Positions 1-64,000 of a stretch of 64,000 nt of DNA are shown here, piece after piece. The stretch spans positions 17,997 through 81,996 of the forward strand of contig JAIRKT010000022.1 in the NCBI GenBank assembly GCA_031259965.1, given 5' to 3'. Below the pieces are notes generated by a model. That model was not told the DNA's origin. It was given only the letters and a program-made list of their open reading frames with translations, and searched no databases. Positions within the stretch are counted from its first letter, which is position 1. Each line of letters opens with the position of its first letter. This DNA comes from Christensenellaceae bacterium. Lineage in GTDB: Bacteria > Bacillota > Clostridia > Christensenellales > DTU072. The translations under genes and the position numbers were made by a program.

Positions 1-1
1 T

Positions 2-2776
2 GCAGCAGAAGAATTAGCAAAAAATTGTGAAGTGCCAGAAGACAATGAGGGTGCTGAAGAATATTCAAAGGCTCTTGAGAGATCACATGGATTAAAAGAT
101 CTTGAGGCGGAGTTAGAAAAAGACGCCGAGGCTTTAAAAGAATATGAATCCGTCGTTGTAATATCAGAGAAATATTTAGAGTTTAGTAAAGTTAGTAATG
201 AATTAAAAGAACGCAGTGAAGAAATTGAGCTAATTAAAAAAGCCCGAGATGAGGCAAAGACTAATTCTGAGAATGTAAAACAAGAAGCGGAGGATTTTGC
301 ACAATCGATTGCAAAGCAAGAAGCTCTAATTAAAGAAACTGGGAGTCGTTTTCAAAGCTCATTATTGCTTTATTCACAAGATCCTAAATCATCCAATGCG
401 CCAGACGTCGTTAATGAGTATTTTGCACAGACAATAACTCAGAAAAATAAATTATTAGATGAACGCAAAATTGCGGAAGAAGAAAAAAGTGAGTTAACGA
501 ATTCCATAAAAGCACTCATCCTTAAGAAAAATGAAATCAACTGTACAGCAGATTATAGAAAATCTGTTACAGAGTGTGCGATACTAGAAAATTCCGCAAA
601 GATTTTAGAGGATGAGTTAATTTCCGTAAATAGCAATTTAGAGACACTCAAGAAAGAAAAATCTGATTTAGAAACATCGATACAAGCATATGAAGAAAAA
701 ATAAATGAAATTTCTTATTTGAATGACGAGCTACTAGATGATGCTGGCGTCAGCGAAAACTTTACCTCAATTTTCAATGTGTATACAGAAGAGTTTAGAA
801 AAGTTAATACCTTAACTGCAAAATATTTTGAAGTTAAAACTCTAGATGATGAGCGCAAAAATGTTAATGAAAAAATAGTTAGCGCTCTAGCTTCTGTTGA
901 AAAATATAAAGAGAAATTGAAACTCGCAATTGATAACAAAGAAAAACTTTTGTTAGCTGGTGAAAAAACCGAAATAAGGTTAAAATTGTTACAGGCAAAA
1001 CGTGCTGAGTACGAAGGCTATAATATGATGCGTTCAATCTCAGATACTCTTCTGTATGGAAGTCATTGCCCTGTTTGCGATGGTTATATAACATACAAGC
1101 AAGAATTGTCATTAAAAGATACGCGAGCGTTGGATGCCCAAATTGAGACTCAAAAGGCTGAGGACGAAAAGAACAAAGCAACAATTTTGGAATTAACCGC
1201 TGTGATAGGACAAAGAGAAGTTGCAGTTCGAGTTGGCAATCAATATGTTGATTCATTAAATGCTTCACTCAAAGAGATTACTGCTAAGATAGATAAAATA
1301 TTATCTGAATATCCAGAGATTACAACCGTTGAAAGTCTAAAAGCATACTTTGTAGATAAGTTGTCTAAATTAGATGATCTTGCGCGGATTACAAACGAAT
1401 ATTCAATCAATGAAATTGAACTTAAGAGTGCTAAGGATATTTATTCTGAAGAGGTTAGTAGATTAAATCTTTTAGATGAAGAGATAATACCAAAGGTTAG
1501 AGAGCGAATTGAAAAAATTATAAGCAGTCAAGACCAAATTAAAGCCGATTATAATAATCTAAAATCAATTTTAAATGGCGAAGATGGATCAGAAGTACTG
1601 AAAAAGATCCTGCTTAGTGCTCGCGAGGTGGAAACTATTGATGAAGAATTAGAATTACAACGTGAAAAACTAATTAAGATTAATGAAAAAATTGAAGAGT
1701 TAAATGAATTGATATCCGCGCTTGATTCGATAAATACGAGCGCTGAAATTGATGGTCAGTCATTAACTTATACACAAGCTGTTATCAAAGCGCTAGCTGA
1801 TGAGCTTTTATACATCCAAGGTGATGAGCGTGATAATCCATTCGATTATGATGCTTTAGTCAGTGATTTAAAAGTATTATTAGAAAAAGCATCTGAAGCT
1901 GATAATAAATATAAGGAAATTGAAAAAGCCTTAGAGGAGGCAGAAAAAGAGTTAAATACAATTGCATCACAAAATGAAGAGTTGTTTACCTCATGTATGG
2001 AAAGTTTTTCTAAATATTCTATTGAAAACGAGGATGACGCGCTACGTTTGATTAAAGAAACACCAAATGTTGCCGCATATCGAGACAAGAAAGATAAATA
2101 CGAAGTTGAAGCTGCTGAGATTGAAAAGGCCATCGAAGAGGGCGAAAAAAAGATGCTCGCTCGCGCTGATTTAGAAGCTGCAGCCAGTGAGGCACTTGCT
2201 AATTTAAAGGAAGTTAATGAAAAGATCGAGGAATATGAAGAAGCGCTTAACAATACCAAGTTAGAGCTTGAGGCGCGGCGTGATAGAATTCAAAAACTAG
2301 AACCGTTAACTGTTAAAATTGCTAAAGTAAACAAGTTAATTAGTAATTTAGAGAAAGTTTCAAAGTCAGCCACCGCTAATGAAGTAACGGCATCCGATTT
2401 TGCGGACACAATATTTAATTTTGCAGACGCTAATGCTGCATCATGGTCAACCGATAGATATGCGCTTAAATCCACAGATACTGGCATTGATCTTATAAAT
2501 GTCGAGAAAAATGATATTGTTGATCCTATTAAATATACTGATGAGGAAAAATCTATTTTAGAGTTAAGTGTTACGATTGCATATGGTGACGCTATGGAAG
2601 CATTACTTGGTATCAAGGTTCAACGCGCATTGGTTTTATATGATTCTGAAATTCAAAATGAATCAGTAAAAGTTTTAATGAAGGCATTAGATGGTAAAGA
2701 TGTATTAGTGGTAGTAGAAGATCTTGATTCAGCGCACATGCTCAGAAACGTTTTATACGATGTGACAAATAATTAA
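2..2776 (+). CDS. SbcC/Rad50-family-like coiled-coil protein, 5' end outside the window
   Basis: The frame is open from base 2, with no stop before the GTG at 32, to TAA at 2774-2776. About 750 aa of E/K/L-rich coiled coil is interrupted by a CPVC zinc-hook-like motif (nt 1067-1078). A globular ~150-aa C-terminus sits where SbcC has its signature/Walker-B lobe. Confidence 0.6.
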   Translation, partial: AAEELAKNCEVPEDNEGAEEYSKALERSHGLKDLEAELEKDAEALKEYESVVVISEKYLEFSKVSNELKERSEEIELIKKARDEAKTNSENVKQEAEDFAQSIAKQEALIKETGSRFQSSLLLYSQDPKSSNAPDVVNEYFAQTITQKNKLLDERKIAEEEKSELTNSIKALILKKNEINCTADYRKSVTECAILENSAKILEDELISVNSNLETLKKEKSDLETSIQAYEEKINEISYLNDELLDDAGVSENFTSIFNVYTEEFRKVNTLTAKYFEVKTLDDERKNVNEKIVSALASVEKYKEKLKLAIDNKEKLLLAGEKTEIRLKLLQAKRAEYEGYNMMRSISDTLLYGSHCPVCDGYITYKQELSLKDTRALDAQIETQKAEDEKNKATILELTAVIGQREVAVRVGNQYVDSLNASLKEITAKIDKILSEYPEITTVESLKAYFVDKLSKLDDLARITNEYSINEIELKSAKDIYSEEVSRLNLLDEEIIPKVRERIEKIISSQDQIKADYNNLKSILNGEDGSEVLKKILLSAREVETIDEELELQREKLIKINEKIEELNELISALDSINTSAEIDGQSLTYTQAVIKALADELLYIQGDERDNPFDYDALVSDLKVLLEKASEADNKYKEIEKALEEAEKELNTIASQNEELFTSCMESFSKYSIENEDDALRLIKETPNVAAYRDKKDKYEVEAAEIEKAIEEGEKKMLARADLEAAASEALANLKEVNEKIEEYEEALNNTKLELEARRDRIQKLEPLTVKIAKVNKLISNLEKVSKSATANEVTASDFADTIFNFADANAASWSTDRYALKSTDTGIDLINVEKNDIVDPIKYTDEEKSILELSVTIAYGDAMEALLGIKVQRALVLYDSEIQNESVKVLMKALDGKDVLVVVEDLDSAHMLRNVLYDVTNN

Positions 2777-3104
2777 AATTTGGAGTGAGTTTAAAAAGAT
2801 ACCGCTGTTTTGAGTAGTGCTTTTTATTTCGTCATTATATTATTAGGATGTGACATCTAACTATCTAAATTATCAAGATTAGAATAGGTTGTAAGTTTGC
2901 TGCAAACGCAACATACTTAACATTATGCCCAATATTTTTGTAAGCAACTAAAATCTCTATAAAGGGCATCATTTTATTTGTATGGTTTAGCGTCGCATCA
3001 ATATATGTAATTAAAAAGTTGGATTTTATAAAACAGCCTCGCCCGAATTGAAAATGAGAGACAAGCTTATTTAGAGGACAACCAGAAGCCTAAATTTACA
3101 TCCC

Positions 3105-3138
3105 AAAAAAAATTAATCAACAGAGATTAATTTTTTTT
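3105..3138. terminator. AT-only hairpin, possible bidirectional terminator
   Basis: AAAAAAAATTAATC, a 6-nt loop, then GATTAATTTTTTTT. A-run and T-run flanks make it symmetric. The stem has almost no G/C, so it is weak. Confidence 0.25.
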
Positions 3139-3442
3139 TAGTATTTTGAATCTAAAACCATTATTATGTTTGAATTTAATTAAACATTAAAAAAAATGGA
3201 TACCTTTGTAAGTGTAGGACTCTTAATATGTTTAGAGCTAATTTTAATAGCAATATCTCGGTTTTTCAATTCTAAAAAAATTCTATACAAAAAGGAAAAT
3301 ACTTATCGCGGCATAGGCATCTAAAATTATCATGGTTTTTCAAAAGTTGAAAGATTGTAAAATCAAAAAGACTTCAAGTTTTAGAAAAAAGTGGTTACTC
3401 TTTAAATTTTGGTTAAACCATCGAATATAAATTATAGAAATA

Positions 3443-3471
3443 TTGACAAAATTTGATTGTCTTAGTATAAT
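3443..3471 (+). promoter_or_regulatory. Consensus sigma-A-type promoter
   Basis: TTGACA (3443-3448), exact 17-nt spacer, TATAAT (3466-3471). It implies a ~170-nt leader before the ATG at 3649. Confidence 0.6.
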
Positions 3472-3648
3472 ATTAGAGTCATTAAAACATTTGTTAATAT
3501 AGTTTTATGATAGTAAGAGAATATTCAAATCAACTAGAAGTCAACAGTGACGCCATATATTTATTAGTTACGCAGAGGATTTTTTATGCATAGTTTCTTT
3601 TTAGTTTTGGTTATCTGAATGATTATAGGTTTAGGGAGGTTAAAAATT

Positions 3649-4815
3649 ATGTTTGGAAAATTATATTTTCAGGAATTGAAAAAGGCATTAAAACTCAAAC
3701 ATTTATTTGTGCTCCTTCTTTTTCTAATCGCAGCCCTGTCTGTTTTTAATTTGTGGATTGCCCCAAAGGTAGAGACCTATTATTTTGACGAATTGTCAAG
3801 TGCTCAATATATAGCAGATGATCCAGATTATAAGGAGTTGACTTACTATTTGCTCGCAAACTACAATTATGTAGTTGTTAAAGAGTCACAAATTGATACT
3901 CTTTTAGAGAATGCGAGAATTGAATATGAAAATGCAAGGCTTGGAAGTGACAACTTTATAAAAGACGTTTTTGAAAAAAAGTATGGATTAAAATATTCGA
4001 CTAAATCCTTAGTAGTGATGTTTGAATACATAAAAGAAAACAAATTGTACGATCAACCTATCATAGTATATGGTGGTACATATAGTAACGTTTTGAATTT
4101 TGATGTTTTATCAAAGCAAGGTTTAGCATGGATTGGAAATACAATTGCTATCATTATTTGCATGATTTATGTTACGATCATAGCAAGCAGGATCTATCAA
4201 AAAGATCTTGAAAAAGGCGATATAGACTTAATGCAGAGACTTAAAAAATATGGTAGAAATAAATTTACAATAGCAAAGTTGTTTGTTACACTCACAATAA
4301 CCTTTATAACATTTTTACTATCATTCATTATTAGTTGGTTTTTTGCGACACAATTTGCCTCAGATGGCAACTATTCCTTTGAAACATTGATAGTTTTTAA
4401 CGCTTCAGAAGCATTTATGGTTAATAATGAAGCGGCAGTTTTAGGTCTTAACTTTTTAACATCTTTTATGCTGCTTACAATGTGTGCTGTATCCGTTTTT
4501 GCCTTTGCTATCATCCTAAGAAATAGTCTGGCTGCTTCAGCTTTATGGATTCTATCCATAACCACTATACCTTTCTTTCTAAGCAATATAGGCATGAGCA
4601 ATTTATGGATTTCAAATAGTGCTCTTGTAAACCAATATTTTGGCATAAATGGCCCTTATGGGTTTGCTTCTAATATTTTCATATCTATTATCATGTATAT
4701 CTTTTTCATAGCCCTATTCATAGTAGCAAGCGTTGTTATTATGAGGCGGAGGGTTATAGATATTACAATCAAGCGCCCTCCCAGACGATATGAAGATAAT
4801 AGATATAATCACTAA
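3649..4815 (+). CDS. Polytopic membrane protein, ABC-2-type permease-like (388 aa)
   Basis: The tracked ORF is 3619-4815. The ATG at 3649 has an AGGGAGG RBS 8-9 nt upstream, so it is the preferred start. One N-terminal TM, a ~130-aa extracytoplasmic loop and about 5 more TM helices. No partner ATPase gene is adjacent. Confidence 0.7.
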   Translation: MFGKLYFQELKKALKLKHLFVLLLFLIAALSVFNLWIAPKVETYYFDELSSAQYIADDPDYKELTYYLLANYNYVVVKESQIDTLLENARIEYENARLGSDNFIKDVFEKKYGLKYSTKSLVVMFEYIKENKLYDQPIIVYGGTYSNVLNFDVLSKQGLAWIGNTIAIIICMIYVTIIASRIYQKDLEKGDIDLMQRLKKYGRNKFTIAKLFVTLTITFITFLLSFIISWFFATQFASDGNYSFETLIVFNASEAFMVNNEAAVLGLNFLTSFMLLTMCAVSVFAFAIILRNSLAASALWILSITTIPFFLSNIGMSNLWISNSALVNQYFGINGPYGFASNIFISIIMYIFFIALFIVASVVIMRRRVIDITIKRPPRRYEDNRYNH

Positions 4816-4957
4816 ATCGCAAAATGCTAGTTAGTATACGCTAGAGATGTTTTAATATTACAGTGCAAGCAAGATAGATTTGCATTTCAAATCATGGTAT
4901 CATTCAAGCACTAAATTTTAAGTGATAATGTTATCATACAAAAAGGAGTATTAAGTT

Positions 4958-5494
4958 TTGAACATCAGAAAAGGAAAATTAATTATTTTAGCGCGAAGCG
5001 CAATTGTAGCTGCGCTTTATTTTACTCTAACTTATGCAGTTAACCCAATTGCATTTGGTCCAATACAATTTAGACCTGGTGAGGCCTTGACATTGCTTCC
5101 GATAATTTTCCCAGAATCAATAGTTGGTGTTACTCTGGGTTGTTTGCTAGCAAACGTCTTGTCACCATATGGATGGTATGATATGTTGTTTGGCACGATG
5201 GCTACATTGATTGCATCTCTTATGACATATGTGATAGGAATTAATTTGCGTATGGTAAAAATTTCTGTTAGAGCTTTTTTTGGAGCGATTCCTCCCATAG
5301 TAGTTAACGCCTTAATTTTACCTCTTATATGGTTATTTTTCTCTGGTGATAAACTATACGTCTTAAATTTTGTTACAATTTTGGGTACGCAGGCAGCGGT
5401 CATATATCTACTAGGCATGCCTTTAGTAATAACTCTTAGTAAAATAAAAATCCTACAATTGGATAATGTAAAACGTTTAAACACAAGAGTTTAA
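4958..5494 (+). CDS. queT: QueT-family queuosine-precursor transporter (ECF S-component-like)
   Basis: 178-aa hydrophobic protein whose N-terminus (LARSAIVAALYFTLTY...PIQFRPGEALTLLP) matches my recollection of QueT-family proteins. TTG start with an AAAGGAG RBS 8 nt upstream. Possible extended -10 TGGTATCAT at 4895-4903. Confidence 0.75.
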   Translation: MNIRKGKLIILARSAIVAALYFTLTYAVNPIAFGPIQFRPGEALTLLPIIFPESIVGVTLGCLLANVLSPYGWYDMLFGTMATLIASLMTYVIGINLRMVKISVRAFFGAIPPIVVNALILPLIWLFFSGDKLYVLNFVTILGTQAAVIYLLGMPLVITLSKIKILQLDNVKRLNTRV

Positions 5495-5545
5495 ATTAAA
5501 ATTTTATCAAATTTAGATTTAGAGTAAATATTTAAGAAAATTTAA

Positions 5546-5574
5546 TTTATATAAATAGATTTATTTGATATAAT
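5546..5574 (+). promoter_or_regulatory. Extended -10 promoter for the alpha-glucosidase gene
   Basis: TGATATAAT (5566-5574, TGnTATAAT type) with a weak -35 TTTATA 17 nt upstream. Confidence 0.4.
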
Positions 5575-5631
5575 ATACATAATAACATTTAAGGCAATTG
5601 AATAATTGTTCTAGATGAGGAGTACTATTTA

Positions 5632-7302
5632 ATGAAGTCAAGATGGTATAAAGATGCGGTTTTTTACCAAATATATCCACGCAGTTTTAAAGATTCAAAT
5701 GGTGATGGAATTGGTGATATTCGCGGTATAATCGAAAAAATCGATTATCTAAAAGGTTTAGGAATAAACGCTGTTTGGTTATCACCAGTGTATATGTCAC
5801 CAAATGATGATAATGGTTATGATATTAGTAATTACAGAGATATTAATCCTGAATTCGGAACTTTGGAAGATTGGAAAGAAATGATTGATAAGATGCATCA
5901 AAATGGAATACGTCTTGTTATGGATCTTGTGGTTAATCATTCCTCAGACGAACATCAATGGTTTTTGGAAAGCAAAAAAAGCAAGGACAATCCATATCGT
6001 AATTATTATATCTGGAGACCAGGTAAAAACAATGATGGAAAAAAGCCTCCAAATAATTGGACATCTAGATTTGGTGGATCGGCTTGGAAATACGATCAAA
6101 ACACAAACGAATGGTATTTACATTTGTTTAGTGAAAAACAACCAGATTTGAATTGGGAAAATCCAGCTGTCAGGCAAGAAGTTGTTGACATATGTAATTA
6201 TTGGCTTGATTTGGGTGTAGACGGATTTAGGTGTGATGTAATCACATATATTAGCAAAGCAAACGGACTCCCAGATGGAAAATACAATCCAATTTTAAGA
6301 GGTGATGAACATTTTGTAGCAAAACCTAAAATACATGAGTATTTAAATCAATTAAACAGAGAGTCCTGGAGTAAATATGATACCATGATAGTAGGGGAGG
6401 CTGCCGGATTAACACGAAAGGATGCTGAATTATTAGTAAGCGAATCTCGTAATGAAATGGATTCAGTTATTGAATTTGAATTATCTTTAGTTGATATGAA
6501 ATTCAACGCAATACCAGTAAAACTGAATCTTAAAAAGTTTAAAAAAATTCAAAGTGCATGGCAAAATATCCCAGATGATTGTTGGAATACTTTGTTTTAT
6601 GAAAATCATGATCAACCCAGATCTATATCAAGATATGGTAATGAATTTGGCCCATTTAGAAAGGAATTAGCTAAAATGCTCGCCATTTCATACATTACAC
6701 TCAAAGGTACTCCCTATATATATCAAGGTCAGGAGATCGGCATGTCAAATATATCATTGAATCCAGATGAGTATGCTGACATAATGACTAAAAGAATATT
6801 CCAAATAACAAAGAAATTCCCACCTCTTTACTGGCTTGCAAAAAAAGTAATGAAAAAAGTAGCACGTGATAACGCGAGAACTCCGATGCAATGGAGTGAT
6901 GGCGCAAACGCAGATTTTTCTACCTCAACACCATGGTTTAAACTAAACCCAAATTATGGTGATATAAACGTTCAAGCTCAATTAAACAATCCCAACTCCA
7001 TTCTTAATTTCTACAAAAAAATCATTGATTTTAGAATAAATAATGAGATTTTAATTAAGGGTTCATACAAAGAATATTTTCCAAATCATAAGCGTGTTTA
7101 TGCGTTTGAAAGAGCGTATGAAGGCAAAAGATTCATAATAATTTGTAATTTTAAGTCCGATGTTGTTAATCTTAATTGTATAGACATGAACGCAATGGGT
7201 GCTAAACTTGTATTAAGTAATTATGCTAATACGGCGGAAACTTTTAAAAATGGCATGACACTGCGAGCGTATGAAGCTTTCATTTATTATATAGAAAGCT
7301 AA
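5632..7302 (+). CDS. GH13 alpha-glucosidase, oligo-1,6-glucosidase-like (556 aa)
   Basis: Classic GH13 subfamily-31-type motifs: WYKDAVFYQIYPRSF, DLVVNHSSDEHQWF, GVDGFRCDVI (nucleophile Asp), VGEA (acid/base Glu), YENHDQPR. GAGGAG RBS 9 nt upstream. Substrate specificity cannot be told from the sequence. Confidence 0.9.
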   Translation: MKSRWYKDAVFYQIYPRSFKDSNGDGIGDIRGIIEKIDYLKGLGINAVWLSPVYMSPNDDNGYDISNYRDINPEFGTLEDWKEMIDKMHQNGIRLVMDLVVNHSSDEHQWFLESKKSKDNPYRNYYIWRPGKNNDGKKPPNNWTSRFGGSAWKYDQNTNEWYLHLFSEKQPDLNWENPAVRQEVVDICNYWLDLGVDGFRCDVITYISKANGLPDGKYNPILRGDEHFVAKPKIHEYLNQLNRESWSKYDTMIVGEAAGLTRKDAELLVSESRNEMDSVIEFELSLVDMKFNAIPVKLNLKKFKKIQSAWQNIPDDCWNTLFYENHDQPRSISRYGNEFGPFRKELAKMLAISYITLKGTPYIYQGQEIGMSNISLNPDEYADIMTKRIFQITKKFPPLYWLAKKVMKKVARDNARTPMQWSDGANADFSTSTPWFKLNPNYGDINVQAQLNNPNSILNFYKKIIDFRINNEILIKGSYKEYFPNHKRVYAFERAYEGKRFIIICNFKSDVVNLNCIDMNAMGAKLVLSNYANTAETFKNGMTLRAYEAFIYYIES

Positions 7303-7317
7303 ATTTTTATTAAAACA

Positions 7318-7356
7318 CACCCCCTTGTCAACAACAAAGGGGGTAGTGATTTTTAC
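7318..7356 (+). terminator. Rho-independent terminator after the glucosidase gene
   Basis: CCCCCTT (7320-7326) pairs with AAGGGGG (7337-7343) around a 10-nt loop. A T-rich tract (GATTTTTA) follows shortly after. Confidence 0.75.
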
Positions 7357-7701
7357 CTAGCGCACAACACTTGTGCCGATTATAAAAACATGACAAAGAG
7401 CAGTCTGTTTTTAAAAATAAAGAGAATAAAAATTTAAAAGAGAGGATGCAGAATTTCTTTATTTGATGAAGACCAGCGTTTTTACTCTTTAATTAAATAC
7501 TAAGATTTCACTTCTAAAACATTTTTTGTATAATATAAGGAGTTGAAATTTGTTTAGCTTAAAAAATTAAACTAACAATTAGTATAATGCTCGCCCAATT
7601 AATTTTGAATATCTACAAAAATAGTGTGATGTTTTAAACACAAACTATTAAAATAGTTGATAAATAGTTTTAATTTCAGTATTCATTGCATATAATTAAT
7701 T

Positions 7702-8646
7702 GTGGACTATTCTGCGTACAAATTAAAAAATTTTCGTCAAAAACAGTTTAAAAATAATTATGAGAATGATGATATTAAAAATATGCGGGCACATCTACCT
7801 TGTATAAACTCAAATGCAGAAAGTTGTGAAATTGTTGACATGCAATATTCTATCAACAATAGTTTAGAAGATTATCCTGAAATTAAAACTTTTTTTAGAG
7901 GGGTTAGAGTAAAAGATAAGAAAAAAAAATTTAGGTTATATAATTTTGTAATAATCTTGATTTTAATAATGACTTCCTTAATTAGTTTAGACATGATAAT
8001 GGGTTTTAATTTTTTGGCTGATTTAGTTGACTCTATGAATGGCGGCAGTACACTCAATTACTATTTTGTTATTGGTGGCAAATTTAACGATAAACTCCGC
8101 GCGCAGGAATATTCACAAGTTGTTTATTCAAAAGGTGGTGCGGGTGTTGTAAAATCTATTGAAAACAAATATGCGGTGATAGTTGCTTCATACTTTAATA
8201 TAGATTCAGCCGCCTCTGTGATGCAAAAGAATTATTTACCATTCATGATATCTGTAAAATTAAATCAAAATAAAATAAATTTGGATAAAAAAAGCTACAA
8301 AAAGCTAGTGGTAGATCAAATTAATTTTATATTCGACAAATTAAAGAGTGTAGACGATTTATTGTATTTAACTCAAAACGGGAAAGTAGATAATAAGACA
8401 TTTACAGAAATCCTATTAAACTTAAAAGATGAAATAAACGCCTCCGCAAGGATTACAAACTCTAAATACAATTCTCGTGATTTAGATAAACTCCTCTTAA
8501 CTATCTACTCATTGCAAGATGACTTAGAATCCCTAATTTTGACTAATGAAAAAAAATGGCCAGAGTCAATAAGAAGAATGATAACCAAAACATTAGTAGA
8601 TATAACTGAGATCTTTCCCGAATCAATTCTAATCAAAATTGGATAA
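7702..8646 (+). CDS. Single-pass membrane protein with SPOR-like domain (314 aa as tracked)
   Basis: One TM (FVIILILIMTSLISLDMIMGF) is followed by YYFVIGGKFNDKLRAQEYSQVVYSKGGAGVVKSIENKYAVIVASYFNIDSAASVMQKN, which fits the SPOR (PF05036) beta-alpha-beta-beta pattern. The start is uncertain: GTG at 7702 has no RBS and sits 6 nt after a TATAAT (7691-7696), so the mRNA may be leaderless or the start may be internal. Confidence 0.55.
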   Translation: MDYSAYKLKNFRQKQFKNNYENDDIKNMRAHLPCINSNAESCEIVDMQYSINNSLEDYPEIKTFFRGVRVKDKKKKFRLYNFVIILILIMTSLISLDMIMGFNFLADLVDSMNGGSTLNYYFVIGGKFNDKLRAQEYSQVVYSKGGAGVVKSIENKYAVIVASYFNIDSAASVMQKNYLPFMISVKLNQNKINLDKKSYKKLVVDQINFIFDKLKSVDDLLYLTQNGKVDNKTFTEILLNLKDEINASARITNSKYNSRDLDKLLLTIYSLQDDLESLILTNEKKWPESIRRMITKTLVDITEIFPESILIKIG

Positions 8647-8827
8647 GTACAGTCAAAATTGATTATGAGTATTAGTTAATCAAACAATATTACAATTTCT
8701 GCTGACAGAAGATGATTTGGTTATATATCAAGAATGGATATAAAAAAGTAACAGCTTAAAAGGAGTACAAAAACAAAGAAAAAACAAATACTTTAAAATA
8801 ATAATTAAGTAAACACGCCTCTTAATC

Positions 8828-8856
8828 TTGACTAAACACGCCAAATATTGTATTAT
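8828..8856 (+). promoter_or_regulatory. Promoter of the 3,538-aa surface-protein operon
   Basis: TTGACT (8828-8833), 17-nt spacer, TATTAT (8851-8856). Confidence 0.55.
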
Positions 8857-8930
8857 ATATAGTGATATTTTATTGTGTGTTGTCACGCGCGCGCACGCGC
8901 GTATATTAGAGTAATAAAATATTATATATA
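8853..8930 (+). promoter_or_regulatory. Nested inverted repeat with GC-only core hairpin (5'-UTR structure or cruciform)
   Basis: The inner hairpin is ACGCGCG (8885-8891), loop CGCA, CGCGCGT (8896-8902). The outer AT arms are TATATATAgtgATATTTTATT and AATAAAATATTATATATA (18 bp with a 3-nt bulge). Positions 8884-8906 form an unbroken purine/pyrimidine alternation. Confidence 0.5.
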
Positions 8931-8947
8931 GATCTGGGTTATAAGTG

Positions 8948-8961
8948 TAGATAATTATCTA
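8948..8961. promoter_or_regulatory. Perfect 14-bp palindrome TAGATAATTATCTA between promoter and start codon
   Basis: Read directly from the sequence. It is followed by the palindrome CATGCATG (8963-8970). Possible dimeric-regulator operator. Confidence 0.3.
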
Positions 8962-9040
8962 ACATGCATGTTTGGTATAAGCTCTATACATGATTCTATT
9001 TAGTATTTTTAACCAATCGCGGCGGAGGTATTCTCCTAGG

Positions 9041-12000
9041 ATGAATATACGGTATAAATTTTCATTTTGCATTATTTTTTCTGTTTTAATCATATTATGT
9101 TTTGCACTTGTAGGTGCTAGCAATTTATTTAAAGCTAGCGCTTTTACAATGCCAGACGGACTATATAACGCGGCACCTTCTGGGAATACTCTAATTGGCT
9201 CTGCCCCCTGGAATAATGATGCTAGTTATTTAGGCAACAATAACGAGGGATTGCAATTTGGCACAAACGCTATGCAGACACGTGCAATTTCTGGTCAACT
9301 ATCAACCGCACAAACTGATCTTAATGAAGGTGTAAATAGAGATTTTAGATCTACGGGTTTAACAAGATACATACTTACGACAGCATCAATTGAAGGAACT
9401 GCTGGTCAAAGTGGCGCGTCGGTTGTTTCAAACATTAAACTTAACACTGCAGACGATAACTATGCGGCAGTGTCTTATGCGTTAGCTATTCCAAATTATA
9501 ACGTTAAAGTTAGGTTTTCCGCCACAATTGAAAATACTGGCGGAGATCCCACAGAGTATCAGTTATTCCTTAATTTTTATCCGTATGGTACTAATTCAAA
9601 TGATGGCAAAAGTAGCAATCAAGATAAGATTACAGTTATTGGCAATTCTAGCGGGCAGTTTGCTGGCACGAATGAATTTAAAGTACCAACCTTTATTGGT
9701 GATCTAAGTAATGCGATATTAGAAATAATATTTTATGCTCCTGCAGGTGCCCTGTTTAAAATGACATCTCCTAGTGTAAAAGTTTCACTAGATATTGATG
9801 AGGATCTCACTAAACTTAACATAGTAAGCAGTTCCACAATAGAAGTTTCTGGTTTAAACCGAAGCACAAGAACAATTATAGCAGGCGGCTCATCTCTAGA
9901 TTTAAATACTTTTTATTTAAAAGCAGGTGATCATATAGCATTTACAACTAATGTTTATACTATGGGTAGTTCTACGAATAGATATAAATTTCCTGAAAAG
10001 TATCCATACATATTTGGTTTGCAAAATTTAGAGGGTACTCAGCGGTTTATAGGAAAATACGATAACGGACAATACATCTACACAAATCCAGCGTGCATAG
10101 TTTATGAGAGTTCTGGAATTGATTTAACAAAGGTTACTGAAGAACAACTAGTCGATGCTAGCAATCCTAGTCAAGTATCATATAGAACTGAGTTCATAGT
10201 TGGGCAAAATGTACTAAACGCGCTTTATTTTAACATAAGGCCCAAGGTAATAACAGGTATTGATTTAGATGGTAATTATTTAGTAAAGTATCAAAGGGCG
10301 GCTGGGCCCTACAAGATATATCTTGATACTGGTGCACCTGGAATGCCGACAATAAATCCATCCTCTTCATTCGGGAGTGCGATTAATAATGGTGTGTGGT
10401 TTACTGATAGGTCTGATCCAACACTTGATATGGTTAATACAAATCTCCAAGTTGTAACAGACGAATACACATATGCAATACTATTGCCATCGTATATAAC
10501 TTCACTAGATATGACGCAGCTTGATTTTACTAGCTTAAACGCAGAGTTTGACGATGGTACTAATGTAAAAAATCAGTCAGTCACTGTGTCTGGTGGTACT
10601 GCTATGGCTGAAATACAGCGCATATTCAAATATGATAGTGCCAGGCAGAATACCCCATCTACGAGCAAGCCCTTGGTTTTTTCGCATTCTGGTGAATATT
10701 CATTGTTCTTAATAACTGTTGATGTGACAGGAAATTATAGTAATCCACGTACCTATACTAACGTTCGAGTAGACGCACAGTATCATGATGTAGCATTGGA
10801 ATATAGTGTGGGCGGAGGCACAATCACAAAGGGCAAGGGCACAGTAAGTGTTTTGTACATAGTTGGTGCTTCGCAGCATGACGCAAACGGAAAACTAATA
10901 AACAATGCAGCATACTATATTAACAATGCCAAATCATATACTCAAGACACTGGAGCTAAACGTGGAGAATTCATAACTTTTATGTTTAGAATGGACGCTA
11001 ATGCATACAATTTTTACAGGCTAGAAAGTTATATGAATAAGGCATCGGATAATACACAAATTACGAGACCTGTTTTGACTTTAGAGGGAGGTGAGTATTA
11101 TTTATTCATAACATACATTATGGATGATGCAAATGTAGAGGAAGGGTGTATAGTTGAGTGTAGTTTGCTTGAAAAAGCGGTTATAAGTGTACAAGAAAGT
11201 TCATTTGTTTATACTGGTTCACATATTAACATGAATAATTATTCATCAATTTTGTCATTAACATCTACTGGCGCGAATGGCGCAAAGATTAATGATGTTG
11301 CGGCGTCATTTAAATATTATGATTTGCTTAGTGCATCAGCTGTGGTTTCAGATTCTAATAAAGTCACAATAACTTTATCTGGCACAGAGTATGTTGTGGA
11401 GTCACAAAATCCATTAATTGTAGTTGCAAGCACATACAAACTGGATGGTAGAGAATATTATTCAGCTAAAGTAAGCCAGATATCGCCCAATCATTACGAT
11501 TTAAGAATTGTTTGTTTGGAACCTGATGCCGTCAAAGCATCTGTATACAACGCAGGTGAATATTGGTATCGTGCTGAAATTACAGAGCAGATCGGTATTC
11601 CTAGATATTTTGGTATTGCGCAAAATTTTCTGACAATAAACAAAGCATCACCTGACGTAAATAGTTTAAGTGCTGCAAATTTAACATATGGTGATTCACT
11701 TGAAAAAATATTATATACTAGCAGAACAATCCCAGGTGTTTTAATTGATAGCAATTCCTCGGTAACATTTCTAGATTCTCAAACTATAATTAAAAGGTTG
11801 TATTTTACCGCATCAGAAGTCTATGGTGAATATATAATCAGATCTATAGAAGCTGGAACTGATGAATATACCAAGCCTCAAGCTGGTAGAATCAACATAA
11901 CTATAGAATTTGTACCATTTAATCCGCTTTTTAAATTAGACGGATCACCTTTGAATGAAAATGAAGTTGTAGAATATTGCAGTTTGTACTCATTCTATTA

Positions 12001-15000
12001 CAATTATTATAATGGTACTACATTAAACGATTCAAATGGTAAGCATGCTCTAAATTACGCAGCTGCTACTTACACAATAAGCCTAGTTATTGACAAAGCA
12101 ATGGCTTCCATTGAAGTAAACGAACAAAGTTTAGATTTAACATATACAGGAAGCGCTCTTGAGCCTACATTTACAACTAATCCACAAGGCCTTGGGTATA
12201 TTCATTTATACGAATTAAAAAATTCAAATGGAATATATAACGCTAAAACCACTGCTCTGCCTGTTGTAGCTGGCGAATACAGAGTGACATACTATATAGA
12301 CGATTCAAATTATCAGTCTGAAGAGATGATTAGCACATTTATTGTTAAGAAAATGAATATTAAAATAGCTGTTGATAATGACTCATTAACACCATGTAAT
12401 GATAATTTGATAACTTCGAGCATAACAGATCAAAATGTTACATATTCATATTACATGCAAAATAGTTATGGAAGGCTAACGGTCCCTAATCCTACCATTT
12501 TAGATGATATTGAAGTAGGAGGTATAACATATAGATATTCATACAAGATGATGCGCGATTGGACGGGAGAATCCGTGATGTCAGATTATAGTGAACCAGC
12601 TACTCTCCAGATTACAAATGCATCGATGATATCAGGTGTATACTTGATTAAAATAATTGTTGACGCCTTAAATTACACTGGTGAATGTTCAATAATGTTG
12701 TATATGGCCCCCGCTAATGCTAATGATACTCTTGAAACTACGAATTTTTTGTATGCTTTTCCAGATGTCTTGTCTACATATGCTGTGTACAATATTGGAT
12801 CTTCAATACCAGTTAGTATAAGTTACGACACAACAATAGGACATGTCGAATATGGACAAACTATAGCCGAATTAATAGTTGATAACCAAATTTTTTCGAA
12901 TCTCGCAAATGCTGGCGTTCAATATTTATATTTGACTGGTAGAGATTCGGTTGCAGGTAGATTTAGATTATCAAATGAAGAAGAGATTGCAATTCTAAAT
13001 AATATTACATTAGATACAAGAACTGATAGTATTACTAATGAGCAAACCAAAATTTTGCCAGTGAGATATGACTTATATACTGGCAATACTATTGCGTATA
13101 ATGCATTTATTATTTGGGAAGCTGGTGAATATAATGATAACGGGGTTTTTATTGTAAATAACGATTTTAAATCAATAACCAAATCAATTTCTTTATACGT
13201 AGCAAGGGCCACTCCTACCTTTGAAAACATAGAGCCTTTTGATAGTGTTGTATACGAAACAAAGTTGTCAGATGTTGTCTTCATTGGAAAACCTCATGTT
13301 GCAGGAAATAATGGTACAATAACAGGAATAAAGGGATATGACCTTGAAAATTATGAATATAATATAACACCTGAAAATGGAGAGTATATACCAGAGACAG
13401 GTTCTAACACTGTAACATTTGTTTTTACACCTCGTGAAGATATTTATCTTAAAAGATACAGAGAAGTTGCCTTTTCAATTGAAATTATTGTTACACAAAA
13501 AGAGGGATCAATTGAAATAGGTGAAAATGCGAGTGCACAATTTGGCGATATTTATACCAATCCACCGGCCACAACTCTTCCACAAGGTTTAGCACTCAAG
13601 TACGAATACTTTGACGCATCTAACAAGCCTGTGGTAGTAGGTCCTGCTACGCCAGTTGGAACATACACACTAAAAGTTAGTATAAATGAAAAAAATTATT
13701 ATGGAGAGGCAACTTCTACTTATGTTATAGAAAAAGCCACTCTTGTTTGGAATGTTCAACCTGTTACGGTTCAAGGTGAAATTAGATACGGTGTTAAAAT
13801 TAAAGATATTGCACTAACTACTGGTGGCTCTCTTAAAACAAGAGAAGGCACATACATTCTTCCCGGTTCATTTGTTTGCTCTTCGATAGATGACTATGAA
13901 ATAGATGATTATATTCCAACTGGAAAACATAATGTGTATGTTAAATATACTCCATCTATGATAATAGAAGATGGCTTCGATAACAATTACATTGTGCCAG
14001 ATCTCACTATTTCGATAGAAATTTTAAAAGCAAATCCTATTATTATTGTAAGTGATATCTCAAAAACTTATGATGGAGAGAGTAAAGGTGCGACAATATC
14101 TTTTGATGGGCTAATACCTAGTTATATAGTTTCGTATACTAGTCTATACACAAACAAATCTTCAGGAGTATCTTTGGGAGTAAATATGCTTCCTACATTA
14201 GCTGGTGAATATACTCTACTGATAACAATTGATGATAGTCATTATCAGGGTAGCACTAGCAGTAATTTTACTATTTTAAAAGCCATCACCACTGTTGCGC
14301 CTATAAACTATGTTTTTGCGTATGATGGTGCTTCACACACATTTACCTATTCTAAATCTGTAGAGGGTTTAAATTATTCACTGACCTACATTAATAGTAC
14401 GGGGATAGAATACACACAACCACCATCTGTCGCTGGTAAATATACGGTTAATATTAAACTAAATGAAGGCTATTTAGAATCTAATTATCAAATAAGTGGG
14501 ACCGGTAATTATTCATTTTATATTGTACCAGTTGTAAATGGAATAGTTGATGTTTCTAAGCTACAGCAATACTATGGCGCGACGCAACCTGTCAATGTTA
14601 CATTTACTTATCCACCTACTAGCATTGAGACAAAATATGTAAGCGTGACAAATGATATTGTTTTGTACGATCATGATTTTAATTCCGCGCCTGCAGACAT
14701 ATATGATCTTCATTTTAATATTGTAGTCAATGGATTAACATGCACTGTGATCGCTGGCAAAACTTCGTCTATTGATGAAAACTTTTATTCGAGGGTGATA
14801 ATCCCAGATGAGGGAACTTTCAATTTATATGATGCGGGCAATACTTCATATGTTACTGATCTCTATGTGGTAGTCAGAAAATCTCCTGTTAACATCATAT
14901 TAGAAAGCCGCTACGAAACAACTTACACGGCGAGCAATTTTGATCCAAAAACCATGGGAATTTATGTTGAGCTAGATTCATATCAACCAAAGTTGCTCTT

Positions 15001-18000
15001 TAGTTATATTGACATGGACGCGAAAAATGACCAAACAGAGAAAGATAATGTAGCTGTAGCTGGTAAATATAAGGTAATTGTTAAAATAGATGATATGAAC
15101 TATGTAGGAGAGGCCAACACTGAATTAACAATTAAAAAAGCGACTCCAAACGCAAATCAAGCACCAACCCTAGCAGAAAAATATAGTTATAGTGATGATC
15201 CTTCAAAGGTTGTTTTCAAAAACGATGGTTGGGTATTATTTAATGGTAATAACATAGAGGGTCTTTGGTATGTAGATACAACTGATTTTGATAAGCTGCC
15301 TGTAGGACAATATGATAATATCAGCTTTCGATTTGAACCCTTCAATACTAGTTTGAATAATGCATATATTTATGGTAGTGTTAACATAAGCAAAAAAAAT
15401 ATAAAAGAATACTTGGCATATGAGAGTGCTGATTTAGTACAGGAATATAATAGAGATCAACATAGTGTGCGTGCGTATATTAGAGATAGATCAGCTGAGT
15501 TTATGGCGGCTGATAGTAGTTTGAATCTTATAGTTACCTATAACAATAACACTTACGCACCTGAACAATGTGATGATTATAATATAATGATCTACGTTGT
15601 AAGTATCTATTATGAAGGTTCAATAGGTGGAGATAATACTATAATAATGAAGGTAAAGCCAGCAACTCCTAGTATTATTCTACCTACATTCCCATCATTA
15701 ACTGCAGGTCAACCATTAAGTAATGTATCACCTACTGGCGGGCTAGCCTATATTGGTGATACAATTCATACGATAGATGGTGTCTTTTATTTTAATGATC
15801 CAACCCAAACATCTACTCTTTTGAATGAAAGACAATTTCTAATGACATTTGCACCAACAGATTCTGTCAATTATAATTCACCCACATTCCCTGTATATGT
15901 GTTGATAGTGCCAGCTGAGCCTGTAGAATATTACTATGGCACAGCGCAAGTTGAACCATTCGTATATGGACAGACACTTAGCAGCATTCAAATTACGCCA
16001 AAACGGGAACATGATAATTATATACCTGGTACTTTTGAATGGGTAGATAGCACGCTTATGCCTAAAAATTTGGATGTTGTTTCATATCGGTTTATTCCAT
16101 CTAAAATACAAATAGATAGTGATTCGCAAAAACCATTCTACGATATTTATCCTATTGTAACTGGCACTGTAACAGTTAATGTAAACAATGCTGATTTTGC
16201 GATTGAATATGGTGCATATGGAATAGTTTATGTAGGCGAGACTCTAAGTCAGGTTAGACTATATGTAACTCCTTTAAACTCAACCACAAATTTACCAATA
16301 AATGACTATAATATTCTGCTGCAACAGGGCAATACGCAAATTCCTTTAAATACTGTCATAACAACTGCCTATTTGAGCACAGCACAACCTGTATTAACTC
16401 TTGATGTTAGCATACTACTAACAAAGAGTTATTACAACATGAAATCATTTAATATTACAGATATAAGGGTTCGCAATCTTTTGAATCCAATCAACTTTAA
16501 TACTTCTGTATTTACAAAAAAATATGACGGCATTGCGCTTACTGGATTATCTTTATTAACTACAGTGGGATTGAATGTTACAAGCACTTCATTTGAGCAT
16601 GATTTATCTAAATATACAATAAATTCTATATTTAGAGATGGAATATTAGTAGAATCGGTATTAGACGCTGGTAGTTATGTAATTAACATTACATATGATG
16701 ATGGTATACATTATGGAACTACACAATTCCAATTCGAAGTAACAAAGCGCGATATTTCAAACGCAATTAGTTTACTAGACGGCACTTCTACAATACAATT
16801 TGTTTATGGATCGACTAAAGATACATTTGAACTCAAGTTTACAGAGGTAATTGACAACCAAGTATTTAATTATGACGCGCTAGAAATACTTCCATATATT
16901 TCGTTTAAATATGTAGACACAAATAATTCCATAACATATGGCGCAACTGCGCCTAGAAACGCAGGCGAGTATACTGTAGACGTTTCTATTTCAGTAGGCT
17001 GTCCTATGTATTCTGGTTCGAGAAAATTTGTGTATATAATAGTAAGAAAAGAAATTCAGATATACTTCCCAAGCTCTGGTTATACTTTCCAATATGGCGA
17101 CGCGATTTCAATAATACCTGTTATTGATGTAGTCGATGCTGAAGCCTATTATTTGACTTTCAATAGTAATATAGGTGTTCCGGAGAATGCTGGATCTTAT
17201 TTAGTAAGGGCACATTTGGATGGCAAAAATTTCTATGGGACATCAGAGCCCATTGGTTTGCTAATAGAAAAAGCAAAATTGGTTGTAACTCAACTTCCTA
17301 CAGTATCTGGCCTCATTTATGGACAGAATTTGGGAAGTGCAAAAATATCTGGTGGTTCTTGCGCTAATGCCAAGAGTGGTAAAGTTGCGGAAGGCGCTTT
17401 CTATTTTATGAATCCTGATAGCATATCATTTACAGCAGGTGCAAATAATAGGGTTTACCTTAAATATATATATAACGACAACTACGAAATTTTAGAAAAT
17501 ATTCAAGTTGATGTAACAGTTGGAAAAGCTACTTCTAGTATTTCTGTAATAAGTCAAACAGCTGTTTACACAGGCGGTGAGGTTAAACCCTTAGTAAATT
17601 CTGATACTGCATACCCTGTAACATACGAAATGCTGTTTACTCGTGATTATGCTGTCGTGTCGCCTATTAATGTGGGTGAATACACAGTTAGAATTACAAT
17701 AAATGATGATAATTATCAAGGCGAGATTAGTAATTTGATTTTTACAATTACACCTATCGAGGCAAAGGACCATATACCCCCAGTAACCTCATCAATTAGT
17801 TATGGAGCATCCTTAAGTGTTAGTTCGTTTTTTGGTGGATCAGTAATTTATTTTGATGGGATTTCAACGCCTGGAACTTTTGTATATGCTTCTCCAGCGC
17901 TTGTGCCAGGTGTGAATGAAAAAGTCATAGGACTTGGAGGGCCTGGTGATGTTGGGGTTTATAAAGTGGGTTACAAATTTATACCATCTGATAGTTTGAA

Positions 18001-19657
18001 TTATCAAGAATGGAGTGGGGAGATTCACATAACTGTTACTAAGGCTATAGCTTCTATAATAGTTACTAATTATAACTTTGTTTATGGCGAATTTATAACA
18101 GCTCCTACATTTAATACACTACCAGGTGGCATAATAGTTCAAAACGATGAGTTTGTTTCTTCTGGTTTTGAGGGCACGACGCGGACCGCTGGTGTATACA
18201 ATTTTAGAGCCTATATTCAGAACGAATATTATACAGGTGAAACTGTATATAACATTATAGTAGCGAAAAAGGCTGTGTCATTCAAGTTTGTTAACGATGC
18301 TAACAATGAAGTTGAAAAATATTTAACTGAATATAATGTTCCTCTGAGTGTGGCTATAGCGATAGACGCAGATTCTGTTTATGCAACAGACGGTGGCACA
18401 GCTAGTGTTATAAAAATGTTGAGTAACAATATACTATTTACCTACTCTGAGAAGAATGTAGCTAATTCCACAATTTATTTTACACCACCTACAAAGGTTG
18501 GTGTCTACACTGTGTCAGTTACTATTTCTAACAACAACTATTATATTAAGACTGAGGATTCACAAATTGATTATGAAATTGAGAGGGCTACTGTTAAAAA
18601 GATAGAATTTGACGCAAACAGCATAAGCAATCAGATCTATGGATCAGTTACAATGCCTTTGGTAACAATAGAACCCACAGGCGTACCATACGAGTTAAGA
18701 TTCGACGATCAGCCATACCTGCCAACTTCAGTAGGTGATCATAACGTTGTTATAATAATATCCGATCCAAATTATGTTCCGATCTCAAAACAAAACAGAT
18801 TCAGGATTCTACCAAAAAGCATAACTATAGAAGACATTGTGGTGTTGAATAAGGCCTTTGATGGCACTGCGAATTTGACTATAACAGCATCTCTTAAAGG
18901 TGTTATAAGAAACGATGAGGTATATCTTAATATCGAAGCTAGAACTAAAGATTCTGCGACTGAGGTTGGGTATCATGAAGTTCAAATCACTAAGTGGGAA
19001 TTAAAAGGGCAGCATGCTGGCAACTATACAATTGCTCAAACCCCTGTATACGAATCAAGAATTAGTATTACTAACCAAAAGGTTGAAGATTCGAGTGGGA
19101 GCGGTTATATAACTTCAAATGAAGGGTTTAGTCCAAACATAACTATAGATATACGAGATGTTACGTCGAGTGCAAATCCCTCTAATGTATTTACTGTAAT
19201 ACTAGGTCAAAAAGCGATTGTCAAGGCTGTTTCACTAAAAGAAAACGGCAACAATTTAGTACTAGGTGAGAAAGTTAAATTTTACATACTACTGCCTGAA
19301 TCTTATCGCAATTCAAAAAGCCTCGAGTTTAGACAAGCGGGAAATCTTGAAGGTGAAGCGGTGGCGTTTACAAGGGAAGGTGATTATATTACTTTTTATG
19401 CCGATAGATCTGGTGAGATTGTAATTCTTGCACACGATTTTCCATATTGGTTAATCATTGTAGGTGGCGCATTATTATTAATAGTTAGTTTGTTTGTCTT
19501 TATAAAAGCCATGCCAGCAAGACGGCAGTTATACACAACAAGAAGGTTTAGGCGCGAATATCAAAAGCGCGCATATACAACAAACAGAATTGCAGCTATA
19601 GCTGAAAAAAAGAAAATCCGAGAAGAGGAGTCAAAATATAATGCCAGATTCGATTAA
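9041..19657 (+). CDS. Giant type-I membrane-anchored surface protein with MBG/YDG-like Ig-type repeat modules (3,538 aa)
   Basis: The tracked ORF starts at 8990, but the ATG at 9041 gives a canonical signal peptide (MNIRYKFSFCIIFSVLIILCFALVGASNLFKASA|F) and has GGAGG 11 nt upstream. From about nt 11640 there are on the order of 25 modules of ~95 aa. They are delimited by I-x-K-A-x-P/S boundaries and carry YTG/YDG...AGEY...NY motifs. The C-terminal TM (YWLIIVGGALLLIVSLFVFI, ~19445-19505) is followed by a basic tail. No LPXTG. Confidence 0.9.
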   Translation: MNIRYKFSFCIIFSVLIILCFALVGASNLFKASAFTMPDGLYNAAPSGNTLIGSAPWNNDASYLGNNNEGLQFGTNAMQTRAISGQLSTAQTDLNEGVNRDFRSTGLTRYILTTASIEGTAGQSGASVVSNIKLNTADDNYAAVSYALAIPNYNVKVRFSATIENTGGDPTEYQLFLNFYPYGTNSNDGKSSNQDKITVIGNSSGQFAGTNEFKVPTFIGDLSNAILEIIFYAPAGALFKMTSPSVKVSLDIDEDLTKLNIVSSSTIEVSGLNRSTRTIIAGGSSLDLNTFYLKAGDHIAFTTNVYTMGSSTNRYKFPEKYPYIFGLQNLEGTQRFIGKYDNGQYIYTNPACIVYESSGIDLTKVTEEQLVDASNPSQVSYRTEFIVGQNVLNALYFNIRPKVITGIDLDGNYLVKYQRAAGPYKIYLDTGAPGMPTINPSSSFGSAINNGVWFTDRSDPTLDMVNTNLQVVTDEYTYAILLPSYITSLDMTQLDFTSLNAEFDDGTNVKNQSVTVSGGTAMAEIQRIFKYDSARQNTPSTSKPLVFSHSGEYSLFLITVDVTGNYSNPRTYTNVRVDAQYHDVALEYSVGGGTITKGKGTVSVLYIVGASQHDANGKLINNAAYYINNAKSYTQDTGAKRGEFITFMFRMDANAYNFYRLESYMNKASDNTQITRPVLTLEGGEYYLFITYIMDDANVEEGCIVECSLLEKAVISVQESSFVYTGSHINMNNYSSILSLTSTGANGAKINDVAASFKYYDLLSASAVVSDSNKVTITLSGTEYVVESQNPLIVVASTYKLDGREYYSAKVSQISPNHYDLRIVCLEPDAVKASVYNAGEYWYRAEITEQIGIPRYFGIAQNFLTINKASPDVNSLSAANLTYGDSLEKILYTSRTIPGVLIDSNSSVTFLDSQTIIKRLYFTASEVYGEYIIRSIEAGTDEYTKPQAGRINITIEFVPFNPLFKLDGSPLNENEVVEYCSLYSFYYNYYNGTTLNDSNGKHALNYAAATYTISLVIDKAMASIEVNEQSLDLTYTGSALEPTFTTNPQGLGYIHLYELKNSNGIYNAKTTALPVVAGEYRVTYYIDDSNYQSEEMISTFIVKKMNIKIAVDNDSLTPCNDNLITSSITDQNVTYSYYMQNSYGRLTVPNPTILDDIEVGGITYRYSYKMMRDWTGESVMSDYSEPATLQITNASMISGVYLIKIIVDALNYTGECSIMLYMAPANANDTLETTNFLYAFPDVLSTYAVYNIGSSIPVSISYDTTIGHVEYGQTIAELIVDNQIFSNLANAGVQYLYLTGRDSVAGRFRLSNEEEIAILNNITLDTRTDSITNEQTKILPVRYDLYTGNTIAYNAFIIWEAGEYNDNGVFIVNNDFKSITKSISLYVARATPTFENIEPFDSVVYETKLSDVVFIGKPHVAGNNGTITGIKGYDLENYEYNITPENGEYIPETGSNTVTFVFTPREDIYLKRYREVAFSIEIIVTQKEGSIEIGENASAQFGDIYTNPPATTLPQGLALKYEYFDASNKPVVVGPATPVGTYTLKVSINEKNYYGEATSTYVIEKATLVWNVQPVTVQGEIRYGVKIKDIALTTGGSLKTREGTYILPGSFVCSSIDDYEIDDYIPTGKHNVYVKYTPSMIIEDGFDNNYIVPDLTISIEILKANPIIIVSDISKTYDGESKGATISFDGLIPSYIVSYTSLYTNKSSGVSLGVNMLPTLAGEYTLLITIDDSHYQGSTSSNFTILKAITTVAPINYVFAYDGASHTFTYSKSVEGLNYSLTYINSTGIEYTQPPSVAGKYTVNIKLNEGYLESNYQISGTGNYSFYIVPVVNGIVDVSKLQQYYGATQPVNVTFTYPPTSIETKYVSVTNDIVLYDHDFNSAPADIYDLHFNIVVNGLTCTVIAGKTSSIDENFYSRVIIPDEGTFNLYDAGNTSYVTDLYVVVRKSPVNIILESRYETTYTASNFDPKTMGIYVELDSYQPKLLFSYIDMDAKNDQTEKDNVAVAGKYKVIVKIDDMNYVGEANTELTIKKATPNANQAPTLAEKYSYSDDPSKVVFKNDGWVLFNGNNIEGLWYVDTTDFDKLPVGQYDNISFRFEPFNTSLNNAYIYGSVNISKKNIKEYLAYESADLVQEYNRDQHSVRAYIRDRSAEFMAADSSLNLIVTYNNNTYAPEQCDDYNIMIYVVSIYYEGSIGGDNTIIMKVKPATPSIILPTFPSLTAGQPLSNVSPTGGLAYIGDTIHTIDGVFYFNDPTQTSTLLNERQFLMTFAPTDSVNYNSPTFPVYVLIVPAEPVEYYYGTAQVEPFVYGQTLSSIQITPKREHDNYIPGTFEWVDSTLMPKNLDVVSYRFIPSKIQIDSDSQKPFYDIYPIVTGTVTVNVNNADFAIEYGAYGIVYVGETLSQVRLYVTPLNSTTNLPINDYNILLQQGNTQIPLNTVITTAYLSTAQPVLTLDVSILLTKSYYNMKSFNITDIRVRNLLNPINFNTSVFTKKYDGIALTGLSLLTTVGLNVTSTSFEHDLSKYTINSIFRDGILVESVLDAGSYVINITYDDGIHYGTTQFQFEVTKRDISNAISLLDGTSTIQFVYGSTKDTFELKFTEVIDNQVFNYDALEILPYISFKYVDTNNSITYGATAPRNAGEYTVDVSISVGCPMYSGSRKFVYIIVRKEIQIYFPSSGYTFQYGDAISIIPVIDVVDAEAYYLTFNSNIGVPENAGSYLVRAHLDGKNFYGTSEPIGLLIEKAKLVVTQLPTVSGLIYGQNLGSAKISGGSCANAKSGKVAEGAFYFMNPDSISFTAGANNRVYLKYIYNDNYEILENIQVDVTVGKATSSISVISQTAVYTGGEVKPLVNSDTAYPVTYEMLFTRDYAVVSPINVGEYTVRITINDDNYQGEISNLIFTITPIEAKDHIPPVTSSISYGASLSVSSFFGGSVIYFDGISTPGTFVYASPALVPGVNEKVIGLGGPGDVGVYKVGYKFIPSDSLNYQEWSGEIHITVTKAIASIIVTNYNFVYGEFITAPTFNTLPGGIIVQNDEFVSSGFEGTTRTAGVYNFRAYIQNEYYTGETVYNIIVAKKAVSFKFVNDANNEVEKYLTEYNVPLSVAIAIDADSVYATDGGTASVIKMLSNNILFTYSEKNVANSTIYFTPPTKVGVYTVSVTISNNNYYIKTEDSQIDYEIERATVKKIEFDANSISNQIYGSVTMPLVTIEPTGVPYELRFDDQPYLPTSVGDHNVVIIISDPNYVPISKQNRFRILPKSITIEDIVVLNKAFDGTANLTITASLKGVIRNDEVYLNIEARTKDSATEVGYHEVQITKWELKGQHAGNYTIAQTPVYESRISITNQKVEDSSGSGYITSNEGFSPNITIDIRDVTSSANPSNVFTVILGQKAIVKAVSLKENGNNLVLGEKVKFYILLPESYRNSKSLEFRQAGNLEGEAVAFTREGDYITFYADRSGEIVILAHDFPYWLIIVGGALLLIVSLFVFIKAMPARRQLYTTRRFRREYQKRAYTTNRIAAIAEKKKIREEESKYNARFD

Positions 19658-21371
19658 CAAATCGACGATCATAATTTTTACAGCTATTTTACTATTATTA
19701 ATGCTTTTAATAGGTGTGACTCCACAAAAGACAATTGCAACATTCGCCGCTGCGGAGGAAACTGAATTAATTATTTCACAAGTTGGAATTGATGATCATC
19801 ATTCAGCGGCCGATGGTGTTATTTTTCAGTTTACATGCCCACCTGGGACAATAAAACTTAGTTATAAATTTGTTCATGATTATGATGGCGTTGAGGAAAG
19901 TGGTGAAATTTTTCTAGTTGACAACATATCATACAAATATGGTAATCAGAAATTTTATGAAAATGGTATCTATGAAGCAATTGCATTGCAAAGTGATGAA
20001 AGCACATTAGAGGCTGATTTTGAGATTAAAACTATTGACTACATGCCGCCTAAGCACGACACATCAACTGGCACTAGCAAAGATAGGTGGGAGTTTGAAG
20101 GCCCTTATTTATCATGGTATACGGCTTATATTGAGGACCGATTTGCCGCACAAAAACAGGACGTTTCTAGTGGACTTAAAAACATTATTGTTTTTAGAGA
20201 TAGACAGAATGGACTCTCATTAGAGGAAATAATGCCTGAGGATAGTGATGACATAAACGCATATAGGAATATAGAGCCTCAGACAATTGAAAGTTTAGAA
20301 GTTGATATAATAAAAAAGCTCGATAATATATCTGGTAGCAACCTAGTGTATGATACATACATAGACTTTGATATAGATCAAGAAGGTGGCACATACTATT
20401 TATATGCGCGAGATAATGTTGGGAATGTTCTTTTGCAGAGAATGTTTAACATGTATGATAATACGAGGTACGAATTTACAACAGCTGATGGTACGTTAAT
20501 TGATTATACGGAGACCATAAATTTAGCAGCTACTCGTTTAGCCGAGCTAAATTCTGAATATGCAAACCATATTTTGGATGCGCTGAGTACTGCACTGAGT
20601 AGAATAAGATTTAGCTTTTACCAAGGCGATGAAGACGAAATTATGGCGGCGGGCCGCGCTTTTGATATAGCGCAAGCCGCATACACTAACGCTAAGCGAG
20701 TATATGAAATAGAACTAATAGGTGCTGGTGTTTTTCCTAATTATGAAAAAATAAGCGCACTTAATTTTGATGATAGTACTGTTAGCATTTTGAAAGGTGA
20801 AACCGCTAAAATAACATTGACATTTTCTGAATACAGACAAGATTATTATGATTTTGCCTTTATTCAGAGCGCAATGGGAATAAATAAGGCTAACCGGTTG
20901 TTTAAAATTGATAGCATCCTATCAGTTGATGGTAAACCAGTTGAACTCATAGCGCCTATTAAATTAAGATTCGCTATACCAACGACATTTAATGATATAG
21001 GTGTAGCAAGTGTAGTAGACAACAAAATTACTGTGAATGAAGTAGAACGCGGCGCTGAATGGCTAATGCTAGTATTATCTTATGAAAATCAATATTTTTA
21101 TGTTATAATAAATGACGAGAATGTAGAACCTCGAAACGAAACATTGATTTATATACTGATAGGTGTTGCGTGCCTAGTGTTTTTGATAGGTGCAACGATT
21201 GTTTTAGTGTTACTCAAAAAGCAACGCAATCTAAAAAAACAGTTAAATAACACTATACCTAATGCTGATGAAAATGCTAATCAACCGACCGTTAAAAAGC
21301 AGGCAACTAATACAGTGCTAGCTCCTACTAAAAAGGTTCATCATAATAAAAGCAAAAAGAGGAAAAGATAA
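19641..21371 (+). CDS. Type-I membrane protein, function unknown (576 aa)
   Basis: Overlaps the giant gene by 17 nt, with a GAGGAG RBS upstream. Signal peptide (IIIFTAILLLLMLLIGV...ATFAAA), a beta-rich ectodomain, a C-terminal TM (LIYILIGVACLVFLIGATIVLVLL) and a K/R-rich tail ending KSKKRKR. Confidence 0.8.
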   Translation: MPDSINKSTIIIFTAILLLLMLLIGVTPQKTIATFAAAEETELIISQVGIDDHHSAADGVIFQFTCPPGTIKLSYKFVHDYDGVEESGEIFLVDNISYKYGNQKFYENGIYEAIALQSDESTLEADFEIKTIDYMPPKHDTSTGTSKDRWEFEGPYLSWYTAYIEDRFAAQKQDVSSGLKNIIVFRDRQNGLSLEEIMPEDSDDINAYRNIEPQTIESLEVDIIKKLDNISGSNLVYDTYIDFDIDQEGGTYYLYARDNVGNVLLQRMFNMYDNTRYEFTTADGTLIDYTETINLAATRLAELNSEYANHILDALSTALSRIRFSFYQGDEDEIMAAGRAFDIAQAAYTNAKRVYEIELIGAGVFPNYEKISALNFDDSTVSILKGETAKITLTFSEYRQDYYDFAFIQSAMGINKANRLFKIDSILSVDGKPVELIAPIKLRFAIPTTFNDIGVASVVDNKITVNEVERGAEWLMLVLSYENQYFYVIINDENVEPRNETLIYILIGVACLVFLIGATIVLVLLKKQRNLKKQLNNTIPNADENANQPTVKKQATNTVLAPTKKVHHNKSKKRKR

Positions 21372-21377
21372 GGTATA

Positions 21378-22226
21378 ATGCGTTATCTAAAAAAGACATT
21401 TGAATATTTGTTCCTACTTGAGAAAAGCAAAAGATTCTTTATTATCTTTTTGTTTCTATTGCCAGTAGGATGCGTTTTCAGCTGGCTTATGCCATCTGGT
21501 AATTATATAAGATTATTAATGAATTATGATTCGGAACCAAAGAAATTCTTTGCTATATGGACATTTGATTCTAACATGCTCGAATATGTGCTGGCGTTAG
21601 TTTTTACTTTTGTGATTCTTATATTCTGTGTTTCGATTATAATAAGCGTTATAACGAGATCCTTTAGAATTGGTGTTTTTAAATTACACAAACCTTTGAC
21701 TGATTTTAATGATAATTTTCAACCTGTTTTTTCTGCCTCAATAACTTATTTATTTACGTTAATTGCATATAAAGTAGTTATTACTACCTTGCTGGGTTTA
21801 TGGAAAACCATAGAAAACCATTATTTATCACTCGCGATCTCGATTATAACAATTTGTATTATAACTATATTAGCAGCAATTCTAACAACACACATATCGC
21901 TAATTGTGCCTATAATGTCAGCTACTGGTTTGAAGCTAAAAGACGCATTTTTAAAAAGCATACAAAAAGTAGGTGAATCACTAGTTCCGATTTCAACAGG
22001 GCTTTGGATACCTGTTATGATTAAGGCAATACTAGGATCAATAATAGCGTTAACTGAAATAAAATATCTTCTACTTGGAATGGACATACTTCTAAATACA
22101 TTTCTATTTAGTTATTTAGTGGTTTATATCTTAATAGTTTATTATGAAATAGAAAGGATAAAGCGGGAAGATTACACACCGCATTATTTTGAGAAAAGAG
22201 CTAAAAAACAACTTTCCAAGGATTAG
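21378..22226 (+). CDS. Polytopic membrane protein, function unknown (282 aa)
   Basis: Starts 6 nt after the preceding stop. About 6 TM helices. No motif I can name. Confidence 0.75.
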   Translation: MRYLKKTFEYLFLLEKSKRFFIIFLFLLPVGCVFSWLMPSGNYIRLLMNYDSEPKKFFAIWTFDSNMLEYVLALVFTFVILIFCVSIIISVITRSFRIGVFKLHKPLTDFNDNFQPVFSASITYLFTLIAYKVVITTLLGLWKTIENHYLSLAISIITICIITILAAILTTHISLIVPIMSATGLKLKDAFLKSIQKVGESLVPISTGLWIPVMIKAILGSIIALTEIKYLLLGMDILLNTFLFSYLVVYILIVYYEIERIKREDYTPHYFEKRAKKQLSKD

Positions 22227-22235
22227 GGAGGCATT

Positions 22236-23255
22236 ATGATATTAAAAGATTCGTTTTCGATTTTGGGTATCAATTTAAATTTGATATTCAAAACCCTTAT
22301 ATATACCTTTGTTTTAATGATAATATTTTTTGCTCTATTGACTAGTATAATAAAGCCTATAGCAGATTTAATATTTATTGATTTTGAATTTTCGGAACAA
22401 CTACGAAAAACATTTAGTAATTGGATGAGTGGAGATATAGATTCTTTTAGAGGACTTTTTAGAGAAATTGGAAACTTCATATCTCAAGAGTCACATAAAA
22501 CAAATACAACGATTATTAATTCAATAATAGTCTATGTTATATTCATGTTTTTCATTCAAATGACTAACATTCCGATCACTAAAGTCTTATACAACAAAAT
22601 GAGCCAAGGCTATGACGAACGCTTTCATATGTCGCTAATATCCACGCTTATATTAGCACTAAAATATTCTTTTGTAAATGCCATAACAGGTGCTTTACTT
22701 GATTTGTTAATATTTGTATTTGGAATTGTTCTTTTGAGCCTCTTGTTTCCACTAATATCTATCTACTCAATAACAATTGCTGTATTTGTTATGCTGATAT
22801 TATTGTCTATTAGAATTTCATTTACAATAATGTTACCTCCGATTATGGTTGCTGAAGAAAAAAAGGTTTTTAAAGCACTTGTTTTATCAATAAAAAGAAC
22901 TCCCAAAATATTAAACAAAATATTCATACCAGTATTCATAGTAATAATAACTACTTTTGCAATTTGCATGTGCACGGTAGCGGTTACATTTGGCATAATA
23001 CCTATAATCATTATACCGACATATATGGTATTAATGTCAGCAATTAGTTTGATTGTCTATTTTGTAGATAATAAAAGGAAATATTATACAACGAACGTTT
23101 TGGATTTCAATGGCAGGGTTGACTATCTGCCTCAAAGTTCAGAAAATGATGCAATGCAAGCTGCAAGACAATCGTCTGAGTCTGAAGAGGAAGAAAATGA
23201 GTTAGTTGATAGTGAATGCGATACAAAAACAGGGGAGAAGGATTCTAGCGATTGA
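22236..23255 (+). CDS. Polytopic membrane protein with acidic C-terminal tail (339 aa)
   Basis: GGGAGG RBS 4 nt upstream. About 6-7 TM helices. The tail is rich in S/E/D (SSESEEEENELVDSECD). The N-terminal style (MILKDSFSIL...) loosely recalls DUF975/GDPD-membrane-domain proteins; this is unverified. Confidence 0.75.
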   Translation: MILKDSFSILGINLNLIFKTLIYTFVLMIIFFALLTSIIKPIADLIFIDFEFSEQLRKTFSNWMSGDIDSFRGLFREIGNFISQESHKTNTTIINSIIVYVIFMFFIQMTNIPITKVLYNKMSQGYDERFHMSLISTLILALKYSFVNAITGALLDLLIFVFGIVLLSLLFPLISIYSITIAVFVMLILLSIRISFTIMLPPIMVAEEKKVFKALVLSIKRTPKILNKIFIPVFIVIITTFAICMCTVAVTFGIIPIIIIPTYMVLMSAISLIVYFVDNKRKYYTTNVLDFNGRVDYLPQSSENDAMQAARQSSESEEEENELVDSECDTKTGEKDSSD

Positions 23256-23975
23256 TGATAATGTAGAGCCTCTAAATAGTAGAGAGACAACTACCAATGA
23301 TTTGTACCAGATGAAAGGAGCGAATCCTAATCTCTTTAGAATGAAAATATTACTTGAATTTTAAATAGTTCTAAAAACCAGTATTAATGCACCCATGATA
23401 TAGCATTATCATAGATACTAATGATATATTAAAGTGCAAAACCAGATTACTATAAATTAAAAAACAGCACTAATAAAAAGTCCAAACTCTAACCATAAGT
23501 GAATAAATAAAGCTCTAGAAAAAATTATTGAATTATATAGGAGCTATGTAAAACAAATAAACTTTCGAAATAACGAAACAAATACTAGATCAAATTAAGT
23601 GGATATCTAAGTTGAGATATTTTATAAAATTACAATTTAACATACGAATTAGTGCTATCAGGATTTACAGAAATAAAATTAAACTAATACACAATACAAA
23701 AAGCAAGAGAGAATCTAAATTAAGCAGGTTATATCCTTAAAAATTTGTTATATACGATAATTATGATGAGGTAAGATGAAATAATCAAAAAGATATTTTT
23801 GGAGCTTTCTAAATTTTGGCAGTGAAAAGTTAAATGGGTTTCTTCTAAAAAAAATCTAAAAATACCAGAAAGCGCAAACTAAAAAGAAAACAACTGAATT
23901 TACCTGAAATTTCTAATGCTTTAGTCGATAATTTTTTAGCTATAAAAAAGAGTTAAAAGGATTAGAGCAAAAAAA

Positions 23976-24003
23976 GAGCCACATTTAATGTGGCCCTTTT
24001 TGA
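23976..24003 (-). terminator. Rho-independent terminator of the dha operon (structurally bidirectional)
   Basis: GCCACAT (23978-23984) pairs with ATGTGGC (23988-23994) around a 3-nt loop. T-runs follow on both strands. It lies 50 nt after the dhaL stop. Confidence 0.7.
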
Positions 24004-24053
24004 AACAAAAAAAATACAAATAAAGAAAACATTTTATGATTAAAATTTAAGTA

Positions 24054-24713
24054 CTATTTAAATGATTTGGCGTATTCTGCGATTGCTGTAAAGATAACGC
24101 CGATACCATATGCTCCAGCATCTGGATGATCGAGACTTCTCTCACCTACTGTGCCAGCTCGACCCATACGAGCTACTATTTTTTTAGTGTCCTCAGCGCC
24201 CTGCACTGCAGCTTTTGCCGCTTTTTCCATGCAATCGAAGAGTGAATAACCCTTATCTGCCGCTTTTTCCATAGCGTCAGCTGCAGGCACTAAAGCATCG
24301 ATTAATGTTTTATCACCAACGACCGCGCCGCGTCCGAATGAGCGTTCTCCTGTCTTCTGAATTGATTCAATGGCGCCTCTTAAGATTTTGACTAAATCAC
24401 GGACGCTGATTTGGCTAGCGCCTGCAGATGCTTTAGCAGCTCCTCTGAATGCGCTGCCCCATATAGGTCCAGATGCCCCACCGCAGTATTCCATTATCAC
24501 CATACCACAACTCTTTAAGAAAACACCAATATTATCTGTTTCTAGACTGTTCCAATCAACCTTTAGTTGTTTAAAACCTTTAGCTAGACTCATTCCAAAA
24601 TCACCATCACCAGCTACGCTATCCATTTCACAGAATGGTATTTCGTTAGCGATAATGACTTCTGCCATTTTGTCAATAATATCAATAATATTTTTAGTAG
24701 TTAGAAATTCCAT
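24054..24713 (-). CDS. dhaL: Dihydroxyacetone kinase subunit L (ADP-binding)
   Basis: 219 aa with the DhaL hallmark DSVAGDGDFGMSLAKGF and a helical-barrel-sized protein. AAGAGG RBS 7 nt upstream. Confidence 0.9.
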   Translation of the reverse strand: MEFLTTKNIIDIIDKMAEVIIANEIPFCEMDSVAGDGDFGMSLAKGFKQLKVDWNSLETDNIGVFLKSCGMVIMEYCGGASGPIWGSAFRGAAKASAGASQISVRDLVKILRGAIESIQKTGERSFGRGAVVGDKTLIDALVPAADAMEKAADKGYSLFDCMEKAAKAAVQGAEDTKKIVARMGRAGTVGERSLDHPDAGAYGIGVIFTAIAEYAKSFK

Positions 24714-24726
24714 GCTAATACCTCTT

Positions 24727-25716
24727 TTAAACTTTTAATGCTGGTGTATTTGCTGGTGCATCGAGTAGTTTCTTAAGTTCATCATCTAATTTTAAAACTG
24801 AAACAGATGCGCCTGCCATATCTATTGACGTCATAAAATTGCCAACAAAAGTCTTATAAATCTTAATATTTCTCTTTTTAAATTCCTGTGTAACGGCATT
24901 ATTATACAAATAAAGCTCTTGCAAAGGTGTGCCACCAAAACCGTTTATTAACAAGGCAATCTCAGATTTATCGAGATTAATATCAGCACATATATCTGCG
25001 ACATTGCGTTCTGCTAAAGAATTTGCTGAGCTAATTTTTTCTCTCGCTATGCCAGGTTCACCATGGATACCAACACCATATTCTATTTCATTATCGCCTA
25101 TACTAAATGTAGGCGCGCCTTTTGCTGGGGTTGTGCATGAGGTTAGCGCAAATCCTATTGAACGTACATTAGCAATTGCTTTTTTAGCTAAGGCTTTTAC
25201 TTCTTCGAGTGTTTTTCCAGCCTCAGCTGCAGCACCTGCTATTTTATGAACAAACACAGTACCTGCAACGCCTCGTCGGCCAACCGTATACAAACTATCT
25301 TTAACGGCGATATCGTCGTTTACGTAGACTGAATCGACTATCGCATCGTCATCTTCTTTTGCCATAGCGCTTGCACTATCAAAATTCATACAATCACCGC
25401 TATAGTTTTTGATTATTAATAATGTGCCTCTATTAGACTGAGTTTTTAAAATTGCGTTATATACTTGAATCTGTGAGGGTGATGCGAAAATATCACCGCA
25501 CACTGCTGCATCAAGCATTCCAGTGCCTACAAATCCAGCATGAGCAGGCTCATGGCCACTGCCACCACCACTAATCAAGGTAACTTTATTTTTGTTTATA
25601 ATCTTCCTTTTAATTACCTTATATTTCTCGACGAACTCGAGCTCAGGATGCGCCGCTTCAATTCCTCGGCACATTTCAATAACAAAACTTTCAGGGGTAT
25701 TAATTATTTTTTTCAT
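24727..25716 (-). CDS. dhaK: Dihydroxyacetone kinase subunit K (DHA-binding)
   Basis: 329 aa with GGGSGHEPAHAGFVGTGMLDAAVCGDIFASPS and GIHGEPG motifs. The start overlaps the gldA stop (TAATG). Confidence 0.92.
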   Translation of the reverse strand: MKKIINTPESFVIEMCRGIEAAHPELEFVEKYKVIKRKIINKNKVTLISGGGSGHEPAHAGFVGTGMLDAAVCGDIFASPSQIQVYNAILKTQSNRGTLLIIKNYSGDCMNFDSASAMAKEDDDAIVDSVYVNDDIAVKDSLYTVGRRGVAGTVFVHKIAGAAAEAGKTLEEVKALAKKAIANVRSIGFALTSCTTPAKGAPTFSIGDNEIEYGVGIHGEPGIAREKISSANSLAERNVADICADINLDKSEIALLINGFGGTPLQELYLYNNAVTQEFKKRNIKIYKTFVGNFMTSIDMAGASVSVLKLDDELKKLLDAPANTPALKV

Positions 25717-26852
25717 TATTTACAGCAACACTCCTTGCGCGCTTTAGCGCCTAGTTTATCAGCAGTAATAATTGCACCTGCTACGCCATCTACAGTAATT
25801 GGGAATGGCATACTATGAACACTCTCTTCTGGAATACACGCTTTTTCAGCGACAGCTTTTAATCTATCGCCTATATCTTCAACACCAAGATCCGCTAGGC
25901 ATACTGGAAGACCAACTGTCAAACAGAAATCAATAACTTCTTCAATCTCTTCAATGTCTGCGTTTTCAAGTACAAGCTGGCAAATTGTCCCGAATGCAAC
26001 TTTTTCACCATGATAGTATTTATGTGTCTCTTCCAAAATTGTTAAACCATCGTGAATGGCATGCGCCGCAGCAAGACCACCACTCTCAAACCCTAATCCA
26101 GATAGAAGGATATTTGCTTCAACTATGTTTTCAAGAGCAGGAGTTACAACCTTGCTTTGACAAGCTAGTAAAGCCTTGTAACCATCTTCTAACAAAGTCT
26201 CGTAGCACAGTGTAGCGAGTGCAAACGCTGATTTTGTGCCCTTAGCAGGGGGTGTATAACCTTCTCTATAACCACATGGAAGTCCAGCATTTACGTTAGC
26301 ATATGACTTTGTGTTAGCCCTTGCTTCAAAATAAGTTGATAGTGCGTCACCCATGCCAGATACTAGAAATCTTGCGGGTGCATTAGCAATTACTGTTGTA
26401 TCGATCAAAACAACGCTAGGGCTTTGTTTGAAGTATGCATAATCATCAAAGGCACCTTCATCTGTATATAAAACAGCTGAGTGACTAGTAGGCGCGTCTG
26501 TGGCCGCTATAGTTGGAACTATAATCAGTGAATCGCCTTCTGCTACGCACTTTGCTGTATCAATGGCTTTACCACCACCTAGGCCTATTATACAATTACA
26601 GGATTTAGACTTAGCAATCGCCTGGAGTTCTTTAACAACATTTCTAGAACATTCGCCTTTGAAAGGTGCTTCAACAAATTTTATGCCATATTTTTTGGCG
26701 GTGGCGTCTAGTTTTACTTTAACGCGTTTCACATCATCTGGGTGTGCGATTAGCAAGGCATTCTTGCCGAATGTCTGAACAAAGTAACCAAGATTAAGCA
26801 ATTCATCCTCGCCCTGTACATATTTACTAGGGCATATAAAAGCTTTTCTCAT
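25716..26852 (-). CDS. gldA: Glycerol dehydrogenase (iron-containing ADH family)
   Basis: 378 aa with GLGGGKAIDTAK, PTIAATDAPTS and HAIHDGLT motifs typical of GldA. GGAGGA RBS 10 nt upstream. Confidence 0.85.
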   Translation of the reverse strand: MRKAFICPSKYVQGEDELLNLGYFVQTFGKNALLIAHPDDVKRVKVKLDATAKKYGIKFVEAPFKGECSRNVVKELQAIAKSKSCNCIIGLGGGKAIDTAKCVAEGDSLIIVPTIAATDAPTSHSAVLYTDEGAFDDYAYFKQSPSVVLIDTTVIANAPARFLVSGMGDALSTYFEARANTKSYANVNAGLPCGYREGYTPPAKGTKSAFALATLCYETLLEDGYKALLACQSKVVTPALENIVEANILLSGLGFESGGLAAAHAIHDGLTILEETHKYYHGEKVAFGTICQLVLENADIEEIEEVIDFCLTVGLPVCLADLGVEDIGDRLKAVAEKACIPEESVHSMPFPITVDGVAGAIITADKLGAKARKECCCK

Positions 26853-26947
26853 CTGAGATATATCCTCCGATTTTAGATATTAGACGAATCTCTTGTGATT
26901 TACAAAAAAAATTGTCTAAGTTTCAAAGTAAATTTTTCTTCTATATT

Positions 26948-26976
26948 ATTATAATCTTAATAACAAAAATAGTCAA
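26948..26976 (-). promoter_or_regulatory. Promoter of gldA-dhaK-dhaL
   Basis: On the minus strand: TTGACT (26976-26971), 17-nt spacer, TATAAT (26953-26948). Confidence 0.6.
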
Positions 26977-27095
26977 TACTGACATGTAAATTTGCATATT
27001 TTTATTTACAAAAATTTAACCTAAAACTAACCAAAGCAGTGCAAATTAGTAGTGTGCTAGTAAAAGTTATATAAAAAGTGTGAAATTCGTAAATA

Positions 27096-27737
27096 TTAAG
27101 TAAGTCCAGTTTGTTCACCAGAAACAACTCGTCCATTTTGAGTTACAGTTGTTAGTTTATCACAATTAGCAAAAGCCATTATGCCCACATTAATTGGAGT
27201 GTCAGAGTAATTGAAAATTACTGTGTTCAACTCAGTGCAACCAGAAAAAATTGTGCTAGCTATTTCAGTAACCATAGCTGGAATTACGATTTTTTTAACA
27301 TAGAGGTTGTTTCTAAAATGTGCTTCCTCTCCACCCTCATAGAGCGTGCCGTCCATGTATAATGGAAGCGTCTTATATTGCGCAGCAGATATTGCGGCTA
27401 TTGCTGTAACAGGTTTAGTTATTGTGGTATTCTCTAGAGATATGGTATACTCGTCAGGGAATGTAATTTCGTCTAATAATCCAGTATAACCTACTGCTAC
27501 GAAACTGTCTAAATCCGCTGAATCTGCCACTTCTGAATCGAGGTGTAAACCATTTTTTACTGGCATAAAAACTATATATTTTATGTTATCATTTCTTGGT
27601 GGTATAATTTCAACTGCAGAGTTTTCGTCTTTATATGATGACTCCCAAACCGCCATTGTATCAGCCGCCCCTAAAAAAGAGAGTGAAACTAAAATGATTA
27701 TCGACATTGAAATTGCAAGCATTTTTTTGATAGTCAT
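27096..27737 (-). CDS. Secreted protein with BspA-type leucine-rich repeats (213 aa)
   Basis: The tracked ORF starts at TTG 27743. The ATG at 27737 has a GGGGGA RBS 6 nt upstream and is preferred. Signal peptide (MLAISMSIIILVSLSFLGAADTMAVWES). The C-terminal half, KKIVIPAMVTEIASTIFSGCTELNTVIF...VGIMAFANCDKLTTV, fits the LRR_5/BspA pattern (PF13306). Confidence 0.72.
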   Translation of the reverse strand: MTIKKMLAISMSIIILVSLSFLGAADTMAVWESSYKDENSAVEIIPPRNDNIKYIVFMPVKNGLHLDSEVADSADLDSFVAVGYTGLLDEITFPDEYTISLENTTITKPVTAIAAISAAQYKTLPLYMDGTLYEGGEEAHFRNNLYVKKIVIPAMVTEIASTIFSGCTELNTVIFNYSDTPINVGIMAFANCDKLTTVTQNGRVVSGEQTGLT

Positions 27738-27739
27738 AA

Positions 27740-28483
27740 TCAATCCCCCATATAATCAGGCAGTGACAACTCAAGATTGATTTTAATAGTTGTATCATTC
27801 AAATCAGACGCTAGTAGTCCTGCTGGATATACTAAAAAAACATTGAGTGTTATGGGGATGCTTTGATGAGCTGGCACAATTAACAAGTCATCATAAAAGA
27901 GTGTTATAGCGTTTTCAGGCTCAGTGTAGCCATCACTATTCACTATATATAATTGATCGTTTAAAAGGTAGAGTGCTTTTTTATCTAGCGGTGCAAACCC
28001 ATTAATATCTACATAAAAACCATCAATGTGGTTATAATAAATTAGAGTTCCATAGATATTGTAGCTAGCTGTTATTGCAATTTCGCCATTTAATATTAGA
28101 TCGCGTGTGCTGGCTCCTGTTTTTGAAATTGTCGCTGTAAAATTCGATCTAACCCTACCTGTTAATAATGGATCGCCTGTGTAGAATGTAAATGAGGTGG
28201 AGTAATTGAGTTCACCTCTTTCTTTTACAATGTTTTGGGGATCGTTCCAGGTGTTTTTTGCTAGACTAAGTGCAGTAACCTCTGCTGGATATAAGGCGGT
28301 TTTGCCATCATTAATAGGTGAATCAAACGATAAAACCACGAGGCCTTGGCTTGGGACTAAATAGTTTAAGGTGAACTCGTATGTAGAATTGAACCATGAA
28401 AAAGTAGCACCTATAGATAATGTAATAATAGATGCGAATAAGCATAGTATAGACAATGAGGTTATAATGATTCTAGTTTTCAT
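27740..28483 (-). CDS. Small secreted beta-rich protein with SipW/TasA-class signal motif (247 aa)
   Basis: ATGA start/stop overlap with the upstream gene. The N-terminus MKTRIIITSLSILCLFASIITLSIGATFSWFNS resembles the GGTFAYFSD / GGTWAAFND motif of camelysin and TasA signals. Confidence 0.72.
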   Translation of the reverse strand: MKTRIIITSLSILCLFASIITLSIGATFSWFNSTYEFTLNYLVPSQGLVVLSFDSPINDGKTALYPAEVTALSLAKNTWNDPQNIVKERGELNYSTSFTFYTGDPLLTGRVRSNFTATISKTGASTRDLILNGEIAITASYNIYGTLIYYNHIDGFYVDINGFAPLDKKALYLLNDQLYIVNSDGYTEPENAITLFYDDLLIVPAHQSIPITLNVFLVYPAGLLASDLNDTTIKINLELSLPDYMGD

Positions 28484-29148
28484 TCAGTCACCCTAGGTCT
28501 TATCAAATAGTTCAATGTAAAATAGAATTTAGCGCCTACATATTTTAAATCAGAAAAGGTAGAAGGTGGATAGGTAAAGTCGCCAGCAGTCCATTGTTCG
28601 TATGAATTTTTTGGCAAATAAATTATTTTTAAAGTAAACTCGTTATTTCCATCACGCACAGCATATGGCTCACTATCGCTTAGTCGTGCTACAATATTAG
28701 ATGAATTAATGTAGTATTCGGTTTCGTCATTATCTAACAACCTGAATGTAAAGTAGTTATCACTAACTGATGATGAAATAATATATTTAGAAGTATCAGC
28801 AAGTGTGCCATGTGTCGCTACGAAATTATCTAAATTAATTGATAATGTGCAATTCAAGTTTGAAGTATTACTTACAATGTTTATATTAACCCCGACAAAA
28901 AACGGCGCGTCCTTAGTGCCAGGGCTACCCAGGCCAGTTTCACCCGCATATCCAAGGGACTCAATTAAACTCGAGCTCAAATTAGCGGTTAGAGGTGTTT
29001 GAGAAGTTATAGAGGTGTCACTAGTATCTATTTCTGCGTTTTTATAAAACCAAGCAAAAGATGTCACTAAGGCGGTTGCAATCATAATGATTAATGTGAA
29101 AGGTATTATAAGGTGTTTAAATAGTTCAGCTCTTAAAAATTTGCCCAT
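28480..29148 (-). CDS. Small secreted beta-rich protein with SipW/TasA-class signal motif (222 aa)
   Basis: The ATG immediately follows the giant gene's TAA (TAAATG). The N-terminus is ...IIPFTLIIMIATALVTSFAWFYKN. Confidence 0.72.
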   Translation of the reverse strand: MGKFLRAELFKHLIIPFTLIIMIATALVTSFAWFYKNAEIDTSDTSITSQTPLTANLSSSLIESLGYAGETGLGSPGTKDAPFFVGVNINIVSNTSNLNCTLSINLDNFVATHGTLADTSKYIISSSVSDNYFTFRLLDNDETEYYINSSNIVARLSDSEPYAVRDGNNEFTLKIIYLPKNSYEQWTAGDFTYPPSTFSDLKYVGAKFYFTLNYLIRPRVTE

Positions 29149-30290
29149 TTAACCACCACCGCTACGTTTTTTTATTATAACCAGCTGACCAGATGTGTCT
29201 AAAAATACAGGAATATCTGTGGAGACATCTGAACTGTAAATAGCGTATCCATTCGTAATATAGGATTCACCATAGTATGTGCCTGTGCTTTGCAGATTGT
29301 ACGTCTCATAAGGGATTATGATGTCGTTTAGTAGTTCAAATGAAGCCCAACTATATATTTGCATTAATACTAATTGTCTAAAGTTCGAAATCTTTAGGGG
29401 GTTCGAACTTGTACCAGCTGAGATCGATGTGTCTGCTAAGAGATAAGATTTTAAAAGATTTGAATGCAAAAGATTTATTAAACTTGTGTAATTTGCACCC
29501 GCTTGATATTGTGAATAAGTAAGGGCATAAGTCTCATCTAGAGAAAGAATTGAATCGTTTAATGAAATTGAGTTTTTAAGATAATTACCATTAATTGTAA
29601 GAATCTCCGTATCGTATGAACCAACCAACCCATCGACTGATAAACTAGTTGTTTTTGAACTAATTGTTATATCTACAAAACTATAGATACTATCAAATAA
29701 TAACGGTTCTATAGAATCTGTAAAATATTTACCAATAAGAGATCCAACTGCAAAATCTGGAAAATCAGAGTCAAAAGTGCTTTTAACAAACATATAACCT
29801 ACAGCTTCTATATTTGCGAATGTTGAGTTAGATGAATAACCAGCAATTGACCCAGCATACAACTCAGATTCACCTGAGGTTATAAAGATAGTGCCTTGGA
29901 AAGAAATATTAAAAACATCTGAATCATTTATAGTGCCAGCAACACTGCCCACGCGCGAGCTATTTGATGATATTGTAGCGTTTCTTAATACTAAATTAGT
30001 AACAACACCGCCATTTATGCTTTTGAATAAGCCCGCGCCATCGACATATAAATTAGAGATAGTGTAACCACCACCGTCATATGTGCCTGTTAAATTCTCA
30101 GCTGGGATATAAATTGAACCATTATACGCATCAATCCCATCGATATCCGCTTTTTGATAAATAACATAATTTACACCATCTTCTGTTAGACCATCTACTA
30201 AATATCTAAGATTCAGGAGTTCATTTAAATTCTTTACATAAAACTCGTGGGTTTCTGCATTTTTTATTTCAAAACCAACAATCCTTATAA
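29149..30290 (-). other. C-terminal GLUG-motif module of the 4,735-aa protein (approximate bounds)
   Basis: LTGTYDGGGYTISNLYVDGAGLFKSINGGVVTNLVLRNATISSNSSRVGSVAGTI..., LYAGSIAGYSSNS and FAVGSLIGKYF. These are the F-x-G-x-fDG-x-GytIsnL plus repeated G-x-hAG/GLUG pattern (PF07581-like). Confidence 0.55.
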
Positions 30291-33200
30291 ATGGTAAATT
30301 ATATGTATAGTTATTTATTATATCAGTGGTTTCTCCGTTCAATGAAATATTAAAGTAGTAGTAAGGAGGCAGATTTTTGCTGGCGTAATCAGTGCGCCAT
30401 GTTATATTATCAACAGTAAGAGATGAGAGCTCCGCTTTAAGCGTGTTGAATTCATTATCTAATATTGTGTCACCACTGTTATAGGCATTTGTTATTGAAT
30501 CTAAGATAACATCTTGTATGTCGCTTATTTGTGTTACATTATCAAGCGATTGCAATGTGTTTAAATATGCTATGTTAACCTTGCGTTTTAGTATATCATA
30601 ACCGGTGTTATTGTTAATTATGTTAAATGTATAATTAGAATTGTTATCGCCGTCTTTTGACGAGAAGTCTTCGAGGACTTTTAGTATATGAGAGCCAGCA
30701 TTTGTTGCAAGCGTATTTGTATCAGCGCTATAAACTACACCCACAGCTCCCGATATCTGGTTGCCTGCGACCAGGTTATTAGAGAATGTGAAAGTTAGAG
30801 GAACGTAACTAGAATCAACTTTATCTAATTTTTCAAAAGTTGTTTTTGAATCATATATTTTGCTAAGAGAGCTTAAAATCGTAACACTAATCACACGTTT
30901 TGTTATATACCAGGCTCTGCTTAATTGTGGGATTGTGAACGAATAATTAGAGAGTCTATCGTAGTCTGCGATGTTATGGAAACTTACAGATGAGGTATAA
31001 TTATTGCTTGCTATGAATGAATATCCTAACCTTTCAATCTGAATATATGGAATGTCAGATGACTCAATGCCAGTGATAGTTGCGTTGTAAGTTTTAGTTG
31101 TCCCATCGTATTCAAATGAATTTGTAGAAGGGTATGAAATATTTAATGGTTTTTGAGTGATAGTTCCAGGGATACTATATATAATGTAATTCAACGCATC
31201 AGTTCCTGTTAAATTAAAGGTCAGTGTATTCGCTAAATCAACAAAAGGAGAATTAAATGAAGCAGTAGCAAATATGCTCGTGCCTGTGATTGGTTTATAA
31301 TCATTATCTTGACTACTAGATGCAGAAACTTCTGTGTCTAAAGAGAATGCAGTGAATGAAGCACTCGCGTCATATACTTTGGTTGGAGCAGCTAGTCCAG
31401 ACGTGAGAATTATTCGTAATTCCTTTGGCTGGATAGTAAACTTGATATTAACACTAGGCACTATACCTGTAGTATAATCGCAGTCTGTTGAATCAGTAGA
31501 GGCTGCATTAGATAGTGCAAACACGACATTATAGACCCCAGCATTACGAAGCCCGCCTTCACTTAGATATGAACTGAAGGTGCACTCTAGCAATGCAGTA
31601 TCTTCACCTTCTTTATAAATCAGAACGCTTATGTCTTGTGCATTAGTCTGAGCAGGCAGGTTAGTGACAAATTGATTAAGCGAATTGAAAACTACAGTTT
31701 GAGGTGACGCATTATCAATGATTACACCTGTAAATGATTTGCTTACTCTAAACTCCTTTATAACATGATTATAGAAACCAGTGAAACTCGACGATGTTTT
31801 AGGTAGCGTACTATCTACTGTGTCGTGAGTTACAGAGACTAAAGAGATTAAATCATTCGCGTTTTCTTCGAAATATGTTGCGTTGTATCCATCGCCCTCA
31901 GTTGTAAAGGCAAAGTTAGCACTCTCACTGCCTGTAAATGAGAATAGTGCCCAGTAGAGTCCAGCGTGTACAGGACCCGTGCTAGATAGCGCCAACTGAT
32001 GATCAGCGTGGTAAGTAGCAGATTCGCCAATGCCACATGAGCAAAGTCCAACAAAAGCAATAGTTAAATTTATATCATTAATAGAGTTATAAAAGGAATC
32101 ATTAACAGCACTAATTGCAATTGTATGAGCCGCTCCATTATATATCATTCCAGTTGAACCCCATGTGTAGACTGCATTGGAATATGTCACTTCAATATTA
32201 GTAATATCTATAGCATATGGGTTTATTGTGTATGCTAAACTCGCGGTTGAATCTAAAAGATAATTGATATAATCATCTGTATCATAATTGATTATGGCCG
32301 TTGCAGTGTGATAGCCTGCATCGCGATTTGAATTGTTGTCTAAATTTAGAGTTATTGTATCGCCAGTGCAAACGCCATTTGTTGAATTAGATTGTGCCGT
32401 GATAGTTTGAGTTTCACCATTAAATGTAAGTGGTGATGAGTAGTTCCAACTAACACTGATTGTTTTAGCGCTAATTGTTATTGTAATATAGTCTGGTTGT
32501 GTTAGAATATAGTTGGACGAAGCTTCCCCCTCTAGGGTTATAGCACTAACAACTGCTTTATCTATGCCTACATTTTTATCAGTTGATGCGGTGTTGAGAG
32601 AAAACGAAATGAGGTCTGTATCAATTGTCTCAATGCCTACAAGGGTGCCACCAGTGAGTTGAACACTAGTTGTGCCATCGTATATTCTGTTGGTTGCAGT
32701 AACGCCATTTATAGTAATTGTTTTTGCATAAATAGAACCTGTAAATGTGAAGGTAAAATTATTTTCGGTTTCATCTCCTACAATAATATCGTTTATGTTA
32801 CTTGATGCTAGTCTATAATTTTTTCCATCATTATCGCTAATTGATAGTGTGATGGTTATATTAGAAGAGGCTGAAACATTTTTGTTTGCGAAGTTAGATG
32901 AGATGATTGTATAATCCTCGCCAGTGACTAGAGGGTCAATGGTAAAATGCGATCCACTAGTAATAGCGGCATCTGAATTACCATTATATTCTTTAGAGTA
33001 AGGACTGCCTTTGGTGACTTGCAGCACGAGAGGAGTGATTGACGCTTCAAAATCAATATAGGTGCTAGTCAAATTATAGTCTGCAATCCAGTAATCTAGA
33101 GAACTTGACTGGAGTGATTGTATAGTGAAGGTTACTTTAGTAGCTGATACATTTTTTGTATCGTACTCTGGCGTGCCATATAAAATGTCAAAGTAAGTTT

Positions 33201-36200
33201 CTTCACCCGGTGCAAACCCTGAGAGTTGGTAATAGCTTTTTGTTAAGGTGGTTGTTGTTTGTTTATTCCCATTATAGGTTTTGCTAATCACAGGATGAGA
33301 CTCGAGTGCTGTAGCAGTGACAGGGGCTGGGTTTATTTTAGCTGGCACAGTATCGTTTATTCCTACAAAGGTATAGTTTGTGGTTGGGTAGCTAGTTGTG
33401 TTTGTGCTAATTAGTGAGGATGTTACAAAAGTAACATGAGTAGCATCTGTATGCCGAGAATTATAAACAGGTGCAGTAAATGAAGCGTCGTAGTATGAAA
33501 CTTCGCTTGGTAGTAAACCAGATAAGGTGTAGAAACCATCTTTTGCAAAAACAATAGCTGTAGGCAGGGCAGTAGTACCATCATAATATTTTGTAATGCT
33601 AGCATAATCCTTGTTAACTTTTATGCTGACAGCTAATGGCAGGATTGATCCGACATTTGCAAGTGTTAAAATTTTATTAGATAACATTGAAGATGGGGAT
33701 ATTGTCATTGTATAGTTTGAAGATTTAGCGCCAGTTAATTGGGGGTTATTAATTGTAATTGTCTTGTTATTTGCTGCATGTTTAGTATCATAGCTAGGCG
33801 TACCGCTAATATCAATTAAGTCCTCTCCACAAATGCCAGTCAAAACATATCCAGCGAGTGCGCTTTGAGTGTTGCCATCATAATTTTTAAGAACTGAATT
33901 AGCAGTACCTAGTGTTAAAACAATAGTAGCCTGTATAATCTCCCAGTCAAGTTGTCTATTATATGTCGTAACAGTATAATTGTTAATGTCACCAGGATTT
34001 TCAGCATGACTTGAATAAATTACTGTGACTTCAGCCTTGTACTGTCCAACATCGGTTTTTTTGTTGTTTGTATAGCTATAGTTAGCGGATAGTTTTTCGG
34101 CCCCTATTCCTGTGAAATATTCAGTAAGAGGCACACTTACTATTTTTTCGCTACTGTCGTAGGTAAATGAATCCGTATAATCCCATTTGATAGTAATGCC
34201 TACTGGACATTTAGTAACTTCTGCATCATATTGCAGGATTGTTTGTGTATAACTAAAGTTAGAGGCTTTGAAGCCACTACCAGCTACTAGAGTATTAAAT
34301 GTAACACTCAGAATGTTGTTTGCATAGCTTACGTTTTTGTTAGCGAAAGTTTTTGATGATATGTTAATATCACTAAGTTCGTTTTTTAAAGTTGCAGACA
34401 AAACCACACCATCGGCTTTGATTAAATAGTCTGTATCTTTTATAGGCGGAGTTCCTGAATAGTCAGTGCCGCCATCATATGTCATAGTAAATTTTTTGTT
34501 TGAAATCTTTTCTATTGTTATTTGTGCTGGGTTAATGAGGCCCAATATAGTAGCGTCACTTGCTATTGTATAATTCTTAGTTATAGAGGGATCGCCTGTT
34601 AAACTAATATTTTCAAGATAGAGATCAATAGGTGTAGCACTCGCGTCTTTACTAGAATATTTGCCACTTCCTATTGAAATCTGAATTGCTTCATTATTAT
34701 GAATGTTTGATAGAGTATAATGGGTATTGCGTATAATATTGCTTATATTAACCTGCGTCGTGCCGTCATAACTTTTTACAACAGGTGAGGTAGATTGCAT
34801 AGTAACTAGAATTACTCTCTGTATAATATTAAAGTAGTATGCGTCATCTATAAATTCTGTATAATAATTTGTAGCTATGAAGGTACCAGACGAGGATAGT
34901 TCAAACGATCCAATATTATAGGCATAAGGACCAACGTCTTCGCCTTCTGCTCTTGATAATGAGCCTGTATAACTTAAAACTTCACCAGTTATTATGCCTG
35001 ATACGCTAAATGTGTAAGCGGATCCTGATTGAGATGATGGATCTGGGGAGCCATAAATTTTTTGCTGGCCAGCCGAGGGTGTAATGGTAATAAGTTTTGG
35101 TGTAATACTAGCGCTAAACCAAAACTCAGTGTTATTAGTGAGTCCAATGCCTGTAGCACCATCAGCTAGAGTTAATAAATAATTAGTGTTTTTGTCAGTT
35201 TGATCTGAACTGTCTTGAATAGATATAACAACAATAACTCTTTGGTCAGTAACTATGACGTCTTTTGCAAAAAATTGTGCACTAACCTGAGTTAGCGTGT
35301 CACCACTAATGAGAGATTCAATTGAATAATGATTTGACGAGAGATTAACAACAGTGTTTGTTGTCCCGTCATATGGCTTCGAATATGGGATTCCTTTTGA
35401 TAGAGTAATAGGTTTTCGGGTTATAGTGCCATATATTTTGAATGTATATGGATTCTGGGTTTCACTGCCTACAGATACAACACCAGCATTTTCTAGTGTA
35501 TAGTTCTTACCATTATTGCCATCAGTTATACTAAAAGTAATTAAAATAAGTTTATATGTTCCAGCATCGACGTTTTCAAAGAGTGCAGAACTCTGGGTCG
35601 CAGTGTCACTCGCCCCCTGATATTCAGCAAGGTTTGCAAAAGAATAATGGGTGTTTTGTAATACTTCTGTCGAACTATTTTTGTTATAAGGTTTAGAATA
35701 GACACTATGTAGTGACTGGTCGTATATTACTTGCAAAGATCTAGGGGTTATGATGCCAGGGATATTAAATGAGTGGTTTAACTCCTGAGTTTTATTATTC
35801 AATGTAATACTAGAGGTGCTAGATGAATCAACTGCTAAAGTATAGTTATTTCCATTATTGTCGTCTGTAATACTAATCAGAACTAATATTGTTTTATTAC
35901 CTACGTTTATGTCAGTGAATGTAGCGGAGACTTGGACTGCCTGATCACTCCCCATAAGCTGTGGAACAGTGTAGTGAGAGGAGGCGAGTGTTACATCTGT
36001 TAGATTATTTTTGTCATAAGTTTTTGTGTAGGGATTACCAGCTGTTAAATATAAAACATATTCAGTTATTTTACCATAGATATTAAATGAAATTTGTGGT
36101 AAGACTTCTGTGCTTAGATTGTAGGCATTTGAACCTAAAACTATGTTATAGTTCGCGCCATTAAAATCATCTGAGATTGTCAAAACTACTTGTATTTTAG

Positions 36201-39200
36201 TGTTTGACTCACCGACATTTGTGTCTGTAAATTTAGCGCTATTTTGGAATGCGGAGTCATTGCCTTGAAAACCATCTAACGAATAGTGACCTGATAATGA
36301 GGTTATAGTCGTAGAATCAGTTTTATTATAGACTTTTTCAAATTTTGTGCTAGTAGATCCTGCTATAGTAAGATTTACTTTAGTAATACTGCCTTTTATG
36401 GAAAAGGCATAAACAGGAGAGGCACTTTGAACTATCGTCCCACTTCCTGCCACCAAGTTGTAATTACCAGAAGTGGAGTCATCTTGAATGCTGAGATTTA
36501 TGAAAATATCCTTATTTGAGCCCACATTCTTGTCTCCAAACAGAGCTTGTGTTTGGCTGACTAATGTGGTGTCACCTGTTGCAATGTTAACTAATGTGTA
36601 ATAAGCATTGTTATATGTAATGAGAGTTGTTAGATTATCATCATATGGTTTTGAATAGTTAGATGAAGTTGCACTAACAGTTAATTCGCGTTTTAGAATA
36701 TTGGCGGCTAGTGTGAATGTTAATGTGCTAGTTTCAACTGCCAAAATATTTGAGCCTTTAACAAGCGTGTAATTGCTGTTTGTAACCTCATTGGTTCCTG
36801 TTGCTTTTATGGTAAGCACTACAGTTAAAACTTTAGAAGTACCTACATGTTTGGTGTCAAATGTCGCAATGTGAGAGGATGACTCGATCAGCGGAATATT
36901 TGACATTGTATAATGTGTAGTAATACTAAAGGCATCAGCTGTTGTCGTTGAATCATATGTTTTTTCAAACAATGCGGCTCTAGTTATAGTTATAGCAAGT
37001 GGTGTAATTGTACCTTTTAATGTAAAAGCAGGATTAACGCCTGTTGCGTTAGTAACTATTAACGCTGTAGAAGTGTCTGCAACCATATTGTAATTGTCAC
37101 CACTATTACCATCTGAAATTGTGACTATCACGGAAATATCTTTGTTTGTGCCCACGTTTTTGTTATCAAAATATGCAGAATATGTTTGTTGAAAGGAGTC
37201 ACTACCATATGAACTATTAGCAAATCCTGTAATTTCATAATGAGTATTTGCAGTGATTGCGGCGGAATTTGTGCCATCATACGGTTTGGTATAAGGATTT
37301 TTAGCTTTAGCAGTGAGAGTTTTCTGCGTAATCGTGCCATTAACTATAAAGGAAAATTGGTTACCTGATAGTGGGCTAATCGTATTAACAGAAGAGTTTG
37401 CAGCGGTTAATGTATAGTTGTTACCATTATTACCATCAGATATAGAGAAAATTACTTTAATTTCTCTCACTCCAACGTTATAATTTTGAAAATTCGATGA
37501 AACATAACTAGCGGAATCGCCTGGTTTAAATCCAGTTATTGTATAGTTGGTAGGCGAATTAAAAGAGGGCGTATTATAATCCTTGTTATACTCTTTTGTG
37601 TAATTAGTGGCTTTTGTAATTGTCAAAGAAACACTAAATATTGTACCCTTTAATATAAAACTATGAGAGTTTGCGGTCGCTCCCCCAGATGTTGCGGTTC
37701 CATTAACTAATTTGTAATTAGCGCCTGGGGTAGGATTACCATCATTAAAATTAACTAAAACAGTAATATTTTTGTCAGTACCTACATTTTTGTTGTCAAA
37801 CAAAGCTGATACAAATATTGGATATTCAGATTCAATTGTGTTTGCATATGAATAATGAGTATTAAGGGTTACTGAGGCTATGTTATCTCCATTATAATCG
37901 CGAGAATAGGGAGTACCAGCGTTCACAGTAATTTGTCTGACAGTTATATCACCTTTTATTGTAAATGTGTAATTTGTATTTGACGTGCCTGTGACTGTGC
38001 TAGTGTTAGTGCCGACTGCAGGCGCATAATTTGCGCCAGAATTACCATCATTAATAGAAAATAGGGCGGTTATTGTTTTATCAGTGCCTACATGTTTTGA
38101 ATCGTATGTAGGAGTTGATCTGAGAGTGAAAGTATCATCAGCGCTTACAAGGCCTGCTACTGTGTAATTGGTGTTTAGAGCAATACTAGCATTAGTATTT
38201 GCGTCATATACCTTTATAAACCTCGTAGTATAATTGATCGAAAGTGATGCTTTGTTTATAACCCCACTGATTGTAAATGAGTGAGAGTTAGTACTGTTTG
38301 TAATACCACTAATTCCTGTGCCAGCTAGATTATAGTTTTTATCCTCACTGCCATTTCCTATATTAAAAACAACAGTAATAGTGTTTGTGCCTGCGTTTTT
38401 TGTATTAAAAGTAGCGGACACATGAGTGGCTGTTGTGCTAATTAAATCTGTTACTTTGTAGTACCCCGTATCAGACAGGGTAAAGCCCTCAGCGACATTA
38501 AGCCCATTATATGTTTTGGAATAACCCTTTAGAATTTGCACATAAATATTTTTCTTATTAATAACCCCATTAGTTACGCTCCAATCTTGTATAACTTGCG
38601 AAGCGTTACCTAAATAATAATTACGCTGATCTTTGTGCACACTAAGGCCTGTATATTTAACAGTCAAATTTTGACCTACGTCTTTTGTAGGATTTCCTTG
38701 ATTATCATAATATATGCCGCTAGAGCCAGCTCCAGTGATCGCAAGCTGAGTGTCACCAGCTACCCATCCGTTAATGGTGAGATTATATGGGGCAGTTGTG
38801 TTACCGTCATACGTTTTTGTGGGACCAGGTGTGGCGTTTGCAACAGATAGTGGTTTTTTTGTTATTGTAATCTTGAGCTCAACAGAGCCATTTTCTCTAG
38901 CTCCGTACTGTGGAATGCTGAGTCCATCAAGAAAGAGCATTCCATCACCAAATTTTCTAGCGTATAGTAGTTTACCAGAAGTGCGGCTTTTCGCATAATC
39001 CATTGTGTCATAAAGTTCAATTGCATAATAACCATTACTGTTATAATGTGTTGAAGCCTCTTTGTTTAAAAGAGTGTAAGATGCAGAAGAGTTAACACTC
39101 CCATTAACAGGTGTGGGTGCGCCACTTTTATCAGTTTCGATTATCGATATTGAACTAACAATTGAAAGAGTTGTAAATGAAGTGTTTTCAAATTTATATG

Positions 39201-42200
39201 TTACTACAATATCCTTTTTGTCATAGACTTTAGAGTATGATAAAGTGGAAATTTCTGGATATTCTGCATTAGCTTGTTGTGTTAATGTGGCTATACTGCC
39301 ATTGTCTACTAATTGAACATAGGCTTCTGTATAATACATAGCATGTCCTTTTGGAATAGAAGCTTGGGATTTTGGGAAAAAGACAGGCCATGAGGTTGCG
39401 ACAGCGTCATATATTAAATAGATAGTCCCTCCATTATCAATAGCGGAAAAACAAACATCTTCACCAGAATCCATACTATATGTTGTAAAGATAATACCAT
39501 CTTTGATTGAGTTATATGTGACCCTAGGTGTATAGGAGCTAGCAAGTTTGTTGGTTCCAACGTATATATTATTTATCGCGACTCTTTTGTTGTTGCTTGT
39601 GCTACCAGAGTTAATTGCCACTAAAGTGTCAGCTGTGCCTATCCAGTGCTTGAGGCTACTGGTGCCTACATCTAAAGTGTCGGGTAAATTATAGGTAAAC
39701 ATTTGTACCTGGCCATTTTTGACTTTGGTATCATTAAAGGGATCTTCAACGTTAAACGCGCGAATATATCGTTTAGTTGCGATTGTTGGATTTGTGCTGG
39801 TTCTATAATCTGTATTTATATGATCCAACATGGCTTCAACAAAGGATGTGGAGTCTGGATAAACAGTTGCAATACGTGTATTAAGGCCTTCAGGAACGTA
39901 AATATTTATGGCAACTCCAAAAACGTCGCTGTTATTATTAAAGGTACAACCTTCCATTTTACGTCCAATAAAAAGTCCAGCACCATGGGGTGCATTACCA
40001 TCCATAGAACCAGAAAAACCCTTACTACCAGATCGGTTTGAAAGTATTGTGCCTCTAAAATCGTATATGAATCCATCAAGGTTTAATGTTGAATGTACAC
40101 CACTTTCACCATTGCGCGATAAATTTCCAACTATTCCTCCAGCAAAGGAGACAAGATCTCCATTAGCAACAGTCCATTGATATGCGCCTATTAAACTAGT
40201 GGAGGTTCCTTTTATTTTACAGTCTTTCATATAAACCACAAGAGTATTTGCATAACCTCCTGTTTTAGTAGCCATGATTTCGCCGATAAATCCACCAACG
40301 CGCGACCCAAGTTGCTTTGTGCCAAAAACAGCACCTTCAACCCGAGATTCAGTTGCTGCATATAAGGCTACATTTGATGCCATTTCAAAGGTGCAGTTGA
40401 TGATTGATACTGGTGTGTTATGTAGTTGAGAATCGTTGAGAACTTGACCCACGAACCCACCTAGACTAACACCAACACCGCCTTTACTGTCTGTTACATG
40501 ATTTCCAGCAAAAATAACTGATGCGTTTAATTTAACCTTGACATTTTGAATTACCGAATTATTTCTTGAAAGTCCAGTTACAATACCGAATGTCCAGTTC
40601 ATACCATTGACACCTGCTACATTTCCAAGCATTAGGCTTTTATCTACATTTATAGTTAAATCATAAATTTTACCACCCCTTAGTTGACCTGTAAGCAATC
40701 CATGATATGTGTTGGGATATTCTCCGTTCGAATTGCCTTCGCGCTCTAGGCTAGCCAAAAAATTGCCGGTCTCATATGCGTAGTCTGACCAAGGCTTAGT
40801 TGTTGCTACAGGCCAATCGAGATTATATGATATTGTTTTATTGTTGCCATATAAAGAGCCAGTAAACCAATTTTTTGAACTTGACCAGGCATCATAGTTC
40901 TTAGAATTATTGTCGCTGTAATGTTTATCTTGATGTCTCGCTCCGCCGTATGAGATAGATATTTCATTTGCATTCATTAAAGAGTCGTCTGGGTTTCTGT
41001 TATAACCTTTACCAGTTACCACTATATCATTAGCAAGCACATAAATCCCAGCGTGCAGGCCTCTACTGCTAACATTGTTCCACAGATCTTCCTTAGTTGA
41101 GATTTTTGTAACTACAGCTCCTTGTACAGTCAATTCGGCACAAGAAAGATAGTTATTAGTAGTGCTATGATTACTACCATTACCATCCCAGGTGCTTGTG
41201 GCTCTTAATACGACGTATCGCGCTTTGTAGAGCCTTGAGAATGTGATGGGTGTAGTTATAGTATCACGCCCAAAAAATGCTATTCCATTAGCCGGGTTTA
41301 CGCCTTCGTCAAGCTTAAAAAATTTAGTGTTACCTCTTCCTATATTTAGTAAATCTGAATTACTTACATTTGTCGCTGTCCCACCCATATTTTTATCTAT
41401 ATAAATTTCAAATCGATCAATTGTTCCATTGCTGTAACTGTCTGGACGTCTTGTATATGTTATACCTGATACTAATCTTGTTTCTTTTAAGTCAATAACA
41501 ATATAACTGTTAAAGTCAGTGATACGTGTATCGTTTTTACTTCCTGATTGATTGTGCAGGCCATATTCCGAATCGTTGTATCGAGTTTCCCATGAGCTGT
41601 GGTATATAGTGGAATTATTTCCGTCATTAATATTTGAGGCGTTGTAGTTTCCTTGTTCAGAATCAGGAGCGTATGCCACTGAATAATTGGAATAACCACC
41701 AGAGCCATAATAACTACCAGAAACATCCGCTAAATTATACATATCTGTAGATGTGAGGTCACTGGGTTTATCACTTTCAGTGGAACTCTCAAATTCCCAA
41801 TCCGATATTTTAAGTTCACTGAAACTTAGTTGGTGACTCCACGATATTCCATCGGTGTTTGCTATTACCCTTACATAAACATACCTTGTGTAGATCCTTT
41901 CAAAAGTCATATTAATAATAGGGTATAAGGTTCTAGGAGTTAAGAAGACACTTCCAGTATTGTGTTTTGCTATACTAACCGCTTTTGTGGTGGACATAAA
42001 AAAGGACTCGGGTTGCTGATCTAGGGGCATGCAATTTGTGGCGGCTAAAATTTCTACTTCACCTATTACTTCTAAAGTGCTTGGAGTTATCTGCAGTCTT
42101 GAAATTGGACGGACCGCTCCTAAATCTAAAAGGACATATTTAGTAGCACCACCATATACCATATTATGACTCATATTGGCAATTTTTTGAAATTTGTTAT

Positions 42201-43356
42201 AGTAATAAGTATAATAATTTGATGTCACAATAGGATCAAAAACAGAACTTGCACGATAATACCCTATATCATCAGCACTTTTAACGCTTTGAAATCCTGG
42301 CTTTGCGGCATCGATTGTAGTAGAGAGTGCTTGAGGTGAGGGAGCGTGGACTACATCGTACATATATCCTAGATCACGATCCGGCGCGCCCACTTCACCC
42401 CATATAGATAGTTTTTGCATTTTAACGTAGTTTAGATACCAACATTCGTCAATTTGCAAAGCGATATATCTTGTGTAAACAGAATCGAAATCCATTACAC
42501 GCGCTTCATCACTAAACTCGGGCACTACCGTATTAGTTGATTTTCTTGTGCGTATGTTATTATTTCTTTCAACGTTTGTTGTATCAGTTTTAGTTGTGGT
42601 CGTTGGGTAGTATTGTGTGTTAGAATCAGTGTCACTTATGTTGTGCTGATAGACATTTCTAAAGTAACCATTGGTTTTGAGATTTAAATTAGAAGGTACA
42701 GGAGGCCAATCTGTAACTAAGTCACTAACCCACACCCCATATGTTAGTATGTTATCAAAATAAAAGCTGCTAACACTAGAATCTATGGTTTCAAAAATTA
42801 CACGCGATACGGGCACAACATGCTTTAGATCAATTATAATATAAGAGTGACTAGCTGATCCAGGATCAAATGCTGCAGGGGAGTTTACACTCTCGTCACT
42901 ACTACTACTAACCAAATACGAGCCTGTATTTGATCTGTTATAACCAGATACTGATGAATACCATGTACCCGCATTTGTTGACCATTGTTTGCCGCTAGTC
43001 TCAAGATAATAGGAGTCATAAGATGGGTCCACCCCATCTATGTACTTATTAACATCAAAAGAATCAACAACAGTGCCACCATCAGTTCTATTTGGGTATA
43101 AACCAGCAAGGTATTGTACACTATACTCATACTCGGTAAGAGTGCCAGCAGTATCAGGATAACTGTCTGCGTCGGCTAAAAAATAACCATCACTACCCAA
43201 AATACCCAGTGTTATAGCAAAACACAAAAAAACCATAACAAGCATAGAGGAGAAATATTTGTTAATAATCGTCCTCGAGTGTCTTAAATGGCCTCTGTTT
43301 CTTTCAGATTTTTTAGAGATGAGAGTATTAGACTTGCAAATTGAAATCCTAGACAA
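29149..43356 (-). CDS. Giant secreted/N-terminally anchored surface protein: discoidin x3, GLUG, ~30 MBG/YDG modules, GLUG (4,735 aa)
   Basis: TTG start with a GGGGGGAGGA RBS 5 nt upstream. N-terminal basic region plus TM (MLVMVFLCFAITLGILG). The 14.2-kb frame is uninterrupted. Domain evidence is given in the sub-features. There is no C-terminal TM or LPXTG; the protein ends ...LVIIKKRSGGG. Confidence 0.92.
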   Translation of the reverse strand: MSRISICKSNTLISKKSERNRGHLRHSRTIINKYFSSMLVMVFLCFAITLGILGSDGYFLADADSYPDTAGTLTEYEYSVQYLAGLYPNRTDGGTVVDSFDVNKYIDGVDPSYDSYYLETSGKQWSTNAGTWYSSVSGYNRSNTGSYLVSSSSDESVNSPAAFDPGSASHSYIIIDLKHVVPVSRVIFETIDSSVSSFYFDNILTYGVWVSDLVTDWPPVPSNLNLKTNGYFRNVYQHNISDTDSNTQYYPTTTTKTDTTNVERNNNIRTRKSTNTVVPEFSDEARVMDFDSVYTRYIALQIDECWYLNYVKMQKLSIWGEVGAPDRDLGYMYDVVHAPSPQALSTTIDAAKPGFQSVKSADDIGYYRASSVFDPIVTSNYYTYYYNKFQKIANMSHNMVYGGATKYVLLDLGAVRPISRLQITPSTLEVIGEVEILAATNCMPLDQQPESFFMSTTKAVSIAKHNTGSVFLTPRTLYPIINMTFERIYTRYVYVRVIANTDGISWSHQLSFSELKISDWEFESSTESDKPSDLTSTDMYNLADVSGSYYGSGGYSNYSVAYAPDSEQGNYNASNINDGNNSTIYHSSWETRYNDSEYGLHNQSGSKNDTRITDFNSYIVIDLKETRLVSGITYTRRPDSYSNGTIDRFEIYIDKNMGGTATNVSNSDLLNIGRGNTKFFKLDEGVNPANGIAFFGRDTITTPITFSRLYKARYVVLRATSTWDGNGSNHSTTNNYLSCAELTVQGAVVTKISTKEDLWNNVSSRGLHAGIYVLANDIVVTGKGYNRNPDDSLMNANEISISYGGARHQDKHYSDNNSKNYDAWSSSKNWFTGSLYGNNKTISYNLDWPVATTKPWSDYAYETGNFLASLEREGNSNGEYPNTYHGLLTGQLRGGKIYDLTINVDKSLMLGNVAGVNGMNWTFGIVTGLSRNNSVIQNVKVKLNASVIFAGNHVTDSKGGVGVSLGGFVGQVLNDSQLHNTPVSIINCTFEMASNVALYAATESRVEGAVFGTKQLGSRVGGFIGEIMATKTGGYANTLVVYMKDCKIKGTSTSLIGAYQWTVANGDLVSFAGGIVGNLSRNGESGVHSTLNLDGFIYDFRGTILSNRSGSKGFSGSMDGNAPHGAGLFIGRKMEGCTFNNNSDVFGVAINIYVPEGLNTRIATVYPDSTSFVEAMLDHINTDYRTSTNPTIATKRYIRAFNVEDPFNDTKVKNGQVQMFTYNLPDTLDVGTSSLKHWIGTADTLVAINSGSTSNNKRVAINNIYVGTNKLASSYTPRVTYNSIKDGIIFTTYSMDSGEDVCFSAIDNGGTIYLIYDAVATSWPVFFPKSQASIPKGHAMYYTEAYVQLVDNGSIATLTQQANAEYPEISTLSYSKVYDKKDIVVTYKFENTSFTTLSIVSSISIIETDKSGAPTPVNGSVNSSASYTLLNKEASTHYNSNGYYAIELYDTMDYAKSRTSGKLLYARKFGDGMLFLDGLSIPQYGARENGSVELKITITKKPLSVANATPGPTKTYDGNTTAPYNLTINGWVAGDTQLAITGAGSSGIYYDNQGNPTKDVGQNLTVKYTGLSVHKDQRNYYLGNASQVIQDWSVTNGVINKKNIYVQILKGYSKTYNGLNVAEGFTLSDTGYYKVTDLISTTATHVSATFNTKNAGTNTITVVFNIGNGSEDKNYNLAGTGISGITNSTNSHSFTISGVINKASLSINYTTRFIKVYDANTNASIALNTNYTVAGLVSADDTFTLRSTPTYDSKHVGTDKTITALFSINDGNSGANYAPAVGTNTSTVTGTSNTNYTFTIKGDITVRQITVNAGTPYSRDYNGDNIASVTLNTHYSYANTIESEYPIFVSALFDNKNVGTDKNITVLVNFNDGNPTPGANYKLVNGTATSGGATANSHSFILKGTIFSVSLTITKATNYTKEYNKDYNTPSFNSPTNYTITGFKPGDSASYVSSNFQNYNVGVREIKVIFSISDGNNGNNYTLTAANSSVNTISPLSGNQFSFIVNGTITQKTLTAKAKNPYTKPYDGTNSAAITANTHYEITGFANSSYGSDSFQQTYSAYFDNKNVGTNKDISVIVTISDGNSGDNYNMVADTSTALIVTNATGVNPAFTLKGTITPLAITITRAALFEKTYDSTTTADAFSITTHYTMSNIPLIESSSHIATFDTKHVGTSKVLTVVLTIKATGTNEVTNSNYTLVKGSNILAVETSTLTFTLAANILKRELTVSATSSNYSKPYDDNLTTLITYNNAYYTLVNIATGDTTLVSQTQALFGDKNVGSNKDIFINLSIQDDSTSGNYNLVAGSGTIVQSASPVYAFSIKGSITKVNLTIAGSTSTKFEKVYNKTDSTTITSLSGHYSLDGFQGNDSAFQNSAKFTDTNVGESNTKIQVVLTISDDFNGANYNIVLGSNAYNLSTEVLPQISFNIYGKITEYVLYLTAGNPYTKTYDKNNLTDVTLASSHYTVPQLMGSDQAVQVSATFTDINVGNKTILVLISITDDNNGNNYTLAVDSSSTSSITLNNKTQELNHSFNIPGIITPRSLQVIYDQSLHSVYSKPYNKNSSTEVLQNTHYSFANLAEYQGASDTATQSSALFENVDAGTYKLILITFSITDGNNGKNYTLENAGVVSVGSETQNPYTFKIYGTITRKPITLSKGIPYSKPYDGTTNTVVNLSSNHYSIESLISGDTLTQVSAQFFAKDVIVTDQRVIVVISIQDSSDQTDKNTNYLLTLADGATGIGLTNNTEFWFSASITPKLITITPSAGQQKIYGSPDPSSQSGSAYTFSVSGIITGEVLSYTGSLSRAEGEDVGPYAYNIGSFELSSSGTFIATNYYTEFIDDAYYFNIIQRVILVTMQSTSPVVKSYDGTTQVNISNIIRNTHYTLSNIHNNEAIQISIGSGKYSSKDASATPIDLYLENISLTGDPSITKNYTIASDATILGLINPAQITIEKISNKKFTMTYDGGTDYSGTPPIKDTDYLIKADGVVLSATLKNELSDINISSKTFANKNVSYANNILSVTFNTLVAGSGFKASNFSYTQTILQYDAEVTKCPVGITIKWDYTDSFTYDSSEKIVSVPLTEYFTGIGAEKLSANYSYTNNKKTDVGQYKAEVTVIYSSHAENPGDINNYTVTTYNRQLDWEIIQATIVLTLGTANSVLKNYDGNTQSALAGYVLTGICGEDLIDISGTPSYDTKHAANNKTITINNPQLTGAKSSNYTMTISPSSMLSNKILTLANVGSILPLAVSIKVNKDYASITKYYDGTTALPTAIVFAKDGFYTLSGLLPSEVSYYDASFTAPVYNSRHTDATHVTFVTSSLISTNTTSYPTTNYTFVGINDTVPAKINPAPVTATALESHPVISKTYNGNKQTTTTLTKSYYQLSGFAPGEETYFDILYGTPEYDTKNVSATKVTFTIQSLQSSSLDYWIADYNLTSTYIDFEASITPLVLQVTKGSPYSKEYNGNSDAAITSGSHFTIDPLVTGEDYTIISSNFANKNVSASSNITITLSISDNDGKNYRLASSNINDIIVGDETENNFTFTFTGSIYAKTITINGVTATNRIYDGTTSVQLTGGTLVGIETIDTDLISFSLNTASTDKNVGIDKAVVSAITLEGEASSNYILTQPDYITITISAKTISVSWNYSSPLTFNGETQTITAQSNSTNGVCTGDTITLNLDNNSNRDAGYHTATAIINYDTDDYINYLLDSTASLAYTINPYAIDITNIEVTYSNAVYTWGSTGMIYNGAAHTIAISAVNDSFYNSINDINLTIAFVGLCSCGIGESATYHADHQLALSSTGPVHAGLYWALFSFTGSESANFAFTTEGDGYNATYFEENANDLISLVSVTHDTVDSTLPKTSSSFTGFYNHVIKEFRVSKSFTGVIIDNASPQTVVFNSLNQFVTNLPAQTNAQDISVLIYKEGEDTALLECTFSSYLSEGGLRNAGVYNVVFALSNAASTDSTDCDYTTGIVPSVNIKFTIQPKELRIILTSGLAAPTKVYDASASFTAFSLDTEVSASSSQDNDYKPITGTSIFATASFNSPFVDLANTLTFNLTGTDALNYIIYSIPGTITQKPLNISYPSTNSFEYDGTTKTYNATITGIESSDIPYIQIERLGYSFIASNNYTSSVSFHNIADYDRLSNYSFTIPQLSRAWYITKRVISVTILSSLSKIYDSKTTFEKLDKVDSSYVPLTFTFSNNLVAGNQISGAVGVVYSADTNTLATNAGSHILKVLEDFSSKDGDNNSNYTFNIINNNTGYDILKRKVNIAYLNTLQSLDNVTQISDIQDVILDSITNAYNSGDTILDNEFNTLKAELSSLTVDNITWRTDYASKNLPPYYYFNISLNGETTDIINNYTYNLPFIRIVGFEIKNAETHEFYVKNLNELLNLRYLVDGLTEDGVNYVIYQKADIDGIDAYNGSIYIPAENLTGTYDGGGYTISNLYVDGAGLFKSINGGVVTNLVLRNATISSNSSRVGSVAGTINDSDVFNISFQGTIFITSGESELYAGSIAGYSSNSTFANIEAVGYMFVKSTFDSDFPDFAVGSLIGKYFTDSIEPLLFDSIYSFVDITISSKTTSLSVDGLVGSYDTEILTINGNYLKNSISLNDSILSLDETYALTYSQYQAGANYTSLINLLHSNLLKSYLLADTSISAGTSSNPLKISNFRQLVLMQIYSWASFELLNDIIIPYETYNLQSTGTYYGESYITNGYAIYSSDVSTDIPVFLDTSGQLVIIKKRSGGG
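30560..38860 (-). repeat. Tandem array of ~30 divergent MBG/YDG-type modules of ~90 aa each (approximate bounds)
   Basis: A recurring pattern of K-x-YDG/YNG/YDA-x-T..., Y-x-(L/V)-x-G(L/F)..GD, F-(D/N)-(N/T)-KNVGT-(D/N)-K-x-I-x-V, DGN...NY-x-L and (I/G)TP/K-x-L. The first instance is TKTYDGNTTAPYNLTINGWVAGD at ~38815. The copies differ at the DNA level, so this is not a recent amplification. Confidence 0.65.
39890..41130 (-). other. N-proximal GLUG-motif module (approximate bounds)
   Basis: ISTKEDLWNNVSS...GIYVLANDIVV is followed by GVSLGGFVGQVLN, SRVGGFIGEIM and SFAGGIVGNLSRNG. Confidence 0.55.
41130..43090 (-). other. Three discoidin (F5/8 type C)-like modules (approximate bounds)
   Basis: HSYIIIDLKHVVPVSRVIFET, ATKYVLLDLGAVRPISRLQITPS and FNSYIVIDLKETRLVSGITYTRRPDSYSNGTIDRFEIYIDKN all match the x-I-x-(I/L)DL-x(4-6)-(I/V)-x-(R/G)-(I/L/V) core of PF00754/CBM32-type domains. 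Confidence 0.55.
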
Positions 43357-43459
43357 TCTAATCCTCCCCCCAGAAGTCGCAACTCATATAATATTTCCTA
43401 ATTATTAAGATTTCGAATAATCAGATCAAACTTATTATTGTTCAATAGACTATCTTTAG

Positions 43460-43488
43460 AGTATAACTTATGTAAAATTCCATGTCAG
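43460..43488 (-). promoter_or_regulatory. Proximal promoter of the 4,735-aa gene
   Basis: On the minus strand: CTGACA (43488-43483), 17-nt spacer, TATACT (43465-43460). It implies a ~95-nt leader. Confidence 0.4.
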
Positions 43489-43603
43489 TATCCAAACATA
43501 TGTCCCCAGAGAAGATATGAATTTCTTAATTTTTGATAAAGAATAAATTGTTAACAAAACTCGCAAGGCACATAGAACAAGGTACATTACTAAATTAATA
43601 AAT

Positions 43604-43625
43604 AAAAGGCGAGCCCCGCTTTTAT
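43604..43625 (-). terminator. Terminator-like hairpin in the divergent intergenic region
   Basis: The minus-strand RNA reads AAAAGCGGGGCUCGCCUUUUAUUUAUU. The stem has 3 G-C and 4 A-U pairs with one bulge. A/T runs on both sides make it potentially bidirectional. Confidence 0.35.
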
Positions 43626-44199
43626 TAAATAAAATATAATACAAAATACGAGAAAATATGCCAAAACTCATGCAGGGCTAGTTTTAGCAATTTGTGCCTA
43701 CAGTAAATAGTAGCATTTTAAAATAATAAAAGAAACAAAAGTAGAAACGCATGTCAAAAAAACTACTAGGCGTTATATGCTAAAGCCTGGGAGGTTTAAG
43801 AGCAATGTAGAAAACCAGATAGTTCAAATTGGTTTAAACGAGTTAAACATCAAAATGAGCATACAAAAGCCTGCATGGCTGTGACACAGCGCGCCTAATT
43901 TTTAAGTCTTAAGCGTTTTGTAAAAACTATAAAAAATTCTAAATCAGCACCTCTTTATCAAAAAAATTTGGAATATTACCAGCTAACGCAGCAACTTGCA
44001 GTGACTTGCCACTAAGCTAGATGGAAAACAAAAACCCTAATTAATTTTTGAACGCATAAAAAACTAAACACGAGACTTTAACATAGTAAGAGCTTAGTAT
44101 TTTAATAAAAATCTATTTAAAGAAAAACAAAAGATTTTCATATCCATATATATAATAACATATTTATATAATAAATTAACAGAGTAAATTTACAATTTT
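43604..44199 (-). ncRNA. Candidate ~0.6-kb non-coding transcript or regulated long leader (hypothetical)
   Basis: It is bounded by the consensus promoter at 44206-44234 and the hairpin at 43604-43625. It contains no ORF with an RBS. A noticeably G+C-richer core lies at ~43740-43900. Confidence 0.25.
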
Positions 44200-44205
44200 A
44201 CCAAA

Positions 44206-44234
44206 ATTATACCATATGGCAATAGTAAAATCAA
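44206..44234 (-). promoter_or_regulatory. Orphan consensus promoter inside the divergent intergenic region
   Basis: On the minus strand: TTGATT (44234-44229), exact 17-nt spacer, TATAAT (44211-44206). The hexamers and spacing are the same as in the promoter of the 4,126-aa gene. Confidence 0.5.
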
Positions 44235-44555
44235 GTTTAGTATATATTTTCAAAGAAAAGTAGTAGTTAAAGAATGATAGACATTTTTCATAACTAATAA
44301 TTTTGAAACTTTTTCGAGCACATATGGCCTTGTTAATGAGCTATGCTTTGATTTTTTTATCTTTCTTATCAAGGGCTGCGCTATAATTAGCCTGCTGAAT
44401 GCTGAGTATATAGTCTTTTTTAGCTAAAATAATAATTTAAATTTTTAGTTGATTATGTGTGTGATAGGTTTTCTGAATTAGTTTGGTTTTTAACTATTTT
44501 AAGATAAAAATAAGTAAAATCGCAGCACGTTCTTAAGACAAATAGCTGCTCTCTC

Positions 44556-44584
44556 TTGATTAAATATTACTTTTAATATATAAT
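44556..44584 (+). promoter_or_regulatory. Promoter of the 4,126-aa surface-protein gene
   Basis: TTGATT (44556-44561), 17-nt spacer, TATAAT (44579-44584). Confidence 0.6.
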
Positions 44585-44596
44585 ATATAATAAATA

Positions 44597-44624
44597 TTTG
44601 CGCACAAAGCGCGTGTTGCGCAAA
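44597..44624 (+). promoter_or_regulatory. GC-rich 5'-UTR hairpin
   Basis: TTTGCGCA (44597-44604) pairs perfectly with TGCGCAAA (44617-44624) around the 12-nt loop CAAAGCGCGTGT. It lies about +7 to +35 from the predicted TSS. Confidence 0.5.
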
Positions 44625-44713
44625 AATTAAGGATTGCACCCTTAAAAAGGTCTTTTTATGCTGTTTAATTGACGTTAAATAAGGTTTTTTTTGGTTGTGT
44701 GCTGGAGTAAGTA

Positions 44714-47700
44714 ATGAGCGATGGTTTATCAAATATAGGTCGTGCTAAATTTTCTGTACGCAGTGCAAGGCATATTGGTATTATTGTCTGTATAGTGTTG
44801 ATAATAGCTTCTGCGATAGTTGCGGCTGTTCTAATATCAAAAGCCGCACCCATAGAGGATCTTCCCGCCAAGAAAATTACGGCCATACTGCCTGAGAACG
44901 ATGCTAGGATAGGTTTGAACGCAAACCTTGACTCTGTCAACGTGCGTGTAGTGTATAGTGATGGGTCGAGCGAAATAAAAACCTTGACTGACTTGTCTGT
45001 AACAGGTCTTGATACAACCAAACCAGGTGAACTTGAGAATGTAGTGCTTAATTTTGGTGGTTTTGTACAGATTGTTTCATATACTGTCATGCCGATTGAA
45101 AAAGTTATAAAATACTTAGCTTTAGAGGGTGGATCAATTGAAGGCGATGCGGAGCAACATGTCCCATCAGGTGGCAGTGCGACATCGGTTAGAGCAAATC
45201 CAGATGAGGGATATAGGTTTGTAGAGTGGTCTGATGGTGTGAAACAAGCGCAACGCACTGATTTAATGGTCTCACAAGACAAACAACTCTCAGCTTCTTT
45301 TGCTAAGTTAAAATACTTAGTTATATTCTACTATCCAAATGGTACGACGGGCCGCGAAAAATATATTGAACATGGCGATCCTGTAATTGACATTCCATCG
45401 GAAGAAAACGACAAGGAAATGCAACTTTATGGATACAAATTTGTAAGCTGGAATGTTGATAATTCAGAAATAAGTCGTGTAACTCGTGAACTTCATATTT
45501 ATCCTCAATACGAAAAATATTCAGCTGATTTCTCATTAGAAATATCAACATCGGCAGACGGGCTGGCACTGGCCTCCACGTCTGGACTTAGAGAATATTA
45601 CACACTAGAAGAAACTGCCTCTTTAACTATAATACCAAATCCAGAGCGCACATTTGTTGGTTTTGAGATTTTGACAGCGGGCAACATCTGGGTTAGCCTT
45701 GCGGCAGCTGACGATAGTGGGCCAAAAACCTCTGCCTATGCTATAGGGAGTTCTAACAACTTAATCACCTTTATATCCTCTAAAAATGGTGTAAGAGATG
45801 AGTATTTATTAACATTTGTACCAACTTCTCAAACAACCTCAATCCAGGTAAGAGCTCGTCTCGTCTACGATACAAGTGAAATCTCCTTTACTTCTATGAG
45901 TTTAGTTGTGCGCTCTCCCATAAATTTAGCGCTAAATCAGACGATAGGCAGTTTCTTTTCAGTTGGATCTAGCTCAGATGAATTGTTTGTAGCGGTTCTT
46001 CCTCCATCCGCTGACGGATATGAATTTCGTGGTTGGTATATAAAGGATGGTGCGGTTAATGATTCGGGTGAGCCAGTTTTAATAACGAATAGTACCACCT
46101 TTGAGCGTCCTACGGAACTTATCGCATACCATGTTAAAAAAGTGTATACTATAACCTTCTCAAAAGGAAATATTCAAGGTACTGTTTTTGCGGAGCGCAG
46201 TATAAAACTATACTGGCAGGAGGTGTTGGGTGGCGCTGGTGAAAACGCCTTCCCTGACGCCATTCCGCAATTAACAAATTACACATTCGTTGGTTGGTAT
46301 AGACTAAACGGTGAAGTGGAAACTGATAATTTTGTAGATAAAACTACTCGAGTTGATGGTGATATGCAACTATATCCCAAATTTCTAGTAAACACTAAAA
46401 AACTCCTAATAGAAGCTGACGGATCTGGTGAAATTACAATCGCAAAAAATGATGGCACTCCAGTTAGTGTTTATGGCAACTATTCACTCGAGGTGAACCA
46501 GAAATACACAATCAAATTCCTTGCAGCTGAGGGTTACATAGTATATAGCTCTGCAATTACATTAGATGACGGTGTTCCTAACACGACCATACAAAACGTA
46601 AGCGAATATACATACGTGATTGGCGCGAATAATACTACAATTATCCACGATTATCGCATAAAAATCACCTTTACTAGGCGATTGCATGAGGCAATGATTT
46701 CTAATGGAGATGGACAAAACAATGGAATTGTTGAGTATGATGATATACTAGAAGGCAATGAAAATGGAAATTATACTCATATTTCATCTGATGATAGTGC
46801 TTTTACAATTAAAATAGCCCATGGTTCTGGTAAAATTTTGTGGATAACCGCAAAAGAGGGTTATTATATTAGCGCAATTACTATAGGCGGGGTGCCTGTA
46901 TCCAATCTCCCAATGACAAGTCAGTATTCTGCAGTTTTGCAAGAAGTATACGGCAATATGAGTGTTGAAATCACATATAGCCCGATAACATTTTCGTCAA
47001 TTATAATTCCATCCACTAATGGGAGTGTTGAAAGAAGCAATCATGGCAGTGCTACACACACATACGGAGATAATCCTGAATTTAGAATTGAAGCGGAAGC
47101 CGGTTATTACATTAGCAAGGTTGTATTAGATGGTGTGGTTGTTAATCCATATCTAACAACAGCTTCATCCTCATATATAATTTCGCACATTGTTGTTTTA
47201 GGCAAAGAATACCAGCCAGTTGAAGGTGTGAATCATGATGAGCGCACTGAGAAATATAATATTCAAGTAATCGGAAGGAGTGTTGATTTCACGATTGAAG
47301 CGGAATTTACACCGATTTATTATAAAATCCAAACCACTACAGAGGGGCTAGGTGAAGCTCGCGCAGCACAGGACCGTGTGGGATTTGGTGGCAGTGTCCT
47401 TATTAATGCATCGACACTAAGTAACTATTATGTCGCGAGTTATCAGGTTAATGATGAATCTCAAATGTTGTTTGGAGATAGTGCACAAAGCACTTCACAA
47501 AGCATAAAACTAGAGAATATAACCGAAGACAAATTAGTTAAAATAATTTTCTCTGGTAAAGTCTATTCAATTTCGTTTATTGGTGCAAACAACATGGCAA
47601 CTGTTGAATTTGTTAGTGCCGCTACTTCCAAACCAGAAACACATAATTTGAATTATACCGCATTAGTAGAAGCTGGAACTACCGCTGAATTTACAATAAA

Positions 47701-50700
47701 ACCAATTCCTGGCACGGTTATTCAGAGTGTAACAGTTGATGGTATCTCAGAGACGATAGGATATAATGTATCATCACATCGCCTGGTATTTACCAATTTA
47801 CGTGATCATCATGAGGTAGAGGTTTTTAATGAGGCACAAAACTTTAAGGTTGCATACTATATCTCAAACATAGTAGAAAATAATGGGAATGAAGATGATA
47901 ATACATTCGCATACTCTCCTGACGCATTAACTTTAATAGACACAGCTAGTTATTTAAATGGATATGCTATTGTAATAAGACCAGGGTTGGGCAGAGATAT
48001 TTCGAATGTAAGTACAATAATAGTTAAAAATTCCGACACAGGAGAAGATATAACTAACACATTAACCATTCAAATCAGTCTTAATGGCGACGACAAAAAA
48101 ATAACAATAACAGGTATCAGATCTAATATTGAATTATTTGTGCCATTAGCTGATACTACTACGAAAGTTCCTCAGGCAAATCCCATTGTTACACTAAAAT
48201 ATGATGAATCCATGGCGACAATTACTTACGATGGGACAGAGTTTAGTGTAATTGATAATAAAACTATAACCGCATCAATTAATACTGAAATTCAGTTTAA
48301 CATAATGCCCATTGGCGATAATATTTTGAAATATGTAACAATTAATGGAGTACATAAGGCGGATGTGCTAGAAGGTGCAACTTCATTCACAATAATTGGT
48401 TTTAATATGACTACAATTATTGATTTTGTGTTTGCGGAAAAGCAGTATACTCTCACAATGGACAAGGAAGGCGCTGGTCTGATATTTGCTGATATTGTGA
48501 GATTCGCAAGCAGACAGGGGATTTATCTTAGCATAATACCTGACGCTGGTTACAGGGTGTCGGAGTTTTCTATAGCTAATATAGTAACAGATTGGGTAGC
48601 TATTGGAAGAAACGATATAATTGATCAGGTAAACAGTGGCAATTACGTTGTGCATCTTGAAAACAATGATACTTTATCTGACATGACAATCAGAGTCAAA
48701 TTTGCGCCACTCACCTATCAGTTGGTAATTACCGCGCCTTCTAGTGATGGAGCGGCTGATGGAACATATGGCGCGCTGGTTGATGCAGGAAATATAATAT
48801 TTGGGAGTCCAATCCCAGTGAGTTATGGCGCGACGTTTACACTAAAACTCGGTGCCGCGGAAAATTGTTTTATAGAGCGTGTTGATCTCATATACAATTA
48901 TTTGAATCCGTTGACAACATTTACCACTTCGATTTATCCAGATGAGTTGATGTCACCTGAAGTTGAAAATTATAGATATACAGGTGGCACGCTAAATTTC
49001 ACAATCACTGGTAATATGAGAGTTGAAATCGTATTTACACCAAATAGGTATACTGCAGCTGTTGTGCAGACTTCAAATGGTTCAGTAGAAATTAGATCAA
49101 GCTCTACAAACACTATATACGAGAAAAATGGTTTAATAACACTATATTCGAACGAATCATTATTTATAAGAATGACAGCAGATAAAGGCTATCATATTGC
49201 AAAACTCTACATTAACGGAACTGAAATTGCACCAGTGCTTTGGAAACTCGACACAATCGATGACAACAATAATAGGATAGTAGAATATATCTACGAGCTT
49301 GATGATTCATCGAATAACTATGCAATTTATGCTGAATTCCAAATAAACAAATACTCTATTCAATATGAGATAATTAATTCAAGTATTAATTATGCCGCAA
49401 ATGATCTTAATGTTTCGCAGTTTGGAACACTGAGGATTGATGGATTGTTGCCTTTGCTCTTAGACGGAAATGGCAAACTAGGCATTTATACAGAGATTGA
49501 TCATGGTGCTGATATAACATTCAGGTTTAGCCCTATTATTTCAAAAGGGTACTATGTATCTAGTTTTATGATTCATTGGACAGATCCAGATGATCCAAAC
49601 ACTTCGCAGGAAAAGCATGAAACACTATTAAATGAAGCTCAGACTGGGTTTTTTACAAGACAAGGGCTTAATGCAAACTTAAGAATAGAAGTTGAATACA
49701 AACGAAGTGTATACGATTTCTCACACGCATTTGCCCCAGATCAAGGCTCTAGCAGTTTTACAAGCAACGGATCGATGACGATTACATTTACTAATCCATA
49801 TACTGGACAACCCATAGATGTAGGTTCTCAGATCGAATATGGTACCTCGTATAATGTTTCAGTAAAACCCGGCGTTGGCTATTATTTATCCTCATTTTTA
49901 GTTAACAATCAAGAGATGTTATCATCTGTCTACTCATTAATGTATTTTGGAGATGTTAGAACAAATGTTGTTTTGAACGCTATATACAAAATAAATACTT
50001 ATGAGGTTGTTTTCTTATCAAATTCAGCTGGTGGGTACGTTGAAGTCTTTACAACAGACGAAAATGTACAAGCAATAGATGGGAATCCCGCACTAATATG
50101 GTCTAACAATCCAGAATACAATTTAAAACTCGAAGAAGAAATAATAACGAATTCTGGAGTTATTTATGTTTACTCGAACTATATTACAGTAACTCATAAT
50201 ACAGAGTTAAAAATAGTATCTATTCCGAACGCATCTCAGGGTTATCAGGTTGGAGAGGTTGCGGTGAATGGCGTGCCTAAATCGATAAACACAACGCCTG
50301 GATCTGAATATATGTTTGTTCAAAGGGTTGAAGAAACTAGTTCAACCCAAAAAATGGAAGTTAATACGGCATTTGTGTTAAGGCGTTTAAAGGTAAATTT
50401 AGTAGCACAAGATTTGGTATTAGCATGTGATAATTTTAACGCAATGTCACCATCAGAAGTTGATTATGGAGGTAACTCAAGTTCACCTGCTAATGCGAGA
50501 TTGCGCACAGGCTATAGTGTTGGTGCCATCGCAATATTGCGTGGTAATGAAACCTTCAGCTATAGTAGTTCACAATTAGAACTAATAAATACAACACGAC
50601 TGATAGAATTACGAATCGATAATATTTACGACGAAATAACTGTCACAATTACCTTTAAAAGAGACGCATACGATATTACATTCTCTGGTGACTATAATAA

Positions 50701-53700
50701 AGAATATGATATAGGGCATGGGATCTCTCAAAACTCTTTGTCAATAGCTGGTGTTTTAATTGCTAATAGAATTGCCAGTTTCTCAAGTAATATTAGTGAG
50801 ACACATCCTTTGTATAGTGCTGTAGCGCCAGCTGAAATTGAAATTTTTAGTAACAACACCGTACAGGGGATAACAGAATACAATGATAGCATAATCGTTT
50901 ATATTATGCCAGTCGATGGCTATCATGTTGCCTCTATACTAATCAAAATGGTAAATAGCATCCAGACAGAAAATATTAATGATTTTGAATATTCAACGCT
51001 TGGTGGTTATTATTCTTTCTTTATACCGGCAGTAACAGGAGAACTGACGATTGATGTTCAATATGAAATTAATAGTTATGCAGTAATCTTTAATATGCCG
51101 CAAAATGGGAGTTTAACTGACGGTTATATTACTACAATAAAACATCATGAATTGTTGAATTTAAAATATACAGCAAATGCTGGATATCATTTAACGGCAC
51201 TTAGAGTTAATGGATTTACAGTTTATACAAACTATGAAATAAAACATAACGATAATGGCACAGTTTCGTATATTTACAGCACATCGGGTTATTATATATC
51301 GGACTCTGCATTAAAAGAAATAAGGGTTGACGCGCTTTTTGAATTGAATATATTTAATGTGTCAATTTATGTTAATGGTGTCGACGCCTCATCGGTTAAT
51401 CCTGATAGCACTCTTATCCCTGTATTAAATAATACTACAGGCAAATTAACTTATGGGTCACTAGCCACAATCATACAAAACAAGGCTGAAGGGTATAGTA
51501 TAACAAATATAGTTTTGGCCAATGCCTTGCTAAATCCTGACTGGCAGACAAGTGACGGTCAATTTGCAAGCAGTTATGGTTTGAATGCGTTTGAGTTTTT
51601 AGTTAGCAGATTCTCTAGCGAATTAGATTTTCATAATCCAGCTGTAAACACTTTATACATACTATATGCTACTGAATTAGATAAACATACTCCATTAATA
51701 ACAACATATTTATACGAAACCGGCAAAGAATATGATGACGTTCCAACATATGAAGATAGTTTGGGTGCAACAAAGAAAATATTTGATTTAGAGGTTTCAT
51801 ACAATACATCTCCTAGTGGAGGAAAATATAGCTATTTCACAAGGGCCACTTATCTATTAACACTAAATGAAGATGTTAATTATTATTTTGCAGGTTTTCA
51901 AGAATTGAAAAATGGAAGCTGGGTTTATTGCACTGACGGATCAGACGGCGTACAATTAACACAGGGTGGATATATGCTACAGTATCAAACGACGAGCTCA
52001 AGATCGTTTAGAGCAGTGGTGTATAGAATATATACTATTGAAGTAAGGGTTTATCCTGACTACAAATATACAGGTGGTTCATACACAGTTACCTCTTCTA
52101 CTACTACATATAGGTTATACACCACAATTACGACAGTAGCTAGATTTACTAATGAAAATAGACCAAATTTGGCGGGCAACTCCTTATCATATTCGCCTGT
52201 TGATGAAGATTTTGATCTAAAGAACGGAGTAGGGATTTACAGAGTATATAGTGGTGCTACTTTAACTGTACAAGTTGTAGATACTCTCGGGAATGTTGCA
52301 AACAATGATACAAAGGGCTACAAATATTATTATGTAGAGAGAACTGAGGATGACAAGCCTATTAGTCAAACTCTAACTAACAAATTAACGGTTAGTTCGG
52401 GCGGTGACACTGTAGTTGGGGACAAACTAATTCATATTTATGCTGAAAACCAGGTCAAACTAAGTGTTGGCGTCCTAACAGAGGGATCATCTACAGGCTC
52501 TGAAGGTGGCACGGTAAATTATTTTAATGAATTTGATGCGCGTATCTATTTAGATAATACCACCTCATTATCTGTAACGCCAAATTCAAAAATAAGAATA
52601 GAAATAATACCAAATAACAATTTTAGATTTGACAATATTTCATTCAAAAATGCGCTAGCAATACCTGGAGCTAACGATACAAAACGATTTGACGAAACGT
52701 GGACCACTGTCGCTGATCATACTATGAATACAGGGTATGAAAATAGGATTTTTAATGTAGCAATCACTTATGTGGGTACTAGAATCACTAAAGTTACAGT
52801 TACCATTCATGCAATAGAGAACATGATATTTAATATCAAATTCTGGAAGCAAATAAATGTAGTTGCGGAGGCGCGTTTATTCTCTAATACTGAATCTGTC
52901 TCTACTTCAATAGATGCTTCCCTAAAAGCTAAAATAACAAATGCATTAGAAGTTACACCTGGCATATACAATTATGGTGATGAAGTTAAAATTACAATAG
53001 ATTATAATGATTTGTTGGTTGCTAATGAGTGGAATGCACAGTATCGATTTATCGGTTTTTATATTAACGGAATAAACACATATGAAAGACTAGGGCAGGG
53101 ATTCCCATCTGAAGCTGATTTTGTAAAGACTATAAAACTTGATTCATCAATTCCAATAGTGGGAGGAACTACTACAGAGTATACAGTTTCTATAGTTGCA
53201 ATGTTTGTGCCTGTACTGAATTTTTATATAGAAAATTCGGCTGATATGAGCGTTGAAGAATATCAAGAGAAGTTTGATTTTGGCAATGTATCGGTTGAGA
53301 CTTATGAGTATTCAAGTGCCAGACCACAATATTTTACAACTACTTCAATTATAAAATCATACGCAATATCAGATTCATCATACACTAAAGTGTTGAGGGC
53401 CATGTCTAGAATTAATGGACTTAGTGGTCAGGACATGAGTTCAGCTACTAGTGAATATAATGTTTTCAACACTAACATGTTAACATTAACATGGGTTGAT
53501 GCCTCACAGGTGCTTAGCACTGGCTTGCTCTATTCTGATATGTTCTTGTTTATGAGTTGGCAGGTGTATGATGTTAAACAAGGTGCATGGGTTGATTTGA
53601 CATATGAGGATTCAACTAATCCAAATAACCGGCCTACTTCTACGGTCTATTCTCTGCCTCTCAGTGTGTTGCTAGCGTATTCATATCTGGGTGCTAGTGA

Positions 53701-56700
53701 TCAAGATATGATTAAGTATATACAAGGGGTTGACATTTCTGGATCTGGTACTATACAAGATATACCAGTTATTAAGATAAGACCATATTATAGACGAAAA
53801 GAAGTTGTTACAATAATACCTGAAGTATGCTATGACAATCCTACGATACCCAACCCAGAGCGTTCATCAGAGGTATCAGCATATATAGTAGGTATAAATC
53901 AGCCTACTGCACAGTTTATATATGGAGATGTTATAACTCTAAATCATGGTTTAGCTAAAAACTCACAATACGCTTTTAAAGGTTGGTACTTGCAAGGTGA
54001 TACGAGCCCTATTCCAGATGAAGGGATGACTCTAGAGCAATTTGAAAACAATAAAGAGATAGGCTATGCGATTATAGCCAACACTAATCTTTTGGCTGTT
54101 AGGATGAACGATACTCGCGTATTTACACCCGTATACGTCAAGCAATGGGTTATTACCATAAAAACAATGAATCTCTCTGCGAGCCTTGGGTCTAGTTATG
54201 TTCAAAACAGCACTCTGAGTTTATCAGAGATAGATAATGAAGGTAAAACAAATGACTCGTCACGGCTCATTCAAATAACAATGGAAGCCGGCACAGAGGT
54301 TAAGTTTGGATTTGTAACACCTACAGATTCATATTATGATGCTAAGTACGATAAATATATCGCATCATACTTAACCGTTGATGGTATAGTATCGCCTATT
54401 AGTGTTTTTTCGTCTGAATCTGCTGCGTCAAATTCTGTCGCCTGCATAATCGATCAAAATAAAAATATACCCACCTCAACAGCGGGTGATCAAAGCAAAT
54501 TGTTGTATGATGATGGAAATGGTCCATATTTTAAGGTTATAGCTGATAGTGCAAAGGTTATAGAAGTGCAATTTAAAATATTTGGTGAAATTGAGATAAG
54601 AAATGTGTATGCTAAGTCGACATTGATAATTCCTGAATCACTAGCAGAAGCACTCGCCGTTTCCTCTGGTTATGTAGACACGTATATAGTTGACGATGGC
54701 GAACGCGATGAACTTAAAGATCAAGTAGGTGTGATTGGAATTAAAAATATACCAATTGAACCTAGCAAGCCATATAACGAATATTTAGACACAGATGAAG
54801 GTGCTGTCTCTGGGTTTGGAAATAGCATATCAACCCCAAATGGCACAACAATAGAGATAAGGTTTAAAACACTAAATCAAACCTTTTTGAATATGAGTGG
54901 AGATGCGCTAAACGGTATCACGTATGCCAAGAAACAAATATTTGCCTTCTATTCTGGTGGTGGACAACTTGGAGCCTCTGGACATGAAGAGCCATTTGCG
55001 GACGCATTTTCTACCAATGCTGGTGATGGTACAGAAAACAAGCCATTCTTAATAGCAAACGCGCGGCATATGGAATTTGTTAATTCTTTGTACATCGCAT
55101 CAGCTGATCAGCCACAATTTTATTCATTAGCAGGCATATATTTTAAGCTAAAAAATTCTATTAATTTAGCTGGTGCTTTAATAAATGGCATTGCTTCAGA
55201 TGGTAGGGGATTTGACGCAAACTTTGATGGTGATGGCTATTCACTAAACAATTGGAATAGAAGTGATTCCTATTCGGATAATGTTGGTATATTCGCGCAA
55301 CTAGCGCCTGGTTCTATCATAAAAAACTTGTTTGTAGGTGGAACAGTTAGTTTAATTGAGGGAAAATCAAACGTTGGATATTTGGCTGGTCTTGCAAACG
55401 GTGCTACACTTACAAACATAGGAACAGCTACTGCTGCTAACTCCCAAAAGAATGTAGCGGGGATCAATAATGTTGGTGGTTTGATTGGTGCAGCTTATGA
55501 TACGACAATAATAGGATTTGACGGTAATGGTGCTTCTTCTGAAAAAATAGCGGGTGATTATGGAATATTAATGTCATTCTTTGTGTCAGGTTATTATAAC
55601 ATAGGTGGGGTTGTTGGTTTAATAGGCCCTGGAAGTACCATGGCTAATATAGAAATGCGAAACCCATCGATTTATATTGAAACTGAGTATGGTAATTCTA
55701 ATTCAGGAAGAGGCGGCGGCGGTGTAGTTGGTAGTGTAATCACTAGTGACATAGGCGATTCAAAAGTTGGTTTAGAAAATATTACTGTATATGCACCTGA
55801 AGTTGGACCACAGGGTAGTGATAGTGTTTATGTTGGTGGCATTGTTGGTTTGAATGAAGGACGACAATTAAAGAACCTAAAAGTTAAAGGAGTTGTTAAT
55901 ATCAACTCAAAATTCTCTACAAACGGAGCTACTGATTTTACTGGTTTTGCTGTACAAGAGCAGACAATCATTGGTAACAATAGTGGTGTGCCTGGATTTG
56001 GCGGTGGTGGGATTGTAGGATATAATAAGTCATACTTTATAAACGGCGCACTACGTTTTACTGCCTCCATAGATGGAGCTGAATATGACGGAGATTCCGC
56101 AATAACACACACCTTATCAGGATCTGTAATGGGTGGTGTTATTGGCATAAATGGCAGAGGAAGCGAATTAAGAAATGCTAAGACAGCAAGTAATAAATTC
56201 GAAACTACAAGGTCAACTCGAGTTGGTGGTATATTTGGTGTTATTGTAGGATATAATGCGGGTGGTATTTATTCTGCTGAAGCAGTAACTACTAAATGGC
56301 AACCAAACAAGGATAACACCGGAACCGCCACACAAGCTAGTTATGATACAACTTCAGGACAAAACATAACATATCTTGTAAAATCCACAGATTCAGTTTA
56401 TGTTTATGTTAACGCTGATACTAGTGTTCTTACTAACGTTAACCAATACAAAAGTGGACCTGATCCAACTACAATATTCCTTGGAGGAATTGCAGGATAC
56501 AATTCTGCAAATGGTAAAATAGAGGATTCAAAATTTAAAGGCAAATTAATGACTAATAGATTGTATTCACGTGAAGTTGTTAGTTACACGTATGTAGGTG
56601 GTATTGCTGGTGTTGTAGAGTCAGCCTATCAGTCAATAAAAAATTGTACCGTTACTGACTCTGCGTTGTTTACTTATTCAATGATTTGGGTTGATGCGGA

Positions 56701-57094
56701 TAGCAATATGACATCTGAAACTGGGCTGGGCGGCATAACTGGATACACCTCGGATTTTGGTAGTTTCTATGATAATAGTGCAACAAATTCAGAATTAGGA
56801 ATCATGTGCTTTGGTAATGGTTCTGAATATAACGATTGGCCTCTACCCGCATTGATCAGTGTTCCATCTGGCAATGGCAGCGTTAAAAATTCTGGTAACG
56901 CTAAAGTCACGGCTTACCACTTAACCTCTAATAACAATACGGAATCAGGGATTGGTTATGAAACGCATAGAACAGACAAAGGAATCCCAGGTGATATTCG
57001 CAATGGCTCTTATTCACTAGTATTTGTGGTATATTATCGTTATACTGGTTTTTATAGAAATATTAATATAGATAAGCAAAATGTGACAGGTTAG
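44714..57094 (+). CDS. Giant surface protein: N-terminal signal-anchor, InlB-B-repeat-type modules, C-terminal GLUG region (4,126 aa)
   Basis: ATG with a GGAG RBS 6 nt upstream. N-terminal TM (IGIIVCIVLIIASAIVAAVLI). The 12.4-kb frame is uninterrupted. There is no C-terminal TM or LPXTG. Confidence 0.92.
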   Translation: MSDGLSNIGRAKFSVRSARHIGIIVCIVLIIASAIVAAVLISKAAPIEDLPAKKITAILPENDARIGLNANLDSVNVRVVYSDGSSEIKTLTDLSVTGLDTTKPGELENVVLNFGGFVQIVSYTVMPIEKVIKYLALEGGSIEGDAEQHVPSGGSATSVRANPDEGYRFVEWSDGVKQAQRTDLMVSQDKQLSASFAKLKYLVIFYYPNGTTGREKYIEHGDPVIDIPSEENDKEMQLYGYKFVSWNVDNSEISRVTRELHIYPQYEKYSADFSLEISTSADGLALASTSGLREYYTLEETASLTIIPNPERTFVGFEILTAGNIWVSLAAADDSGPKTSAYAIGSSNNLITFISSKNGVRDEYLLTFVPTSQTTSIQVRARLVYDTSEISFTSMSLVVRSPINLALNQTIGSFFSVGSSSDELFVAVLPPSADGYEFRGWYIKDGAVNDSGEPVLITNSTTFERPTELIAYHVKKVYTITFSKGNIQGTVFAERSIKLYWQEVLGGAGENAFPDAIPQLTNYTFVGWYRLNGEVETDNFVDKTTRVDGDMQLYPKFLVNTKKLLIEADGSGEITIAKNDGTPVSVYGNYSLEVNQKYTIKFLAAEGYIVYSSAITLDDGVPNTTIQNVSEYTYVIGANNTTIIHDYRIKITFTRRLHEAMISNGDGQNNGIVEYDDILEGNENGNYTHISSDDSAFTIKIAHGSGKILWITAKEGYYISAITIGGVPVSNLPMTSQYSAVLQEVYGNMSVEITYSPITFSSIIIPSTNGSVERSNHGSATHTYGDNPEFRIEAEAGYYISKVVLDGVVVNPYLTTASSSYIISHIVVLGKEYQPVEGVNHDERTEKYNIQVIGRSVDFTIEAEFTPIYYKIQTTTEGLGEARAAQDRVGFGGSVLINASTLSNYYVASYQVNDESQMLFGDSAQSTSQSIKLENITEDKLVKIIFSGKVYSISFIGANNMATVEFVSAATSKPETHNLNYTALVEAGTTAEFTIKPIPGTVIQSVTVDGISETIGYNVSSHRLVFTNLRDHHEVEVFNEAQNFKVAYYISNIVENNGNEDDNTFAYSPDALTLIDTASYLNGYAIVIRPGLGRDISNVSTIIVKNSDTGEDITNTLTIQISLNGDDKKITITGIRSNIELFVPLADTTTKVPQANPIVTLKYDESMATITYDGTEFSVIDNKTITASINTEIQFNIMPIGDNILKYVTINGVHKADVLEGATSFTIIGFNMTTIIDFVFAEKQYTLTMDKEGAGLIFADIVRFASRQGIYLSIIPDAGYRVSEFSIANIVTDWVAIGRNDIIDQVNSGNYVVHLENNDTLSDMTIRVKFAPLTYQLVITAPSSDGAADGTYGALVDAGNIIFGSPIPVSYGATFTLKLGAAENCFIERVDLIYNYLNPLTTFTTSIYPDELMSPEVENYRYTGGTLNFTITGNMRVEIVFTPNRYTAAVVQTSNGSVEIRSSSTNTIYEKNGLITLYSNESLFIRMTADKGYHIAKLYINGTEIAPVLWKLDTIDDNNNRIVEYIYELDDSSNNYAIYAEFQINKYSIQYEIINSSINYAANDLNVSQFGTLRIDGLLPLLLDGNGKLGIYTEIDHGADITFRFSPIISKGYYVSSFMIHWTDPDDPNTSQEKHETLLNEAQTGFFTRQGLNANLRIEVEYKRSVYDFSHAFAPDQGSSSFTSNGSMTITFTNPYTGQPIDVGSQIEYGTSYNVSVKPGVGYYLSSFLVNNQEMLSSVYSLMYFGDVRTNVVLNAIYKINTYEVVFLSNSAGGYVEVFTTDENVQAIDGNPALIWSNNPEYNLKLEEEIITNSGVIYVYSNYITVTHNTELKIVSIPNASQGYQVGEVAVNGVPKSINTTPGSEYMFVQRVEETSSTQKMEVNTAFVLRRLKVNLVAQDLVLACDNFNAMSPSEVDYGGNSSSPANARLRTGYSVGAIAILRGNETFSYSSSQLELINTTRLIELRIDNIYDEITVTITFKRDAYDITFSGDYNKEYDIGHGISQNSLSIAGVLIANRIASFSSNISETHPLYSAVAPAEIEIFSNNTVQGITEYNDSIIVYIMPVDGYHVASILIKMVNSIQTENINDFEYSTLGGYYSFFIPAVTGELTIDVQYEINSYAVIFNMPQNGSLTDGYITTIKHHELLNLKYTANAGYHLTALRVNGFTVYTNYEIKHNDNGTVSYIYSTSGYYISDSALKEIRVDALFELNIFNVSIYVNGVDASSVNPDSTLIPVLNNTTGKLTYGSLATIIQNKAEGYSITNIVLANALLNPDWQTSDGQFASSYGLNAFEFLVSRFSSELDFHNPAVNTLYILYATELDKHTPLITTYLYETGKEYDDVPTYEDSLGATKKIFDLEVSYNTSPSGGKYSYFTRATYLLTLNEDVNYYFAGFQELKNGSWVYCTDGSDGVQLTQGGYMLQYQTTSSRSFRAVVYRIYTIEVRVYPDYKYTGGSYTVTSSTTTYRLYTTITTVARFTNENRPNLAGNSLSYSPVDEDFDLKNGVGIYRVYSGATLTVQVVDTLGNVANNDTKGYKYYYVERTEDDKPISQTLTNKLTVSSGGDTVVGDKLIHIYAENQVKLSVGVLTEGSSTGSEGGTVNYFNEFDARIYLDNTTSLSVTPNSKIRIEIIPNNNFRFDNISFKNALAIPGANDTKRFDETWTTVADHTMNTGYENRIFNVAITYVGTRITKVTVTIHAIENMIFNIKFWKQINVVAEARLFSNTESVSTSIDASLKAKITNALEVTPGIYNYGDEVKITIDYNDLLVANEWNAQYRFIGFYINGINTYERLGQGFPSEADFVKTIKLDSSIPIVGGTTTEYTVSIVAMFVPVLNFYIENSADMSVEEYQEKFDFGNVSVETYEYSSARPQYFTTTSIIKSYAISDSSYTKVLRAMSRINGLSGQDMSSATSEYNVFNTNMLTLTWVDASQVLSTGLLYSDMFLFMSWQVYDVKQGAWVDLTYEDSTNPNNRPTSTVYSLPLSVLLAYSYLGASDQDMIKYIQGVDISGSGTIQDIPVIKIRPYYRRKEVVTIIPEVCYDNPTIPNPERSSEVSAYIVGINQPTAQFIYGDVITLNHGLAKNSQYAFKGWYLQGDTSPIPDEGMTLEQFENNKEIGYAIIANTNLLAVRMNDTRVFTPVYVKQWVITIKTMNLSASLGSSYVQNSTLSLSEIDNEGKTNDSSRLIQITMEAGTEVKFGFVTPTDSYYDAKYDKYIASYLTVDGIVSPISVFSSESAASNSVACIIDQNKNIPTSTAGDQSKLLYDDGNGPYFKVIADSAKVIEVQFKIFGEIEIRNVYAKSTLIIPESLAEALAVSSGYVDTYIVDDGERDELKDQVGVIGIKNIPIEPSKPYNEYLDTDEGAVSGFGNSISTPNGTTIEIRFKTLNQTFLNMSGDALNGITYAKKQIFAFYSGGGQLGASGHEEPFADAFSTNAGDGTENKPFLIANARHMEFVNSLYIASADQPQFYSLAGIYFKLKNSINLAGALINGIASDGRGFDANFDGDGYSLNNWNRSDSYSDNVGIFAQLAPGSIIKNLFVGGTVSLIEGKSNVGYLAGLANGATLTNIGTATAANSQKNVAGINNVGGLIGAAYDTTIIGFDGNGASSEKIAGDYGILMSFFVSGYYNIGGVVGLIGPGSTMANIEMRNPSIYIETEYGNSNSGRGGGGVVGSVITSDIGDSKVGLENITVYAPEVGPQGSDSVYVGGIVGLNEGRQLKNLKVKGVVNINSKFSTNGATDFTGFAVQEQTIIGNNSGVPGFGGGGIVGYNKSYFINGALRFTASIDGAEYDGDSAITHTLSGSVMGGVIGINGRGSELRNAKTASNKFETTRSTRVGGIFGVIVGYNAGGIYSAEAVTTKWQPNKDNTGTATQASYDTTSGQNITYLVKSTDSVYVYVNADTSVLTNVNQYKSGPDPTTIFLGGIAGYNSANGKIEDSKFKGKLMTNRLYSREVVSYTYVGGIAGVVESAYQSIKNCTVTDSALFTYSMIWVDADSNMTSETGLGGITGYTSDFGSFYDNSATNSELGIMCFGNGSEYNDWPLPALISVPSGNGSVKNSGNAKVTAYHLTSNNNTESGIGYETHRTDKGIPGDIRNGSYSLVFVVYYRYTGFYRNINIDKQNVTG
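45090..54100 (+). repeat. Long series of Listeria-Bacteroides / divergent InlB B-repeat-like modules (approximate bounds)
   Basis: Canonical copies are DEGYRFVEWSDG, LYGYKFVSWNVD, ADGYEFRGWYIKDG, LTNYTFVGWYRLNG, QYRFIGFYINGIN and QYAFKGWYLQGD. There are also many ~85-95-aa modules with an (A/E/D)-x-GY-(Y/H/R)-(I/V)-x(3)-(I/V)-x-(V/I)-(N/D)G motif, such as KEGYYISAITIGGV, EAGYYISKVVLDGV, DKGYHIAKLYINGT and NAGYHLTALRVNGF. Confidence 0.6.
55030..57094 (+). other. C-terminal GLUG-motif region (~690 aa)
   Basis: GDGTENKPFLIANARHMEFVN...FDGDGYSLNNW...GIFAQL is followed by at least 10 G-x-(I/V)-(G/V)G-type repeats. Examples are NVGGLIGAAY, YNIGGVVGLIG, GGGGVVGSV, VYVGGIVGLNEG, GGGGIVGYN, MGGVIGINGRG, RVGGIFGVIVGYN, FLGGIAGYNS, YVGGIAGVVE and GLGGITGYT. 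Confidence 0.6.
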
Positions 57095-57130
57095 TAAATT
57101 AAGTTGCAATAAACTATATACTAAATTGTG

Positions 57131-57175
57131 GCGCGCTAGCTTTTAATTATATTAAGATGCTAGCGCGCTTTGTCG
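57131..57175 (+). terminator. Terminator of the 4,126-aa gene
   Basis: GCGCGCTAGC (57131-57140) pairs perfectly with GCTAGCGCGC (57159-57168) around an 18-nt AT loop, followed by TTTGTCG. It lies 37 nt after the stop. Confidence 0.7.
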
Positions 57176-57443
57176 TAGTTCTAAAGTCTGCATAAATTAA
57201 TGTCATTTAAACTTAAATGCAGAGTGCAAGAATTTTAATTTTCAAGTGAAAATTATATAAAAGATGTCAGTTTGAATTAATTTAGAAATAGGGGCTATTT
57301 AAATGATGGTTAAAATATTTTAGGGGCGATATGAAAAACATGCAATTTCTATCTAATACAAATTTTTTTTGCTCAATTACTTATTAAACTATTAGTTTAG
57401 TAAATAATACCAAAATTAAGTTTAGAAATATTAATTAAAATGT

Positions 57444-57472
57444 TTGACATTAATAAGTATTAATGATAATAT
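57444..57472 (+). promoter_or_regulatory. Promoter of the XRE-cupin/potABCD operon
   Basis: TTGACA (57444-57449), 17-nt spacer, TAATAT (57467-57472). The TTG of the -35 box is what the ORF track used as a start codon. Confidence 0.65.
57448..57465. promoter_or_regulatory. Perfect 18-bp palindrome (candidate operator) inside the promoter spacer
   Basis: CATTAATA-AG-TATTAATG. The arms are exact reverse complements, and the site overlaps the -35/-10 spacer. Confidence 0.5.
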
Positions 57473-57500
57473 ATATAAATCAAAATCCCAGGGGATATAT

Positions 57501-58034
57501 ATGGAAATAGGTGGAAGGTTAAAAGCCTTGCGATTAACGATTGGCTTGACTCAAGAAGAATTAGCTAGTAGAGCGGAATTGACTAAGGGTTATATAAGTC
57601 AGTTAGAGAACAATATATGCAGTCCGTCTATTGCTACGCTTAGTGACATACTTAGTATTTTAGGCACAGATTTAGCAAAATTCTTTTCAGTGACTGAGCG
57701 GGAAAAAGTTGTTTTCAAGAAAAATGATTTTTTTGAATCTGAAAATGGTGATGGTATTAATATCTGGCTTATACCCAATTCACAAAAAAACGAAATGGAG
57801 CCCATTATTTTGACATTGCCACCAGCAGGCTCGTCAAAAACCAGATATCCATTTGAGGGGGAGGAATTTGGTTATGTACTTGATGGGAAAATCGAGATTA
57901 TAACTGAAAATAACACTTTTACTGTGAAGAAAGGCGAAGCCTTTTATATCAATGGAAGTACGGAGCACAAGATTGTAAATGCGGGTGTTGGAAACGTAAA
58001 ACTACTATGGATCACAACACCGAGCAATTTTTAA
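57501..58034 (+). CDS. XRE-family HTH plus cupin transcriptional regulator, PuuR-like (177 aa)
   Basis: ATG at 57501 with an AGGGGA RBS. The N-terminus RLKALRLTIGLTQEELASRAELTKGYISQLENN is an HTH_3/XRE motif. The C-terminal G-x-E-x-GYVLDGKIEI...GEAFYINGSTEHKIVN is a cupin_2 pattern. Confidence 0.85.
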   Translation: MEIGGRLKALRLTIGLTQEELASRAELTKGYISQLENNICSPSIATLSDILSILGTDLAKFFSVTEREKVVFKKNDFFESENGDGINIWLIPNSQKNEMEPIILTLPPAGSSKTRYPFEGEEFGYVLDGKIEIITENNTFTVKKGEAFYINGSTEHKIVNAGVGNVKLLWITTPSNF

Positions 58035-58048
58035 TGGAACAAGGAAAA

Positions 58049-59512
58049 ATGGCTACAGATAAGATAATTGAATTAAAAAATTTATGCAAGAGTTATGACG
58101 AGAAACCTGTTGTTAAAAATGTTACTCTCTCGATTAAGAAAGGCGAGTTTGTGACATTACTAGGCCCATCTGGATGTGGAAAAACCACAACTCTTAGAAT
58201 GATTGCTGGTTTTGAAAAACCAACATCGGGCAGTGTTCATATATCAGGCAATGACATGACTCAAAGCCCACCTTATGCGAGAAATGTTAACACAGTTTTT
58301 CAGAATTATGCTTTATTTCCGCATCTGAATGTATTCAATAACATAGCGTTTGGTTTAAAGTTTAAATGCATTAATGATGGTACATTCTTTACAGACAAAA
58401 ATGGTGTAAAATATGCTAATCTAAGAAAATTCACAAAAACTGAAATTACAAACAAAGTCAAAAATGCATTAAAAATGGTAGATTTGGAAGAGTATGAAAA
58501 AAGAAATGTTTCAAGTTTATCAGGCGGACAGAAGCAGCGCGTTGCAATTGCTAGATCCCTAGTTAATGAACCAGACGTGCTACTATTAGATGAACCTCTA
58601 GGTGCACTCGATTTAAAAATGCGAAAAGATATGCAACTTGAATTAATGAACATGCACAAGAAACTGGGTATAACCTTCGTTTATGTAACACATGATCAGG
58701 AAGAGGCGTTAACAATGAGTGATACTATTGTTGTAATGAAAGATGGTGTTATTCAGCAAATTGGAACTCCTCAAAAGGTTTATGATGAGCCTGCTAATGC
58801 TTTTGTTGCTGATTTTATAGGAGAATCGAATATTTTTAGTGGCACAATGATAGCCGATTTTAAAGTAGAATTTTGTGACCATTTGTTTGAATGTGTTGAT
58901 AAAGGTTTTAAGTTTAATGAACCCATAGATGTGATTATACGCCCTGAAGATGTGAAAATATGCAATCCAGACGAAGACATTACACAATTAACAGCAGTTG
59001 TCAGTTCATGTGTATTTAAAGGAGATCATTTCCAAATCACCGTCATAATTAACGGTGGAGAAGATTATGAAATGCTTATACATGATAATATAGAATGCAA
59101 GGTTAACGCTACTGTTGGTTTGTGTATAAAACCATTTGATTTACACATTATGCATAAGGCTCGAATTATTAATGAAATAAAGACTGAAATGTGGGATTTT
59201 AATATTGTGGAGATTTCAGGTGGCAAATTCCCATGTAATTGTGACCTACCCAGTGGTACTAAAGTTTTAGTTAGTATTGATTTTGACGATGTTGTCATAC
59301 ATGATGATGAGGATCAGGGAATTATAGGTGGGGAGGTAATTAATACAATATACAAAGGTAATTATTATCAATGTGTAATACGCACAGATGATTACTATGA
59401 TTTTTTCGTGGATACTGAAGACGATTGGCTTAAAGGTGATAGAGTGGGCATATCGGTTAATCCTGATAAGATTGTAATAAAGAAAATAGAGGACACGCAA
59501 AATGGGGACTAA
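58049..59512 (+). CDS. potA: Spermidine/putrescine ABC transporter ATPase, extended form (487 aa from ATG 58049)
   Basis: Walker A GPSGCGKTT, Q-loop VFQNYALFPH, signature LSGGQKQRVAIAR, Walker B LLLDEPLGALD and H-loop VTHDQ. The tracked ORF starts at 58007 inside the regulator gene; I prefer 58049 (AAGGA upstream, then ATDKIIELKNL). Confidence 0.9.
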   Translation: MATDKIIELKNLCKSYDEKPVVKNVTLSIKKGEFVTLLGPSGCGKTTTLRMIAGFEKPTSGSVHISGNDMTQSPPYARNVNTVFQNYALFPHLNVFNNIAFGLKFKCINDGTFFTDKNGVKYANLRKFTKTEITNKVKNALKMVDLEEYEKRNVSSLSGGQKQRVAIARSLVNEPDVLLLDEPLGALDLKMRKDMQLELMNMHKKLGITFVYVTHDQEEALTMSDTIVVMKDGVIQQIGTPQKVYDEPANAFVADFIGESNIFSGTMIADFKVEFCDHLFECVDKGFKFNEPIDVIIRPEDVKICNPDEDITQLTAVVSSCVFKGDHFQITVIINGGEDYEMLIHDNIECKVNATVGLCIKPFDLHIMHKARIINEIKTEMWDFNIVEISGGKFPCNCDLPSGTKVLVSIDFDDVVIHDDEDQGIIGGEVINTIYKGNYYQCVIRTDDYYDFFVDTEDDWLKGDRVGISVNPDKIVIKKIEDTQNGD

Positions 59513-60323
59513 AATTAAAAACATTAGCATGAAAATTGCGAGTAGAATCAAAAATTTTAGAATTACAAGAAGTGTATTTGCATATCCATATGTACTTTTC
59601 TTAATGATGTTTGTTATAATGCCTTTAGTAATATTATTAATTAACGCTTTCATTGTTAATGAAAAATTTTCATTTGAGAATTTTGCAAACTTCTTTAATG
59701 ACGGGTCGAGCGTAGATACATTGATGTTTTCCTTATTAATAGGGATTATAACGACTGTACTTTGCATATTACTAGGCTATCCTGTAGCGTATATCCTCTC
59801 CAAATGGTCATCTGGGAGGTTAATTGTGCTTTTATTTATTCTACCAATGTGGGTGAATTTTTTGATACGCACTTTGTCTACCAGATTTATGTTTGAAGCG
59901 ATTGGCATTAAATTGGGAGTGGGTACTTTGATATTTGGGCTTGTATATAACTATATTCCCTTTATGATTTTGCCACTTCACACGACACTCTCAAACATAG
60001 ATAAAAGTTTTTCTGAGGCAGCTAGTGATTTGGGTGCAAATCCAATAAACACTTTTTTCAAAATAACATTCCCATTATCAATCCCTGGGATATTGAGTGG
60101 GATAACAATGGTATTTATACCAACCATTTCGACTTTTGCGATAAGTCAATTTTTAGGAGGCACAAGTTCGCATTTGTTTGGAGATTCAATCAACACGAAA
60201 TTCGAGCATCAGCTTTATGGAGTTGGCAGTGTTATGTCAATTATAATGTTGATTTTTGTTCTGATTTCGAATTATTTCATGCAAAAAACTAACAAAGGAG
60301 AGGCTGCACGTAATTTATGGTAA
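59502..60323 (+). CDS. potB: Spermidine/putrescine ABC transporter permease
   Basis: 273 aa with 6 TM helices and the EAA loop SFSEAASDLGANPINTFFKITFPLSIPG. AGAGGA RBS. Overlaps potA by 11 nt. Confidence 0.88.
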   Translation: MGTKIKNISMKIASRIKNFRITRSVFAYPYVLFLMMFVIMPLVILLINAFIVNEKFSFENFANFFNDGSSVDTLMFSLLIGIITTVLCILLGYPVAYILSKWSSGRLIVLLFILPMWVNFLIRTLSTRFMFEAIGIKLGVGTLIFGLVYNYIPFMILPLHTTLSNIDKSFSEAASDLGANPINTFFKITFPLSIPGILSGITMVFIPTISTFAISQFLGGTSSHLFGDSINTKFEHQLYGVGSVMSIIMLIFVLISNYFMQKTNKGEAARNLW

Positions 60324-61141
60324 ATGCTAGTCATACAAAAAAAATATTAGAACGTAGCTATATTATAGTCGCGTTAATTCTATTATATACACCTATATTA
60401 TTGATGATAATATTTTCGTTTTTTAATACTTCCGCATTTTCCTTTAAAAATGGGTTTTCGTTTGATGCATATGAATCATTATTCAATTCATCCAATTCGA
60501 AAAAATTAGAAGACGCATTAAAAAACACTATAATAATAGCCGCTGTTTCATCAGTTATATCAACTATTCTAGGTGCGGTTGCTGCAATAGGCATATACTC
60601 AATGTCTAAGCGCTCAAGAAAAATTGTTGAGAATATAAACCAGTTGCCTGTAATTAACTCTGAAATAGTAATTGCCGTATCATTAATGCTCTTTTTTGTA
60701 ACATTTAAATTTCCAGCAGGATATACTAGATTGCTAATAGGGCATATATCTTTTTGTACACCCTACGTTATTTTGTCTGTAATGCCCAGGCTAATGCAGA
60801 TGGATTCTAATATTTATGAAGCAGCACTTGACTTAGGTGCCACACCACTTCGCGCAATAATAACAGTGATTATTCCAATAATATCACCAGGGATATTATC
60901 AGGCTTTGCAATGGCCTTTACAATTTCTGTAGATGACTTTATTATAACACAATTAAACAAGGGAACAACAACAGGTATTGACACATTAAGTACTTATATT
61001 TATTCTTCAATGCATACAGCAGGTGGTTTAAAAGCATATTGGTTTGCAGCATTTTCATTAATTATAGTACTAGTGGTAGGCACACTACTTTTAATAAATT
61101 TAAGAAAGTATAAATCGAAAGCGCATATTAAAATACAATGA
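60317..61141 (+). CDS. potC: Spermidine/putrescine ABC transporter permease
   Basis: 274 aa with 6 TM helices and the EAA loop IYEAALDLGATPLRAIITVIIPIISPG. Overlaps potB by 7 nt. Confidence 0.88.
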   Translation: MVNASHTKKILERSYIIVALILLYTPILLMIIFSFFNTSAFSFKNGFSFDAYESLFNSSNSKKLEDALKNTIIIAAVSSVISTILGAVAAIGIYSMSKRSRKIVENINQLPVINSEIVIAVSLMLFFVTFKFPAGYTRLLIGHISFCTPYVILSVMPRLMQMDSNIYEAALDLGATPLRAIITVIIPIISPGILSGFAMAFTISVDDFIITQLNKGTTTGIDTLSTYIYSSMHTAGGLKAYWFAAFSLIIVLVVGTLLLINLRKYKSKAHIKIQ

Positions 61142-61169
61142 TAAAAATATATATTTAAGGAGAAATTTA

Positions 61170-62486
61170 ATGAAAAGATTTTTGGGTTCATTATGTTTGA
61201 TTGTTTTTGCAGTTGGACTAATAATGGCTATAAATGTGCCACTTGTGGCAGGTGCAGCAAAAGATCAGTTAGTCGTATATAATTGGGCAGATTATATAGA
61301 TTTAGATGTTTTGGATGAGTTTGAAGCGGAGTATGATGTTGAGATTACATATTCAATCTTTGACACAAATGAAATAATGTTAGGAACTATTATGAATGAT
61401 AAGAATACATCAATTGATTTAATATGTCCCTCAGATTATGCAATAGAGCGCATGTTGAATAATTCTTTAATAGATGAAATTGATACTTCAAAATTGACAA
61501 ACTATTCAAATGTAAACGCGAGCATAATTACAAAAGTTGATGATACTTTTGAAGATTTAACAGACTCTGGTGCAAATAAAAAAATGAGCAGTTATTTTGT
61601 TCCATATTTTTATGGAACGGTGGGAGTATTATATAACAAAAAGCATGTTGATAAAAGTGTAGCTGAAGAAGCCGGATATGGCTTGTTATGGAACACACCA
61701 AATATTGAAGCTCTTAATGGAAAAATATTGATGAAGGATTCAATAAGAGAAGCTTACCTTGCTGGTTTGTTATATTTGAAAGAAAATGACAAACTACCAG
61801 AAAAATATGAGTCAATGCCATTATCTAAACTAATTAATACCCTAGATGATGAACTAATAGAGCTAGTAGAGACTGTCTTTAAAGATCAAAAAAGGCTATT
61901 GAAGGAATATGAAGTTGATACAGGAAAAAATTACATGGAAAACGAAGAGGCATATGTCTCTCTTGCCTGGTCAGGCGATGCTTTATACGCTATGGAACAA
62001 AATGAAAATTTAGATTATTATGTGCCTAGTATTGGTGGCAATATTTGGTTTGATGGTTGGGTAATTCCAAAAAACGCTAAAAACAAGGATATGGCTTTAA
62101 AATTTATTGATTTTATGTTGCGACCTGATATAGCAATGAAAAACGCAATGGCAGTTGGTTATACAAGTGCAGTAAAAGAAGAAGCAGTTAGAGTAAGTGA
62201 AGATGCAATTACAGTACTCGAAGAAAATGAGTTTGACGTTGATGAATTTTTTGCGGACACAATACGCTATCCAGATCTAGATAACGCAAATCTAGTTTTA
62301 ATGCGTGATTTTCCAGATGATTCTGCCCTGCTTGCAATGTGGGAGCGAGTTAAAGCTACGAGAGATTATACTTGGTTATGGATATTAATTGGTTCACTAG
62401 CAGGCGCTGCCCTTATTGGACTAGCAATATTCTTCATAATAAAAAACAAAAAGAAGAGACAAGTGGTTGAGCCAGAATCAAATTAA
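61170..62486 (+). CDS. potD: Spermidine/putrescine-binding protein with additional C-terminal TM anchor (438 aa)
   Basis: AAGGAG RBS 7 nt upstream. N-terminal signal/TM. PotD-like core (LVVYNWADYID, CPSDYAIE, YFYGTVGVLYN, AWSGDA, GGNIWFDGWVIPKNAKN). The C-terminus WLWILIGSLAGAALIGLAIFFIIKNKKKRQ is a TM helix plus basic tail. Confidence 0.85.
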   Translation: MKRFLGSLCLIVFAVGLIMAINVPLVAGAAKDQLVVYNWADYIDLDVLDEFEAEYDVEITYSIFDTNEIMLGTIMNDKNTSIDLICPSDYAIERMLNNSLIDEIDTSKLTNYSNVNASIITKVDDTFEDLTDSGANKKMSSYFVPYFYGTVGVLYNKKHVDKSVAEEAGYGLLWNTPNIEALNGKILMKDSIREAYLAGLLYLKENDKLPEKYESMPLSKLINTLDDELIELVETVFKDQKRLLKEYEVDTGKNYMENEEAYVSLAWSGDALYAMEQNENLDYYVPSIGGNIWFDGWVIPKNAKNKDMALKFIDFMLRPDIAMKNAMAVGYTSAVKEEAVRVSEDAITVLEENEFDVDEFFADTIRYPDLDNANLVLMRDFPDDSALLAMWERVKATRDYTWLWILIGSLAGAALIGLAIFFIIKNKKKRQVVEPESN

Positions 62487-62494
62487 ATTTGCTA

Positions 62495-62522
62495 ATAGAT
62501 CCGCTCTTTTGAGCGGATCTAT
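62495..62522 (+). terminator. Perfect 12-bp hairpin after potD (no U-tract)
   Basis: ATAGATCCGCTC, loop TTTT, GAGCGGATCTAT. It starts 9 nt after the stop and is not followed by a T-run, so it may be a 3' stabiliser or a weak terminator. Confidence 0.5.
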
Positions 62523-62701
62523 TGCGAATGCTAATATTAATACTTGGTATCAAGGATTTTAAATTGATTATATTAAAATAATGATTTTAGATGGGACAAA
62601 TTTTTAAAACAAACTAACAAACTACATAAGTTAAAAAATGATACAATGCTTATCAGCATTTAAATTTAAGATATATCTAGGTCTTATTAATTTAGTATGT
62701 G

Positions 62702-62731
62702 TTGAAGTTTGAAATATTGTAAATTTATAAT
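62702..62731 (+). promoter_or_regulatory. Possible promoter in the potD-downstream spacer
   Basis: TTGAAG (62702-62707), 18-nt spacer, TATAAT (62726-62731). Confidence 0.35.
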
Positions 62732-62800
62732 CACGAAGTTTAAGAATTACTAAAAATCACAACATAATATATTAAATTGAATAACTCACATGATTTCGAG

Positions 62801-62832
62801 TCTGTATTGTTTAGCATACAGATTTTTTTTTT
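62801..62832 (+). terminator. Strong orphan rho-independent terminator
   Basis: TCTGTAT (62801-62807), 8-nt loop, ATACAGA (62816-62822), then T10 (62823-62832). No annotated ORF ends near it. Confidence 0.7.
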
Positions 62833-63107
62833 AAAATTTTTAAAATTCTAATTATTCTCTGTAAAGCTTTAAATTAGTTTTTTTATACTCACTAAAGAAA
62901 ATAATATAAATTTTGTGGGTCAACTAGTTGTCATAGTGTTTTGCAAAAATTATATATCTAAATAATAGTGTTTATAACAGTACAAATTTTAAATTCCTCA
63001 TAAGCGCTAACTTTTTTTGATCTATTAAACTAAAGTCGAGTCAAAATATTGTTAAACATGATATACTCCACATTTACAGGTAGTTAACAATAAAAATTGT
63101 TAATTAA

Positions 63108-63136
63108 TTGACAAGGGTATTCTTTAAGTATATAAT
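63108..63136 (+). promoter_or_regulatory. Consensus promoter of the terminal lipoprotein gene
   Basis: TTGACA (63108-63113), exact 17-nt spacer, TATAAT (63131-63136). Confidence 0.6.
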
Positions 63137-63190
63137 TACTTATATAGCATAATAATTTTATGTATTCAAAGTTTAATGAAGGAATGTAAA

Positions 63191-64000
63191 TTGAAATCAT
63201 TTAGTAAGACTGATGAAGAAAGTAAAGTAACTAAGGTACATCTATATAAGATTTTTATTACGATGATGATAACTTTACTAGCATTGGTTGTAGTATTTAC
63301 CTTTGTGGCATGTCAAGATAAAGATCAACATGAAGATCATGTAGTGCTAAGTTCAATTGAATTAGTTGAAGGGAATATAGAGCCGATATATTTTCAAGGC
63401 GACACTTTGCCAACTAATCTAAAAATTAAGGCCAATTATTCAGATGGGAGTTCAGAAATAATAAATGTTTCTGAGGATATGATCAGTGGTTTTGATGATG
63501 AGATAGAAGGCGAAAAGGATGTAAAAATTACATATGGCGGAGTTGAATTAAAATTCACCATTACATTGTATAAAGCAATAAAAGAAATCAACCTAGATAC
63601 TAGTTCAATAGATAAAGAATATGCAGTAGGTGAACAGTTCAATTTTACAAACGCAAAATTAAAAATATCACATAACGATGAATCTGTTACTGATATATCT
63701 GTAACAAGCGCTATGTTGGTTGATTTTAGCACAGAAATTGCAGGTAACCTAAAATGCCAAATCAAATTTAGGGATAAAACATTTAACATTAACTATATAG
63801 TAACAGGCACATTTGAGTTAAATGATTTTCAAATAACATTTGATTTTGATAGCGAAAAATATAGTGTAAATGCATATGTTGGAAATTCGGCTGATGTTGT
63901 AATTCCTAGCCTTATAAATGATTGTCAGATAGAATTTATTGCACCAAAAATATTTGGCACAAAAATTATTGATATTAAAAATCTGACTATTCCTTTCATA
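63191..64000 (+). CDS. Surface lipoprotein with Big_3-like Ig domains and the start of a BspA-type LRR region, 3' end outside the window (not in the ORF track)
   Basis: I translated 63191-64000 by hand: 270 codons with no stop, running off the window. TTG start with an AAGGA RBS 7 nt upstream. The N-terminus ...MMITLLALVVVFTFVAC|QDKD is lipobox-like. The segments LKIKANYSDGSSEIINVSEDMISGFDDEIEGEKDVKITYGG and NAKLKISHNDESVTDISVTSAMLVDFSTEIAGN fit Big_3-like domains. The last residues, NSADVVIPSLINDCQIEFIAPKIFG, look like the start of an LRR_5 repeat. Confidence 0.75.
   Translation, partial: MKSFSKTDEESKVTKVHLYKIFITMMITLLALVVVFTFVACQDKDQHEDHVVLSSIELVEGNIEPIYFQGDTLPTNLKIKANYSDGSSEIINVSEDMISGFDDEIEGEKDVKITYGGVELKFTITLYKAIKEINLDTSSIDKEYAVGEQFNFTNAKLKISHNDESVTDISVTSAMLVDFSTEIAGNLKCQIKFRDKTFNINYIVTGTFELNDFQITFDFDSEKYSVNAYVGNSADVVIPSLINDCQIEFIAPKIFGTKIIDIKNLTIPFI

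Follow-up and report, generated by a model that had tools for sequence, protein, structure and literature searches.

A giant, membrane-anchored stalk protein from a Christensenellaceae bacterium heads a conserved gene cassette and is a candidate adhesin-type fibril

Gut Firmicutes commonly encode giant adhesin-like proteins, which, to our knowledge, are almost never understood past a description as "repeats plus unknown head". One such protein is encoded in the 64,000-nucleotide stretch of Christensenellaceae DNA that was analyzed here as a whole (hereafter, the window). What is its head, why does its stalk have the length that it has, and how is it held at the membrane? The original prediction had recognized four parts, namely a signal sequence, an unnamed head, an MBG/YDG stalk, and a transmembrane (TM) helix with a basic tail. 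We find that this layout is correct, with cleavage of the signal sequence being probable. The gene had been treated in isolation, yet it opens a conserved cassette, and the membrane-proximal anchor domain of its product recurs in the protein encoded second. The window also encodes two other surface giants, which apparently have an N-terminal hydrophobic segment only. An alpha-amylase gene lies near the giant, and is absent from the genomic context of the orthologue P0005.

The gene and its first feature are as follows:

Giant surface protein gene: 9041..19657, forward strand; 3,538 aa, stop included (ORF list, translation, and a GGAGG 5' of the start)
N-terminal signal sequence: 9041..9142, forward strand; residues 1-34, with a hydropathy peak at residues 5-30 and probable cleavage after ASA

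According to the ORF list and translation, the open reading frame spans 8990..19657 on the forward strand (3,555 codons), and the start at 9041, which is preceded by GGAGG, gives the 3,538-aa product. The orthologues begin alike (with MNIRYK in P0001), and a gene call in the representative library, P0002, is identical to the giant and likewise 3,538 aa long. A chance origin of so long a frame at 34% GC is excluded, since stops would make up about 7% of random codons. Frame, GGAGG, orthologue starts, and P0002 thus agree that the 3,538-aa frame originally predicted at 9041-19657 is real.

Only two hydrophobic segments are found in the giant by Kyte-Doolittle analysis, at residues ~5-30 and 3469-3490. 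The first is followed by ASA and then F, and the orthologues have TMA, AGA, VMA, and AKA, with small residues at -1 and -3. The signal peptide is probably cleaved behind this AXA-type site. The two hydrophobic segments, the AXA-like site, and the positive-inside charges together indicate a type-I (N-out, C-in), single-pass protein. If the signal were uncleaved, the giant would be tethered at both ends, forming a loop behind an N-terminal signal anchor. Its h-region of about 19-25 hydrophobic residues would be enough for a bilayer, and the N-terminal hydrophobic segments of the other two giants in the window are also compatible with such an arrangement. However, long h-regions are normal in Gram-positive signal peptides, and the AXA-like site follows the h-region both here and in four orthologues, amid differing sequence. 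We thus consider a signal anchor improbable.

The C-terminal end of the protein comprises three features:

Membrane-proximal domain: 19055..19444, forward strand; residues 3339-3468, ending REGDYITFYADRSGE...DFPYW; the best conserved region of the giant, common to D1 (see below)
C-terminal TM helix: 19445..19510, forward strand; residues 3469-3490, hydropathy up to 2.87 over 19 residues
Predicted cytoplasmic tail: 19511..19654, forward strand; 48 aa running from MPARR... to RFD, with 15 K/R against 6 D/E

A hydrophobic stretch occupies the position of the TM helix in all orthologues. The first 22 residues of the tail include eight K/R against one D/E, and the tail positions P..R and R.VR are kept in orthologues. 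Across the giant family, the DFPYW motif, the helix, and the Arg cluster are invariant, with 35-48 aa of tail following the helix. There is no LPXTG anywhere in the giant, and the lone [LI]PxT[GANS] match, at residue 1450, lies well short of the C terminus. In this respect, and in its 48-aa tail after the helix, the giant is unlike sortase-anchored LPXTG proteins. The membrane-proximal piece has no match in Pfam or NCBIfam, and comparison of the anchor domain with PDB sequences gave nothing meaningful.

The original prediction regarded TM anchoring as unusual for giant monoderm surface proteins. There is, however, a precedent in the staphylococcal Embp and Ebh, giant (~1 MDa) proteins described as having a signal for export at the N terminus, an extended stretch of repeats, and, in place of LPXTG, a putative TM region at the C terminus (PMC7587433). 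The analogy is one of topology only, that of a monoderm giant with a C-terminal TM anchor: there is no sequence relationship, and the giant has all-beta MBG/YDG modules without FIVAR, GA, or DUF1542 domains in Pfam searches. Nor is there a YSIRK motif in its N terminus (MNIRYKFSF...). Embp and Ebh, in contrast, have alpha-helical FIVAR/GA bundles, DUF1542 modules, and a YSIRK signal, and we know of no description of a partner protein that shares their anchor domain.

Between the head and the membrane-proximal domain lies the stalk:

Stalk: 11285..19054, forward strand; residues 749-3338, with 14 MBG_3-like modules, 8 modules of a second type, 1 YDG module, and five gaps
YDG module, the last in the stalk: 18812..19042, forward strand; residues 3258-3334; Pfam PF18657, E 1.1e-07, 32.4 bits (cut-off 25)

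Pfam detects MBG_3 (PF18887) as six significant stretches in the giant (153 bits against a cut-off of 25). Iterated searches with self-built HMMs found 14 type-A (MBG_3-like) and 8 type-B modules, the latter being unrelated to MBG_3 at the profile level (hhalign). Five gaps of 63-166 aa between recognized modules are themselves module-sized. Together with the YDG module, this gives ~23 recognized and ~28 likely modules, consistent with the "on the order of 25" first proposed; only 6 of the ~28 reach Pfam significance. Nothing meaningful came from a comparison of the stalk with PDB sequences. Within type A (14 modules) and within type B (8 modules) alike, pairs of modules are on average 21% identical, with a maximum of 34%, and TRF found no DNA tandem repeats in 9041..19657. 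The five full-length orthologues align collinearly over the whole stalk with few gaps. This combination of a constant, collinear length with non-homogenized modules that lack DNA repeats suggests that length itself is constrained. The distance from head to TM helix computes to ~2,720 residues, rather than the ~2,500 given by the original prediction.

The stalk belongs to the same superfamily as those of MBG/YDG fibrillar surface proteins, with MBG_3 and YDG above Pfam gathering thresholds, whereas no Pfam family corresponds to the head, the membrane-proximal domain, or the TM anchor. The definition of the MBG/YDG families goes back to repeats in the stalks of bacterial surface proteins (PMC8201768). 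One protein of this kind is CdrA of Pseudomonas aeruginosa, with MBG_2 (PF18676) repeats, a two-partner-secreted diderm protein that differs from the giant in export and anchoring. The giant is also similar to the periscope proteins (PMC8201768) in having an N-terminal region on a rod of tandem domains, with YDG common to both. Periscope proteins, which include YDG and MBG_2 domains, are characterized by highly similar tandem repeats that are nearly identical as DNA and vary in number between strains or close relatives (Whelan et al. 2021, PNAS; PMC8201768). In contrast, the modules of the giant are ~21% identical without DNA repeats, and at the level of orthologues its length is near-constant, at 3,285-3,618 aa in the five full-length family members. 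The stalk of the giant thus appears to be of fixed length and of a non-periscope type.

We place the head at residues 36-748. It is ~715 aa long, and not ~800 aa as originally predicted, because the first MBG-like module begins at residue 749. Its parts are:

N-terminal ~65-aa segment of the mature protein: 9143..9340, forward strand; GLYNAAP...LQFG.N..QTR...RDFR (alignment of orthologues; AlphaFold model)
Head domain 1, a predicted jelly-roll/beta-sandwich: 9341..9805, forward strand; residues ~101-255, strands at model residues 68-217, pLDDT ~70-80
Head domains 2-4, predicted to be beta-rich: 9806..11284, forward strand; residues ~256-430, 431-580, and 581-748, with approximate boundaries (AlphaFold and invariant columns)

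Neither Pfam nor NCBIfam matched the head, whether the whole protein, three head pieces, or all six orthologous heads were searched, and the head profile found nothing meaningful among PDB sequences. The proposal that the head lacks a known adhesin or enzyme family is therefore borne out by these scans. It had been taken as a single unit; an AlphaFold model instead gives a string of beta domains (pLDDT 70.3, pTM 0.53; 6-sequence alignment), while an earlier model from 2 sequences was unusable (pLDDT 39.9). The N-terminal ~65-aa segment is conserved in the closer orthologues and has pLDDT <50 at model residues 9-65. Domains 2-4 have sub-threshold Ig-like Pfam matches alone (Big_13 and InlK_D3, E~0.05), and the third of them carries the motif GEYSLxLITVDxxGNxS.

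Fold searches with the head model returned Ig/FN3-like domain chains, tail fibers, and CBM-type jelly-rolls. Foldseek local jelly-roll matches comprise CBM16 (3oea, 2zey), CBM61 (2xon), and the K2-2 tailspike (8iqe), with prob ~1, E 1e-3 to 2e-2, and TM 0.39-0.49. These matches come without query ranges and probably belong to head domain 1. The CBM alignments cover ~135-150 residues (TM to target 0.45-0.49 for CBM16 and 0.39 for CBM61), although identity is 8-12% at E about 1e-2, there is no CBM Pfam match, and the model is of moderate confidence. The original prediction had suggested a lectin or CBM for a beta-sandwich stretch, VKVRFSAT...SPSVKV, which corresponds to residues 155-248 and falls inside the AlphaFold strand block at model residues 118-217. 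That suggestion gains slight backing from the jelly-roll matches but none from CBM Pfam profiles. Jelly-rolls are generic folds. Few head positions are invariant in the orthologue alignment, and no carbohydrate-binding residues were identifiable in the head.

Could the head instead be an enzyme on a stalk (a glycoside hydrolase, a lyase, or a peptidase, for instance)? The nearby alpha-amylase gene might hint at this, as might the presence of an exo-chitosanase and a phage tailspike depolymerase chain among the fold matches. However, the tailspike match spans ~160 columns with a TM-score that is small relative to the target, which fits an accessory beta domain, and the exo-chitosanase matches have an rmsd above 30 A and are thus globally meaningless. 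Structure prediction and fold search found no catalytic fold among confident local matches, and sequence searches with the six heads (Pfam, NCBIfam, PDB sequences) turned up no catalytic family. The model moreover predicts small all-beta domains, and the amylase neighbor is missing from the P0005 context. We therefore give an enzymatic head very little credence.

Three possible relatives of the head were considered and set aside. A relationship to the stalk modules was rejected (hhalign E 0.2-0.3), and one to the D1 ectodomain through a common D.xGN motif was not significant (E 0.2). The head is also not shared with the other giants or with neighbors in the 64-kb window, where no match was found.

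An exhaustive HMMER scan shows that the head family consists of six proteins in 1.84 billion representatives. Five of the six are complete, collinear giants of 3,285-3,618 aa, all with the DFPYW-TM-basic C terminus; the other is a contig-truncated 962-aa fragment. Only one partial head orthologue was recovered by a word-indexed search of 5.8 billion proteins, even with a profile query, and the remaining orthologues surfaced only by exhaustive search. A GTDB scan for the head gave 3 loci, all titled Christensenellaceae MAGs. Thus, across the representative library and GTDB, the head family is seen in uncultured MAGs only. There are no copies in IMG/VR contigs. A phage origin was rejected on this basis, and the prophage genes beside the cassette at L007/L008 look coincidental. 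Identity to orthologues is 23-42% in the head and 49-69% in residues 3401-3500. This rise from the head to the membrane-proximal region agrees with a constrained base that carries a variable tip for ligand binding.

The giant gene heads a conserved cassette of four genes, giant-D1-D2-D3, with junctions of 17 nt (an overlap), 6 nt, and 9 nt. A further gene recurs upstream:

D1: 19641..21371, forward strand; 576-aa type-I membrane protein, its first 17 nt overlapping the giant gene; TM segments 9-27 and 505-523
D2: 21378..22226, forward strand; 282-aa polytopic membrane protein with about 6 hydrophobic segments, 6 nt 3' of D1
D3: 22236..23255, forward strand; 339-aa polytopic membrane protein, 9 nt 3' of D2
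U1: 7702..8646, forward strand; 314-aa single-TM protein, a recurrent upstream neighbor

D1 has a signal sequence, a ~470-aa ectodomain, a TM helix, and a Lys-rich tail. Its membrane-proximal domain is homologous to that of the giant (giant against D1 family: hhalign prob 95.8, E 7.8e-9, 119 columns), despite the lack of DFPYW in D1. Orthologues of D1 follow the giant in L006, L007, L010, L011, L014, and L015, and also in L017 (hhalign prob 97.3). D2 orthologues, at 34-42% identity, are found in L006, L007, L011, and L014, as are those of D3. No match was found for D1 in Pfam, NCBIfam, or PDB, nor for D2 or D3 in searches of families and PDB sequences. The D2 profile matches D3 at E 4e-7 (hmmsearch), so D3 may be a distant paralogue of D2; we leave this tentative because hhalign gives a prob of only 22% (E 1e-3). 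The gene call P0007 is a shorter, identical version of D2. A D1-profile match to the ORF at 61170..62486 was dismissed, as it covers the TM helix alone.

The whole cassette is kept in L006, L007-L009, L011, and L014 amid unrelated flanking genes. The giant and D1 form a core pair that is kept even in distant relatives, over a range of 30-47% GC, while D2 and D3 are missing from the most distant relatives that keep DFPYW-type giants. Homologues of U1 precede the giant in L002 and L007, and in L006 one lies a gene further off (BLASTP E 1e-25, 1e-15, 2e-9). U1 may be part of the giant system. It has no family match, and a SPOR-like domain considered for it was dropped for want of Pfam support. 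In DNA this rich in AT, scans for promoters and terminators gave no useful information.

The presence of two polytopic proteins directly downstream raises another explanation for the C terminus. DFPYW, the helix, and the Arg-rich segment might form a sorting signal that is cut by a membrane enzyme, possibly D2 or D3, with the fibril then moved to the wall or to lipid. This tripartite layout is invariant in the family, and its motif, helix, and Arg cluster are like those of exosortase, archaeosortase, and rhombosortase sorting domains. However, known sorting signals have only a few residues beyond the helix, whereas 35-48 residues follow it here. D2 and D3 have neither invariant Cys or His in their orthologue alignments nor a match to a known family, and are missing where distant relatives keep DFPYW-type giants. 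D1, in turn, has the membrane-proximal domain without DFPYW, and the giant has no LPXTG. A cleaved sorting signal is thus highly improbable.

A different possibility is that the giant structures the envelope as a spacer, serving its integrity (a role that has been proposed for Ebh), the spacing of cells, or a surface canopy, with its head as a cap or self-association module. The fixed, collinear stalk with non-homogenized modules and no DNA repeats would suit such a role, and the two further giants in the window are consistent with a dense surface layer. In addition, Ebh, the S. aureus homologue of Embp, is reported to have a role in osmoresistance (PMC7587433). Yet the head is the fastest-evolving part, which is more typical of a tip that faces a ligand or partner, and a predicted CBM-type jelly-roll at the tip fits binding. 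Pfam also finds no SLH, CWB2, or LysM domain in the giant. We regard a purely structural role as unlikely.

Our preferred reading, which we judge moderately probable, is that of an adhesin-type fibril in a Christensenellaceae-like bacterium: the giant would be fixed in length, anchored in the membrane, and seated on a complex of partner proteins. The giant would be exported by Sec and its N-terminal signal sequence removed. A single C-terminal helix would then tether it to the cytoplasmic membrane, leaving the aromatic DFPYW belt on the outer side and the Arg/Lys-rich tail within the cell. Roughly 28 divergent beta modules of ~85 aa could form a long, probably rod-like stalk which, at 3-4 nm each, would extend about 100 nm. 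The stalk would hold off the cell a ~715-aa tip made of the short N-terminal segment, the jelly-roll, and three more beta domains. The predicted jelly-roll might bind a carbohydrate or some other ligand on a surface, and through its head the giant might attach the cell to particles, to surfaces of the host, or to other cells. At the base, the membrane-proximal domain would sit beside the co-translated D1, joined by D2 and D3 in a Christensenellaceae sub-clade. Going by gene linkage and the shared domain, giant, D1, D2, and D3 may form a physical complex.

More tentatively, the giant and D1, with D2 and D3 in the Christensenellaceae sub-clade, could constitute a system dedicated to surface fibrils that is so far undescribed in monoderm gut anaerobes. 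Both type-I proteins, with the membrane-proximal anchor domain specific to the family in common, would be docked on a polytopic pair, with a ~100-nm fixed-length stalk and a fast-evolving, lineage-specific head. We hold this wider proposal to be possible but doubtful.

MBG/YDG stalks and the C-terminal TM anchoring of giants, as in Embp/Ebh, are already known. From the sequence comparisons, what is new here appears to be the giant-D1-D2-D3 cassette and the anchor domain common to the giant and D1. This small, clean family makes the purpose of a fixed-length, individually conserved, non-periscope stalk testable. It also offers a case of a 390-kDa protein held at the membrane without sortase, with a conserved juxtamembrane domain that is common to a co-translated partner and accompanied by two orphan polytopic proteins. 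Should the anchor complex prove real, surface fibrils would have a further way of being anchored at the membrane, beside the sortase, S-layer-homology, and lipoprotein routes. Christensenellaceae are of interest for host health and for their syntrophy with methanogens, and the ligand of an orphan all-beta head in such an organism is a testable question. Cultured Christensenella form flocs that house methanogens, for which no adhesin has been named (PMC7002349). If our reading of a fibril system is true, then such fibrils could underlie cell-cell aggregation in Christensenellaceae.

The open frame of the giant surface protein (8990..19657 (+), 3,555 codons in the ORF list) yields the 3,538-aa product when read from 9041. 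The ATG at 9041 is preceded by GGAGG, the MNIRYK start is common to the giant and its closest orthologue, and the giant's gene call in the representative library (P0002) is exactly this product. By hydropathy scanning, the giant has just two hydrophobic segments, one at residues ~5-30 and the other at 3469-3490, the latter followed by a 48-aa C-terminal tail (15 K/R, 6 D/E). These results, together with an MBG_3/YDG stalk, bear out the originally predicted architecture of signal, head, stalk, membrane helix, and basic tail.

The N-terminal segment is followed by ASA|F. Small residues recur at -1/-3 in orthologues despite different surrounding sequence, making the signal likely to be cleavable. 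An uncleaved N-terminal anchor would, with the helix at the other end, turn the giant into a two-ended tether, which we consider improbable given these retained residues.

Five full-length members of the family are collinear from end to end, with few gaps, and their conservation rises toward the membrane.

Identity of orthologues to the giant of the window (reference), by region
Head (residues 36-750): 23-42%
Stalk (751-3340): 27-49%
C-terminal region (3341-3538): 39-59%
Peak, residues 3401-3500: 49-69%

Among members, the last ~130 extracellular residues (…KENG…VKFYVKIP…REGDYITFYADRSGE…DFPYW) and the first tail residues (P.RR…R.VR) are near-invariant. The conserved helix, aromatic DFPYW belt, and positive-inside tail suggest that the C-terminal helix would retain the giant in the membrane. 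That the hydrophobic C-terminus is instead a cleaved sorting signal is less probable still than a two-ended tether. No LPXTG occurs in the whole sequence, so the giant is rejected as an LPXTG protein, nor is it an exosortase-type sorting substrate. The original prediction held that membrane-helix anchoring is unusual for giant adhesins of monoderms. This was overstated, as the route is less familiar but documented: Embp/Ebh have a putative C-terminal transmembrane region instead of LPXTG (PMC7587433). The giant resembles Embp/Ebh in this topology, but is unrelated to them in sequence or fold class. A role in structuring the envelope, as proposed for Ebh, is an unlikely reading of the giant, yet the least unlikely of the rivals.

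Pfam detects MBG_3 (153 bits; six stretches are significant) and a single YDG domain (32.4 bits) above threshold, which places the giant in the broad group of surface proteins with MBG/YDG domains; an NCBIfam scan of it gave no match. Iterated HMMs built from the giant itself called 14 clear MBG_3-like modules (type A, residues 749-3262) and eight of a second type (type B, each ~90 aa, consensus ~ P...x.YGxxLS...GG...G.F.F...P.D..NY), with no kinship between the two types detectable at the profile level. With the YDG domain, 23 modules are recognizable; adding five unassigned gaps of 63-166 aa, the total is likely ~28, in keeping with the predicted order of 25. The modules are strongly divergent (mean identity 21%, maximum 34%), and TRF found no DNA tandem repeats in the gene. 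Periscope proteins, by comparison, have near-identical repeats that vary in number (PMC8201768). The giant is the opposite in design: its stalk is constant in length, with individually conserved, non-homogenised modules. Since both defining features were looked for and found absent, we reject a Periscope assignment.

The giant gene is followed directly by three genes, D1 to D3.

Genes directly 3' of the giant
19641..21371 (+): D1, 576 aa; signal, ectodomain, TM helix, Lys-rich tail; 17-nt overlap with the giant gene
21378..22226 (+): D2, 282 aa; ~6 hydrophobic segments; 6-nt gap after D1
22236..23255 (+): D3, 339 aa; polytopic; 9-nt gap after D2

The same gene order occurs in the Pcl387_bin85 MAG (L006), with an identical 17-nt overlap, in a Logan contig (L011), in a 312-kb metagenome contig (L014), and in three independent assemblies (L007-L009) that carry the orthologous giant P0005. 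In these three, the flanks are wholly different, with GroES/GroEL upstream and prophage genes downstream. Pairwise identities range from 23 to 42%. When metagenomes were scanned with the profile of the membrane-proximal (anchor) domain, seven loci emerged in all, the most distant being L017 (30% GC; region 6521..12360) and L018 (47% GC; region 6339..12242). By hhalign, the 595-aa ORF that comes after the L017 giant is homologous to D1 (prob 97.3, E 2e-11), and L018 has a 597-aa ORF, a probable D1 homologue, at the equivalent position. In place of D2/D3, both loci have housekeeping genes: those for CDP-alcohol phosphatidyltransferase and valyl-tRNA synthetase, and in L017 a HAD hydrolase gene after them. 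Thus, the core unit is the giant plus D1.

Profile-profile comparison aligns the membrane-proximal domains of the giant and D1 (prob 95.8, E 7.8e-9, 119 columns), stopping where the TM helix begins, and so shows the two domains to be homologous. Neither D1, D2, D3, nor the anchor domain matches Pfam, NCBIfam, or PDB. The D2 family profile matches D3 across ~195 residues (hmmsearch E 4e-7), while hhalign gives a probability of just 22%; on this mixed evidence, a distant paralogy of D2 and D3 is possible, and an ancient duplication may have produced a heterodimeric polytopic pair. On the 5' side, the 314-aa single-TM protein U1 (7702..8646 (+)) has no family match. Its homologues directly precede the giant gene in L002 and L007, and lie one gene farther away in L006; it may be part of the system.

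Further features in the window
32..2776 (+): 914-aa ORF near the left end, N-terminal ~120 residues E/K-rich, no Pfam match; the syntenic position in L002 holds a 1,131-aa gene extending past the locus end
4958..7302 (+): QueT and alpha-amylase, also upstream in L002
24054..26852 (-): Dak2/Dak1/Fe-alcohol dehydrogenase operon, also downstream in L006
28480..29148, 27740..28483, and 27096..27743 (-): three small overlapping ORFs immediately 3' of the 4,735-aa gene
29149..43356 (-): 4,735-aa giant ORF, with an F5/8 type C (discoidin) match in addition to 12 YDG domains
44714..57094 (+): 4,126-aa giant ORF, Listeria-Bacteroides (Flg_new) and InlB B-repeat-like domains

The synteny with L002 on the left flank and with L006 on the right speaks for a Christensenellaceae-like source of the window. 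The 4,735-aa and 4,126-aa proteins have an N-terminal hydrophobic segment only and no C-terminal TM helix; with the 3,538-aa gene, giant surface-protein genes occupy ~37 kb of the 64-kb window. In each of the three small ORFs, TSFAWF, GATFSWF, or TMAVWE comes after an N-terminal hydrophobic segment, a layout that resembles SipW-cognate (TasA/camelysin-type) signal peptides. Pfam recognizes the third alone (BspA-type LRR_5), and all three may encode fibre or pilin-like subunits that go with the 4,735-aa giant. In L007 (19964..23313) and L008 (18775..22124), the cassette is followed within a few kilobases by prophage genes for a large terminase and a P22-type portal. This adjacency looks coincidental, as IMG/VR viral contigs carry no copy of the anchor domain.

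The head was predicted to contain no nameable motif, and domain HMM scans agree. Residues 36-748, whole or in pieces, match nothing in Pfam or NCBIfam, nor, as a sequence profile, in PDB; no relation to the stalk modules or match to any other window protein was found. At the sequence level, the head is thus an orphan. A word-indexed search of 5.8 billion proteins returned one partial orthologue (53% identity), from a "Christensenellaceae bacterium" MAG. When 1.84 billion cluster representatives were scanned exhaustively with HMMER, six head-bearing proteins emerged: the giant, the partial orthologue, and four full-length giants (3,285-3,618 aa). Scanning one genome per GTDB species placed the head in three loci, all titled Christensenellaceae MAGs. 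The head family is therefore real, but very narrow.

AlphaFold modeling of the head reached pLDDT 39.9 with two sequences, and 70.3 (pTM 0.53) with a six-sequence alignment. In the latter model, a low-confidence N-terminal ~65 residues precedes a predicted beta-sandwich or jelly-roll (model residues ~66-217) and about three more beta-rich domains. The stretch originally flagged as beta-sandwich-like (residues 155-248) falls inside the predicted fold; its reading as a lectin or CBM is plausible but weakly supported. Against PDB, global Foldseek alignments to Ig-like domain chains were meaningless (rmsd 20-48 Å), and local matches of 134-186 columns, with high probability but weak E, were to CBM16, CBM61, and a Klebsiella-phage tailspike accessory domain. 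The head is most likely a string of binding-type beta domains; an enzymatic head is the least probable of all the alternatives.

With moderate confidence, we read the giant as a fibrillar surface protein of fixed length, anchored in the membrane with type-I topology. It would be exported by Sec and its signal cleaved. Linkage and homology suggest that the giant and D1 form a base via their common juxtamembrane domain, joined in the window's clade by D2/D3. At the distal end, an estimated ~100 nm from the membrane (~28 modules of 3-4 nm), the fast-evolving multi-domain beta head would bind an external ligand, possibly a glycan via the jelly-roll domain.

Four features are new here: the orphan head family, counting six members among 1.84 billion representatives; a juxtamembrane anchor domain that is specific to this family and common to the giant and its obligatory partner; a cassette of four genes that is conserved; and a stalk of fixed length whose modules are not homogenised. 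Aggregation with methanogens is well documented in this bacterial family, but molecularly unexplained (PMC7002349). Since the head is found only in uncultured MAGs, a link to this behavior is speculative. The giant and its partners offer a tractable system for study in these bacteria.

Follow-up and report, generated by a model that had tools for sequence, protein, structure and literature searches.

A probable fibrillar adhesin of 4,735 residues with a YDG-domain stalk, encoded together with three small downstream genes in a Christensenellaceae bacterium

The window analysed here, a stretch of 64,000 nucleotides from a Christensenellaceae metagenome-assembled genome (MAG), carries on its minus strand a giant gene that is followed directly by three small accessory genes. 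The features of this locus are listed below, residue numbers (aa) being those of the giant protein.

43357..43375, minus strand: ribosome-binding site GGGGGAGGA, lying 6 nt before the TTG start codon; identified by inspection of the sequence
29149..43356, minus strand: giant open reading frame, 4,735 codons, uninterrupted
43168..43356, minus strand: putative N-terminal export signal, aa 1-63; translation and hydropathy
42382..43149, minus strand: discoidin-like module 1, aa ~70-325, with a long insert; hhalign to module 3
41722..42369, minus strand: discoidin-like module 2, aa ~330-545; hhalign to module 3
41122..41661, minus strand: discoidin (F5_F8_type_C) module 3, aa ~566-745; PF00754
39757..41115, minus strand: predicted proximal beta-helix module, aa 748-1200; AF2 model and Foldseek
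38842..39756, minus strand: region of ~305 aa, aa 1201-1505; no Pfam match at E<=10, no internal similarity
30622..38841, minus strand: stalk of ~2,740 aa, aa 1506-4245; PF18657, own iterated HMM and Pfam segment scan
30322..30621, minus strand: linker between stalk and C-terminal module, aa 4246-4345; no family match, 60% identity to the ortholog
29152..30321, minus strand: C-terminal module, aa 4346-4735, resembling GLUG and the N-terminal part of IgA1 proteases; partial Peptidase_M26_N match
28480..29148, minus strand: accessory gene 1 (222 aa); ATG directly after the TAA of the giant gene
27740..28483, minus strand: accessory gene 2 (247 aa); ATGA overlap with accessory gene 1
27096..27743, minus strand: accessory gene 3 (213-215 aa); TTGA junction with accessory gene 2, PF13306

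The TTG start of the giant gene has a strong GGAGG site upstream and is identical to the start assigned by NCBI, where an exact look-up finds the same 4,735-aa product as MDR0751186.1, named “YDG domain-containing protein”; its source is a MAG designated Christensenellaceae bacterium (locus tags LBF12_*). An identical version of 4,698 aa, with its start at Met38, is present on a Logan contig of run SRR14710918, which is a separate assembly that may rest on the same reads. Given that an open frame of 4,735 codons at a G+C content of ~36% is impossible as a product of chance, and given the identical NCBI product and Logan version, the open reading frame is a real gene of an uncultured gut-type Christensenellaceae bacterium, and one already annotated by its commonest domain. 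Its product has a mass of 514.6 kDa, the initial annotation of this DNA having estimated ~520 kDa. A scan of positions 26800-45000 with Rfam gave no match. An invertible promoter upstream of the giant gene was also considered and set aside as not significant, a repeat of the same length being present in 16 of 300 shuffled sequences.

More than half of the protein is a stalk with a period of ~100 aa, consisting of 22 YDG modules, one MBG_2 module and about four modules which are MBG-like by eye and have no family match. In the full-length Pfam scan the YDG family (PF18657) scores 302 bits over 14 stretches, while an HMM iterated on the giant protein itself recovers 21 YDG-like copies, and a Pfam scan by segments adds the 22nd YDG as well as the MBG_2 copy at aa ~2756-2832 (36.9 bits against a cutoff of 25). 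This copy is the only match of the giant protein to the MBG families (PF17883, PF18676, PF18887), there being no match to MBG or MBG_3. The array had been described as ~30 MBG-YDG modules; its diverged nature stands, with the number corrected to nearer 27 and MBG reduced to one classified copy. At about 4 nm for each Ig-like module, a stalk of this size would form a rod of roughly 100 nm. The region that separates it from the proximal module is about 305 aa in length rather than the ~340 aa first given.

At the DNA level the array has no tandem repeats detectable with TRF, and long direct repeats are absent as well. Pairwise comparison of 21 repeats gives a mean identity of 26% for amino acids (maximum 49%) and 43% for nucleotides (maximum 59%). 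A second Christensenellaceae MAG, LBF68, has a syntenic locus with a giant gene of 4,739 aa, the last 3,111 residues of which are collinear, repeat by repeat, with residues 1622-4731 at 54% identity; gaps occupy just 48 of the 3,131 alignment columns and at most 6 per 100 residues. Each repeat thus resembles the ortholog at its own position more closely than any paralog, and the array must be older than the split of the two lineages. This agrees with the long-term maintenance of the repeats proposed earlier. The collinear ortholog is also a strong argument against collapsed or chimeric repeats, and with the lack of DNA repeats and the identical Logan version it led to the rejection of assembly collapse.

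The N-terminal part of the protein is predicted to contain three discoidin modules, which are supported to different degrees. Module 3 (aa 566-726) reaches 35.7 bits against F5_F8_type_C (PF00754, cutoff 28.2) when searched alone and 23.6 bits against the same cutoff in the full-length scan. For modules 1 and 2 Pfam gives no direct match; with profiles built from four family members, hhalign relates them to module 3 with probabilities of 97% (E=1e-10) and 95% respectively, the control with the next module giving 1.6%. In the homolog P0016 the equivalent of module 2 matches PF00754 directly. Together, the Pfam score of module 3, the two hhalign probabilities and the P0016 match support the three discoidin-like modules, so that the original assignment stands by Pfam for module 3 and indirectly for the other two.

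These are followed by the proximal beta-helix module, which has three GG[FI][VI]G motifs (aa 966, 1021 and 1073). Its AF2 model, computed from a four-sequence alignment and of moderate confidence, is all-beta with short strands (pTM 0.75, mean pLDDT 64). The best Foldseek match is PDB 3n6z (probability 1.0, E=8e-3, TM 0.35/0.45), the putative IgA1 protease BACOVA_03286 of Bacteroides ovatus, and the next matches are beta-helix pectinases, phage tailspikes, the streptococcal IgA1 protease and the binding regions of SRRP adhesins; the IgA1 proteases of S. pneumoniae and G. haemolysans are also returned. Pfam GLUG (PF07581) reaches 12.0 bits (E=0.31) in this module, below its gathering score of 20.5 bits. 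The earlier designation as a ~400-aa GLUG beta-helix is thus reasonable for the predicted fold and unproven for the family.

At the other end of the protein, the C-terminal module matches Peptidase_M26_N (PF05342) at 29.5 bits (cutoff 27.7) over just the last 110 positions of that model (140-250), and GLUG again falls under its 20.5-bit gathering score (9.7 bits, E=1.7). With hhalign, the two “GLUG” modules showed no detectable homology to each other, nor did either of them to the C-terminal region of G3, the third giant protein. Searched against PDB sequences, the profiles of the two beta-helix modules gave no meaningful match. For the second GLUG module that had been placed here, the support is a partial Peptidase_M26_N match. 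Of the domain names first proposed, F5_F8_type_C, YDG and one MBG_2 have HMM support above cutoff and GLUG does not. The giant protein resembles the M26 IgA1 proteases (ZmpA family) and 3n6z in the predicted fold of its proximal module, in the partial C-terminal Peptidase_M26_N match and in its GG[LIVF][VIA]G motifs. It differs from them in having neither the M26 catalytic domain nor an HExxH motif anywhere in its length, in its sub-threshold GLUG scores and in the lack of a sequence-level match in the PDB. With no HExxH and no catalytic-domain match, a protease function was rejected. The first 200 aa of the C-terminal module are the best-conserved stretch relative to the ortholog, at 64-74% identity (54% in the stalk).

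No device of a known kind for holding the protein at the cell was found. The C-terminus (..QLVIIKKRSGGG) has no transmembrane (TM) segment and a second such segment is absent throughout, no LPxTG-type motif was detected by regular expression and hydropathy scan, and Pfam and NCBIfam scans of the giant protein returned neither an anchor nor a known wall-binding domain, in keeping with the absence of a retention motif reported initially.

Relatives of the head are few in number. An exhaustive HMMER search with residues 38-1200 against 1.84 billion representative proteins returned three true relatives at 33-38% identity, all of them in Christensenellaceae MAGs (Roe453_bin112 and Cc175_bin76, with 185,579 species genomes scanned). 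These have the head modules in the same order, followed in P0016 and P0017 by repeat stalks; inspection by eye aligns the truncated end of P0016 with the first part of the C-terminal module. As these three are the only relatives and all are from Christensenellaceae, the head of three discoidins and a beta-helix is confined to this lineage, although every building block is of a known type.

The giant protein is most probably a fibrillar adhesin (probability about 0.85). Tandem repeats of a recognised stalk family, one of the features by which such adhesins are defined (PMC8286594), are present in the form of the YDG array, and both YDG and MBG are listed as stalk domains of fibrillar adhesins (PMC9210967). 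An adhesive region at a terminus is represented by the discoidin modules, for which binding is predicted. An extracellular location, also expected of such adhesins, would be provided by the putative export signal described below. A known anchoring motif, which is usual and not obligatory for the class, is absent. This is common, as nearly half of fibrillar adhesin-like proteins have no known anchor, and among these a TM helix is found in only 20% (PMC8286594). With catalogued stalk domains and an anchorless state shared with nearly half of the class, the architecture need not be regarded as unusual in a meaningful sense, as it was at first. The protein probably represents a new, lineage-restricted member of the fibrillar adhesins which was already annotated by its stalk domain, and it is of use in annotating possible means by which Christensenellaceae adhere to glycans or particles.

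Like the fibrillar adhesin-like proteins of Firmicutes (PMC8286594, PMC9210967), it has a single giant chain with terminal binding modules, a stalk of Ig-like repeats and a putative export signal. Unlike them, it lacks an LPxTG, SLH, LysM or choline-binding anchor, has a second, putative beta-helix module at the C-terminus, the normal place of the anchor, and is coupled to three orphan genes downstream. The main question of interpretation is how the protein is retained. In Firmicutes the adhesive domains are N-terminal, even in proteins with no detected anchor (PMC8286594). The same arrangement, with head at the N-terminus and base at the C-terminus, exists in this genome, as the neighbouring giant protein G1 has an N-terminus of the same style (ASA/F, the stroke marking the possible cut) together with a clear TM helix and a basic tail at its C-terminus. 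G3, on the other hand, possesses an N-terminal TM segment of 19-23 aa as its only one, a GLUG-like C-terminal region and no downstream accessory genes.

The putative export signal of the giant protein is composed of a basic n-region of 37 aa and a hydrophobic core of 17-19 aa (aa 38-54), which coincides with the sole segment of TM grade that a hydropathy scan detects in the 4,735 aa (aa 35-53). The core is followed by SDGYFLADA/DS, which contains an A-x-A site. Such a site lies 8-13 aa past the hydrophobic core in all five N-termini of the family (ADA, AEA, AVA, AIA and AAA) while the sequence around it varies, and its retention in varied surroundings suggests cleavage by signal peptidase I. 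By the -3/-1 rule, the balance is slightly in favour of the N-terminal helix being a cleaved signal peptide; if it is cleaved, the glycan-binding end would no longer lie beside an anchor. The first 80 aa gave no match to a signal-peptide family of any type in NCBIfam at E<=10, a library which presumably includes the YSIRK and KxYKxGKxW signal-peptide models. A lipoprotein signal was rejected, the only Cys near the N-terminus being located mid-helix and outside any lipobox.

The three genes downstream are linked to the giant gene, as supported by the coupled junctions (TAA-ATG, ATGA and TTGA), by the lack of a terminator between the genes and by the same four-gene order in LBF68, in which the three small proteins are conserved at 48-57% identity. 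Accessory protein 1 has an N-terminal hydrophobic segment of 22 aa with TSFAWFYKN at its end, and then an orphan domain; it shares 56% identity with its ortholog, the motif being invariant. Accessory protein 2 is built similarly, with a segment of 27 aa ending in GATFSWFNS and then an orphan domain, and has just one homolog among 5.8 billion proteins (57% identity). Both have short, positively charged N-termini, and their hydrophobic segments are long enough to span a membrane. Neither has a Pfam or NCBIfam family or a sequence relative in the PDB (E<=10), and the AF2 model of accessory protein 2, with a pLDDT of 31 from a two-sequence alignment, is not usable. In accessory protein 3 the N-terminus (..GAADTMAVWESS) is signal-like and the domain is a leucine-rich repeat (LRR) of BspA type (PF13306) scoring 37.0 bits (cutoff 27.7), with 36.7 bits and 48% identity in the ortholog. 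The motifs at the ends of the segments (TSFAWFY, GATFSWFNS and ADT[MF]A[VI]W) are invariant between orthologs, and a six-frame translation of the window contains no further copy of them.

The scheme preferred here, which would combine these features, is as follows. The giant protein would be exported through Sec as one polypeptide of ~515 kDa which forms a long surface fibre, signal peptidase I removing the N-terminal helix by a cut behind ADA, near aa 63. The end with the discoidins and the beta-helix would then serve as the distal glycan-binding head, in the polarity usual for Firmicutes. The C-terminal module, as the last part out of the translocon, would stay at the cell and be captured there non-covalently by the three downstream gene products, whose translation from the shared mRNA would follow directly on that of the giant protein. 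In this role, accessory proteins 1 and 2 may be bitopic membrane proteins with their N-termini inside and ectodomains of ~190-210 aa, and accessory protein 3 a secreted LRR adaptor. Polarity and docking taken jointly, that is, signal cleavage, a head at the N-terminus and a base at the C-terminus docked by the trio, are proposed tentatively and at rather less than even odds, by analogy with systems discussed below.

The docking model agrees with the head-N and base-C polarity of G1 and of Firmicutes in general, with the A-x-A site in five of five N-termini, and with the peak of conservation in the available ortholog alignment, which falls where the C-terminal module begins. Against it, G3 lacks accessory genes and is explained no less well by an anchor at the N-terminus; to judge by the Foldseek matches, beta-helix modules act as binding or enzymatic heads more commonly than as anchors; and the accessory proteins have one homolog each and no usable structure model. 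The trio is in this respect a candidate holder of the giant protein, put forward from gene arrangement and analogy.

The closest competitor of the docking model is an uncleaved, type II N-terminal signal-anchor, which would place the discoidin and beta-helix modules at the membrane or thin wall, make the C-terminal beta-helix the adhesive tip and leave the trio as unrelated or auxiliary. The status of the N-terminal helix as the only TM-grade segment in the protein suits such an anchor, as do the same layout in G3 in the absence of accessory genes and the typical use of beta-helix modules for distal binding. Christensenella minuta is reported to have an atypical envelope that stains Gram-negative and to be without genes for an LPS outer membrane, and the authors put such staining in some related Bacillota down to thin peptidoglycan (PMC11448272). 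Thin peptidoglycan, which they infer for several atypical Bacillota that stain Gram-negative, with C. minuta listed, would make membrane anchoring sufficient; if applicable here, it would make such anchoring workable for either model, since anchored partners of the giant protein could also reach the surface. The A-x-A site, kept behind the helix in each of the five family members, speaks against an uncleaved anchor, however, and the polarity would be opposite both to the Firmicutes norm and to G1 in the same window, with three glycan-binding modules buried at the base. Overall, N-terminal anchoring is somewhat less likely than the docking model.

A fibre which is released or self-attached is distinctly less probable. 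Here the signal would be cleaved and no protein anchor would exist, the discoidins either binding glycans of the cell's own surface or being shed with the fibre into the matrix, and the binding modules at both ends would cross-link cells, particles or polysaccharide. This is consistent with the lack of an anchor of any known type, with the binding-type modules at both ends and with the share of anchorless proteins in the class cited above. It leaves the conserved, translationally coupled trio unexplained, however, and would call for discoidin modules of a suitable glycan specificity.

Returning to the docking model, a stronger form of it would regard the orphan trio as an undescribed device for retention or assembly, in which two membrane or SipW-processed proteins with a shared, conserved T-F-[AS]-W-F motif and an LRR adaptor capture the C-terminal module on its exit from the translocon. 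This is improbable. If true, it would provide one concrete answer for roughly half of the fibrillar adhesins, those with no known anchor. The wider value of the locus lies in this anchor question, for which this small and conserved set of four genes is a candidate open to testing, its gene arrangement being the one line of evidence.

The aromatic motifs of the accessory proteins allow a further interpretation of their hydrophobic segments. Should the motif that follows them be a cleavage site, the accessory proteins would be secreted and would not act as membrane anchors. The motifs resemble the SipW-dependent site of TasA, VGGGTWA/AF, where positions P2 and P2' are aromatic (PMC10269814). Like the TapA-SipW-TasA and CalY fibres of Bacillus, the locus encodes small, possibly secreted proteins whose signal segment closes with a motif rich in aromatic residues (PMC10269814). 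Its accessory proteins are, however, linked to those fibres by no HMM or PDB sequence match and have orphan ectodomains and longer hydrophobic segments, and there is no sipW in the window. The least probable reading is that the accessory proteins carry SipW-class signals (T-[FW]-[AS] / x-F), are cut by an archaeal-type signal peptidase and build a short fibre or base for the giant protein by donor-strand exchange: despite the motifs being invariant between orthologs and unique in the six frames of the window, it is opposed by the lack of a signal peptidase gene among the main ORFs of the window, of a Pfam camelysin/TasA match and of matches at E<=10 in NCBIfam and among PDB sequences, by segments of 22-27 aa which exceed the core of a typical signal peptide, and by the common occurrence of aromatic residues at the membrane interface in plain TM anchors. 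We take NCBIfam to include the SipW-cognate signal model TIGR04088, and solved structures of TasA type are presumably within the PDB set that was searched.

Two other systems are worth mentioning with regard to retention. In the cellulosome, the C-terminal X-dockerin of the scaffoldin is bound by a small anchored cohesin protein. The capture proposed for the giant protein would be a functional analogy to this, with a C-terminal module held non-covalently by a small anchored partner encoded nearby, which is hypothetical here; cohesin and dockerin domains themselves are absent from this locus. Staphylococcal proteins of the Ebh/Embp type are giant and repeat-rich, and a membrane helix, not sortase, keeps them in place. 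The giant protein differs from these in its repeat families and in having no C-terminal TM helix, and it is its neighbour G1, with a C-terminal TM helix and basic tail, which is similar to this type.

The gene for the 4,735-aa YDG-stalk surface protein, a predicted fibrillar adhesin, is flanked by two further giant surface-protein genes, here termed G1 and G3, and together the three occupy approximately 37 kb of a 48-kb stretch. The features surrounding the adhesin gene are as follows:

32..2776, forward strand, ORF of 914 aa extending past the start of the window
8990..19657, forward strand, G1 (3,555 aa), in which six MBG_3 stretches are accompanied by a single YDG
24054..26852, reverse strand, glycerol dehydrogenase and dihydroxyacetone kinase genes (Fe-ADH, Dak1, Dak2), lying directly downstream of the three small genes coupled to the adhesin gene
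43357..44713, non-coding, AT-rich spacer of 1,357 nt separating the divergent adhesin gene and G3
44714..57094, forward strand, G3 (4,126 aa), with Flg_new/InlB B-repeats

The ORF at the window start has no Pfam domain, and its NCBIfam matches are weak and of a Rad50/SMC-like coiled-coil type. G1 possesses a signal-like N-terminus, and near its C-terminus a transmembrane helix (aa 3487-3505) precedes a basic tail. G3 has an N-terminal transmembrane segment only, and carries nine GG[IVL][IVFA]G motifs (aa 3588-3962). Behind G1 comes a separate group of genes for uncharacterised membrane proteins (19641..23255, forward strand), namely a 576-aa protein with transmembrane helices at both its N- and C-terminal ends and two polytopic proteins of 282 and 339 aa, none of which has a Pfam match. 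Accessory membrane partners may thus be dedicated to each of the giant genes individually.

The spacer holds a perfect 13-nt inverted repeat (arms 43530-43542 and 43952-43964) enclosing 409 nt, within which a promoter-like site (43664..43636) points toward the adhesin gene. Such an arrangement would be consistent with phase variation by an invertible switch, but an equally long repeat arose in 16 of 300 shuffles, which is not significant, and the window contains no recombinase.

The order of Fe-ADH, Dak1 and Dak2 is identical in the second Christensenellaceae MAG, LBF68 (locus L002, 11642..14456), and therefore the whole neighbourhood is syntenic, beyond the adhesin unit alone.

At the extreme C-terminus of the adhesin (aa ~4650-4720; 29152..29400, reverse strand) the opening pattern of its beta-helix modules recurs (NPLKISNFRQLVLMQIYSWASFELLNDIIIP ... 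YYGESYITNG), in what looks, from the sequence, like a truncated second module start. The pattern is strongly conserved in the LBF68 ortholog. The head-module homolog P0016 (3,529 aa), which lies at the end of contig JAITQU010000155.1 (L004/L006), stops approximately 95 nt short of the contig end, at the expected start of the C-terminal module; the C-terminus as called probably reflects truncation in the assembly.

Follow-up and report, generated by a model that had tools for sequence, protein, structure and literature searches.

The gene at positions 44714–57094 on the forward strand of the window (the whole 64 kb stretch of DNA that was analysed) is a real, conserved open reading frame of 4126 residues. 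Judged from its sequence, the product, here called G3, is likely to be an adhesin-like surface protein of giant size and fibrillar form, with an N-terminal anchor, a stalk and a variable ligand-binding head; among the adhesin-like giants that are common in gut anaerobes it would be a large but rather typical case. It is identical to MDR0751187.1 from a Christensenellaceae MAG, which already carries the NCBI name 'InlB B-repeat-containing protein'. The features referred to below are as follows.

29797–30243, reverse strand: GLUG entry module of the neighbouring giant G2 (residues 4372–4520 of 4735); hmmsearch with an external GLUG-entry profile, E = 1.1e-18.
44704–44707, forward strand: Shine–Dalgarno-like GGAG, 6 nt 5′ of the G3 ATG (44714), read from the sequence.
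44714–57094, forward strand: G3 gene, encoding the 4126-residue giant; ATG start, product MDR0751187.1, collinear orthologues P0004 and P0005.
44714–44848, forward strand: putative N-terminal signal-anchor region of G3, a basic n-region and then a 21-residue hydrophobic helix (residues 21–41, nt 44774–44836).
44873–45103, forward strand: M0 (residues 54–130), β-rich, membrane-proximal and highly conserved, with 83% and 66% identity to the two orthologues.
45104–46384, forward strand: M1–M5 (residues 131–557), canonical InlB B-repeat/Flg_new/Flg_new_2 type; Pfam, hhalign and PDB profile match.
46385–51679, forward strand: M6–M22 (residues 558–2322), 17 divergent modules of ~90–135 residues, 'GY-h-x-s-h-x-h-(N/D)-G' family; leave-one-out HMM and hhalign.
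51680–52447, forward strand: M23–M24 (residues 2323–2578), β-rich; no Pfam or profile match.
52448–52849, forward strand: M25 (residues 2579–2712), last member of the central family; leave-one-out HMM E = 6e-4, hhalign P = 2e-4.
52850–54868, forward strand: M26–M30 (residues 2713–3385), two with Flg_new-like Y-x-F-x-G-(F/W)-Y motifs; sequence and weak profile scores.
54869–55033, forward strand: Gly/Ser/Ala-rich linker (residues 3386–3440), read from the sequence; no profile match.
55034–55684, forward strand: GLUG entry module (residues 3441–3657), motif P-F-x-I...Y-F-K-L-x-N-S-I-N-L...F-D-G-x-G-Y and the first GLUG turns; widely conserved.
55685–56749, forward strand: extended GLUG-turn region (residues 3658–4012), further vGGhxG turns at a spacing of 31–86 residues.
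56750–57091, forward strand: C-terminal tail (residues 4013–4126) with no GLUG turns; pLDDT <50, 13% invariant positions.
57130–57169, forward strand: GC-rich hairpin with an 11 bp stem and an 18 nt loop, 36 nt 3′ of the G3 stop, read from the sequence.

That so long a frame, of MAG origin and a singleton in clustering at 90% identity, might be an assembly artefact (repeats collapsed or wrongly joined) or a pseudogene in decay is hardly credible. Tandem DNA repeats were looked for in the gene and none was found; the sole direct repeat has two copies of 26 nt with 77% identity, and the paralogous modules are only 8–31% identical to one another. Collinear proteins of 4098–4126 residues without stops occur in three independent assemblies, that of G3 included. 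Both orthologues, P0004 (4104 residues, 61.6% identity) and P0005 (4098 residues, 42.5% identity), are full-length, every module is kept and gaps amount to at most 19 residues in any module and mostly to 0–2; relatives of G3 are present in four species-level genomes. A misassembly of repeats, which an earlier sequence-only reading of this DNA had named as the outcome that would overturn its account, is excluded because these two orthologues, at 62% and 43% identity with hardly any indels, come from independent assemblies; together with the absence of DNA repeats, they also rule out a pseudogene. The hairpin downstream of the stop is a possible terminator for G3, with a weak T-tract, and was not called by a consensus terminator scan.

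A hydropathy scan showed a single hydrophobic segment in G3, near the N-terminus (residues 13–48), and no C-terminal transmembrane or hydrophobic segment; no LPXTG-type motif was found near the C-terminus in a motif scan. The N-terminal signal-anchor read from the sequence is thus the only candidate anchor, and G3 as a sortase substrate is ruled out by the missing LPXTG. Only 8 of the 4126 residues are cysteines. Past the hydrophobic stretch there is an SKA↓AP-like site that satisfies the −3/−1 rule, and no further anchoring signal was found in G3, both of which would suit a cleaved signal peptide and a giant that is released or only loosely associated with the wall, as a secreted matrix or aggregation factor. 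We consider this quite improbable: the hydrophobic core of 21 residues is long for a signal peptide and the most conserved modules of G3 are the membrane-proximal ones. An uncleaved anchor is favoured because P0005 has IPRLAP where G3 has the putative cleavage site.

The canonical repeats that had been read near the N-terminus are borne out by Pfam, by TIGR02543 (27.7 bits against a cut-off of 20.95) and by a crystal structure. Flg_new (PF09479) matches residues 478–554 with 38.4 bits (cut-off 27) and Flg_new_2 (PF18998) matches residues 133–198 with 32.7 bits when G3 is scanned entire and 42.4 bits when M1 is scanned by itself (cut-off 23.6); the orthologues resemble G3 in their Flg_new_2 matching. 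These are the only two modules above the Pfam threshold in the whole of G3, with M1, M2, M4 and M28 falling below the Flg_new cut-off (E of 0.001–0.05). With hhalign, M1–M5 align to external Flg_new_2 domains with P values from 2e-29 to 3e-5, and a profile of M1, M2 and M5 with two external domains matches the InlB B-repeat crystal structure 2y5p_A (E = 1.6e-6). M0 has no Pfam match and was negative in hhalign.

The divergent modules with a GY(Y/H/R)(I/V)...(V/I)(N/D)G signature, also proposed from the sequence, are recovered by leave-one-out HMMs as a self-consistent family of 14 to 19 modules of ~100 residues within residues 558–2712 (E from 6e-4 to 9e-15). Their assignment to the InlB B-repeats fails by Pfam alone and holds with deeper profiles. 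None of 14 central modules matches Pfam, and when 30 G3 modules were scanned singly at E ≤ 10 Flg_new_2 appeared in two, neither of them central. The central-module HMM nevertheless finds, in the unrelated protein P0047, the Flg_new_2 domain that Pfam defines there (E = 4.4e-4), and in register, at residues 303–356 against residues 302–370 for Pfam; it does likewise in P0031. Aligned with 35 external Flg_new_2 domains in hhalign, the family gives a probability of 87.7 and a P value of 3.4e-6 over 50 columns, compared with P values of 0.69 for YDG repeats, 0.039 for MBG repeats, 0.066 for the reversed control and 0.22 or weaker for column-shuffled controls. Per module, M6–M22 give P values of 5e-9 to 2e-3, and three modules, M6, M13 and M17, act as bridges, with matches to the central as well as to the Flg_new_2 profile. 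With profiles of only 14 and 5 sequences the hhalign P value was 0.12, short of significance, which came only when the orthologues and the 35 external domains were added. A reverse HMM from 2–3 external Flg_new_2 seeds, too thin a seed, detected no central modules, and the central-module profile gave no matches in a word-index search and no meaningful match to PDB sequences. An AlphaFold2 (AF2) model of M15 (pLDDT 81) is an all-β domain of nine strands, and the β-grasp fold of the InlB B-repeat was not among the matches when the central-module model was used in a structure search. The profile comparisons thus support a relationship of the central modules to Flg_new_2, although they are invisible to Pfam.

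Further along the stalk the evidence thins. Canonical repeats had been read around nt 53040 and 53960, where the Flg_new-like motifs of M26–M30 lie (nt 53024–53098 and 53912–54001); the support is weak, with an hhalign P value of 7.7e-4 against Flg_new_2 for the first (M26) and a sub-threshold Pfam Flg_new E value of 0.027 for the second (M28). Residues 2713–3440 have no meaningful match to PDB sequences, and residues 2771–2795 are almost invariant across the three orthologues. In all, ~930 residues of the stalk (M23–M24 and M26–M30) have essentially no family match in Pfam and profile searches, and could conceal another activity. The 'dozens' of modules in the sequence-only reading amount to ~30, 19–24 of them supported as InlB-B type, and its description of the protein as built almost entirely of such modules was an overstatement, the supported share being ~56% of residues. 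G3 is nonetheless a case of an annotation blind spot: standard Pfam sees <5% of it, whereas profile–profile work recognizes more than half as derived from InlB-B.

The C-terminal part begins with the entry motif and continues with at least ten GLUG turns, as had been proposed. The vGGhxG pattern has 11 matches in residues 3554–4005, where shuffled sequences (n = 2000) give 0.15 ± 0.40, and none in residues 1–3440; an additional variant, NVGIFAQ at ~3523, brings the total to 11–12 turns. An external GLUG profile (178 external segments plus the orthologues) aligns to residues 3441–3657 over 217 positions with 250 bits. Pfam Glug (PF07581) itself remains sub-threshold on G3 (12.3 bits against 20.5, E = 0.24), so that the GLUG cap is supported by transitive homology and motif statistics, with moderate evidence for the fold. 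Of 105 library matches to the C-terminal region, ~100 cover the entry module only, and 12 of 13 relatives of this module that were scanned carry PF07581 and/or PF05342 (Peptidase_M26_N), some below the curated cut-off; beyond it, in residues 3658–4012, the matches come from the orthologues only. Homology of the first ~200 residues of the G3 C-terminus to Glug/Peptidase_M26_N-bearing proteins is thus supported at the sequence level. The extent of ~690 residues given for the GLUG region holds to residue ~4012; the last ~114 residues have no turns and show the lowest conservation, apart from a YY-x-Y-x-G-x-YRN motif at the very end with Y/Y/R invariant in the orthologue alignment.

The structure prediction proposed for nt 55030–57094 gave a β-helix-like model with a mean pLDDT of 56, in which model residues ~70–420 are at 70–90 with short strands. 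Foldseek gave no match to this model at E ≤ 1e-3. The matches listed are all parallel β-helices except for the AlbG pentapeptide-repeat solenoid, with a best E value of 0.02 and TM scores of ≤0.23. Two adhesins, Ag43 and PfbA, are among them, and the highest probability (0.98, with E above 1e-3) belongs to IgA1 protease. A PDB sequence search with the C-terminal profile found no meaningful match, and no IgA1 protease sequence. With moderate confidence, residues 3441–4012 are predicted to form a β-helix, the distal part being a lineage-specific continuation. Pfam shows no Peptidase_M26_C in G3, and the absence of HExxH from the whole protein rules out an IgA1-protease-like enzyme.

Both G2 and G3, whose genes have a 1.36 kb spacer in common, carry a C-terminal GLUG region, as the entry-module match in G2 confirms. 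The suggestion that this is a shared functional tip, or a surface for a common partner, finds no support: the two heads are 30% identical over 66 residues in pairwise comparison (E = 3e-4), so the match stays within the generic family core and a head specific to G2 and G3 is rejected. The gene of the distant orthologue has no adjoining G2-like gene, and conservation runs the other way from that expected of a conserved tip, with the membrane-proximal 560 residues best conserved, the head least conserved and the number of modules fixed.

If G3 is the anchored surface fibre that we favour, it would leave the cytoplasm via Sec and stay attached to the cytoplasmic membrane through its uncleaved N-terminal signal-anchor. 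The stalk would consist of ~30 tandem β-rich modules (five canonical InlB-B/Flg_new, ~18 divergent and Flg_new_2-derived and ~8 without a family match) with a probable length of the order of 100 nm, and would carry at its far end, clear of the cell, a presumably exposed C-terminal right-handed β-helix of ~12 GLUG turns. This head, the fastest-evolving part, would bind an external ligand, for example a glycan or protein that belongs to another microbe or to host material, and the well conserved membrane-proximal 560 residues would contact the cell's own envelope. Flg_new proteins are regarded as adhesin-like proteins of gut-associated microbes and an adhesion role has been proposed for GLUG membrane proteins (PMC9723798); tandem β-grasp and Ig-like domains project functional domains off the cell surface (PMC12415215). 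More tentatively, the central ~100-residue modules may be an undescribed family that arose from the Flg_new_2/InlB-B core by strand insertion (an Ig-like sandwich) and acts as a fixed 'molecular ruler' stalk, with the 12-turn GLUG helix as a specificity head for attachment to a host surface or a syntrophic microbe.

Two other functions have to be weighed against this. The β-helix could be an enzyme on a stalk (a polysaccharide lyase, hydrolase or epimerase) that degrades extracellular glycans: the top Foldseek matches are glycan-active β-helices (the fucoidan lyase FdlA, phage tailspikes, polygalacturonases and AlgG) and there is an α-amylase gene in the window. Those matches are not significant, however, and no CAZyme or lyase family was matched by sequence in Pfam, NCBIfam or the PDB. 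The sequence relatives are of the Glug/M26_N type, of which the solved example, the N-terminal domain of IgA1 protease, is a β-helix that contacts the substrate and is non-catalytic (PMC7695701), and poor conservation would be unusual in the scaffold of an active site; an enzymatic head is thus unlikely. G3 might instead be a structural coat or spacer with no specific ligand, forming a dense fibrillar layer that sets the distance of the surface or shields it from phage, predators or host factors. The strict retention of module number and total length among orthologues of 42–62% identity, the weakly conserved head and the three giants with differing repeat types that fill 37 of the 64 kb would agree with this, but the GLUG entry module is common to many smaller secreted or adhesin-like proteins and a specialized terminal domain suggests a specific function, which makes a pure coat rather unlikely.

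Among known systems, G3 is closest in its stalk to the InlB B-repeat proteins (PF09479, PF18998), among them the adhesin-like ones of gut methanogens and Firmicutes, for which the same stalk or adhesin-like role has been proposed (PMC9723798, PMC12415215); M1–M5 meet the family models and match the InlB crystal sequence, and the central family is related to Flg_new_2 by profile. It differs in size, as eight Flg_new/Flg_new_2 proteins from an N-terminal search have 283–861 residues, and in its central modules, which at ~100 residues exceed the 65–73 of InlB B-repeats and have extra sequence inserted after the GY...G strand, ahead of the last one, and for which neither Pfam nor the nine-strand AF2 model points to the B-repeat. 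The head resembles the N-terminal domain of the Streptococcus pneumoniae IgA1 protease (PDB entries 6xjb and 7uvl), a GLUG/Peptidase_M26_N β-helix, in that its entry motif and first turns are homologous to PF07581/PF05342 proteins. G3 lacks the M26 catalytic domain, HExxH and the G5 domain; its predicted helix is about twice as long (~570 residues, 12 turns, with the distal 350 residues lineage-specific) and would cap the free C-terminal end of a stalk instead of adjoining a protease. Periscope proteins and sortase-anchored adhesins of the SasG/Aap type share the concept of tandem β-rich domains that project a functional domain (PMC12415215). The polarity of G3 is the reverse of the SasG/Aap type, with an N-terminal membrane anchor, a C-terminal head and no LPXTG, and in contrast to periscope proteins, whose tandem DNA repeats are almost identical and vary in copy number between strains, its repeats are divergent and their number is fixed between orthologues; a conserved base, variable head and fixed module number set it apart from such variable-length stalks.

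In uncultured gut anaerobes, the main determinants of physical contact with hosts and other microbes that have yet to be explored are giant adhesin-like proteins. For G3 the outcome is a useful refinement of annotation and a candidate new Pfam sub-family, and no new kind of system; should the tentative ruler-stalk and specificity-head reading be true, the locus would offer a handle on the aggregation of an uncultured Christensenellaceae lineage. The domain vocabulary of G3 is also that of small LRR_5 (BspA-type), Flg_new_2 and Glug proteins (P0047, P0031, P0002 and P0110–P0115), which have 580–860 residues, 1–3 repeats and often an N-terminal GLUG, compared with ~30 modules and a C-terminal GLUG in G3. 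Many smaller proteins combine Flg_new, Flg_new_2 and Glug.

The ORF of G3, the giant under study, lies at 44714-57094 (+, ATG start, 4126 aa) in the ORF listing, exactly where the sequence-only reading had placed it, and the identical protein is recorded at NCBI (MDR0751187.1, ‘MAG: InlB B-repeat-containing protein [Christensenellaceae bacterium]’) as the single member of its 90% cluster, on an 84 kb contig. The gene is flanked by:

GGAG, + strand, 6 nt upstream of the ATG
GC-rich hairpin, + strand, 36 nt 3' of the stop

The possibility that the ORF is a misassembly of repeats had been raised with the original observation. Tandem Repeats Finder found no tandem DNA repeats in G3, its sole direct repeat at the DNA level is a 26-nt match due to chance, and chunked self-BLAST turned up no more than five internal protein matches, all weak (24-34% identity), which argues against misassembly. 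Among 1.84 billion representatives searched exhaustively with HMMER, two proteins are full-length orthologues, collinear with G3 from end to end: P0004, of 4104 aa and 61.6% identity, and P0005, of 4098 aa and 42.5% identity; as they come from independent assemblies and tandem DNA repeats are absent, an artefact is excluded. Relatives were found in four species-level genomes (three Christensenellaceae MAGs and one ‘Clostridia bacterium’).

Pfam gives G3 one match each to the InlB B-repeat families Flg_new (aa 478-554) and Flg_new_2 (aa 133-198), and NCBIfam gives TIGR02543. When 30 hand-delimited modules (aa 131-3385) were scanned singly at E <= 10, Flg_new touched five and Flg_new_2 two of the 30; at face value, the Pfam scan would refute the claim of a protein built almost entirely of InlB-B-type modules. 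The canonical modules match the InlB B-repeat crystal sequence 2y5p (E = 1.6e-6). A self-iterated HMM converges on ~15 copies of an ~80-100-aa unit at aa 547-2652 (leave-one-out E-values of 6e-4 to 9e-15), with the consensus Y-x-h-x-h...N-G-x-h...G...h-x-I-x-P..G-Y-x-h-x-s-h-x-I-N-G...Y...h-x-h-x-F.

A first hhalign of this central family against Flg_new_2, using thin profiles, was not significant (P = 0.12). After both orthologues were added, the enlarged HMM (42 sequences) matched aa 303-356 of the smaller, unrelated protein P0047 (E = 4.4e-4), in register with its Pfam Flg_new_2 domain (302-370), and likewise P0031, another smaller protein with Flg_new_2. Against 35 external Flg_new_2 domains, hhalign gave a probability of 87.7 and P = 3.4e-6 over 50 columns. 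The aligned stretch runs from the G-Y core to the last strand, h-x-h-x-F, and the G3 modules have ~13 residues inserted in it. Control targets gave P = 0.69 (YDG repeats of the giant G2), 0.039 (MBG repeats of the giant G1), 0.066 (reversed) and 0.22 or weaker (30 column-shuffled). Per-module hhalign assigned the modules, numbered from the N-terminus, as follows:

M1-M5, Flg_new_2-type, P = 2e-29 to 3e-5
M6-M22 and M25, central family, P = 5e-9 to 2e-3
M6, M13, M17, M20 and M21, matching both profiles

M0, M23, M24, M26-M28, M30 and the linker were assigned to neither profile. InlB-B origin is supported for about 56% of residues, and about 930 aa have no match in Pfam, the PDB or internal profiles. 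The domain interpretation names the right kind of module but claims too much of the protein for it. Genuine Y-x-F-x-G-(F/W)-Y motifs are present at the ‘canonical’ repeats proposed at nt 53040 and 53960, but these repeats are weakly supported (hhalign P = 7.7e-4 and Pfam E = 0.027, respectively).

For M15, AF2 run on an alignment of its 13 paralogues gives a nine-stranded model that lacks helices (pLDDT 81, pTM 0.72); its only Foldseek matches in the PDB are Ig-like and weak (TM 0.46, E = 0.5), without the InlB B-repeat fold among them. Identity is 8-31% between paralogous modules and 29-85% between orthologous ones, so the array is old and has not been homogenised. No module gain or loss separates G3 from its orthologues. 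The membrane-proximal modules M0-M2 are best conserved (83-85% identity to P0004, 61-72% to P0005); in the head (aa 3441-4126) identity falls from 61%/48% to 43%/29%, and only 13% of positions in aa 4001-4100 are invariant. Outside the N-terminal 560 aa, only one island stays almost unchanged in three orthologues that elsewhere share 42-62% identity: NEWNAQYRFIGFYINGINTYERLGQ in M26 (aa 2771-2795, window 53024-53098).

A ~690-aa GLUG cap with at least ten glycine turns had been proposed. The vGGhxG pattern occurs 11 times at aa 3554-4005, 31-86 aa apart (0.15 +/- 0.40 in 2000 shuffles of the region), and nowhere in aa 1-3440. Pfam Glug is sub-threshold (12.3 bits versus 20.5, E = 0.24). Exhaustive HMMER with the C-terminal region gave 105 hits: only the orthologues cover all 687 aa, and for nearly all of the other ~100 the match is confined to the first ~150-290 aa. 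Twelve of the 13 partial-match proteins that were scanned have Pfam Glug and/or Peptidase_M26_N, in some cases sub-threshold, overlapping or adjoining the match to G3 where positions were tabulated. A profile of 178 GLUG-entry segments, to which the orthologues contributed, scores 250 bits over aa 3441-3657. The turns and the homology together support a GLUG cap at the sequence level, although the last ~114 aa are something else. At the C-terminal end (window 57069-57091) is an aromatic motif, YY-x-Y-x-G-x-YRN, with Y, Y and R invariant in all five C-terminal sequences within a poorly conserved tail.

The AF2 model of the head (five sequences) has a mean pLDDT of 56, with the short-strand pattern of a solenoid at residues ~70-420 (pLDDT 70-90) and the last ~140 residues unmodelled. 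Apart from the pentapeptide-repeat solenoid AlbG, every Foldseek PDB hit listed is a parallel beta-helix, with fucoidan lyase FdlA, tailspikes, Ag43, PfbA and polygalacturonases among them and none at E <= 1e-3. The highest probability (0.98, again not at E <= 1e-3) is for the Streptococcus pneumoniae IgA1 protease, the N-terminal domain of which is a solved beta-helix (PMC7695701). A beta-helix fold is probable for the head. With enzymes among these hits, the head may itself be an enzyme; HExxH is absent from G3.

The only hydrophobic helix is N-terminal (21 residues, after a basic n-region), and hydropathy and motif scans found no further anchor, in agreement with the signal-anchor originally described; LPXTG is absent and there are only eight cysteines. 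A cleavage-like site follows the helix, so G3 may, less probably, be cleaved and released, but P0005 does not keep the site. The lone helix, the unconserved site and the absence of another anchor point to a fibril anchored in the membrane at its N-terminus. G3 is best read as such a fibril, in which ~30 modules would hold a beta-helix head outward and the variable head would be the ligand-binding end; exposure at the surface, the length of the stalk and binding are all inferred. Less probably, it would be a non-specific coat or spacer. The original observation was largely right. The name that G3 already has at NCBI is that of its family, and its domains are common ones, found together elsewhere too. 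G3 is unusually large for its kind; of some minor interest are a Flg_new_2-derived module family invisible to Pfam, the fixed module count, and the conserved base with a variable head.

The GLUG-entry profile also matches G2, strongly at aa 4372-4520 (E = 1.1e-18) and with a weak second hit at aa 817-987 (E = 0.0016), but not G1, so both divergently transcribed giants do carry near-C-terminal GLUG modules, as described. The further suggestion of a shared tip or common partner is unsupported: the modules share 30% identity over 66 aa (E = 3e-4), a likeness confined to the generic family core, and around the more distant orthologue (L003) the neighbouring genes differ and none is G2-like. The extreme C-terminus of G2 has another, truncated GLUG entry-like motif. 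The window also holds:

32-2776, 3619-4815 and 7702-8646, +, ORFs of 914, 398 and 314 aa upstream of G1, no Pfam match
5632-7302, alpha-amylase gene among these ORFs
8990-19657, +, G1, 3555 aa, nine MBG_3 stretches and YDG domains
29149-43356, -, G2, 4735 aa, TTG start, 18 YDG stretches and an F5/8 type C domain
43357-44713, G2-G3 divergent spacer, 1.36 kb, no ORF > 77 aa
57444-62486, +, HTH-cupin regulator and PotA-like ABC transporter, 3' of G3

Promoter-like hexamers in the spacer are no commoner than in shuffles. G1 has a hydrophobic segment at its N-terminus and a TM helix with a basic tail at its C-terminus. Three co-directional ORFs follow each of G1 (19641-23255, +; the first overlaps the G1 stop) and G2 (27096-29148, -); Pfam has a match for only one of the six, the last after G2, a BspA-type LRR_5 protein. 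All six are possible accessory genes, and no comparable ORFs follow G3. The transporter comprises an ATPase, two permeases and a binding protein, and its synteny, with the regulator, is kept in two related MAGs (L001 and L002).
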